Below are positions 1-64,000 of a DNA stretch of 64,000 bases, piece after piece. Every line of letters starts with the position of its first letter. Within the stretch, counting starts at the first letter, position 1. Under the pieces are notes generated by a model, which ran no database searches, was not told the origin of the DNA, and saw only the letters and a list, made by a program, of their open reading frames with translations. The DNA is from Ranitomeya imitator (lineage: Eukaryota): contig NC_091291.1 in the NCBI RefSeq assembly GCF_032444005.1, positions 25,358,001 through 25,422,000 of the forward strand, given 5' to 3'. Made by a program: the position numbers and the translations under genes.

Positions 1-545
1 GCTAATTCCAAATTATTATTATTATAATTTAGAATAATGAATATTATTTAATAATAATCATATAGGTAGTTGAAAGAGCTAATTTCATATTATTATTAAT
101 ATTATTGTTATTCATTATTATTATAATAGTTTAGAATAACGAATAATAGTTAATATTCATATAAGCAGTTAAAAGAGCTCATTTCAAATTATTATTCACT
201 AATAATAATTATTCTTAATTATAATACTAGTTATTAATAATTAATAACAGTTAATAGCAATAAGTAAAAAAGCTAATTTCATATTACTAATAACAATAAT
301 TACTATCATTAATGGCAATACTAGTTTATAATAATTAATAACAGTTAATGATAATTGGATAAGTAGTAAAAATAGCCAATTTCATTTTTTATTATTATTG
401 GTATTATTATTATCATGAATACTGTTATTACTATTTATTGTTATTATTACTAGTATTAATAATAATAATAATAAATGATATATAATAATAATAATAGTAA
501 ATGATATATAATAATAAATGATAATAACATATAGTCATTCTTTTT
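1..545. repeat. AT-rich degenerate ~100-bp tandem repeat
   Basis: aaaagagctaatttcatatt-like motif recurs near 72, 170, 268 and 369. Confidence 0.55.
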
Positions 546-1054
546 ATTTTTGCTTTTCGCTTGTGATGGAGGACTCACCCCGGTCAGTCAGGACGGCTTG
601 TCATACCTTCTCCCAGTAGAGATGTGCTGCTCTGTGTGTGTCATGCCCGGTAACGCACCGACAGTACCAAGCGATACCACCCTCTGCACGAAACAAAGGA
701 CAAATAGACACAGAGCTGCGAGGATGGTCCCTCCGGACCGGCCTCCGGGCCCCTCACAACAGAGCTTTGTTAGGTCGGCACTTGACTCCTTTAACCCTTG
801 GCCCGTGCAGCAGATGATGGTTATGTCTTTTTCTTGTGGGAATATTGGTAAAATGTTCAACGTGCAAAGAAAATGCCGCAAAATGCCGACCATCGATAGC
901 GCTCTTCGCGAACACCAGGGTGTCCCATCGGGGCGTCCTCGGACATCGGCGGACCTTTCTCCACATCACACACGAGCCGCGAGCCCACGCCAGTGTTAGA
1001 GATGAGCGGATGACTACTGGGGGCGCTTGACGGGACCCTACACCCTCCTCTTAC

Positions 1055-1064
1055 CTGCCGCCAT
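1055..1064 (-). other. Candidate first exon (ATG GCG GCA G|GTAAGA) of an unidentified minus-strand gene running off the left edge
   Basis: CpG-rich context, CGGAAGTG ETS motif just upstream, strong donor. A possible second exon starts at 683 (tttgtttcgtgcag acceptor) with donors at 606 or 578. May be 5' UTR/uORF. Confidence 0.45.
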
Positions 1065-1222
1065 CCGCGGCTTCACTTCCGATTAGACGGCACAATGTCA
1101 TCATTGTGGTGTGACGCTGCGGATAACGGCAGATAGGAGGCGGCTCATGGGACTCCTGGAATACTGACCTGGCGGCTACTCCAGGGTCCTGCACGTTTAT
1201 TAGCTCATCACTTGCTTATATA

Positions 1223-2644
<1,422 letters not shown>

Positions 2645-5600
2645 TTACCACTCTGACCTCTTCTCTAGTCTTACAGACTGAGCTAATGTAAAAAAAAAAT
2701 GCAGCTGCATCCCCCTCCTCCTCTCCTGGCTCAGCTCATTTATCTTCTTGCTGCTACTTGAGCACCTCTGATCTATTCCATTTTCTCATCACTTTACCTC
2801 CTCTCCTCTCTCACAACATGCAGTCCCAGCTGATGAGAGAAAAACTGCAGCTGCATCCCCCTCCTACCCGCCTTTGCTCTTGCTGCACCTCCTATATGTC
2901 TCAGGTGTAATGTAAGGATCTGTGTTTTCAGCCAACCCATTTTCTTACCACTCTGACCTCTTCTACAGTCTTAAAGACTGAGCTAATATATAAAAAAAAC
3001 TGCATCTGCATCCCCCTCCTCCCCTCCTGACGTAACTTGTATCATTGTATTATATCTGAATTACATTCCTGTTTGGACAATCCTCTATTAGATGAATCAA
3101 TCTTTAAATTGATACTTTTTGCTTCCACTGATACATTTCTTCTGCTGTCAACTCATTATCTGGATATAAATGTATCAAAACGAAGATGATGCTATTCACT
3201 ATCAGCTAGTACTATTATCTGGAAATGTTGTACTTTTTTTCCCTAGTTTTCGATGTTGTTTTTTTTTTTTTTTTTGCCTGTTTTTTATTTGTGCCAAATT
3301 CTTCTTTAATTTTCACCTTTCATAAGTTTATTTTAGATTTCTTCATCTGTTTTTTTTTTTTTTTTTTTTACGTTCGACTTAGCCTTGTTTTTCCCACATT
3401 TGCAGCCGACTCATCAAAAAAGTTGCAAAATCTGACGCAAATGTACTCCCGGCATTTTACATATGCCTGGAGTTTTTGCACATATTTAGAGTACCGTAAT
3501 ATGCGCCAAATAAATAAACAAAAATAAAGAACACAAAATTAACAAACCACGTGCGTCAATTTGAAGAATTCGGGGTAAAATAATGTCAACGAAGACAAAA
3601 ATTAATCAAAAATTCGGAATGTTTTCTAAAAGTAAAACTTCTTAAAAATGTTTGTTTTTTTTTTGTAAATTTTGGCGTCTTTTCTAACTTTTTGGAATGC
3701 GGGCGGAACTTGGCAATCGGAAGAAATGTATCAAATTTTCTGCGGAAAACTGTCAGAAATTAGGGCAGAAATGTACTTTCAATCCCCGGCTTGGCTTTGC
3801 CTAACGATGTACCAAATTAATTAAGAAGCTCGCACTTTCGGATAAATTCGGCGCGTTCTGCATCGAGACTGGCGCACGGAGCGCCATCGTATATCAGAAA
3901 GTTTCAGAATGTCGGGGGAAAAAAAAAGTTTTTTGTTTTTTTTTAGTTGTTTACAACTGGTTATATTTGTTCTACACATTCCGAGATCCTTCTGTCTAAT
4001 TAGTGACACGTTTCCTTTATTTTCTATCCCTTGTAACGAGGCTGATTTTTAGGGAAGCCGGACGGCGGCCTCTGCAGAACCTCTTGGATGGAGAGCAGTT
4101 TTGCCAGGGGCGGCCATATAAGTCATACTGTACATATTTGTGACAGGTCACAGTCCTGGTTGTGTCTGTCACAGCCGGGGGCCGCAATGCAAGTGTGTAA
4201 ATCACCTAAACAAAGGGTGGGATTATTAATCCGGGGGCCATGAGTCACAAACATTAGTCATTGGGAGCGAAGATCTGCAGGGACATCATCAATGGACTGT
4301 ATGATACACACAGCCGGCGGCCACAACGGCTCATTGTCCGGGGAGCCATGCAGAAATCTACTCATCTGGACCAAACCAATGACATCTCCAGCATCGGCAC
4401 TAGATTAATTCTCAGTTACATAGACGTTATATCAAATTCAGATCCAACCTCTCGGAAGGGAATTAATAATAATTTTTTTTTTTTTTTTTTTACATCAGTT
4501 TTCTTTTTGTATCTTTTGACTTTTTTTTTTCTCCAAGTTTTAGACGAACGGTTCATTCATTTTGAGCAAAGTAAAAAAAAATTTATTTTTATTTTTGCAT
4601 TTATTGCTAAAATATTGCAATAATTTGCGTTTTAGAAAATTTCAGACGTGCAAAGGAATAAAAAAAAAAAAAAAAAAAATCACTCGTTAAGGGGGGGGGG
4701 GGGGGGGAAGGGGAGGAAGTGACGATTGCGCAAAAAAAATGCAGCAACTTTTTTAAAAAGTTACAATTGATGAATCATCTGGAAGTTCCGAACTTCGTTA
4801 GCAATGACAAGCGTAAAAGATTACATAAACGTGTAAAATAAAATAAAAAATAAAGAAATTAGAATAACGCACAAATGAAAAACAGGAACAAGAAGCACAA
4901 GGCGAGAAAGGTGCAAATGCAATAGTGAATATGTTCTGAATTCGGTACCAAAGGGTTAAAATAATGGCTGAAGCATCAGGTTCCGGTTACTTAGCGTTTA
5001 TTACGTCAGCTCCTGAATAATGCAGACACCCAGGCAGGTGATACTGCGAGCCCCGAACGCCACAGGGTTGGATTTTTTTCTTTTTTGCAAAATTGAAGGG
5101 GCTTTCTAATGAAGACAAACCCAGTCCGTGTGCATTATTAGGGTTAAAGTGCTTGAAAATGGGAGGTGATCCCTTTAATGAGTCAGGAAAGAGCCACAAC
5201 CAAAGTTATAAAGGACTCATGAAAACGAGTGCCAGGAAATACTATAATTCTTACTTTACCTGACCGCAGGGGCGTTTTTTAAATGATAGAAAAGGGTCTG
5301 ATTTTTATCTAATATCTTGATCTTACATTCTGATTACTTTCTTAAGATTTCTTTACAGCAATCAGAAATTTGCTTTTCCCATACAGAGCTCCAAATCTAC
5401 AATATTGCGGCTTCCTGAAGTCACCACTAGAGGGAGCATAGGAGTTACTGCATACAGTGTTGCTATTGAGCTCAATGTACAAGTTGTCTACAGTGTGCTC
5501 CCTCTAGTGGTGGCTGTGAGAAAGCACAATTGTATCTTTTAAAGTTGTTTATTTGGGAACTGTTATGGCAATAAGCTGAATAATGTGGATCTGGCACAAA

Positions 5601-5811
5601 AATACACTACAAGGCTAATGTGATGTCGGTGCTGGTTAATAGCTCACTGTCCAGTCCCCGATGGTCGGAGGCCTCCATAAAAGGTGCACCTTACTTCTAA
5701 ATGGGTTCAACGTATGCATTGACTTCAATGGTGAAGGCCCATAAAGTCAAACCAATCCTTCCTATGGAACACAGAACTTAAATAATAAGGCAGAACATTG
5801 ATTTCTGGGAT

Positions 5812-5817
5812 TTTATT
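5812..5817 (-). terminator. Polyadenylation signal (AATAAA) of the FAM187B-like gene
   Basis: tttatt on the plus strand ~30 nt past the stop codon. Confidence 0.55.
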
Positions 5818-5844
5818 GACAACATTCCAGAATATTCTTTGGTC

Positions 5845-6178
5845 TTAATGAATCTGACGCTCGGAGGTGTCCTTGCAGACCTGGAATATGCTTAGAAAGA
5901 AAAGGAACCCGAGGAAAATGAACAGACCGAACATGATGGACTCAGTGAGAGAAGAACGTGAGGGCTCCGAGGTGACGCTGAGATCATATATGGTCACACG
6001 GAACTGCCCCACCAGCCTCTGCTCCACGTAACACCTGTAGGTGCCCTCATCGGATTTATTGAAGAGAGGAATCGACAAGGTCCCTCCTCCGGTCGTCGCG
6101 TCCAGGATGTAGGAAGAGTTCTTCGTCATCTGTATTAATCGTGTAAAAGTAGTGTTTCTGTGTTCCCAGGACACGGCT
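5845..6178 (-). CDS. FAM187B: FAM187B-like coding exon 2 (Ig C-terminal half, TM, short tail)
   Basis: Acceptor ttacacccacag; frame continues AVSWEH...QIH*. Confidence 0.85.
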
Positions 6179-9100
6179 CTGTGGGTGTAAACATTACAAG
6201 GTGTAATATGCAAAGAGGGCATGATATAATGGAAGCAGAGCCTGCCCTTCGACCCTCTTATTTTTTCTGTAATATTTAATTACAGCCCAATCCCTATCTT
6301 TAGCCCTAAACGTAGCCCTAACCCTCGTCCTATTCCCAACCCTCAGCATAACCTTAGCCCTAACCCTAGTGTTATCCCTAACCCTAAATCTCACCTTAGT
6401 TCTAATCCTAGTCCTATTCCCAACCCTCAGCATAACCTTAGCCCTATCCTAACCTTAGCCCTAACCCTATTCCTATTCCCAACCCTCAGCATAACCTTAG
6501 CCCTAACCCTAGTGTTATCCCTAACCCTAAATCTAACATTAGTTCTAACCCTAGTCCTATTCCCAACCATCAGCATAACCTTAGCTCTACCCTAACCTTA
6601 GCCCTAACCCTCGTCCTATTCCCAACCCTCAGCATAACCTTAGCCCTAACCCTAGTCCTATTCCTAACCCTCAGCATAACCTTAGCCCTACCCTAACCTT
6701 AGCCCTAACCCTATTCCCAACCCTCAGCATAACCTTAGCCCTACCCTAACCTTAGCCCTAACCCTATTCCTATTCCCAACCCTCAGCATTACCTTAGCCC
6801 TAACCCTATTCCTAACCTTAGCCCTAACCATAGTATTATCCCTAACTTTAAATCTAACCTTAGTTCTATCCCTAGTCCTATTCCCAACCCTCAGCATAAC
6901 CTTAGCCCTACCCTTACCTTAGCCCTAACCCTATACCTATTCCCAACATTAGCCCTAACCCTAGTATTATCCCTAACTCTAAGTATAACCTAATTTCTAA
7001 CCCTAGTCCTATTTCTAACCCCAAGCCTAACCATAGCCTTAACCCTAGTCTTATTCCTAAACCTAACCATAGCCTTAACTCCAGTACTATTCCTAAACCT
7101 ATAATTATCTCTAAGCATATCCCTATTCTATTCCTAACCTAGCCATAGTCGTAAAACTTAAATTAGTCTCAACCTTAGACCTTTTCCTAAACATAAGCCT
7201 AACCCTAGGCATAATCCTAGACAGACACAAAAATACCGCGCTATAAACCGCCCCACTACAGAGGCTACCAATGCATAAATACCCTATGGTATATATAAAA
7301 AACCAACTGGCTGCGGACCAGAGGTAAAAGTAAAAAATACAGTGCACGCTTGTATAAAGTACCTATTGGCGCCTGGTTCCACAATATAATCTAGCTCCAA
7401 CAATAGTTACTCTCACCTACCTACTTAGGGGTAGAGGATTAACTGATTCAGCCGCAGGATAGATGTGGCCGGCGTACAGGGGTCCCGTATCGTCCTTATA
7501 CAGCGGGTAGGACGGAGGAGATGCTTGGCTGCAGGGTAGATGTGGCCGGCGTGCAGGGTTGCCGCGCCGCTCTTGCACAGCGGGTAGGACGGAGAAGATG
7601 TGGGCAGTGCAGAGCCAGAGGCGCCCCGGCCGGAAGCGTCCCTGGATGCACGCAGGGAACAGGAAGGTGGCCGATACCAATCGGCCGCTCGACCTGGCAG
7701 TGACGTCACTAGTGCTACGGGAGCAGCAGAGGGTCAGAATAAACCAACGCGTTTCGAGGTGGGACGCACCTCTTCGTCCCCTGCGTGCATCCAGGGACGC
7801 TTCCGGCCGGGGCGCCTCTGGCTCTGCACTGCCCACATCTTCTCCGTCCTACCCGCTGTGCAAGAGCGGCGCGGCAACCCTGTACGCCGGCCACATCTAT
7901 CCTGCGGCCAAGCATTTCCTCCGTCCTACCTGCTGTATAAGGACGATACGGGATCCCTGCACGTCGGCCACATCTACCCTGCGGCTGAAGCAGTTAATCC
8001 TCTACCCCTAAGTAGGTAGGTGAGAGTAACTATTGTTGGAGCTAGATTATATTGTGGAACCAGGCGCCAATAGGTGCTTTATACAAGCGTGCACTGTATC
8101 TTTTACTTTTACCTCTGGTCCGCAGCCAGTTGGTTTTTTATATATACCATAGGGTATTTATGCATTGGTAGCCTCTGTAGTGGGGCGGTTTATAGAGTGG
8201 TATTTTTGTGTCTGTCTATTGTTATTTATTCTACCGACAGAGGTCGGCACAACCCCTGTCTAAATACCAGCTGCTTTCCTTTAGCTTTCATTTTTTCTTT
8301 TCCCTTCCACCTCCTGGATTCATATCAGTGCAGCGCCAGTGTGGTCATTGGTTGAGTATACCTAGGCATAATCCTATTCCTAACCCCAAATTGAACCTTA
8401 GCACTAAACCTTATATTAGTCTTTACCTTAGTTCTTTTCTGAAACATAAGCCTAATCTTAACCCTAACCCTAGTCCTAAATTTAAATCTAATCTTAGCCC
8501 TCACCCTAGTCCTATCCCCAACCCTAACCCTAACCCTAGCTTTAACCATAGTATGATTCCTGAACATAACCTTAGTCCTAAACCAAAGCCTATTCCGAAA
8601 CCGAACATTATCCCTAAACATAGCCCTAACCCTAGTCCTGTTCCTAACCTTAGCCTTAACTCTAGTCCTATTCCCAAATCTAAGCCTAACCATAGCCATA
8701 ACCACAGAATTATTCCTAAACCTAACCTTAGTTCTAAACATTATCCCTAACCATATCCCTACCCCTATCCTATTCCTAATCTAACCTTAGCCCTAAACTT
8801 TAAATTAGTCTTAACTTTAGAACTTTTCCTAAACAAAACCCTAACCTTAGCCCTAACCCTATTTCTATTCCTAACCCCAAACCTTACCTTAGTCTTAACC
8901 TTAGTCCTTTTCAGAAACATAAGCCTAACCACAGCCCTAGTCCTAAATGTAAACCTAAGCATAGCCCTAACGCTAGTTCTATTTCTAACCCTAACCTTAG
9001 CTCTAATCCTAGTTTTAGTCAGAGAAATTAAAACCATTTTTAAATCAGCTCTAAAGACAGTATTGAATCCGGCGCACGGTCTTTATTCATGAGCTGCCAA

Positions 9101-10266
9101 TCTTCTGTTATCTCAGTCGCTGCTTATGTGTCGCGCAGAGGAGGAGAAGAGCTTGTCATCAGCTGCTGCGCTCTGCATAGGCAGCAACCCGAGATGAAAA
9201 AGTGCACTTCATTATACTGAGAACTTTAACATCTTGGTTGCTGCCTATGCAGAGTGCAGCACTCGATAACAAGCTCATCTCCATGGCTGTACACTTCATA
9301 GACAGGGCAAGGAGAAATTTTGTGCACCTCTGAGCCCCTTAATGATTTGCCACTGCATAGACCACCACCAATGTGGTGTCAAAGTATTTTTTGTGGAATT
9401 CGACTTCCCAATCCATGGTAAACAGAAGGCTTTCTACTTCTTACTTACTCGTAGATCGAAGCCATTGGACACTTAAGCAAGACGTCAGCGTGGAGATACG
9501 TGCGATAGTTGTCTATGACCATCATGAAGTCTTCATCCTCGGTAGGCACGATCTCATTACAAGCCTCCGTACAAATCTTAATCCATAGCTCAGGTTTATG
9601 TAGAGACCGAATCTGACTATTATTGGATTGCGAAAATCCACACGGCCGGGGCTTCTCTATAACGAAGGATTTTCTTGTGATTGTAACGTAGCAAAACCCA
9701 AGTCTCTTCATTTCCCCCGGCATCCCGCACCGGTCACAGAGCTGCCAATCGTTCCATACGGTGAACATCTGCGCAATGCCCACCTCACCCAGGTCTACGG
9801 TGTGGTTGGGTTGGACACTTTGGCCCAAAGAGACATGTGAGATGTAGATGTTCGTGGTGTCCTGGAAATCAATTTCGTAAGAAGCCAGAAGTCTCCTTTC
9901 ATATTTACAGGCGTAGATTCCCGAGTCCTCCACTCTAGGGGACAGGAGCTGGAGATTTCCGGATTCTATCTCAGACCTTGAGATCAGATCCAAGACCTTC
10001 ATATGCTCTTGCCGGTTGAGATTATCCGTAGGCGTGGAACCGCTACTTTGTCTGAAAGTCAATGCCTGTGTGTTGGGCTTGTTCCATTCAAGGTATTGCC
10101 ATTGCACAAGGGCGTTTTCAGGTCGGTCTCCACATTTTAGAGTTATGGTATTGTAAGAAGCAAATACGGTTCTACAAGGTTGTTGAGCCGGACAAAACAC
10201 AGTTTTGGCAGATGCTTTCTTACGCAGTAGGATCCCCAAAAATAAAGTGAGGGGCACTAGGTTCAT
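5845..10266 (-). CDS. FAM187B: FAM187B-like Ig-domain type I membrane protein, 2 exons: complement(join(5845..6178,9449..10266)), 383 aa
   Basis: Exon 1 has a signal peptide, a V-type Ig domain (C...W...DSGIYAC) and a WNDWQLCDRCG motif, and ends GA|GTAAGT at 9449. Exon 2 starts cacag|A at 6178 and encodes a second Ig half (DEGTYRC), a hydrophobic TM (IMFGLFIFLGFLFFLSIF) and a stop at 5845. Phases match (818+334=1152 nt). The 2-exon, head-to-head position upstream of LSR matches mammalian FAM187B as I recall it. Confidence 0.85.
6290..7219 (+). repeat. Degenerate CCTAAC/CCCTAA-rich (telomere-like) repeat, left part
   Basis: Repeated accctaaccctag / ttagccctaaccc units. Confidence 0.85.
7220..8360. 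mobile_element. Non-autonomous Penelope-like insertion: ~440-bp inverted arms, spacer with truncated hammerhead-like motif, unique tail, 16-bp TSD
   Basis: Arms ~7220-7657 and ~7778-8217; TSD cctaggcataatccta at 7204-7219 and 8361-8376; GACGAAGAGGTG-loop-CACCTCGAAACGCGT on the minus strand ending at 7777. Confidence 0.7.
8361..9015 (+). repeat. Degenerate CCTAAC/CCCTAA-rich repeat, right part
   Basis: Continuation of the array split by the insertion. Confidence 0.85.
9148..9278. repeat. Short inverted repeat (hairpin/MITE remnant)
   Basis: gagcttgtcatc...ctctgcataggcagcaacc versus ggttgctgcctatgcagag...gataacaagctc. Confidence 0.6.
9449..10266 (-). CDS. FAM187B: FAM187B-like coding exon 1
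   Basis: ORF MNLVPLTLFLG...CPMASIY; phase-2 donor GTAAGT. Confidence 0.85.
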
Positions 10267-10500
10267 TGATCTGGATGGGTATTATCACTAGTGTGTGCCG
10301 GACAGATCGTCTGCTCTTCCACCATGGACGAGGCGGAACCAATGAGGTCATAAAACACAAAGATTCCATCAGAATCAAAGATGATTGTTGACTACCACAG
10401 CTAGGCGGAGTGGTCAGACGTGCTCTTCTAGGAGAGAGCATGCTCAGCTGTTTCTGTGTCTTTCACAAAGATTTATAACTTCTCCAAAACTCTATAAAAT

Positions 10501-10671
10501 TCCTCATCGAAGCCTTCAAAAGCATACAACTCCTCATTGTGGCCTTCAAAAGCATACAACTCCTCATCGTGGCCTTCAAAAGCATACAACTCCTCATCGT
10601 GGCCTTCAAAAGCATACAACTCCTCATCGTGGCCTTCAAAAGCATACAACTCCTCATTGTGGCCTTCAAAA
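10501..10671 (+). repeat. 30-bp tandem repeat (~5.7 copies)
   Basis: tcctcatcgtggccttcaaaagcatacaac repeated. Confidence 0.9.
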
Positions 10672-10964
10672 TTTACCAAGAATGTCTAATACCGGAGAAC
10701 CTGTCCTGTCCTATATTCCACAAAAAGCCTATTGATATGAATGGACAATGTGCAACACCTAATTTCACCTGTGGTGGCGCTGTAGGAAAACTGAAAATGT
10801 ACTGCCATGTGTCCCCACAGAATACAGGGATCTATGTCTGCTAATTTCCTCCCCAACTCAAGTTCTGCCACAATCGCATTTTGCTTGCAACTTTGTGTTG
10901 CCAAGAGCTCAATAAATAAAAATTTGTGTTTGTCTGTTTCTACCATGTATCCAATGGATCATTA

Positions 10965-13900
10965 CAGGTGTGTATGATCAGTACAGGTGTATATGATCAG
11001 TACAGGGGTATATGATCAGTACAGGGGTATATGATCGGTACAGGGGTATATGATCGGTACTGGTGTATATGATCGGTACTGGTGTATATGGTCGGTACTG
11101 GTGTATATGGTCGGTACAGGGGTATATGGTCGGTACAGGGGTATATGGTCGGTACAGGGGTATATGGTCAGTACAGGGGTATATGGTCAGTACAGGGGTA
11201 TATATGGTCAGTACAGGGGTATATATGGTCAGTACAGGGGTATATATGGTCAGTACAGGGGTATATATGGTCAGTACAGGGGTATATATGGTCAGTACAG
11301 GGGTATATATGGTCAGTACAGGGGTATATATGGTCAGTACAGGGGTATATATGGTCAGTACCGGGGTATATATGGTCAGTACCGGGGTATATATGGTCAG
11401 TACAGGGGTATATGGTCAGTACAGGGGTATATGGTCAGTACAGGGGTATATGGTCAGTACAGGGGTATATATGATCAGTACAGGGGTATATATGGTCAGT
11501 ACAGGGGTATATGGTCAGTACAGGGGTATATGGTCAGTACAGGGGTATATGGTCAGTACAGGGGTATATGGTCAGTACAGGGGTATATGGTCAGTACAGG
11601 TCAGTACAGGTGTATATGATCAGTACAGGGGTATATGGTCAGTACAGGGGTATATGGTCAGTACAGGGGTATATGGTCAGTACAGGGGTATATGGTCAGT
11701 ACAGGTCAGTACAGGTGTATATGATCAGTACAGGTATATATGGTCAGTACAGGGGTATATGGTCAGAACAGGGGTATATGGTCGGTACAGGGGTATATGA
11801 TCAGTACAGGGGTATATGGTCAGTACAGGGGTATATGGTCAGTACAGGTCAGTACAGGTATATATGATCAGTACAGGGGTATATGGTCAGTACAGGGGTA
11901 TATGGTCAGTACAGGTGTATATGATCTGTACAGGGGTATATATGATCAGTACAGGGTATATGATCAGTACAGGGGTATATGGTCAGTACAGGGGTATATG
12001 GTCAGTACAGGGGTATATGGTCAGTACAGGTTAGTACAGGTGTATATGATCAGTACAGGGGTATATGGTCAGTACAGGGGTATATGGTCAGTACAGGTCA
12101 GTACAGGTGTATATGGTCAGTACAGGGGTATATGATCAGTACAGGGGTATATGGTCAGTACAGGGGTATATGGTCAGTACAGGGGTATATGGTCAGTACA
12201 TGGGTATATGGTCAGTACAGGTGTATATGGTCAGTACAGGGGTATATGGTCAGTACAGGGGTATATGGTCAGTACAGGGGTATATGGTCAGTACAGGGGT
12301 ATATGATCAGTACAGGGGTATATGGCCAGTACAGGTATATGGCCAGTACAGGTATATATGGTCAGTACAGGGGTATATGGTCAGTACAGGTGTATATGGT
12401 CAGTACAGGTTAGTACAGGTGTATATGATCAGTACAGGGGTATATGGCCAGTACAGGGGTATATGGCCAGTACAGGTATATATGGTCAGTACAGGTATAT
12501 ATGGTCAGTACAGGTGTATATGGTCAGTACAGGGGTATATATGGTCAGTACAGGGGTATATATGGTCAGTACAGGGGTATATATGGTCAGTACAGGGGTA
12601 TATGGTCAGTACAGGGGTATATGGTCAGTACAGGTGTATATGGTCAGTACAGGGGTATATATGGTCAGTACAGGTGTATATGGTCAGTACAGGTGTATAT
12701 GGTCAGTACAGGTATATATGGTCAGTACAGGTGTATATATGGTCAGTACAGGTGTATATATGGTCAGTACAGGTGTATATGGTCAGTACAGGGGTATATA
12801 TGGTCAGTACAGGGGTATATGGTCAGTACAGGGGTATATATGGTCAGTACAGGGGTATATATGGTCAGTACAGGTATATATGGTCAGTACAGGTGTATAT
12901 ATGGTCAGTACAGGTGTATATGGTCAGTACAGGGGTATATGGTCAGTACAGGGGTATATGGTCAGTACAGGGGTATATATGGTCAGTACAGGTGTATATG
13001 GTCAGTACAGGTGTATATGGTCAGTACAGGTGTATATGGTCAGTACAGGGGTATATATGGTCAGTACAGGTGTATATGGTCAGTACAGGGGTATATGGTC
13101 AGTACAGGGGTATATGGTCAGTACAGGGGTATATATGGTCAGTACAGGTGTATATGGTCAGTACAGGTGTATATGGTCAGTACAGGGGTATATATGGTCA
13201 GTACAGGTGTATATGGTCAGTACAGGGGTATATGATCAGTACAGGTGTATATGGTCAGTACAGGTTAGTACAGGTGTATATGATCAGTACAGGGGTATAT
13301 GGTCAGTACAGGTGTATATGGTCAGTACAGGTGTATATGGTCAGTACAGGGGTATATATGGTCAGTACAGGGGTATATGGTCAGTACAGGGGTATATGGT
13401 CAGTACAGGGGTATATATGGTCAGTACAGGTGTATATGGTCAGTACAGGTGTATATGGTCAGTACAGGGGTATATATGGTCAGTACAGGGGTATATATGG
13501 TCAGTACAGGTGTATATGGTCAGTACAGGGGTATATGATCAGTACAGGTGTATATGGTCAGTACAGGTTAGTACAGGTGTATATGATCAGTACAGGGGTA
13601 TATGGCCAGTACAGGTGTATATGGTCAGTACAGGTGTATATGGTCAGTACAGGTGTATATGGTCAGTACAGGGGTATATATGGTCAGTACAGGGGTATAT
13701 ATGGTCAGTACAGGGGTATATATGGTCAGTACAGGGGTATATATGGTCAGTACAGGTGTATATGGTCAGTACAGGGGTATATATGGTCAGTACAGGTTAG
13801 TACAGGTGTATATGATCAGTACAGGGGTATATGGCCAGTACAGGTATATATGGTCAGTACAGGTGTATATGGTCAGTACAGGTGTATATGGTCAGTACAG

Positions 13901-16900
13901 GTGTATATGGTCAGTACAGGGGTATATATGGTCAGTACAGGGGTATATATGGTCAGTACAGGTGTATATGGTCAGTACAGGTGTATATGGTCAGTACAGG
14001 TGTATATGGTCAGTACAGGGGTATATATGGTCAGTACAGGGGTATATATGGTCAGTACAGGGGTATATATGGTCAGTACAGGGGTATATATGGTCAGTAC
14101 AGGGGTATATATGGTCAGTACAGGTTAGTACAGGTGTATATGGTCAGTACAGGTGTATATGGTCAGTACAGGTGTATATGGTCAGTACAGGGGTATATAT
14201 GGTCAGTACAGGGGTATATATGGTCAGTACAGGTTAGTACAGGTGTATATGATCAGTACAGGTGTATATGGCCAGTACAGGTATATATGGTCAGTACAGG
14301 TATATATGGTCAGTACAGGTGTATATGGTCAGTACAGGTGTATATGGTCAGTACAGGGGTATATATGGTCAGTACAGGGGTATATGGTCAGTACAGGGGT
14401 ATATATGGTCAGTACAGGGGTATATATGGTCAGTACAGGTGTATATGGTCAGTACAGGGGTATATATGGTCAGTACAGGTGTATATGGTCAGTACAGGTG
14501 TATATGGTTAGTACAGGGGTATATGGTCAGTACAGGTTAGTACAGGTGTATATGATCAGCACAGGGGTATATGGTCAGTACAGGGGTATATGGTCAGTAC
14601 AGGTCAGTACAGGTGTATATGGTCAGTACAGGGGTATATGATCAGTACAGGGGTATATGGTCAGTACAGGGTATATGGTCAGTACAGGGGTATATGGTCA
14701 GTACAGGTGTATATGGTCGGTACAGGGGTATGTGGTCAGTACAGGTGTATATGGTCAGTACAGGGGTATATGATCAGTACAGGTGTATATGGTCAGTACA
14801 GGTGTATATGGTCAGTACAGGGGTATATATGGTCAGTACAGGGGTATATATGGTCAGTACAGGTGTATATGGTCAGTACAGGTTAGTACAGGTGTATATG
14901 ATCAGTACAGGGGTATATGGCCAGTACAGGTGTATATGGTCAGTACAGGTGTATATGGTCAGTACAGGGGTATATATGGTCAGTACAGGGGTATATATGG
15001 TCAGTACAGGGGTATATATGGTCAGTACAGGTGTATATGGTCAGTACAGGGGTATATATGGTCAGTACAGGTTAGTACAGGTGTATATGATCAGTACAGG
15101 GGTATATGGCCAGTACAGGTATATATGGTCAGTACAGGTGTATATGGTCAGTACAGGTGTATATGGTCAGTACAGGTGTATATGGTCAGTACAGGGGTAT
15201 ATATGGTCAGTACAGGTGTATATGGTCAGTACAGGTGTATATGGTCAGTACAGGGGTATATATGGTCAGTACAGGGGTATATATGGTCAGTACAGGGGTA
15301 TATATGGTCAGTACAGGGGTATATATGGTCAGTACAGGGGTATATATGGTCAGTACAGGGGTATATATGGTCAGTACAGGTTAGTACAGGTGTATATGGT
15401 CAGTACAGGTGTATATGGTCAGTACAGGTGTATATGGTCAGTACAGGGGTATATATGGTCAGTACAGGGGTATATATGGTCAGTACAGGGGTATATATGG
15501 TCAGTACAGGGGTATATATGGTCAGTACAGGGGTATATATGGTCAGTACAGGTTAGTACAGGTGTATATGATCAGTACAGGTGTATATGGCCAGTACAGG
15601 TATATATGGTCAGTACAGGTATATATGGTCAGTACAGGTGTATATGGTCAGTACAGGTGTATATGGTCAGTACAGGGGTATATATGGTCAGTACAGGTGT
15701 ATATGGTCAGTACAGGGGTATATATGGTCAGTACAGGTGTATATGGTCAGTACAGGTGTATATGGTCAGTACAGGGGTATATGGTCAGTACAGGGGTATA
15801 TGGTCAGTACAGGTTAGTACAGGTGTATATGATCAGTACAGGGGTATATGGTCAGTACAGGGGTATATGGTCAGTACAGGTCAGTACAGGTGTATATGGT
15901 CAGTACAGGGGTATATGATCAGTACAGGGGTATATGGTCAGTACAGGGTATATGGTCAGTACAGGGGTATATGGTCAGTACAGGTGTATATGGTCGGTAC
16001 AGGGGTATGTGGTCAGTACAGGTGTATATGGTCTACCCTCTACCCTGTGCCAGTCATTGCACTGGTTACCCATCCACTCCAGAATCCAGTACAAAACTAC
16101 TACCCTCATCCACAAAGCACTCCATGGCTCAGCACCACCGTACATCTCCTCCCTGGTCTCAGTCTACCACCCTACCCGTGCCCTCCGCTCTGCTAATGAC
16201 CTCAGGTTAGCATCCTCAATAATCAGAACCTCCCACTCCCGTCTCCAAGACTTTACACGTGCTGCGCCGATTCTTTGGAATGCACTACCTAGGTTAATAC
16301 GATTAATCCCCAATCCCCACAGTTTTAAGCGTGCCCTAAAAACTCACTTGTTCAGACTGGCCTACCGCCTCAATGCATTAACCTAACGATCCCTGTGTGG
16401 CCTATTTATAATAAAAAAAAAAAAAAAAAAAAGGTTCCTCGCATCATGTTCTCATACACTTTATGCAGTATTAGCCCTCTGTGTCTGTACTGCTACATAC
16501 TTAGGCAGATAACTGGTTCATGCAGCTTTACATGAACACCCGAGGTTTACACTATGGCCGGTCCGAATAACTAAAGCAATTGTTACCATCCACCTCTCGT
16601 GTCTCCCCTTTTCCCCATAGTTTGTAGCTTGCGAGCAGCAGGGTCCTCACTCCTCCTGGTATCTGTATTGAACTGTATTTCTGTTATGCTGTAATGTCTA
16701 TTGTCTGTACAAGTCCCCTCTATAATTTGTAAAGCGCTGCGGAATATGTTGGCGCTATATAAATAAAAATTATTATTATTATTATTATTATTATATGGTC
16801 AGTACAGGTGTATATGGTCAGTACAGGTGTATATGGTCGGTACAGGGGTATATGGTCAGTACAGGTGTATATGGTCAGTACAGGGGTATATGATCAGTAC

Positions 16901-19900
16901 AGGTATATATGGTCAGTACAGGTGTATATGGTCAGTACAGGGGTATATGGTCAGTACAGGGGTATATATGGTCAGTACAGGGGTATATATGGTCAGTACA
17001 GGGGTATATGATCAGTACAGGTGTATATGGTCGGTACAGGTGTATATGGTCGGTACAGGGGTATATGATCAGTACAGGTGTATATGGTCGGTACAGGTGT
17101 ATATGGTCGGTACAGGGGTATATGGTCAGTACAGGTGTATATGGTCAGTACAGGGGTATATGATCAGTACAGGTATATATGGTCAGTACAGGTGTATATG
17201 GTCAGTACAGGGGTATATGGTCAGTACAGGGGTATATATGGTCAGTACAGGGGTATATATGGTCAGTACAGGGGTATATATGGTCAGTACAGGTGTATAT
17301 GGTCAGTACAGGTGTATATGGTCAGTACAGGGGTATATGGTCAGTACAGGGGTATATATGGTCAGTACAGGGGTATATATGGTCAGTACAGGTGTATATG
17401 GTCGGTACAGGGGTATATGATCAGTACAGGTGTATATGGTCGGTACAGGTGTATATGGTCGGTACAGGGGTATATGGTCAGTACAGGTGTATATGGTCAG
17501 TACAGGGGTATATGATCAGTACAGGTATATATGGTCAGTACAGGGGTATATATGGTCAGTACAGGGGTATATGGTCAGTACAGGGGTATATGGTCAGTAC
17601 AGGGGTATATATGGTCAGTACAGGGGTATATATGGTCAGTACAGGGGTATATATGGTCAGTACAGGGGTATATGGTCAGTACAGGGGTATATGATCAGTA
17701 CAGGGGTATATGATCAGTACAGGGGTATTTGATCAGTACAGGTATATATGGTCAGTACAGGTATATATGGTCAGTACAGGTATATATGGTCAGTACAGGT
17801 ATATATGGTCAGTACAGGTGTATATGGTCAGTACAGGGGTATATGATCAGTACAGGGGTATATGATCAGTACAGGGGTATATGGTCAGTACAGGTGTATA
17901 TGGTCAGTACAGGTATATATGGTCAGTACAGGTATATATGGTCAGTACAGGTATATATGGTCAGTACAGGTGTATATGGTCAGTACAGGGGTATATGATC
18001 AGTACAGGTGTATATGGTCGGTACAGGGGTATATGGTCAGTACAGGTATATATGGTCAGTACAGGGGTATATGGTCAGTACAGGTGTATATGGTCGGTAC
18101 AGGGGTATATGATCAGTACAGGTGTATATGGTCAGTACAGGTGTATATGGTCGGTACAGGGGTATATGATCAGTACAGGTGTATATGGTCGGTACAGGTG
18201 TATATGGTCGGTACAGGGGTATATGGTCAGTACAGGTGTATATGGTCAGTACAGGGGTATATGATCAGTACAGGTATATATGGTCAGTACAGGTGTATAT
18301 GGTCAGTACAGGTGTATATGGTCAGTACAGGGGTATATGGTCAGTACAGGGGTATATATGGTCAGTACAGGGGTATATATGGTCAGTACAGGTGTATATG
18401 GTCGGTACAGGGGTATATGATCAGTACAGGTGTATATGGTCGGTACAGGTGTATATGGTCGGTACAGGGGTATATGGTCAGTACAGGTGTATATGGTCAG
18501 TACAGGGGTATATGATCAGTACAGGTATATATGGTCAGTACAGGGGTATATATGGTCAGTACAGGGGTATATGGTCAGTACAGGGGTATATGGTCAGTAC
18601 AGGGGTATATATGGTCAGTACAGGGGTATATATGGTCAGTACAGGTGTATATGGTCAGTACAGGGGTATATGATCAGTACAGGGGTATATGATCAGTACA
18701 GGGGTATTTGATCAGTACAGGTATATATGGTCAGTACAGGTATATATGGTCAGTACAGGTATATATGGTCAGTACAGGTATATATGGTCAGTACAGGTGT
18801 ATATGGTCAGTACAGGGGTATATGATCAGTACAGGGGTATATGATCAGTACAGGGGTATATGGTCAGTACAGGTGTATATGGTCAGTACAGGTATATATG
18901 GTCAGTACAGGTATATATGGTCAGTACAGGTATATATGGTCAGTACAGGTGTATATGGTCAGTACAGGGGTATATGATCAGTACAGGTGTATATGGTCGG
19001 TACAGGGGTATATGGTCAGTACAGGTATATATGGTCAGTACAGGGGTATATGGTCAGTACAGGTGTATATGGTCGGTACAGGGGTATATGATCAGTACAG
19101 GTGTATATGGTCAGTACAGGTGTATATGGTCGGTACAGGGGTATATGATCAGTACAGGTGTATATGGTCGGTACAGGTGTATATGGTCGGTACAGGGGTA
19201 TATGGTCAGTACAGGTGTATATGGTCAGTACAGGGGTATATGATCAGTACAGGTATATATGGTCAGTACAGGTGTATATGGTCAGTACAGGTGTATATGG
19301 TCAGTACAGGGGTATATGGTCAGTACAGGGGTATATATGGTCAGTACAGGGGTATATATGGTCAGTACAGGTGTATATGGTCGGTACAGGGGTATATGGT
19401 CAGTACAGGTGTATATGGTCAGTACAGGGGTATATGATCAGTACAGGTATATATGGTCAGTACAGGGGTATATATGGTCAGTACAGGGGTATATGGTCAG
19501 TACAGGGGTATATGGTCAGTACAGGGGTATATATGGTCAGTACAGGGGTATATATGGTCAGTACAGGTGTATATGGTCAGTACAGGGGTATATGATCAGT
19601 ACAGGGGTATATGATCAGTACAGGGGTATATGATCAGTACAGGTATATATGGTCAGTACAGGTATATATGGTCAGTACAGGTATATATGGTCAGTACAGG
19701 TATATATGGTCAGTACAGGTGTATATGGTCAGTACAGGGGTATATGATCAGTACAGGGGTATATGATCAGTACAGGGGTATATGGTCAGTACAGGTATAT
19801 ATGGTCAGTACAGGTATATATGGTCAGTACAGGTATATATGGTCAGTACAGGTGTATATGGTCAGTACAGGGGTATATGATCAGTACAGGTGTATATGGT

Positions 19901-22900
19901 CGGTACAGGGGTATATGGTCAGTACAGGTATATATGGTCAGTACAGGGGTATATGGTCAGTACAGGGGTATATGGTCAGTACAGGGGTATATGGTCAGTA
20001 CAGGGGTATATGGTCAGTACAGGGGTATATGATCAGTACAGGTATATATGGTCAGTACAGGTGTATATGGTCAGTACAGGTGTATATGGTCAGTACAGGG
20101 GTATATGATCAGTACAGGTATATATGGTCAGTACAGGTGTATATGGTCAGTACAGGTGTATATGGTCAGTACAGGGGTATATGGTCAGTACAGGGGTATA
20201 TGGTCAGTACAGGGGTATATGGTCAGTACAGGGGTATATGGTCAGTACAGGTGTATATGGTCAGTACAGGTGTATATGGTCAGTACAGGGGTATATGGTC
20301 AGTACAGGGGTATATGGTCAGTACAGGTGTATATGGTCAGTACAGGTGTATATGGTCAGTACAGGGGTATATGGTCAGTACAGGGGTATATGGTCAGTAC
20401 AGGGGTATATGGTCAGTACAGGGGTATATGGTCAGTACAGGTATATATGGTCAGTACAGGTGTATATGGTCAGTACAGGTGTGTATGGTCAGTACAGGGG
20501 TATATGGTCAGTACAGGTGTATATGGTCAGTACAGGGGTATATGGTCAGTACAGGTGTATATGGTCAGTACAGGGGTATATGGTCAGTACAGGTGTATAT
20601 GGTCAGTACAGGTGTATATGGTCAGTACAGGGGTATATGGTCAGTACAGGTGTATATGGTCAGTACAGGGGTATATGGTCAGTACAGGTGTATATGGTCA
20701 GTACAGGGGTATATGGTCAGTACAGGTATATATGGTCAGTACAGGTGTATATGGTCAGTACAGGTGTATATGGTCAGTACAGGGGTATATGGTCAGTACA
20801 GGTGTATATGGTCAGTACAGGTGTATATGGTCAGTACAGGGGTATATATGGTCAGTACAGGGGTATATGGTCGGTACAGGTCAGTACAGGTGTATATGAT
20901 CAGTACAGGGGTATATGGTCGGTACAGGGGTATATATGGTCAGTACAGGTGTATATGGTCAGTACAGGGGTATATGGTCAGTACAGGTGTATATGGTCAG
21001 TACAGGGGTATATGGTCAGTACAGGGGTATATGGTCAGTACAGGGGTATATGATCAGTACAGGTATATATGGTCAGTACAGGGGTATATGGTCAGTACAG
21101 GTGTATATGGTCAGTACAGGTATATATGGTCAGTACAGGTGTATATGGTCAGTACAGGTATATGGTCAGTACAGGTGTATATGGTCAGTACAGGTGTATA
21201 TGGTCAGTACAGGTGTATATGGTCAGTACAGGTATATGGTCAGTACAGGTGTATATGGTCAGTACAGGGGTATATGGTCAGTACAGGTGTATATGGTCAG
21301 TACAGGTGTATATGGTCAGTACAGGGGTATATGGTCAGTACAGGGGTATATGGTCAGTACAGGTATATATGGTCAGTACAGGTGTATATGGTCAGTACAG
21401 GTGTATATGGTCAGTACAGGGGTATATGGTCAGTACAGGTGTATATGGTCAGTACAGGTGTATATGGTCAATACAGGGGTATATGATCAGTACAGGTGTA
21501 TATGGTCAGTACAGGGGTATATGGTCAGTACAGGTGTATATGGTCAGTACAGGTGTATATGGTCAGTACAGGGGTATATATGGTCAGTACAGGGGTATAT
21601 GGTCGGTACAGGTCAGTACAGGTGTATATGATCAGTACAGGGGTATATGGTCGGTACAGGGGTATATATGGTCAGTACAGGTGTATATGGTCAGTACAGG
21701 GGTATATGGTCAGTACAGGTGTATATGGTCAGTACAGGGGTATATGGTCAGTACAGGGGTATATGGTCAGTACAGGGGTATATGATCAGTACAGGTATAT
21801 ATGGTCAGTACAGGGGTATATGGTCAGTACAGGTGTATATGGTCAGTACAGGTATATATGGTCAGTACAGGTGTATATGGTCAGTACAGGTGTATATGGT
21901 CAGTACAGGTGTATATGGTCAGTACAGGTGTATATGGTCAGTACAGGGGTATATGGTCAGTACAGGTGTATATGGTCAGTACAGGTGTATATGGTCAGTA
22001 CAGGGGTATATATGGTCAGTACAGGGGTATATGGTCGGTACAGGTCAGTACAGGTGTATATGATCAGTACAGGGGTATATGGTCGGTACAGGGGTATATA
22101 TGGTCAGTACAGGTGTATATGGTCAGTACAGGGGTATATGGTCAGTACAGGTGTATATGGTCAGTACAGGGGTATATGGTCAGTACAGGGGTATATGGTC
22201 AGTACAGGTATATATGGTCAGTACAGGGGTATATGGTCAGTACAGGTGTATATGGTCAGTACAGGTATATATGGTCAGTACAGGGGTATATGGTCAGTAC
22301 AGGTATATATGGTCAGTACAGGTGTATATGGTCAGTACAGGTGTATATGGTCAGTACAGGTGTATATGGTCAGTACAGGTGTATATGGTCAGTACAGGTA
22401 TATATGGTCAGTACAGGGGTATATGGTCAGTACAGGTATATATGGTCAGTACAGGTGTATATGGTCAGTACAGGTATATATGGTCAGTACAGGGGTATAT
22501 GGTCAGTACAGGTATATATGGTCAGTACAGGTGTATATGGTCAGTACAGGTATATATGGTCAGTACAGGGGTATATGGTCAGTACAGGTGTATATGGTCA
22601 GTACAGGTGTATATGGTCGGTACAGGGGTATATGGTCAGTACAGGGGTATATGGTCAGTACAGGTGTATATGGTCGGTACAGGGGTATATGGTCGGTACA
22701 GGGGTATATGGTCGGTACAGGGGTATATGGTCAGTACAGGGGTATATGGTCAGTACAGGTGTATATGATCAGTACAGGTATATATGGTCAGTACAGGGGT
22801 ATATGGTCAGTACAGGGGTATATGGTCAGTACAGGTGTATATGGTCGGTACAGGGGTATATGGTCAGTACAGGGGTATATGGTCAGTACAGGTGTATATG

Positions 22901-23339
22901 GTCGGTACAGGGGTATATGGTCGGTACAGGGGTATATGGTCGGTACAGGGGTATATGGTCAGTACAGGGGTATATGGTCAGTACAGGTGTATATGATCAG
23001 TACAGGTATATATGGTCAGTACAGGTATATATGGTCAGTACAGGGGTATATGGTCAGTACAGGTGTATATGGTCAGTACAGGTATATATGGTCAGTACAG
23101 GTGTATATGGTCAGTACAGGTGTATATGGTCGGTACAGGGGTATATGGTCGGTACAGGGGTATATGGTCAGTACAGGGGTATATGGTCAGTACAGGGGTA
23201 TATGGTCAGTACAGGGGTATATATGGTCAGTACAGGGGTATATGGTGGTCAGTACAGGGGTATATGGTCAGTACAGGGGTATATGGTCAGTACAGGGGTA
23301 TATGGTCAGTACAGGGGTATATGGTCAGTACAGGGGTAT
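10965..23339 (+). repeat. ~12.4-kb tandem array of 19/21-bp units (ggtcagtacaggggtatat[at])
   Basis: Directly visible; roughly 600 units with variants ggtg/gggg, gatc/ggtc/ggcc, ggtcggta; interrupted at ~16034-16791. Confidence 0.99.
16034..16791 (+). mobile_element. 5'-truncated L2-type LINE (ORF2 C-terminus, 3' UTR, (TAT)n tail) inserted in the array
   Basis: LCQSLHWLPIHSRIQYKT...RLQDFTRAAPILWNALP...FKRALKTHLF; tail ttattattatt; tatatggtc on both flanks. Confidence 0.9.
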
Positions 23340-23439
23340 GATGAGGACAGGTGTATGCAGACGGCTCCATATGGGTCAGTTGTTGCTCCTCCTGGATCAG
23401 TGACTTTGGCTTTGCGCTTTCCCTGCAGCCTCCTGACAT

Positions 23440-23722
23440 TGGGACTCCTCCCTCACACAGTGCTGGGGGCGGGGCTTTACCTGGGCTGAACCATTCCCCT
23501 CACGGAAGCGGCGGGCTCCTCCTGCTCCTGTTTCCGGACTTTTCCCTGGCCGCCGGGCAGGTGGTTGTATCCGCGGACTCTTCTTTTCCCGGTCCTGGTC
23601 CCGTGTGTCGGTCGGGGGTCCCCGGTTTCCGCTGCTCCCCCTCTCGGGCACAGGTGTGCGGCTCCGCTGTACCGGGGCTGCGGCCGCTTCTGTCTGCGGA
23701 GTTTGGGCGGAAGACGGTGGCG
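23440..23722 (+). promoter_or_regulatory. LSR CpG-rich promoter / 5' UTR
   Basis: High GC/CpG directly upstream of the ATG; GC box gggggcggggc near 23465; cggaag ETS-like cores. Confidence 0.6.
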
Positions 23723-23777
23723 ATGGCGGAGCGGGGCGGCTGCTGTCCGGCGCTGCTGTGTCTGCTCGTCCTGGCAG
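23723..23777 (+). CDS. LSR: LSR exon 1 (signal peptide [18 protein letters not shown])
   Basis: ATG in good context (gcgATGG) within a CpG-rich region; donor G|GTAAGT. Confidence 0.85.
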
Positions 23778-26700
23778 GTAAGTGCCGGGACCGGAGGTGG
23801 CGGGGAACTGACTGCTGATGTCCCCGCGGTATATATATGTATGTACAGGGAGTTATTATATGGGGGCGGAGTCTGTAATAGACAACTGGGCGGGTCTCCA
23901 TGCAGTGGCCGTTGTATATGTGGGTGGAGTCTCGTACAATGTGTCGGTGATGTTTCCGTTTTTTCCCCGCTCCGCATCTGCGACACTTTTTAATTTCGTC
24001 TCCGTTTTTTGGGAGGTGACGTTTTCTTATTTTTGTTTTTCCTCTGTTCACCGTATCAGAGAAATATTCTTAGTTTGGATCGTTCCGCACTCGGCGACAC
24101 CAAACACGGGTGTTTTACTGTGACCCCGGCATGTTGGGGGGCCGGGGGTATACGTGCTGATCAGTGGGACCCCCAGTGACTGGAAACAGGAGCTCTGCAG
24201 CCCGATACTGTGCACATGCTCCTCTGCATCCATTCTGTATGGGACTGCCGAGCATACGCACATCTGCTCCATCCATTCTGTATGGGACTGCCGAGCATAC
24301 GCACATCTGCTCCATCCATTCTCTATGGGACTGCCGAGCATACGCTCATCTGCTCCATCCATTCTGTATGGGAATGCCGAGCATACGCTCATCTGCTCCA
24401 TCCATTCTGTATGGGACTGCCGAGCATACGCACATCTGCTCCATCCATTCTGTATGGGACTGCCGAGCATACGCACATCTGCTCCATCCATTCTGTATGG
24501 GAATGCCGAGCATACGCACATCTGCTCCATCCATTCTGTATGGGAATGCCGAGCATACGCACATCTGCTCCATCCATTCTGTATGGGACTGCCGAGCATA
24601 CGCTCATCTGCTCCATCCATTCTCTATGGGACTGCCGAGCATACGCTCATCTGCTCCATCCATTCTGTATGGGAATGCCGAGCATACGCTCATCTGCTCC
24701 ATCCATTCTGTATGGGACTGCCGAGCATACGCACATCTGCTCCATCCATTCTGTATGGGACTGCCGAGCATACGCACATCTGCTCCATCCATTCTGTATG
24801 GGAATGCCGAGCATACGCACATCTGCTCCATCCATTCTGTATGGGAATGCCGAGCATACGCACATCTGCTCCATCCATTCTGTATGGGACTGCCGAGCAT
24901 ACGCACATCTGCTCCATCCATTCTGTATGGGACTGCCGAGCATACGCACATCTGCTCCATCCATTCTGTATGGGACTGCTGAGCATACGCACATCTGCTC
25001 CATCCATTCTCTATGGGACTGCCGAGCATACGCTCATCTGCTCCATCCATTCTGTATGGGACTGCCGAGCATACGCACATCTGCTCCATCCATTCTGTAT
25101 GGGACTGCCGAGCATACGCACATCTGCTCCATCCATTCTGTATGGGACTGCCGAGCATACGCACATCTGCTCCATCCATTCTGTATGGGACTGCCGAGCA
25201 TACGCACATCTGCTCCATCCATTCTGTATGGGACTGCTGAGCATACGCACATCTGCTCCATCCATTCTCTTTGGGACTGCCGAGCATACACACACCTGCT
25301 CCATCCATTCTCTGTAGGACTGCCAAGCATATGCACACCTGCTTCATCCATTTTCTGTAGGAATGCCGAGCATACGTACACCTTCATCCATTCTCTGTAG
25401 GACTGCCGAACATACGTACATCTGCTCCATCCATTCTCTGTAGGACTGCATAGCATACGTACACCTGCTCCATCCATTCTCTTTGGGACTGCTGAGCATA
25501 CGCACACCTAATTCATCCATTCTCTGTAGGACTGCATAGCATACGTACAACTGCTCCATCCATTCTCTATGGGATTGCCGAGTATTCGCCCATCTTCTCC
25601 ATCCATTCTCTGTAGGGCCCCCGAGTATTCGCATATTTGCTCCATCCAGCTCCGAGCTGCAGTCTTCAGTGTTCCAGTGCCCCGATCTCTAAATTGTTGG
25701 GGGTCCCATAGGTCGGTCCCCTGGCGATCAGCAAGTAGTCCCCAGTTCTATGAATTTGACTTTTTTGGGAATACCTCTTGAAATTGCAGTGCTGGGGTCT
25801 GGCTGTGAGATACAGCCCACACCAGTGCAGCACTGAGGGGGCTTCGCTCTGTACACAGTGCAGAGGTCATGAGATGAAGCCTGGACAGTGGCGGCCCCCT
25901 TAGACCCCGGGCGCTGCTGTCAGCCCTGCATGAAGGGTAATAAGATATCAGATGTTATATACAATTATTACATGATGGAAGTATAATAAGACGGGGGCGG
26001 CAGTATATACGGTGTAATATAGGATGAGGCGGCTTTATATATGGTGCATTATAGGATATAGCTCGGCGTTTTTTATGGTGTATTATAGGATGAGGGTGGC
26101 ATTATATACCGTGTATTATAGGATGGGGTGGCGGTATATATGGTGTATTATAGGACAGAGGCGGCAGTATATACCGTGTATTATAGGATGGGGCGGCTTT
26201 ACATATGGTGTATAATAAGACGGGGGCGGCGGTATATGCAGTGTAATATAGAACGGGGCGGCAATATATACGGTGTAATATAGGACGGGGCAGCATTATA
26301 TACTGTGTATTATATGACGGAATGGCTGTATATACGGTGTATTATAGGATGGGGGCGGCATTATATACTGTGTATTATAGGATGGGGTGGCGGTATATAT
26401 GGTGTATTATAGGACAGAGGCGGCGGTATATACTGTGTATTATAGGATGGGGCGGCTTTACATATGGTGTATAATAAGACGGGGGCGGCGGTATATGCAG
26501 TGTAATATAGAACGGGGCGGCAATATATACGGTGTAATATAGGACGGGGCAGCATTATATACTGTGTATTATATGACGGAATGGCTGTATATACGGTGTA
26601 TTATAGGATGGGGGCGGCATTATATACCGTGTATTATAGGATGTAGGGCGGCGTTATATACTGTATTTTAGGACGGGGCGACGGTATGCACCGTGTATAC

Positions 26701-38700: not shown

Positions 38701-39977
38701 CAACCGCCGCAACGATGATGATGACGATTTCCCACCGCCACCTCCGCCGTATACCGAGAGCGAGTCTGTATCTTCACGAGGGAAGAAGCTGAAAAAGGTC
38801 AGTGTTGTTCCATACCCCACCCAGACAAAAAAAAAATAAGGGTGGTCCCAGAAAATTCCAAATACCGAACCATATTTTTTCCCCCTGAAAAGGCAAATTA
38901 GCAAATTTTCTCAATTCTTGCAGTCATGTCAGATTGACAGCTTTGGAATGAAGGGAAATCTGTCAGTCACAGTGCAGAGCGTGGCATGACTTCTGTCTGT
39001 GCTTCCTGCTCTGTCCCTTTAAGGTGTTTATCAGGGATGCGCTAGAACTTTGCTGATTAATGCAGCTCTCCTTGCCTTTCAAAATGGAAGAGTCCTCTGA
39101 TCTCCACCTACTAGGCTCTTTAGAGAACCAAAGAGTCCTATCATGTGGTTCCAGGACTAGCGCCACCCGGGGGCTATACGTGGTATTGCAGGTCAGAACC
39201 ATAAAGTCCACAGGGCTGAGCAGTGACGTTAATCAGCCCCACCGATGTGGTATTGGTGTAGGTCATGCATACCTCATGATCGGCTTAGCTGCGGGTGGCT
39301 CCGGCTTAGCTGCGGGTGGCTCCGGCTTAGCTGCGGGTGGCTCCGGCTTAGCTGCGGGTGGCTCCGGCTTAGCTGCGGGTGGCTCCGGCTTGGCTGCGGG
39401 TGGCTCCGGCTTGGCTGCGGGTGGCTCCGGCTTAGCTGCGGGTGGCTCCGGCTTAGCTGCGGGTGGCTCCGGCTTGGCTGCGGGTGGCTCCGGCTTGGCT
39501 GCGGGTGGCTCCGGCTTGGCTGCGGGTGGCTCCGGCTTGGCTGCGGGTGGCTCCGGCTTGGCTGCGGGTGGCTCCGGCTTGGCTGCGGGTGGCTCCGGCT
39601 TGGCTGCGGGTGGCTCCGGCTTGGCTGCGGGTGGCTCCGGCTTTGCTGCCGGTGGCTCCGGCTTGGCTGCGGGTGGCTCCGGCTTTGCTGCGGGTGGCTT
39701 CGGCTTTGCTGCGGGTGGCTCCGGCTTTGCTGCGGGTGGCTGCGGGTGGCTCCGGCTTTGCTGCGGGGGCTCCGGCTTTGCTGCGGGCGGCTCCGGCTTT
39801 GCTGCGGGCGGCTCCGGTTTTACTGACAGGTTCTGTCACCTCCATTGGGTTGTTGGGGTGCCATGAAAGGCGACAACCCTTTAAAGGCTTGTGCGGGGAA
39901 GGTTCCTGCTCTTCTCATCCTTTTCCTTTCCTTCTCTGCAGGGCGAAGCTCTGAGCCGGGAAAGTCTCATCGTGTGA
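23723..39977 (+). CDS. LSR: Lipolysis-stimulated lipoprotein receptor / angulin-1, 10 exons: join(23723..23777,28249..28587,28669..28788,32503..32559,35376..35522,37016..37174,37408..37464,37560..37688,38151..38797,39942..39977), 581 aa
   Basis: All introns are GT-AG with consistent phases; total 1746 nt. Contains the Ig domain ([19 protein letters not shown]...NNEAYAEL), TM plus Cys-rich [53 protein letters not shown] and C-terminal ALSRESLIV*, all diagnostic of LSR. Confidence 0.96.
24223..25620 (+). repeat. 43-bp minisatellite (~32 copies), LSR intron 1
   Basis: ctgctccatccattctgtatgggactgccgagcatacgcacat; degenerates toward the right end. Confidence 0.97.
25990..27470 (+). repeat. ~31-bp minisatellite, degenerate on the left, with a 259-bp internal duplication
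   Basis: tatatacggtgtattaggggggcggcattag; 26102 and 26361 segments duplicated. Confidence 0.9.
28249..28587 (+). CDS. LSR: LSR exon 2 (Ig domain N-part)
   Basis: tttgcag acceptor; [11 protein letters not shown]...[10 protein letters not shown]; donor A|GTAGGT. Confidence 0.95.
28669..28788 (+). CDS. LSR: LSR exon 3 (Ig domain C-part)
   Basis: 120 nt, [18 protein letters not shown]...AELMVL; donor G|GTAAG. Confidence 0.95.
28905..31680 (+). repeat. 86-bp satellite-like tandem repeat, LSR intron 3, interrupted by a MITE
   Basis: gtatgtacacagtgactgcaccagcagaatagtgagtgcagctctggagtataatacaggatgtaactcaggatcagtaatgtaat. Confidence 0.97.
30030..30846. mobile_element. Tc1/mariner-superfamily (pogo/Tigger-like) MITE
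   Basis: TIR cc(a/g)tatata(c)tcgagtataagccga at both ends; TA TSD at 30028-29 and 30847-48. Confidence 0.85.
32503..32559 (+). CDS. LSR: LSR exon 4 (57-nt juxtamembrane exon)
   Basis: tttag|GC AGA ACA TCA...ATG GAA G|gtaact = [19 protein letters not shown], similar to the mammalian GRTSGVAELLPGFQ exon as recalled. Confidence 0.85.
32711..33614. other. Assembly gap (904 N) in LSR intron 4
   Basis: Run of N. Confidence 1.
34080..34820 (+). repeat. 21-bp GC-rich minisatellite, LSR intron 4
   Basis: gccggctgcggagggagatgc repeated. Confidence 0.95.
35376..35522 (+). CDS. LSR: LSR exon 5 (TM and Cys-rich region)
   Basis: 147 nt, [33 protein letters not shown]... Confidence 0.97.
35935..36935 (+). 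repeat. ~40-bp minisatellite (~25 copies), LSR intron 5
   Basis: aaatctgtatgtagtgagctccctctagtggtggctgtat. Confidence 0.95.
37016..37174 (+). CDS. LSR: LSR exon 6
   Basis: [19 protein letters not shown]...; donor G|GTGAGG. Confidence 0.93.
37408..37464 (+). CDS. LSR: LSR exon 7
   Basis: [19 protein letters not shown]; donor G|GTAAG. Confidence 0.92.
37560..37688 (+). CDS. LSR: LSR exon 8
   Basis: [35 protein letters not shown]; donor A|GTAAGT. Confidence 0.95.
38151..38797 (+). CDS. LSR: LSR exon 9 (Arg/Asp-rich cytoplasmic tail)
   Basis: [12 protein letters not shown]...[10 protein letters not shown]...[11 protein letters not shown]...KKLKK; donor GTCAGT. Confidence 0.93.
39285..39820 (+). 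repeat. 21-bp GC-rich minisatellite, LSR intron 9
   Basis: gctgcgggtggctccggctt(a/g) repeated. Confidence 0.95.
39942..39977 (+). CDS. LSR: LSR exon 10 ([11 protein letters not shown])
   Basis: Pyrimidine tract + ctgcag acceptor; matches the recalled mammalian ending ALSRESLVV. Confidence 0.92.
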   Translation, partial: GEALSRESLIV

Positions 39978-40945
39978 ACACTGCTCAACAGCGACAACTT
40001 TTCAAAAAAAATTTTATCCTGGTGAAATCTGGAAGCCTTAATCGCCTCGAGTCTGCGGACAGCAGATCTTACAATGTGCTTTTGTCTTTTTAGGGTTTTT
40101 ATTGTTTTTTTAAAAAACCTTTTTTTTAATATAGGACAAAAGGATGAATGAGTACGACAATCCATTGTGTAATCGTAAACTGTAATAATTGCTATTTTTA
40201 GGGTAGAAATATAAAGTCTGAAATGGGGAATGTAAAAAAAAAAATCTAGAGATCCTATGGGGGGAGGGGGGGATGTACAGGAATAGAAAAACACGATTGT
40301 TTTCTTCCAGAAACAGTGCCTCACTCGTCCACAGACTATTTTTCGAATGATAACAAATTGGGTCCCCAGCAGGAAGAGAAATGCACTGGACTCGTGGCAG
40401 GTTTCACAGCAGCACAGAGTATTTTTTTTTCTACTCAAGCTTTATTTTGGAGGATAATGGCCTTTCTTCTGTAATTTAAATGTCTCGTGTCTTTTATCCA
40501 ACTATTATTTTTTTTTAATTTTTTTTTTTTTTTTTTACAGATAGTTTATTGTACTTTTTATCTTGATCATTGTTACACTATTTTTTTTCGATGCAGCTCT
40601 GGAGGTGACCGGAGCACTATATTAATGGCTGTCAGGGATTAGCTGCTGGGTTTATGTTATATAGATGATAGAAGGCCGCATCGGGTACAGAGGCTGCCAT
40701 AGTTGGCATCACAGATGGACGCTTTAATAATCGGAATATAAAAAAACTTTTTTTTTTTTAAATATTTTTTATTTTGTTTTACTCCTAAATACAAAGAAAT
40801 TGATCCCTTTAAGTGATCTTGTCCCGTGAGGCGGCTCCGGGCCGCTGCGGTCCGGTGTCCATGCTCTGGTGCCCCCACATTTCGCCGCACCCTGTGACAT
40901 CTCTGGTCACCCATGCACAGCTGTGAGTGATCAGATAGGAGGCTT

Positions 40946-40951
40946 AATAAA
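40946..40951 (+). terminator. LSR polyadenylation signal AATAAA
   Basis: AATAAA followed by a T/GT-rich tract ~1 kb after the stop. Confidence 0.6.
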
Positions 40952-40995
40952 GTTTTTGCATTTTTGTACTATTGTGTCCTTTTTGTTTTCTTTAA

Positions 40996-42888
40996 CCCCT
41001 TAGTGACAGAGAAAATTTGCAGCCTAATGACCGGGCCAATTTTTACAATTCTGGCCACTGTCACTTTATGAGGTTATAACTCTGGAACGCTTCAACGGAT
41101 CCCAGTGATTCTGACACTGTTTATTCGTGACATATTGTACTTCATGATAGTGGTAACATTTCTTCGATATTACTTGCCTTGATTTATGAAAAAAAGGAAA
41201 TATGGCGAAAATGTTTAAAATTTAGCAATTTTCAAATTTTGAAATTTTATGCCCTTAAATCACAGATATGTTACACAAAATAGTTAATAAATAACATTTC
41301 CCACATGTCTACTTTACATCAGCACAATTTTGGAAGAAAATTTTTCTTTTTTTTTTTGTTAGGAAGTTATAAGGGTTAAAAGTTGACCAGCGATTTCTCA
41401 TTTTTTCAACATTTACAAAACCATTTTTTTACGGACCACCTCACGTTTAAAGTCACTTTGAGGGGTCTATATGACAGAAAATACCCAAAAGTGACACCAT
41501 TCTAAAAACCGCACCCCCCAAGGTGCTCAAAACCACATTCAAGAAGATTATTAACCCTTTACATGCTTCACAGGAAGTTAAGAAATGTGGAAGGAAAAAA
41601 TTAACTTTTTTTTTTTTTTTATACAAACATTTTAATTAAGAACCAATTTTTTTAATTGTCACAAGTGTAAAAAGAGAAAATGAACAACAACATTCGTTGT
41701 GCAATTTCTCCTGAATACGCCGATATCCCATATGTGGGGGTAAACCCCTGTTTGGGCGCATGGCAGAGCTCGGAAGGGAAGGAGCGCCGTTTGACGTTTT
41801 CAATACAGAATTGGCTGGAATTGAGATCGGACGCCATGTCACGTTTGCAGAGCCCCTGATGTGCCTAAACATTGGAAACCCCCCCACAAGTGACACCATA
41901 TTGGAAACTAGACCCCCCAAGGAAATTATCTACATGTGTTGTGTGAACTTTGAACCCCCAAGTGCTTCACAGAAGTTTATAAAACAGCAGTGAAAATAAA
42001 AAAATATTTTTTTTTCACAAAAATGATTTTTTTAGCCCCCAATTTATTTTCCCAAGGGTAATGGGAGAAACTGGACCCCAAAAGTTGTCCAATTTGTCCT
42101 GAGTGTGCTGATACCCCATATGTTGGGGTAAACCCCTGTTTGGGCGCATGGCAGAGCTCAGAAGGGAGGGAGCACCAAATTGGCTGGAATCAATGGTGGA
42201 GCCATGTCGCGTTTGGAGACCCCCTGATAAACCTAAACAAAGAAAACCCCCAAATTCTAACTCCAACACACACCTAATCCCAACCCTAACCACAAACCGA
42301 ACCCTAATCCCCAATCTAAACCCTAATCCCAACTCTAACCCTAACTTTAGCCCATCTGTAACCCTAATTGGAAAATAGAAATAAATGCACTTTCTTATTT
42401 TTGCCTAACTAAGGGGGTGATAAGGGGGGGGGGGTTTATTTACTATTATTTTATTTTGATCACTGTGACCAAAATAAACCAATAGGAAATATCTTCCTAT
42501 TGTGGCTGGGTACCGACCAGCAGATCTCGGACGCACTGCGCATGTGCCCGCCATTTTCTTCCCAGGAGAAGATGGCGGCGCCTATGGGGGAAGCAGGAGG
42601 GCTGAGGAGCATCAGGAGGTATCGGGGGGGGGGGGGGGGATCTGGGACCCTATTTCTCGCTCCTCTGATATGCGATCACATCAGAGGAAAAAGAAATTAA
42701 ATGGCACATCAGACTTTATTTTTGCGGTCGCCGTTACACGGTTAATAACTTCGATCGCAAAACAGGGGTCGGTAAAAGCCGACCTGAATCATGTTCTGTG
42801 GCATCTCGGCTACCCCAGGCAGCAGAGACCTGGAGAAAACCGACTGGAGGCGCTATACACTTTATCTACAGCGGCGGTCATTAAGGGG
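40996..42888. mobile_element. Non-autonomous TTAA-specific DNA transposon (piggyBac/Kolobok-like)
   Basis: TTAA|ccccttagtgac ... gtcattaagggg|TTAA; no transposase ORF; internal CCCTAA-like stretch. Confidence 0.8.
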
Positions 42889-43019
42889 TTAATAACTTGA
42901 TTTTGCACAAGAAATCACAGATGATGTCTAATACCACAAGGACAGAGTTATTAGACACTAAAATTAAAAAAAGGAAATTGCTACAAAGACTGAAAAATCT
43001 CATGGATAAAAACTTAAAT

Positions 43020-43490
43020 CTTGTATTATACCCCAGAGCGGCACTCACTATTCTGCTGGTGCAGTCACTGTGTACATACATTACATTACTGATCCTGAGT
43101 TACCTCCTGTATTATACCCCAGAGCTGCACTCACTATTCTGCTGGTGCAGTCACTGTGTACATACATTACATTACTGATCCCGAGTTACATCCTGTATTA
43201 TACCCCAGAGCTGCACTCACTATTCTGCTGGTGCAGTCACTGTGTACATACATTACATTACTGATCCTGAGTTACATCCTGTATTATACCCCAGAGCTGC
43301 ACTCACTATTCTGCTGGTGCAGTCACTGTGTACATACATTACATTACTGATCCTGAGTTACATCCTGTATTATACCCCAGAGCTGCACTCACTATTCTGC
43401 TGGTGCAGTCACTGTGTACATACATTACATTACTGATCCTGAGTTACATCATGTATTATACCCCAGAGCTGCACTCACTATTCTGCTGTT
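43020..43490 (-). repeat. Same 86-bp repeat in the opposite orientation
   Basis: Reverse complement of the intron-3 unit. Confidence 0.95.
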
Positions 43491-43579
43491 TGCTCAGTGG
43501 CGGCCACAGTCATCAGGGGCCCCTGTGCAGTAACAGGCCCCCATGTTGCACCAGTGATGTGTCGCCCCTGTCTCTGTGC

Positions 43580-46500
43580 TGTTTGAGCATTCTCTCCGTA
43601 ATAACTACTGAACATAATGTAATAACTACCTCTCCTAGTGCACAATCCCCACTCCACAAACTCACCCTCGCAGAAATCTCAAACACCTCAACTTACAATC
43701 ACTCTCTGAGTCCCTTCTACCTCTCACAGACATAGCTTCCTTCCATGACCCAGATGCTGCTGCCACTTTTTATAACACCACAATAAAATCAACACTCGAT
43801 TCGGCCGCCCCGCTCATGCATAGCAAAACTCGTACACTCAACAGGCAGCCCTGGCTGACCAGCCTGACCAAAGAACTGAGACGGGCTTCCAGGATCGCTG
43901 AGCGGAGATGGAAGCGATCCTGCTCCGCTGACCACTTCACTGCATACAAGCAGTCCCTCACCAGCTTCAAGTCCACGCTCACTGCAGCAAAACAAACTTC
44001 TCATCTCTCATATCCTTCCTGTCTCACAACCCTAAACAGCTTTTCAACACTTTCAATTCTCTCCTCCATCCCCCAGCACCCCCTTCCTCTCCGATCATTT
44101 CTGCTGAAGACTTTGCCTCTTTCTTTAAGCAGAAGATCGATAACATCAGACAAAGATTTGGCCTGCAGCCCCCAATGCCCCGCCTCTTGACTTCTCAACC
44201 CCACTCCTCCAAAACCAGCTTCTCCACCATGACAGACGATCAGCTAACCACCCTTCTGTCAAGATCACATCTCACCACCTGCACGCTTGACCCGCTCCCG
44301 TCCCACCTCATCCCTAACCTTTCCACGGCCTTCATCCCAACCCTAACGCACCTCTTCAACCTCTCTCACAACAGGTGTCTTCCCCTCATCCTTCAAACAT
44401 GCCTCCATCACACCCATCCTCAAAAAACCGTCCCTCGACCCGTCCTCTGTGTCTAGCTATCGCCCGATATCTCTTCTACCTTATGTCTCAAAATTACTGG
44501 AACAACATGTCCATCTTGAACTGTCCTCCCACTTCTCCTCCTGCTCCCTCTTTGATCGGTTACAATCAGGCTTCCGACCCCATCACTCAACTGAAACTTC
44601 CCTAACTAAAGTCACCAATGACCTACTAACTGCCAGGAGCAAGCGACACTATGTCCTCCTTCTCCTGGACCTGTCTTCTGCCTTCGACACTGTGGACCAC
44701 TCTCTTCTGCTACAAATTCTCTCATCTCTTGGCATCACAGACTTGGCCCTATCCTGGATCTCATCATATCTAACAGACCGGACATTCAGTGTCTCCCTCC
44801 CCCACGCCACCTCCTCACCTCGCCCCTTGTCAGTCGGTGTTCCTCAAGGCTCTGTTCTAGGACCCCTACTCTTCTCCATCTACACTTTCGGCCTGGGACA
44901 GCTCATAGAATCCCATGGTTTACAATATCATCTCTACGCTGATGACACGCAGATCTACCTATCCGGACCCGACCTCACCTCCTTACTCACCAAAATCCCG
45001 CACTGTCTGTCTGCTATTTCAGCCTTCTTTTCTGGTCGCTTTCTAAAACTGAACATGGACAAAACAGAATTCATCATCTTTCCCCCATCTCACTCTACCC
45101 CTCCACCAGACCTATCCATCAATGTCAATGGCTCCTCACTTTCCCCAGTCCCACACGCCCGGTGCCTCGGGGTGATCCTCGACTCTGCCCTCTCTTTCAA
45201 GCCACATATCCAAGCCCTTGCCTCTTTCCGCCGACTCAAACTCAAAAATATTTCCCAGATCCGTGCATTCCTTGACCGCACCACAAAAACCCTAGTCCAT
45301 GCCCTCATCATCTCCCGCCTTGACTACTGCAACCTCCCACTCTCTGGCCTGCCATCTAACACTCTGGCACCTCTCCAATCTATTCTACACTCTGCTGCCC
45401 GACTAATCTACTTGTCTCCCCGCTATTCCCCGGCCTCTCCCCTCTGTCAATCCCTTCACTGGTTTCCTATCGCCCAGAGATTCCAGTTCAAAACCCTTAC
45501 AATGACATACAATAATAATAATAATAATTTTTATTTATATAGCGCCAACATATTCCGCAGCGCTTTACAAATTATAGAGGGGACTTGTACAGACAATAGA
45601 CATTACAGCATAACAGAAATACAGTTCAAAACAGATACCAGGAGGAGTGAGGGCCCTGCTCGCAAGCTTACAAACTATGGGGAAAAGGGGAGACACGAGA
45701 GGTGGATGGTAACAATTGCTTTAGTTATTCGGACCAGCCATAGTGTAAGGCTCAGGTGTTCATGTAAAGCTGCATGAACCAGTTATCTGCCTAAGTATGT
45801 AGCAGTACAGACACAGAGGGCTATTAACTGCATAAAGTGAATGAGAACATGATGCGAGGAACCTGATTGTGTTTTTTTTTTTTATATAAATAGGCCACAC
45901 AGGGATCGTTAGGTTAATGCATTGAGGCGGTAGGCCAGTCTGAACAAATGAGTTTTTAGGGCACGCTTAAAAATGTGGGGATTCGGGATTAATCGTATTA
46001 ACCTAGGTAGTGCATTCCAAAGAATCGGCGCAGCACGTGTAAAGTCTTGGAGACGGGAGTGGGAGGTTCTGATTATTGAGGATGCTAACCTGAGGTCATT
46101 AGCGGAGCGGAGGGCACGGGTAGGGTGGTAGACTGAGACCAGAGAGGAGATGTAGGGTGGTGCTGAGCCATGGAGTGCTTTGTGGATGAGGGTAGTAGTT
46201 TTGTACTGGATTCTGGAGTGGATGGGTAACCAGTGTAATGACTGGCACAAGGTAGAGGCATCGGTGTAACGGTTGGTGAGGAATATGATCCTGGCAGCAG
46301 CATTCAGGACAGATTGGAGCGGGGAGAGTTTGGTAAGAGGGAGACCGATTAGTAGAGAGTTACAATAGTCCAGACGAGAATGAATAAGTGAAACAGTCAG
46401 AGTTTTTGCAGAGTCGAAAGTAAGAAAAGGGCGAATTCTAGAAATGTTTTTGAGATGCAGGTAAGAAGAGCGAGCCAGTGATCGGATGTGGGGGGTGAAT

Positions 46501-47237
46501 GAAAGGTCAGAATCAAGGATGACCCCAAGGCAGCGGGCATGTTGCTTTGGAGTAATGGTGGAACCGCACACGGAGATGGCAATGTCAGGCAAAGGTAGGT
46601 TAATAGAGGGAGAGAACACGAGGAGTTCAGTTTTTGACAGGTTTAGTTTCAGATAGAGGGATGACATGATGTTAGAGACAGCGGTAAGACAATCACTGGT
46701 GTTTTCTAAAAAGGTCGGTGTGATATCAGGAGAAGAAGTGTATACAAAGCCATCCACAACCTGTCTCCTCCATACATCTGTGACCTCGTCTCCCGGTACT
46801 TTCCTGCACGCAACCTCCGATCCTCACAAGATCTCCTTCTCTACTCCCCTCTTATCTCCTCTCCCCACAACCGCATCCAAGATTTCTCTCGCGTATCCCC
46901 CCTACTCTGGAACCCTCTACCCCAACATATCAGACTCTCACCTACCATCGAAACCTTCAAAAAGAACCTGAAGACCCACCTCTTCCGACAAGCCTACAAC
47001 CTGAAGTGATCCTCAACGACTCAACCTACTGAACCACCGCACAACCTGCCCTACCCTCTCCTAGTGTATCCTCACCCATCCCCTGCAGACTGTGAGCCCT
47101 CGCGGGCAGGGTCCTCCCTCCTTATGTACTCGTGTGCCTTGTATTGCTCATATTTAATGTATTTGTCTATATTTGCACCCTATTCACATGTAAAGCGCCA
47201 TGGAATAAATGGTGCTTTAAAAATTAATAATAATAAT
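43580..47237 (+). mobile_element. Frameshifted L2-type LINE (RT region) with (AAT)n tail, split by a second LINE
   Basis: [46 protein letters not shown]; resumes at 46742; 3' tail aataataat at ~47222-47237. Confidence 0.92.
45513..46741 (-). mobile_element. 5'-truncated L2-type LINE nested in the older L2
   Basis: Intact 282-aa ORF2 C-terminal frame; (TAT)n tail at 45513; ATACAA duplicated at 45507-45512 and 46742-46747. Confidence 0.9.
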
Positions 47238-47639
47238 GTGCAGGTGATCGTGTGCTGCTTATAACTTGGGTCTGTGCTGTGAATTATCAGATAGTGGAAT
47301 CTGCCCAGAAGCTGCTCCGCTACCAATCGTCAGACCCAATAAATACCCCCCTGCGTCTGTTATTAATGGGGGCGCACATCTATGGCCTGGTTGTTGATTT
47401 GTATATACAGGTAGGTTGCAGATTTATATGGGGTACTCTAAGCAATTTATGAAAGTTTCACTGTTTACGAGGGGTTTCTCAGCCGGGCTTTACACCTGTC
47501 TGCAAATCTGTGCGATTGAGGAAACTTTCCTTTTGCAAATTTCAAAACTTAAAAAAAAAACTTTTTCCAAAAGTTATTTCTGCTCAGCTGCTCCCTCTGG
47601 TGGTTGATGACAGTCATTGACTCGCAGGATGATCGACGA

Positions 47640-47994
47640 GGCTAACACGTCACGTGGTCTGGCGGGGTCCATTTCAGTGCGCCTGCGTTGTCCGTCCTGT
47701 TTCATCATTTTATTCTTAGGCGCGTTTTCTGCCATTTGCTCTTTTCGTACACTATAAAGAGAGAAAAACAACCTGTCCTCGTTTTATCTTTGTGTGCCGG
47801 AACTTTCAGGCATATTCAAGGACAGCCTTCCCCCCCTATTACACCCTGTGCCGGAACGCTCAGGCGTTTATATAAGCCAGCCCTAAACAGGGCCCCAGCC
47901 AGTGACGTCAGAGGGGTCCTCGCCGTGTGTTCTTGTGACATTGTGTCGCAGTGAAGGAATCCGTGCGCACGGAGGAGACAGCGCGGCCGCCATC
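47640..47994 (+). promoter_or_regulatory. Promoter of the NDUFA4-like gene
   Basis: TATATAA at 47869-47875, perfect CRE TGACGTCA at 47903-47910, two CCGGAA ETS cores (~47797, 47851), CACGTG at 47651-47656, CpG-rich. Confidence 0.6.
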
Positions 47995-48036
47995 ATGTTC
48001 CGTACTATGCTCACCCACGCCCGCAAACACCCGAGT
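47995..48036 (+). CDS. NDUFA4: NDUFA4-like exon 1
   Basis: gccatcATG...CCG AGT|GTGAGT. Confidence 0.92.
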
Positions 48037-49952
48037 GTGAGTAATCCGCGACCGTTAATTCTCAGCAGAACCCGGGGGGGGGGGGAGTGAAGGGTTAATA
48101 TTTTTTTAATTTGATATTCTTCCTGTTTATTTATTAGACGTCACTTTGTTTTTTTATTTTATTTGTAAATATTTATTTTACTCCCATTGTTATATTTTAA
48201 CTTACTTTATTTATATTTTATATAATTTATTTTAATAAATATATATATATATATTTTTTTATTATTATTCCCCCCCCCCCCCCTCAGGTATTTTTTTTAG
48301 AATTTTTAAAGGGTATTTTTTATTAATTTTTTTTTTTCTATATTTTCCATTTTATTTTATTCCAGTCTTTTGTGATCACATGACTGCGCTTGTTTCTGTT
48401 GCGTCCGGGGGTCTCTTGTAACGCTGCAGCGCTATTCTGTGACTGTTGGTCCAGACGCTTTTACACTGCGATAGGAAGGGTATAAATGTCTGATTGCAGG
48501 GGGTCCCGTCAGTCCCCAGACCCCCCCCCCCCACATTCCATGCAGGTGCCATTGTAGGTTTGAGGGCTTAAGGACCCTCCTTCTTGTGAACGATTGGACC
48601 CCTGGTGATGATAAATATGTCCCTGTTATGGGCTATTAGGGGTTAACGATCGTCGCTGCAGATGCTTAACGCTTCCGGTCTCTTTCACCTGGGAGCTGTC
48701 GCTCTGCACGTAGCTCAGGGAGGTTTTACACTCCTGGGGGGGGAAGGGTGGGAAGTGCAGGTTTATTTCTGAGGTGAAACAACTACAAATCTCAGCATGC
48801 TCGTCCAGCCACAGGCATGCTGGGATATGTAGTTTGACCGCAGGTCGTAGTCATGTCCTTATCCTGATCTTTTTGGAAGGTCGGGACCCCCCAGAATGTG
48901 TCGGTGACATTTATGCCACCTTATATACAGATAGGGACAGTCTTAAAGGGGCGGTAGCCTTTGCCTTTTATTGCTACCATATTGTTATAATAGGAGCAGC
49001 TGACTTGGGTGGAAATGTCATAAAGTGACGGTGGCTGAGGTCACTTATCCTCCAAATATCAAAGACTGACTGGCACTTCCAGACAGAAAAACAGGTGCAT
49101 GCTAAAGAGCCACTAATGTGTTTGAAAATGGCTGATAACAGAGAGCATAAGAATGTACAGCTACACTGAGGGGTATTGCAGAGCTGGTGACCCCATGACC
49201 TCGGCTCATTATGATTTTTGTGTCTTTTCAGTTGATCCCCCTGTTCCTGTTCGTGGGGTTAGGAGGTGCCGGCTCCCTCCTCTACGCTCTGAGGGTGACT
49301 ATGTCCAGCCCTGAAGTCGTGTAAGTTCCCTCTCACCATGTCAGGAAGGGGTTAAAGGAATTTTGTGAATTAATCTTGATATTAAATTTGCATTTTCATT
49401 TATTTATTTTTTGCAGCTGGGACAAGAAAAACAACCCGGACCCCTGGAGCAAGAAGAGCCCAAACTACCAGTACAAGGTACGGATGGATGGGGGGACGCC
49501 GCCATTATTATACTGGACCATTATCATGGTTGTAGCGGTCTGACGGCAACATGGCATGCTGGGAGTTGTATTTTTGCAATAGCTGTAGACCTTTGGTCTA
49601 ATTAAATGTTATATGCACGTTCCCCTTTGGATTGAATCCCCCCCACCATTGTCAGCAGTCGTGTTCCCTTGTATGCAGGCAACGAGTATTACGGCAACAT
49701 TGGTTTTTAAAGTGGAGATGTATTGAAACCTGTTGCTAACGAAACCAGTGGGGTCCGAGTGCCGCAGAGGATGACCCATCCTCGTGATGACTGACTGACA
49801 GATCTTTTCCTGGAACGCCCCTTTAAGTTGACGATTGTGTATCCCCCCCCCTCATAAGGAACGAGTCCCATTAACCATTTCTTGTGTCTCCGCAGTTTTA
49901 CAATGAAACAATCGACTACAAGAACTTGAAGAAGGAAGGTCCTGACTTCTAA
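47995..49952 (+). CDS. NDUFA4: NDUFA4/COXFA4-family cytochrome c oxidase accessory subunit, 4 exons: join(47995..48036,49232..49320,49417..49477,49896..49952), 82 aa MFRTMLTHARKHPSLIPLFLFVGLGGAGSLLYALRVTMSSPEVVWDKKNNPDPWSKKSPNYQYKFYNETIDYKNLKKEGPDF
   Basis: Exons of 42/89/61/57 nt with GT-AG introns and consistent phases. Family motifs KHPSLIPLF, a single TM helix, WD(K)KNNPxPW, YQYKF and C-terminal DYxxLKKxxPDF. The family is clear; which paralogue it is is not resolved. Confidence 0.93.
49232..49320 (+). CDS. NDUFA4: NDUFA4-like exon 2 (TM helix)
   Basis: tcttttcag|TTG ATC CCC...GTC GT|GTAAGT. Confidence 0.93.
49417..49477 (+). CDS. NDUFA4: NDUFA4-like exon 3
   Basis: ttttgcag|C TGG GAC AAG...TAC AAG|GTACGG. 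Confidence 0.93.
49896..49952 (+). CDS. NDUFA4: NDUFA4-like exon 4
   Basis: ctccgcag|TTT TAC AAT...GAC TTC TAA. Confidence 0.93.
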   Translation, partial: FYNETIDYKNLKKEGPDF

Positions 49953-50267
49953 GCCCGCTGCGCTCGTGCAGAAGCCGCCACCATTCAGTCCAGGAATGTC
50001 CATTCCCGCTATTTAATCAGATCCGGCCGGTGACGTCGCTTTCTCGGCTCGTTCTGTCGTTAATGTGTTTAGTGGAACTTAATCCGATTACCGGCGTCTG
50101 CTCCTCGGGGCGAAGCGCTCGCTCCATCCACTGACTTGTTAAATACATGGATTTCTACATGAGCCATGTCTACTGTGAAGTTATTGTCTCGGGGAGCCTG
50201 GAAGGTCTGGTGTGAGGGCTTCTGCATTTAGGTGGGGTTCTCGAGCTGTGACCCCCTATTTATGGCA

Positions 50268-50566
50268 AGCAGAGAAAAAGGAGCAGCATCCATACCAGGT
50301 GAATCGTGTCCAAAACGGTCTTTATTCAGCCATATAAAAGATACGTTTCGGCCAAATTGGCCTTTGTCAAGCATGATGCTTGACAAAGGCCAATTTGGCC
50401 GAAACGTAGTATCTTTTATATGGCTGAATAAAGACCATTTTGGACACGATTCACCTGGTATGGATGCTGCTCCTTTTTCTCTGCTTGTGATTTTGGGTCC
50501 GACTGGATCCTTGGACTCCTGTGCGTGCATCCCTCATCCGAGTGCTGGTGGTTGACTTTTTCTATG
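50268..50566 (+). mobile_element. Short Penelope-like insertion: near-perfect ~110-bp palindrome plus tail, 15-bp TSD
   Basis: Arms ~50268-50373 and ~50376-50486; TSD cccctatttatggca at 50253-50267 and 50567-50581; AATAAA at 50427-50432. Confidence 0.75.
50375..50413 (+). ncRNA. Putative minimal type I hammerhead ribozyme motif (U3-A8 variant)
   Basis: GATGC|TTGACAA-A-GGCC-AATTT-GGCC-GAA-ACGT-A|GTATC: helix I GATGC/GTATC (one G-U), helix II GGCC/GGCC, palindromic ACGT helix III, NUH triplet GUA. Confidence 0.55.
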
Positions 50567-52977
50567 CCCCTATTTATGGCAGGGAAATAATTCGGTCTAA
50601 GGGGCCCCTTGTTCCAGAGATCAGAAGAAGTCTCGACTCTGAGACCCTTTTCCCATGGTAATATGGCAGTGTGTCCCCCTGTACTGTCGCCCCTATACAC
50701 CATTAGTGGGATGAGAGAGTAACAGGAAAGGTGATGATCAGACTGACTGACAGCTGTCACTCCGGGCTCTGATATTGTGACATGAAATACTTTGTCACTG
50801 GTTTGTATATGGGGGAGATGCCCTTTAAATTTTGGCTAATCATATAAGCCAGTAAGCACAACACCCTGGCGGATCTTCCCCGCGCAAGGAGCGCGGAACA
50901 CTCCATGTAATAGTATATCATACAGATCATGTCGCAATTGTACAACCTATAGATGAAGAGTGTCACACAAACGTAGAGCAAAATCCAAACTACTTTATTT
51001 CAGACTATAAAAAATGACAAACGTAACAATTTTTAAAAAAGGGGCCTCAAACCAAAAAACACAAAGGGGTCGAACGGCCACAGCAGTAGGACACTAGTAC
51101 ACATATTTGGCATTAAGGGTACCTTTCTTGCACATATATTAAAATTATACAAGCATATAGTTCTGCATACATCTACATTGAAGATTGAAGATGATAATCC
51201 TACATTTGCATGAAGTCTAGATAACATTGCAAACACTGGAAAGAAAGGGTTAATTGCCTATCCCACAAAAAGAAATCTTTTTTTGGTACTATGTGTCAGT
51301 GACCAGATTATTTCAACACAATGTTACGGTGTGTTGAAATGAAGCTTCAGCCAATAAATACAGGATGCTTAAAGTACCAATACAGCGGTATATAGGTTTC
51401 AATTATTGGTATAAAAGATCGCAGCCTATAGTGTAAAGTGAAATATGTCCATGTGCCCAATTGCACCTGGAAACAGGAACCTGTAATATCACTCTGCCAA
51501 TGCAGCCCATTGAAAAGTAGTATAATTGTGCCCCCTATGGGTCCAGTGAGGCATTGAGTGATTGGCGGCAACAAGGGAAGATAACAGATTTTATTTTTTT
51601 TTTTTTAAAGCCTGAGACTATGGACCTAAAATAAAAATCCAAAAAAGGGCAAAATCCTGCTCCACATCAGGAGTTCGGCATCTTCAGTAATGTCACATAT
51701 GGACCGAGTGGGACGTCACCGGCTTCTGCTGAGCACAGTGACATCTGCATTAATGTGGGGGGAGGGGAATAACTAAAAATACAGAAAGGTTTACATAGTC
51801 AGTTGGGGGATCGGACCTGTGATCCAAAATGCATCGTAGTCAAATACAAAGCTGAGTGAGGGGCTGGAAGGCTGGGGTGGTGCTACACTCCAGCCGTCAT
51901 CTGACATTTCTCCAAGGATGTGGATACTATACATCAAAGCAGCGCGGCCTGGAGAATAGGAACTGATGGATCTATCCTCCGATCACTGCAAGGCTAATAA
52001 CATGAATAACCTAATATATGGAGAAAAGTATGTGCCCCCCACAACCACCTCAGGGCTTCTCTGTCCTCCAGCTACATCCATACTAATTAACACCCTTCAC
52101 GACCTTGGACGTATAGTTATGTCATCGGTCGTGTCCCCGCATTTGATGTCGGCCCAACATTCACTGCAAATGACAGCTGATCTGTCGTGTGCCTCCAACA
52201 ATCACAGGTGGATCCGAAGATCCACCAGCAGCTGTTAACCAGTTAAATGCTGCTGTCAATGACTAATGGCAGTGTTTACATGCCCAGGTGGAAGCACAGC
52301 ATAAGATCCGGCCGTTAGCGCCGGTCAGAGCTCTGTAGTTCACACGCTGTCATACAGGTGAAAGCCTGAACCAGTAGCTGTGACCGGTGGTCAAAGGGTG
52401 ACCACCGGTCACAGGCGTCGGCTGATGAGAGAGTACTACTCATCAGCGTATGCCTGCTGTCGCTAATAGCAGGCGAGGCTGACGAGTATTCATCAGCCAG
52501 CCTGTGCTATAAATGTAAAAAAAAAAATGACGTGGAGTCTCCTACTTTTGATAACCAGCACAAGCAAAACCAACAGCTGCGGGCTGCAACCCTCAGCTGT
52601 CAGCTTTATCATAGACTGTTATCAAGAATAGAGGGGTCCAACTTTTTTTTTTTCAATTTAAATAAAACGGCGTGGGGTCCCCATCCATTTTTGACAACCA
52701 GCCAAGCTAAAACAGCTGGTGGATGGTATTCTCAGGCTGTTAAGGGGCCATGGATATTGCCACTTCCCCTTCCTCCCAGCCTAAAAATAACAGCCCAAGA
52801 AAAGGCGCATCTATTTTCTGGGGTGGCTGCTGGCTGCCATTTTTAGGCTGGGAAGGGCTAATATCCGTGGCCCTTTACCAGTCTGAGAATACCAGGCCCC
52901 AGCTGTCTACTTAAGCTTGACTGATTGTCAAAAATGGAGGGTGGGGAGAACCCCCTCCGTTTTTTTTTTTAAATTAA

Positions 52978-54290
52978 TCTATATAATTGTCTAAGGGTCA
53001 CTTCCATCTGTCTGTCTTTCTGTCTGTCACGGATATTCATTGGTCGCGGCCTCTGTCTGTCATGGAAATGCAAGTCGCTGTTTGGTCTCCCCAGCTGCCT
53101 GTCATGGACAATGACAGCTGCCGCGACCAATCAGCGACGGCCACAGTCCGATTAGTCCCTCCCTACTCCCTTGCAGTCAGTGCCCGGCACCCGCTCCATA
53201 CTCCCCGCAGTTGGCGCCCGCTCCATACTCCCCGCAGTCAGTGCCCGCTCCATACTCCCTGCAGTTGGCGCCCGCTCCATACTCCCCTGCAGTCAGCGCC
53301 CGGCGCCCGCTCCATACTCCCCTCCAGTAAACCACTCACACAGGGTTAATGCCAGTGGTAACGGACCGCGTTATGCCGCGGGTAACTCACTCCGTTACCG
53401 CCGCTATTAACCCTGTGTGACCAAGTTTTTACTATTGATGCTACCTTTGCGGCATCAATAGTAAAAAGATCTACTGTTAAAAATAATATAAACAAAAAAC
53501 CTGCTATTCTCACCTTCCGTCGTCCGACGATGCGCTCGCGTCTGCCGCCAGCTTCCATTCCCAGAGATGGATTGCGAAATTACCCAGAAGACTTAGCGTT
53601 CTCGCGAGACCGCTAAGTGATCTGGGTAATTTCGCAATGCATCCTGGGAACGAAAGATGGCGGCAGCCACGCGCGCATTGCCAGAGGTTCACTGGATCTA
53701 CTCTGGATCCCGCCGGCTGGTGAGTAGAGAACTATTTTTTATTTAAATTATTTTTTTAACGGATATGGTGCCCACACTGCTAAATACTACGTGGGCTGTG
53801 TTAGATACCGCGTGGCTGCTATATACTACCTGGCCAGTGTTACATACTATGTGGGCTGTGTTCTATACTGCGTGGGCTGCGTTATAAACTACATGGCTGC
53901 TATATACTACGTGGGCAGTGTTATATACTACGTGGCTGTGTTCTATACTGCGTGGCTGCAATATACCACGTGGCCACTGTTAGATACTATGTGGGCTGTG
54001 CTATATATAATGTGGCCAGTGTTACATACTACGTGGGCTGTGTTATATACTGCGTGGCTGCTATATACTGCGTGGGCTGTGTTATATACGTGGACCGTGT
54101 TATTTACTGCGTGGCCTATATTAACGCATCGGGTATTCTACAATATGTATGTATATAGCAGCCACATGGTATATACCACAGGCCACATAGTACTCCTATA
54201 TACTACGTGGCCTGTGCTATATACTATGTGGCTGCTATATACATACATATTCTAGAATACCCGATGCGTTAGAATCGGGCCACCATCTAG
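52978..54290 (+). mobile_element. Non-autonomous Helitron
   Basis: 5' A|TC, 3' hairpin cccgat-gcgttaga-atcggg followed 7 nt later by CTAG|T; no TSD; internal degenerate ~20-bp repeats. Confidence 0.75.
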
Positions 54291-54500
54291 TTTTTAATAA
54301 ATGGCATGGGACCCCTCTTTTTGATAACCAGCCATGATAAAGCTGACAGGTGAGGGCTGCAACGCACAACTGTGGGTTTTGCCTGTGCTGGTTATAAAAA
54401 TAGAGGGACCACACATCATTTTTTTTTATTCATTGCACAACATCAGTGGCACCTGGTCTCACTGTAACCAGCGATAGCAAGTGTATGCTGATGAGAGTAA

Positions 54501-54696
54501 GGGCTTGTTTTCACTTGCGAGGAACACGTCCGTGTCTCGCATGTGGAAACGAAGCTCTGGCGCCGGCACTCCGGAGTGGAGCGTGCAGCTGCATGTGTTG
54601 CTATGCGGCCGCACGCTCTGCTCCGGAGTGCCGGCGCCGGAACTTCGTTTCCACATGCGAGACACGGACGTGTTTCTCGCATGTGGAAACAAGCCC
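54501..54696. mobile_element. Fully palindromic Harbinger-type MITE
   Basis: TAA|gggcttgtt...aacaagccc|TAA. Confidence 0.85.
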
Positions 54697-55929
54697 TAAT
54701 ACTCATCAGGTGACACATGTGACCGGCGGTAACCTTTTTTGTACCGCCGGTCACATCTGCCAGCTCACACGTTATCATCTGCGTGACAGTGTGGGAACCG
54801 CAGATCATTTTAAAAAATGGCACTTAAAAAAAACAACAAAATAAGCAAATACCGTGTAGTCAATAAATAGCAATAGTGCATGGAAATACTATAGGATGCT
54901 TAGTTAGCGTTATTTTGATTAAAACAAACATATAAGCCATCCTACCACGACACGGTGACCCTAGTCAAGCCCGTGCCAACCTCTGGTAATTAAACCTTAC
55001 CATGTGCCAAATGATGTACATGTGAATAAGGGCTGAGACCCGACTGCTGGACTCCCAGCCATGGGGAACTAGATGACTGTAATGCCCAGCTCCAGGAAAA
55101 GGGAGGCTGCACCTTTGTTTGCCCAGAATGCAAAAATAAAATAAGATGCTAGACATGTTTGGTATCTGCGCAGTCGTACTGACTTGGGGAATCATAATGG
55201 CAGCTCAGTTTCACAGCCAAAGCTAACAGACAGTTCTCCATCCTCCTCCTTCTCGACCTGTCCTCTGCTTTCGACACAGTCGATCACTGCTTACTGCTAC
55301 AGATTCTTCCCTCGGCATCAAAGACCTTGCCCTGTCCTGGATCTCCTCATACCTTTCCGACCGCACATTTAGCATTTCGCACTCACACACTACCTCCTCA
55401 TCCCGCCCTCTATCTGTTGGAGTCCCTCAAGGCTCTGTCCTAGGGCCCCTACTTTTTTCCATCTATACCCTTGGCCTAGGACCAGGGCCGTATTTAGAGT
55501 TTCTGCTGCCCTAGGCACTTTTAGTGCTGCCTCCCCCTTTGGTGAGTATGACGCTATCGGCAGTGACTTTGGCAAGAATCGTTGTTATGAAAGTCGCCTT
55601 TTGCAGCAGATCCGGCAGTTTTTCCACATCTGCCGTGTAACGGATCACTTACGGCAACACTGCGTACGGCCTCATTCATTTCCTATGGGATTTGTGGACA
55701 TTTGTGGAACTTGCCGCGATCCGGCAAATGCGGTATCATACCTCCCAACTTTTGAAGAAGGGAAAGAGGGATAAAGTTTGTGGGGCGCTATGCGGAAAAT
55801 TTTAGGCCACGCTTCTGACCACACCCTTTTCACAACTAGTCACACCCATACCCACGCCCCAACCACATCCATTTAGTACTGCTGATCACACTTTCATAAA
55901 CAATAATTACAAACAAAAAAAAAATACGG

Positions 55930-56620
55930 CCACACAGTGCTCCATACTGTATAATGGCCACACATGATGCTCCATACTGTATAATGGCCCCACAGTGCTC
56001 TATACTGTATAATGACTGCACATGATGCTCCATACTGTATAATGACCGCACATGATGCTCCATACTGTATAATGGCCCCACAGTGCTCCATACTGTATAA
56101 TGACCACACATGATGCTCTATACTGTATAATGGCCACACATGATGCTCTATACTGTATAATGACTGCACATGATGCTCCATACTGTATAATGGCTCCACA
56201 TGATGCTCCATACTGTACAATGGCCACACAGTGCTCCATACTGTATAATGACCACACATGATGCTCTATACTGTATAATGGCCACACATGATGCTCCATA
56301 CTGTATAATGACTGCACATGATGCTCCATACTGTATAATGACCCCACATGATGCTCTATACTGTATGACTGCACATGATGCTCCATACTGTATAATGGCC
56401 CCACAGTGCTCCATAGTGTATAATGACCACACATGATGCTCTATACTGTATAATGACTGCACATGATGCTCCATACTGTATAATGGCCGCACATGATGCT
56501 CCATACTGTATAATGGCCACACAGTGCTCCATACTGTATAATGACCACACATGATACTCTATACTGTATAATGACTGCACATGATGCTCCATACTGTATA
56601 ATGGCCACACACGATGCTAA
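55930..56620 (+). repeat. ~29-30-bp minisatellite
   Basis: atgctccatactgtataatggccacacatg and variants. Confidence 0.9.
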
Positions 56621-56639
56621 ATACTGCATAATTGCCCCC

Positions 56640-57200
56640 TCCCTCCCATCTTGTATGCATGGCTCATATCCCCCTCCCATCCTGTATGCATGGCTCATCT
56701 CACCCCCCTCCCATCCGGTATGCATGGCTCATTTCACCCCTCCTCCCATCCTGTATGCATGGCTCATCTCACCCCCCCTCCTATCCTGTATGCATGGCTC
56801 ATCTCACCCCCCCCATCCTGTATGCATGGCTCATCTCACCCCCCTCCCATCCTGTATGCATGGCTCATCTCACCCCCCCTCCTTTCCTGTATGCATGGCT
56901 CATCTCACCCCCCCCTCCCATCCTGTATGCATGGCTCATCTCACCCCCCCTCCTTTCCTGTATGCATGGCTCATCTCACCCCCCCTCCCATCCTGTATGC
57001 ATGGCTCATCTCACCTCCCCTCCCATCCTGTATGCATGGCTCATCTCACCCCCCCTCCTTTCCTGTATGCATGGCTCATCTCACCCCCCCTCCCTTCCTG
57101 TATGCATGGCTCATCTCACCCCCCCATCTTGTATGCATGGCTTATTTCCCCCCCCCCATCTTGTATGCATGGCTCGGCTCCCCACTCCCATCTTGCATGG
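56640..57200 (+). repeat. ~35-bp C-rich minisatellite
   Basis: tcctgtatgcatggctcatctcacccccctccca. Confidence 0.9.
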
Positions 57201-58429
57201 CTCGGCTCCCCGTCCTCCTTCATCCTCCCCCCCCCTGTCCTCCCTGGCTGTCATACTCACCTTTCCCACACGGCTCCAAACATCCCTCCATCTCTGTCCC
57301 GGCGCAGCACCTCCTTCCTGCGTGAGCGGTCATGTGGAACCGCTCATTAAGGTCATGAATATGCGTCCATATTCATCACCTTAATGAGTGGTACCATGTG
57401 ACCGCTCACACAGGACGAGCTGCCGGCGCTGAGACCAGGCATGGCTGGAGTAGGGTGAGCATGACATCTTCAAGGAGGCAGGCAGCCGGCGGGCAGACAG
57501 GGGGGGGGGGCGGGTTGGTGACCCCGGACTTTAATTTAAAAAAAAACAGAAAAAAAACTTGCTCAGGTGCCGCCCCCGGCATCGTCCCGCCCTAGGCACC
57601 TCACTGACTCAGATGTCACCACTCTTCTGTCCAGAATCCCGGAGTGTCTATCGGCCATATCCTCCTTCACCTCTTGCTTCATAAAACTCAATGTAGACAT
57701 AACCAAACTCATCATCTTACCTCCATCTCACGTATCCCCCCTACCTGACCTATCTATTACAGTAAACGGCGTCACGCTCTCACCCGCACCTGAAATCTGC
57801 TGCCGCGGAATACCTCTCGATTCTGCCCTGTTTTTCAAATCGCACGTCCAAACTCTTGCCATCTCCTGTCGCCTCCAACTCAAAAATATTGCCAGAATCC
57901 GTCCCTTCCTCAGCCCACAATCTACTAAAACTCTTGTGCATGCCCTCATCATCTCCCGCCTCGACTACTGCAACACCCTTCTCTGTGGCCTCCCCGCTAA
58001 CTCCTTGCACCACTCCAGTCTGTCCTCAACTCTGCTGCCCGGCTAATCCACCTCTCTCCTCGTTACTCCCCTGCTTCTCCCCTCTGCAAATCCCTCCACT
58101 TGCTCCCAATTTCCAAACGAATCCAGTTCAAACTACTAACACTGATCTACAAAGCCATTCACAACCTGTCCCCTCCCTATATCTTTGAACTAATCTCCCA
58201 CTATCTTCCCTCACGTGATCTCCGATCCTCCCAAGACCTCCTACTCTCCTCCACACTTATTTGTTCCTCACACAACCGCCTCCAAGATTTCTCCCGAATA
58301 TCCCCCATCCTCTGCAATTCCACGACTCAACACATCTGATTATCCACCACCCTCGGCTCCTTCAGACGGAACCTGAAAACCCATCTCTTCAGGAAAGCCT
58401 ACAATCTGCAATAACCATTCTGCTGCCTC

Positions 58430-59470
58430 ACCAACCACCCGAGCTGCCCCCTCACCAACCACCCGAGCTGCTGCCTCACCACTACCCGAGCTGCCGCATC
58501 ACCAACCACCTGAGCTGCCGCCTCACCACCACCTGAGCTGATGCCTCACCACCACCCGAGCTGCCGCCTCACCAACCACCCAAGCCGCTGCCACGTCACC
58601 AACCACACGAGCTGCCACCTCACCAACCACCCGAGCTGCCACCTCACCAACTACCTGAGCTGCCGCCTCACCAACCACCCGAGCCGCTGCCACCTCACCA
58701 ACCACCCGAGCTGCCACCTCACCAACCACACGAGCTGCCACCTCACCAACCACCCGAGCCGCTGCCACCTGACCAACCACCAGAGCTGCCGCCTCACCAA
58801 CCACCCGAGCCGCTGCCACCTCACCAACCACCCGAGCTGCCACCTCACCAACCACACGAGCTGCCACCTCACCAACCACCCGAGCCGCTGCCACCTGACC
58901 AACCACCCGAGCTGCCACCTCACCAACCACCCGAACTGCCGCCTCACCAACCACCCGAGCCGCTGCCACATCACCAACCACCTGAGCTGCCTCCTCACCA
59001 ACCACCCGAGCTGCCGCCTCACCAACCACCCGAGCTGCCACCTCACCAACCACCCGAGCCGCTGCCACCTGACCAACCACCCGAGCTGCCACCTCACCAA
59101 CCACCCGAACTGCCGCCTCACCAACCACCCGAGCCGCTGCCACATCACCAACCACCTGAGCTGCCTCCTCACCAACCACCCGAGCTGCCGCCTCACCAAC
59201 CACCCGAGCTGCCGCCTCACCAACCACGCGAGCCGCTGCCACATCACCAACCACCTGAGCTGCCTCCTCACCAACCACCTGAGCTGCCACCTCACCAACC
59301 ACCTGAGCTGCCACCTCACCAACCACCCGAGCTGCTGCCTCACCAACCACCCGAGCTGCCTCCTCACCAACCAACCGAGCTGCCACCTCACCAACCACCC
59401 GAGCTGCCTCCTCACCAACCAACCGAGCTGCCACCTCACCAACCACCCGAGCTGCCGCCTCACCGACCTC
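58430..59470 (+). repeat. 24/27-bp minisatellite inside the L2 3' UTR
   Basis: ctgccacctcaccaaccacccgag(ccg). Confidence 0.93.
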
Positions 59471-60386
59471 CTGTCTCTTCCTCATAATCCTATAGAATGT
59501 AAGTCCGCAAGGACAGGGTCCTCTCCCCTCTGTACTGGTCTGTCACTGTAAATTTGTTTACTGTTAATCATATCTATAACCCTGTATGTAACCCCTTCTC
59601 ATGTACAGCACCAAGGAATTAATGGTGCTATATAAATAATAATAATAATATGGTGAACATGGTAAAAAAAAATCCCCCAAAACAGTTGTTGAATTGCATA
59701 TTTATTATTTTTTTGCAATTTACCGCCCCTAGATTTTTTTGCCCCGTTCTCCAGTACATGAGATCTTTGGTGCCATACAAAAGTCCAACTCGCCCTGAAA
59801 AAAAACAACCCCTCATACAGCTATATGGCCGGAAAAAATGAAAAAAATGTATGGCTCTGGGAAGAAGGGGAGGAAAAATGGAAAATCGCAAAGGTGCTGA
59901 AAAGTATGTGACCCCCATCCACATCCACTTTCGGGGGGTTTTCTGAGCTCCTATTCTACATCCATAGACATTATTAATATGGAGTCTCTCATCTGCAGAT
60001 ATGACGGCTCCTGTTCTTCTGGGAGGGATTTCTACAAGATTTTTGGGAAATTTTTGCCCCTTCATCCAGAAGATCATTTGTTGTTGGGGAATCCGGACTC
60101 TCCATTACAGGATGGGGCTGGGGGTCTGTGCGGCCGCTCATGTACCCCCATGTCTGTATGGAGCTTGTGCACTGGGCACAGTCATGGGCGGCAGATAAGG
60201 GTATTTCCCAAACTGTTCCCGCAAAGCTGAAGATTACGATTTCCCATCACTGGATGGTCCGCGGCCGCCCCCTAATAACGGCTCCTATCCTAGCATTATC
60301 CCCCTCCATCATCTGTACAGGGGGCACAATGCAATCAGGGGGGGGTAGTGTCCTCCTGGAATCACCAAACCCAGACTCCTCCATAA

Positions 60387-60723
60387 GGCTAGGTTCTCAT
60401 TGCGTTAGTGCAATCCGTTTAGCGCATACGCTAATGGACTGCGCTAACGCAATGTTCAAAAAGGGATCGCGTTTAGCGATCCCGCTAGCGCAGATGCCCA
60501 ATCTGCGCTAGCGAGAACGGACCCAAAAACGCTGCAAGCAGCGTTCGAGGTCCGTCAGAAACTAACGGGACATCGCTAGCGCATGCCAAAAATGGCATAC
60601 GTTAGCAATGCGTTAGTTACATTGCGCTCAATGGCTGCGCTAACGGACCCGTCACATTGCGTTAGTGGCGCTGTGTAATGGATTCCGTTAGCGGACTGCC
60701 ACTTACGCAATGTGAACCTAGCC
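60387..60723. mobile_element. Harbinger-type MITE
   Basis: TAA|ggctaggttctcattgcg ... cgcaatgtgaacctagcc|TAA. Confidence 0.85.
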
Positions 60724-61189
60724 TAAGATGCAGATAGAGAAGTGCGATCCGTCACTGCACAGAACACGTCTCCTCCAGAGTCCAGTAATGGCGGCTTTAC
60801 ACCACTTCATCCAACGCTCAGCATTGTGCTTGGTGATGTACGGCTGCTTGCAGCTGCTCGACCATGAATCTACCGGAGGGGGCGCATTATTTATCAGACG
60901 AGGTCTGTACTCTGCAGTTATGGGGTCAGCAGAGCGGTGGGGACTATTCTCGCCATTTAGTCAGGTACATCCTCTTGGCAACCAATCATTCATCTGGCTG
61001 CTCTTAAAGGGATCTCTAGACACGTGTTCAGACTCTGAGGTGCTGCAAGAACTACAACTCCCATCATGCTGGCGACAAACATCCCAGTGTAACGCGGGTG
61101 ACAAGAAAGTAACAAAACGTGTATACACAGAAAGAACTTTTAATAACCGCGAAGAGAGACTTTGCCCAAAACAAACATGTCGGCACCAC

Positions 61190-61326
61190 ACTTCCGGTAG
61201 CCGCTGCATTGTACGGCGCATGCGTCCCTCCTCCTTTTCCTGTTTACGCGGAGGCTCCTGGGAACTCAGATTCTAAGTGCGGCGGACACGTGTAGCACAG
61301 ACGTCGAGCAGCGGACATGAGGCCAG
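61190..61326 (+). promoter_or_regulatory. Candidate promoter and first exon (…ATG AGG CCA G|GTGAGC) of an unidentified plus-strand gene
   Basis: ACTTCCGG (ETS/GABP-type) at 61190-61197, GCGCATGCG (NRF1-type) at 61216-61224, CpG-rich, consensus donor at 61327. Confidence 0.5.
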
Positions 61327-61329
61327 GTG

Positions 61330-64000
61330 AGCGGCCGGGACCGGGGAGGTAGAGGCGGCCGGGGCTGTGTATAAGGATGGTTCCATGCAGGAGCTGCCGG
61401 GACCGGGGAGGTAGAGGCGGCCGGGGCTGTGTATACGGATGGTTCCATGCAGGAGCTGCCGGGACCGGGGAGGTAGAGGCGGCCGGGGCTGTGTATAAGG
61501 ATGGTTCCATGCAGGAGCTGCCGGGACCGGGGAGGGAGAGGCGGCCTGGGGCGAGTGTGGTGGCCGGGGCTGTGTATAAGGATGGTTCCATGCAGGAGCT
61601 GCCGGGACCGGGGAGGGAGAGGCGGCCGGGGCTGTGTATAAGGATGGTTCCATGCAGGAGCTGCCGGGACCGGGGAGGGAGAGGCGGCCGGGGCTGTGTA
61701 TACGGATGGTTCCATGCAGGAGCTGCCGGGACCGGGGAGGTAGAGGCGGCCGGGGCTGTGTATACGGATGGTTCCATGCAGGAGCTGCCGGGACCGGGGA
61801 GGTAGAGGCGGCCGGGGCTGTGTATACGGATGGTTCCATGCAGGAGCTGCCGGGACCGGGGAGGGAGAGGCGGCCGGGGCTGTGTATACGGATGGTTCAA
61901 TGCAGGAGCTGCCGAGACCGGGGAGGTAGAGGCGGCCGGGGCTGTGTATACGGATGGTTCCATGCAGGAGCTGCCGGGACCGGGGAGGTAGAGGCGGCCG
62001 GGGCTGTGTATACGGATGGTTCCATGCAGGAGCTGCCGGGACCGGGGAGGTAGAGGCGGCCGGGGCTGTGTATACGGATGGTTCCATGCAGGAGCTGCCG
62101 GGACCGGGGAGGGAGAGGCGGCCGGGGCTGTGTATACGGATGGTTCAATGCAGGAGCTGCCGAGACCGGGGAGGTAGAGGCGGCCGGGGCTGTGTATACG
62201 GATGGTTCCATGCAGGAGCTGCCGGGACCGGGGAGGTAGAGGCGGCCGGGGCTGTGTATACGGATGGTTCCATGCAGGAGCTGCCGGGACCGGGGAGGTA
62301 GAGGCGGCCGGGGCTGTGTATACGGATGGTTCCATGCAGGAGCTGCCGGGACCGGGGAGGTAGAGGCGGCCGGGGCTGTGTATACGGATGGTTCCATGCA
62401 GGAGCTGCCGGGACCGGGGAGGGAGAGGCGGCCGGGGCTGTGTATACGGATGGTTCAATGCAGGAGCTGCCGAGACCGGGGAGGTAGAGGCGGCCGGGGC
62501 TGTGTATATGGATGGTTCAATGCAGGAGCTGCCGAGACCGGGGAGGTAGAGGGGGCCGGGGCTGTGTATAAGGATGGTTCCATGCAGGAGCTGCCGGGAC
62601 CGGGGAATGAGAGGCGGCCGGGGCTGTGTATACGGATGGTTCAATGCAGGAGCTGCCGAGACTGGGGAGGTAGAGGCGGCCGGGGCTGTGTATACGGATG
62701 GTTCAATGCAGGAGCTGCCGAGACTGGGGAGGTAGAGGGGGCCGGGGCTGTGTATATGGATGGTTCCATGCAGGAGCTGCCGGGACCGGGGAGGTAGAGG
62801 CGGCCGGGGCTGTGTATAAGGATGGTTCCATGCAGGAGCTGCCGGGACCGGGGAATGAGAGGCGGCCGGGGCTGTGTATACGGATGGTTCAATGCAGGAG
62901 CTGCCGAGACTGGGGAGGTAGAGGCGGCCGGGGCTGTGTATACGGATGGTTCAATGCAGGAGCTGCCGAGACTGGGGAGGTAGAGGGGGCCGGGGCTGTG
63001 TATATGGATGGTTCCATGCAGGAGCTGCCGGGACTGGGGAGGTAGAGGCGGCCGGGGCTGTGTATAAGGATGGTTCCATGCAGGAGCTGCCGGGACCGGG
63101 GAGGTAGAGGCGGCCGGGGCTGTGTATATGGATGGTTCCATGCAGGAGCTGCCGGGACCGGGGAGGGAGAGGCGGCCGGGGCTGTGTATACGGATGGTTC
63201 CATGCAGGAGCTGCCGGGACCGGGGAGGTAGAGGCGGCCGGGGCTGTGTATACGGATGGTTCCATGCAGGAGCTGCCGGGACCGGGGAGGTAGAGGCGGC
63301 CGGGCCTGTGTATACGGATGGTTCCATGCAGGAGCTGCCGGGACCGGGGAGGTAGAGGCGGCCGGGCCTGTGTATATGGATGGTTCAATGCAGGAGCTGC
63401 CGAGACTGGGGAGGGAGAGGCGGCCGGGGCTGTGTATAAGGATGGTTCAATGCAGGAGCTGCCGGGACCGGGGAGGTAGAGGCGGCCGGGGCTGTGTATA
63501 CGGATGGTTCAATGCAGGAGCTGCCGGGACCGGGGAGGTAGAGGCGGCCGGGGCTGTGTATACGGATGGTTCAGTGCAGGAGCTGCCGGGACCGGGGAGG
63601 TAGAGGCGGCCGGGGCTGTGTATACGGATGGTTCCATGCAGGAGCTGCCGGGACCGGGGAGGTAGAGGCGGCCGGGGCTGTGTATATGGATGGTTCCATG
63701 CAGGAGCTGCCGGGACCGGGGAGGTAGAGGCGGCCGGGGCTGTGTATAAGGATGGTTCCATGCAGGAGCTGCCGGGACCGGGGAGGTAGAGGCGGCCGGG
63801 GCTGTGTATACGGATGGTTCAATGCAGGAGCTGCCGAGACTGGGGAGGTAGAGGGGGCCGGGGCTGTGTATATGGATGGTTCCATGCAGGAGCTGCCGGG
63901 ACCGGGGAGGTAGAGGCGGCCGGGGCTGTGTATAAGGATGGTTCCATGCAGGAGCTGCCGGGACCGGGGAATGAGAGGCGGCCGGGGCTGTGTATACGGA
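61330..64000 (+). repeat. 62-bp G-rich minisatellite (~43 copies, runs off the window)
   Basis: gggaccggggaggtagaggcggccggggctgtgtatacggatggttccatgcaggagctgcc. Confidence 0.98.

What the first reader, a model, noticed from the sequence alone, without database searches (positions are those of the whole stretch)
50253..50581. Hammerhead-bearing Penelope-like palindrome just downstream of the NDUFA4-like stop, supplying its first canonical AATAAA
Seen: a 299-bp insert flanked by a 15-bp TSD (cccctatttatggca), made of two head-to-head ~110-bp arms plus a unique tail. The plus-strand arm folds as a minimal type I hammerhead (helix I GATGC/GTATC, core UUGACAA...GAAA, helix II GGCC/GGCC, palindromic ACGU helix III, predicted cut after 50408). 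The minus-strand arm lacks 3 nt (gta) and loses helix I. There is no AATAAA or ATTAAA between the stop (49952) and the element's AATAAA at 50427; only weak variants occur (AATACA ~50142, TATAAA ~50333). Known: Penelope-like retroelements carry minimal hammerheads in their pseudo-LTRs, often insert as inverted pairs and make long TSDs; the U3-A8 covariant of C3-G8 is tolerated. Inference: the mRNA may end inside the element and so carry a ~75-bp dsRNA stem and a ribozyme in its 3' UTR. The two folds are mutually exclusive, which could act as a stability or editing switch on a respiratory subunit.
Basis: partly seen in the sequence, partly recalled or inferred. Interest (0 to 1): 0.75.

Follow-up and report, generated by a model that had tools for sequence, protein, structure and literature searches.

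The report
Penelope-type inverted hammerhead insert after NDUFA4
A young, protein-free fragment of a Penelope-like jumping gene, pasted in as two mirror-image copies carrying a minimal self-cutting RNA motif, sits about 315 bases after the stop codon of a poison frog's NDUFA4 gene; it is an ordinary example of a kind already seen many times in this genome, and nothing suggests it works as a switch.

Summary
A 299-bp insert (50268-50566) is flanked by an exact 15-bp target-site duplication. It consists of two head-to-head arms of about 108 bp and a 79-81-bp tail on one side only.

The + strand arm carries the window's only match to the published minimal hammerhead descriptor for Penelope-like elements (PLEs). 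It has the U3-A8 covariant core, a bulged A between positions 9 and 10.1, a G10.1-C11.1 pair, a palindromic ACGU, and a 5-bp helix I. There were 0 such hits in 300 shuffles. The minus-strand copy lacks GTA and loses helix I. No Rfam hammerhead model matches.

The layout matches published Penelope insertions, so this is a new member of a known kind. The scan has already found it repeatedly in this poison-frog genome, including in other 3' UTRs.

The AATAAA claim is literally true, but its use is untested. No RNA data could be obtained. An AATACA at 50142 with a GU-rich downstream element is the likelier site used before the insertion, about 100 bp upstream of the insert.

In any transcript holding both arms, the ~108-bp hairpin (-209 kcal/mol) buries both the ribozyme (helix I probability ~1e-29) and the AAUAAA (>99.7% paired). 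The proposed switch is not supported.

The parts
49896..49952 (+). Last coding exon of the frog NDUFA4 gene, stop TAA at 49950-49952. This is context, not part of the element.
   Evidence: Translates to FYNETIDYKNLKKEGPDF*. The splice acceptor AG is at 49894-49895. Gene identity comes from scan note s1-279681.
50142..50147 (+). AATACA variant poly(A) hexamer, 190 nt after the stop. It is the likeliest poly(A) signal before the insertion, with CA candidate cleavage sites at 50158 and 50165.
   Evidence: The downstream 50 nt are 66% G+U with three UGU, against a 50% background. Use is inferred, not shown.
50253..50267 (.). Left copy of the 15-bp target-site duplication.
   Evidence: 15/15 identical to 50567-50581.
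50268..50374 (-). Left arm: an inverted, 5'-truncated copy whose sense strand is the minus strand. Its hammerhead copy lacks GTA, so helix I is lost.
   Evidence: Reverse complement of the right arm apart from 1 substitution and a 3-nt gap. It fails the full descriptor but passes the relaxed core + helix II + GAAA scan.
50375..50375 (.). Single unpaired G at the centre of the palindrome, the head-to-head junction.
   Evidence: 1 nt between the inner arms.
50376..50485 (+). Right arm: the sense copy on the + strand, 5'-truncated at the junction.
50375..50413 (+). Minimal type I hammerhead motif of the PLE kind with the U3-A8 covariant core. The predicted cut is after A50408, and helix III can form only by dimerisation through ACGU (50404-50407).
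   Evidence: Only descriptor hit in the window, with 0 hits in 300 shuffles. Helices I and II are the minimum-free-energy fold of the isolated 39-mer. No Rfam hammerhead hit.
50427..50432 (+). First canonical AATAAA after the NDUFA4 stop. It lies in the descending arm of the hairpin, opposite TTTATT at 50322-50327.
   Evidence: It is >99.7% base-paired in every transcript model that holds both arms. The downstream 50 nt are 70% G+U.
50486..50566 (+). Unique tail at the 3' (outer) end of the right arm only. It ends in CTTTTTCTATG, which resembles the arm end CTTTTTCTCTG.
   Evidence: D2/I4. It is not otherwise similar to the arms. One-sided tails are a described PLE trait (PMC3846280, PMC8557442).
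50567..50581 (.). Right copy of the 15-bp target-site duplication.

Best explanation
This is one young insertion of a non-coding 3'-terminal (pseudo-LTR) fragment of a Penelope-like retroelement, or of its non-autonomous retrozyme-type derivative.

How it most likely arose (inferred):
- A staggered cut in the target gave the 15-bp duplication.
- cDNA synthesis was primed on the target. The CA/TG overlap at the left junction fits priming by microhomology.
- At the 5' end of the RNA template (about 50376), synthesis switched template or snapped back. This produced two copies joined head-to-head at exactly the same truncation point.
- One copy runs 79-81 nt further 3' than the other, which is the tail.

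What it carries: the sense copy on the + strand has an intact minimal hammerhead with a U3-A8 core. That ribozyme type needs a second copy to build helix III. The other copy lost helix I through a 3-nt slip at a GTAGTA repeat.

What it does at this locus: the ribozyme is most likely inert. It has no tandem partner. If it is transcribed from the NDUFA4 strand, the left arm is made first and locks both the ribozyme and the AAUAAA into a ~108-bp perfect hairpin.

The insert lies about 315 bp after the NDUFA4 stop and probably about 100 bp beyond the gene's original poly(A) site (AAUACA at 50142). It is therefore most likely a neutral passenger just outside the mRNA, or at most part of a minor read-through isoform.
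For: Shown:
- Exact 15-bp TSD, a palindrome with a one-nucleotide centre, a one-sided tail, and no poly(A) or tRNA-like part.
- The hammerhead is on the strand that puts the 5' ends at the centre and the 3' ends outward. This is the head-to-head form called most frequent in PMC3846280, which also describes palindromes at the inverted junction and an optional tail at the 3' end of one inverted pLTR. PMC8557442 says the same.
- The motif is the only descriptor hit in 128 kb of strand, with 0 hits in 300 shuffles. [quoted passage not shown] That paper also documents U3-A8 as a natural covariation in Cercyon PLEs.
- Youth: the arms differ by 1 CpG transition and 1 indel in 109 bp, and the TSD is intact.
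- Inertness: the hairpin is -209 kcal/mol against -11 for the HHR scaffold. Helix I probability is ~1e-29. There is no second motif in the window. Lone min-HHRs showed no detectable cleavage in vitro and dimers only low activity (PMC4209133).
- Poly(A) site before the insertion: GU-rich downstream elements follow only the 50142 and 50427 hexamers, not the distal ones at 51138, 51353 and 51630.

Leads only: scan notes report the same kind of insert, and the same U3-A8 core, elsewhere in this genome.
Against: - No other family copy, consensus or PLE open reading frame could be compared. Family membership rests on architecture and the motif, not on homology.
- No curated Rfam hammerhead model matches, even at E<=10 on the 55-nt motif alone.
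- The tail (79-81 bp) is longer than the 30-40 bp usually described.
- The poly(A) site is inferred from sequence heuristics only. AAUACA is a weak variant, so a sizeable share of transcripts could read into the element.
- Folding figures are equilibrium predictions, not in vivo data.
Confidence: 0.8

Rival explanations
1. NDUFA4 mRNA is polyadenylated at the element's AAUAAA (cleavage around 50445-50455). It therefore carries a ~75-bp dsRNA stem and a ribozyme in its 3' UTR, and alternation between the hairpin and the hammerhead fold tunes its stability or editing.
For: AATAAA at 50427 is the first canonical hexamer after the stop. It is followed by CA dinucleotides at 50445 and 50452 and a 70% G+U stretch. 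The upstream AAUACA is a weak variant. In Xenopus, retrozyme copies that overlap exons lie mostly in 3' UTRs (bioRxiv 10.64898/2026.07.22.740005). A scan note reports a similar insert that does seem to sit in the IFT25 mRNA (unchecked).
Against: The hexamer and the cleavage zone are >99.7% paired in the hairpin, which should hinder their recognition. The hammerhead fold has probability ~1e-29 once the left arm is present. There is no cis partner for dimerisation. Lone min-HHRs are inactive in vitro (PMC4209133). The insertion is young, so an essential gene already had a working site, most plausibly at 50142. No RNA evidence of any kind was obtained. My odds: some use of this poly(A) site about 0.2-0.25; a real switch below 0.03. 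The confidence given here is for the full statement including the switch.
Confidence: 0.03
2. The insert is not PLE-derived. It would be another retroposon (for example a LINE-mobilised SINE inserted by twin priming) or a fold-back element, and the hammerhead-like motif would be a coincidence.
For: No homology to any PLE sequence could be tested. Rfam finds no hammerhead. Twin priming by LINEs also gives inverted copies with 7-20-bp TSDs.
Against: Chance expectation for the motif is below 1 per 300 shuffled windows, and analytically about 1e-9 per nucleotide. There is no poly(A) or simple-repeat tail and no tRNA-like head. A 15-bp TSD excludes known DNA transposon superfamilies (established knowledge). 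The perfect head-to-head junction with a one-sided tail is the published PLE signature (PMC3846280).
Confidence: 0.07
3. The palindrome is an assembly artefact, a falsely duplicated and inverted read segment, rather than real DNA.
For: PLE inverted repeats are known to trouble assemblies (PMC8557442, PMC3846280). No reads could be laid on the locus.
Against: The arms are not identical: they differ by 1 substitution and a 3-nt indel. The structure is bounded by an exact TSD and carries an asymmetric tail, which an artefact would not create.
Confidence: 0.03

Closest known systems
Penelope-like element insertions with inverted pseudo-LTRs and a one-sided tail (Arkhipova et al. 2013, PMC3846280; Craig et al. 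2021, PMC8557442)
   Same: Head-to-head inverted 5'-truncated copies, a palindrome at the junction, an extension at the 3' end of only one inverted copy, a TSD, no poly(A), and the hammerhead near the 3' end on the sense strand.
   Different: There is no open reading frame and no direct pLTR, only about 110 bp of the 3' end per arm. The tail is 79-81 bp rather than 30-40 bp. The TSD is 15 bp against 8-10 bp in the rotifer examples.
Minimal hammerheads of metazoan PLEs, including the U3-A8 covariant of Cercyon elements in Schistosoma mansoni (Cervera & de la Pena 2014, PMC4209133)
   Same: No helix III of its own, with a palindromic 15.1-16.1 tetrad for dimerisation. [quoted passage not shown] Dual motifs on opposite strands 100-700 bp apart are mentioned there.
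   Different: Helix II here is 4-5 bp rather than 6-8 bp. The host is a poison frog. Activity is untested.
Vertebrate non-LTR retrozymes (Li, Clavereau & Pollet 2026, bioRxiv 10.64898/2026.07.22.740005)
   Same: Non-autonomous, PLE-pLTR-related, type I hammerhead carriers that are abundant in amphibians. The exon-overlapping copies lie mostly in 3' UTRs.
   Different: Retrozymes are defined by tandem direct repeats, each with a hammerhead. This locus is an inverted pair with only one intact motif.
Other head-to-head hammerhead palindromes already noted in this same genome (s1-294783 in the IFT25 3' UTR; s1-274995, s1-279622, s1-288156, s1-271814)
   Same: The same kind of insert, with TSDs of 14-17 bp and the hammerhead at or near the apex. 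One also lies after a gene's stop codon.
   Different: The sequence family could not be compared, and a search by sequence gave nothing. This copy has the U3-A8 core.
Inverted Alu pairs in mammalian 3' UTRs (my own knowledge, not tested here)
   Same: A TE-derived long intramolecular dsRNA next to or inside a 3' UTR, which is a potential ADAR or nuclear-retention substrate.
   Different: A different element class. Here it is not even shown that the hairpin is part of the mRNA.

Membership tests
Penelope-like element (EN+ PLE) derived insertion | Head-to-head inverted 5'-truncated copies with a palindromic junction | tested here: met
   Arms 50266-50374 / 50376-50487 around G50375, 99-100% complementary. 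The hammerhead strand places the 5' ends at the centre.
Penelope-like element (EN+ PLE) derived insertion | Optional short extension (tail) at the 3' end of only one of the inverted copies | tested here: met
   Unique 79-81 bp at 50486-50566, on the right only. It is longer than the 30-40 bp usually reported (PMC8557442).
Penelope-like element (EN+ PLE) derived insertion | Target-site duplication of variable length and no poly(A) tail | tested here: met
   15/15-bp TSD. Both ends lack A-runs or simple repeats.
Penelope-like element (EN+ PLE) derived insertion | Sequence homology to a pLTR of an element encoding RT + GIY-YIG, or to a curated PLE consensus | not testable with these tools
   No eukaryotic repeat library or genome-wide search was available. 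The element is single-copy in the window.
PLE minimal hammerhead (min-HHR, Cervera & de la Pena 2014) | Core boxes CUGANGA (or the U3-A8 covariant UUGANAA), GAAA and UH, with helices I and II | tested here: met
   UUGACAA, GAAA and GUA with the cut after 50408. Helix I is 5 bp and helix II 4-5 bp. It is the single hit in the window, with 0 in 300 shuffles.
PLE minimal hammerhead (min-HHR, Cervera & de la Pena 2014) | Traits not imposed by the descriptor: a nucleotide between 9 and 10.1, G10.1-C11.1, palindromic 15.2/16.2 | tested here: met
   A50387 is the bulge, G50388-C50400 the pair, and ACGU lies at 50404-50407.
PLE minimal hammerhead (min-HHR, Cervera & de la Pena 2014) | Family-level covariation and conservation of the motif | not testable with these tools
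   No other copies were available. Scan notes that the U3-A8 core recurs in this genome are unchecked leads.
PLE minimal hammerhead (min-HHR, Cervera & de la Pena 2014) | Self-cleavage (as a dimer) | not testable with these tools
   This needs an in vitro transcription and cleavage assay.
Curated hammerhead families in Rfam (types I, II, III, HH9, HH10) | Covariance-model score at or above the gathering threshold | tested here: not met
   No hammerhead model is reported even at E<=10, on 551 nt and on the 55-nt motif alone. This is expected for a motif without helix III or loops and with a variant core.
Non-LTR retrozyme | Tandem direct repeats, each unit with a type I hammerhead | tested here: not met
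   The two copies are inverted, not tandem, and only one motif is intact.
MITE / DNA transposon | Terminal inverted repeats with a short TSD of fixed, superfamily-specific length (2-10 bp) | tested here: not met
   The TSD is 15 bp and an asymmetric tail breaks the terminal symmetry.
miRNA precursor (mir-2513, mir-9436 and others) | Rfam gathering score | tested here: not met
   66.5 bits against a gathering score of 89, and 35.8 against 80. The hits appear on both strands and are mostly compensated pairs, as any long perfect hairpin would give.

The most novel reading that the evidence does not exclude
A measurable share of this frog's NDUFA4 transcripts reads past the weak AAUACA and is processed at, or runs through, the retroelement. 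That would give a respiratory-chain mRNA isoform with a ~75-108-bp perfect dsRNA at its 3' end, subject to A-to-I editing, Dicer processing or nuclear retention. It would be a very recent, lineage-specific change in the regulation of a housekeeping gene caused by a Penelope-type insert.
Probability: 0.2. Interest if true: 0.35.

Novelty: new member of a known kind. Interest (0 to 1): 0.15.

Why it matters
It matters little beyond annotation. The locus is a clean, young and well-bounded example of how Penelope-type elements insert: an exact TSD, a one-nucleotide junction, a one-sided tail, and microhomology at one end. It adds a U3-A8 covariant minimal hammerhead in an amphibian. It could serve as a presence/absence marker among poison frogs, and as a natural test of whether a TE-borne AAUAAA buried in a long hairpin can be used. 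It does not give evidence for a ribozyme-based switch on a respiratory subunit.

Tried and rejected
There is therefore no RNA or read evidence and no outside copies.
- The search for homologous proteins with the exon-3-containing ORF (49376-49540) found no candidate. That closed the route from the protein to transcript contigs.
- The search of earlier findings by sequence was blank, which means nothing.
- Rfam gave only sub-threshold miRNA-hairpin models on both strands. I reject these as generic hairpin matches.
- I tested the idea that the tail is a diverged repeat of the arm's 3' part. The score was not above shuffles. Only the terminal CTTTTTCT(C/A)TG resemblance remains, and it is weak.
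- A tRNA-derived SINE head: none found.
- A second hammerhead in cis for dimerisation: none in 64 kb, even with a relaxed core + helix II + GAAA scan.
- RNAcofold of two right-arm copies gave a domain-swapped duplex rather than the textbook double hammerhead. This is uninformative, because the energy model cannot score the catalytic core.
- PMC1986816, on tolerance of C3-G8 exchanges, is not held. It is cited only through the reference list of PMC3884650.
Full report
**What is there.** CCCCTATTTATGGCA occurs at 50253-50267 and again at 50567-50581, 15/15 identical, and encloses 299 bp (50268-50566). Inside is a near-perfect palindrome with arms 50266-50374 and 50376-50487 around a single G at 50375. 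The inner 33 nt are 100% complementary and the outer 79 nt 99%. Aligning the arms shows one substitution, a CpG-to-CpA transition in the right arm, and one 3-nt indel: GTA at 50409-50411 is present only on the right. The remaining 79-81 bp (to 50566) are unique and not significantly similar to the arms (score 19 against a shuffle mean of 18.3). Both outer termini do end in a similar CTTTTTCT(C/A)TG (D2/I4). The outermost CA/TG of the palindrome overlaps the end of the left TSD. The element occurs once in the window.

**The hammerhead.** No Rfam hammerhead model matches at gathering score, at E<=10 over 551 nt, or at E<=10 on the 55-nt motif alone. The only hits are sub-threshold miRNA-hairpin models on both strands, which any long perfect hairpin would give.

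Rfam does not hold the minimal hammerheads of Penelope-like elements (PLEs). I therefore wrote a descriptor after Cervera & de la Pena 2014 (PMC4209133). It requires:
- helix I of at least 4 bp;
- core CUGANGA or its documented U3-A8 covariant UUGANAA;
- 0-1 nt between positions 9 and 10.1;
- helix II of at least 4 bp;
- GAAA, complementary 15.2/16.2, U, then H.

It finds exactly one site in 64 kb on both strands: 50375-50413 on the + strand, with the cut after A50408. It finds none in 300 dinucleotide-preserving shuffles of the window.

The site also shows the traits that paper lists as emerging without being imposed. There is a nucleotide between 9 and 10.1 (A50387), a G10.1-C11.1 pair (G50388-C50400), and a palindromic 15.1-16.1 tetrad (ACGU, 50404-50407). 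The same paper reports U3-A8 as a natural covariation in Cercyon PLEs, with about 1,300 hits in Schistosoma, and dual motifs on opposite strands 100-700 bp apart.

The isolated 39-mer folds into helices I and II as its minimum-free-energy structure. The minus-strand copy keeps the core, helix II and GAAA, but without GTA its helix I no longer pairs. A chance origin for the motif is therefore very unlikely. Cleavage itself is untested.

**What kind of element.** The hammerhead strand fixes the orientation. The sense copy runs from the centre rightwards, so the two copies abut by their 5' ends and point their 3' ends outward, with the extra tail on one 3' end.

This is the published Penelope architecture:
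- Arkhipova et al. 2013 (PMC3846280) describe inverted pLTRs flanked by 8-10-bp TSDs. [quoted passage not shown]
- Craig et al. 2021 (PMC8557442) describe the inverted 5'-truncated copy, the one-sided 30-40-bp tail, and hammerheads in pLTRs.

Other classes fit poorly. A 15-bp TSD without a poly(A) tail, and with no tRNA-like part, argues against DNA transposons or MITEs and against L1-type SINEs. The element is not a retrozyme in the strict sense, which requires tandem direct units.

What I could not test is homology to a PLE that encodes RT and GIY-YIG, or to a curated consensus. No eukaryotic repeat library or genome-wide search was available.

**How it most likely arose (inferred).** A staggered cut 15 bp apart was followed by target-primed reverse transcription of a PLE 3'-end RNA. 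The left junction shows 2-nt microhomology. When synthesis reached the 5' end of the template, at about 50376, it switched templates or snapped back. This explains why both copies are truncated at exactly the same base, with one extra nucleotide between them. One copy was primed or resolved 79-81 nt further 3' than the other, which gives the tail. The junction is 33 nt upstream of the predicted ribozyme cut, so the template end was not a ribozyme-cleaved end.

One CpG transition and one slip in 109 bp, together with an intact TSD, indicate a young insertion. This is of the order of a few million years or less and is very loosely constrained.

**The gene context and the poly(A) claim.** The window comes from a poison frog (scan notes). 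The gene upstream is the frog's NDUFA4 (scan note s1-279681). I read its four small exons directly, and the last one translates to FYNETIDYKNLKKEGPDF* with the stop at 49950-49952.

It is true that no AATAAA or ATTAAA lies between the stop and 50427. Because the insertion is recent, though, this essential gene must already have had a working site.

| Hexamer | Position | G+U in the downstream 50 nt (background 50%) |
|---|---|---|
| AATACA | 50142 | 66%, with three UGU |
| AATAAA (in the element) | 50427 | 70% |
| ATTAAA / AATAAA / AATAAA (distal) | 51138 / 51353 / 51630 | 44-50% |

AATACA at 50142 also has CA dinucleotides at 50158 and 50165. The likeliest ancestral 3' end is therefore around 50160, which places the insert about 100 bp beyond the mRNA. 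This is a heuristic, not a measurement. AAUACA is a weak variant, so some read-through into the element is plausible. I put about 0.2-0.25 on appreciable use of the element's site.

**The switch idea.** On either strand the whole insert folds into a ~108-bp hairpin of about -209 kcal/mol. The hammerhead scaffold is worth about -11 kcal/mol. I modelled UTR transcripts ending at 50450 or reading through to 50700. In both, helix I pairs have probability ~1e-29, helix II ~1e-15, and the six AAUAAA bases are 99.7-99.9% paired.

On the NDUFA4 strand the left arm is transcribed first. The inner 33-bp hairpin can therefore close before the 3' strand of helix I even exists. The motif also needs a second copy to form helix III. 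There is none in cis, even under a relaxed scan. Lone min-HHRs gave no detectable cleavage and dimers only low cleavage in vitro (PMC4209133). The two folds are mutually exclusive only in the sense that one of them essentially never forms. I find no support for a regulatory switch.

If the hairpin is transcribed, it would be a generic long-dsRNA substrate for ADAR or Dicer. That rests on my own knowledge and is untested here.

**Relation to earlier work.** The scan has already found this kind of insert many times on other DNA of the same genome. Two cases lie in predicted 3' UTRs: IFT25 (s1-294783) and a ficolin-like lectin (s1-307376). Their follow-ups also concluded that these are ordinary PLE-type relics. 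First-reader notes say the U3-A8 core recurs in other Penelope tails of this genome. I could not check any of these and use them only as leads. Li, Clavereau & Pollet (bioRxiv 10.64898/2026.07.22.740005) report that in Xenopus the few retrozyme copies overlapping exons lie mostly in 3' UTRs.

**Limits.** As a result there are no reads, no transcripts, and no outside copies. The word-based protein search with an exon-containing ORF found nothing. The N run at 32711-33614 was left untouched.

**Verdict.** The classification as a Penelope-type head-to-head insert with a minimal U3-A8 hammerhead is well supported by architecture and motif, at about 0.8-0.85. The functional inference is unsupported. 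This is a new member of a known kind and of low interest.

Noticed in passing
window 10954-23339: A 12.4-kb array of a 19-bp minisatellite (about 652 copies, 85% matches) with very strong GC skew (about +0.5).
   Followed up: no
window 6304-7101 and 8488-8958: Degenerate telomere-like (CCCTAA-derived) higher-order arrays with periods of 42, 59, 101 and 143 bp. Together with the many other minisatellites in the window, this suggests a subtelomeric or interstitial-telomeric type of region.
   Followed up: no
window 28904-30029, 30846-31677 and 43014-43488: Arrays of one 86-bp repeat family. The third array is in the opposite orientation to the first two, judged by reading the consensus units. 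The arrays flank the N run at 32711-33614, which I did not touch.
   Followed up: partly
window 52681-52941: An older fold-back element of about 260 bp, built of three nested inverted-repeat segments (82-91% complementary) and flanked by T/A runs. It has no hammerhead core by my scans and may be a MITE or a decayed inverted insertion.
   Followed up: partly
window 61562-64000: A GC-rich 62-bp tandem array (at least 39 copies, 96% matches) that runs off the end of the window. Similar 21-bp GC-rich arrays lie at 34292-34820 and 39281-39825.
   Followed up: no
window 50268-50280 and 50556-50566: Both outer termini of the insert end in nearly the same 11-12-nt motif, (C)ATAGAAAAAG / AGCAGAGAAAAAG read inward. 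This may mark a preferred priming or resolution site on the PLE RNA. With two copies only, chance is not excluded.
   Followed up: partly
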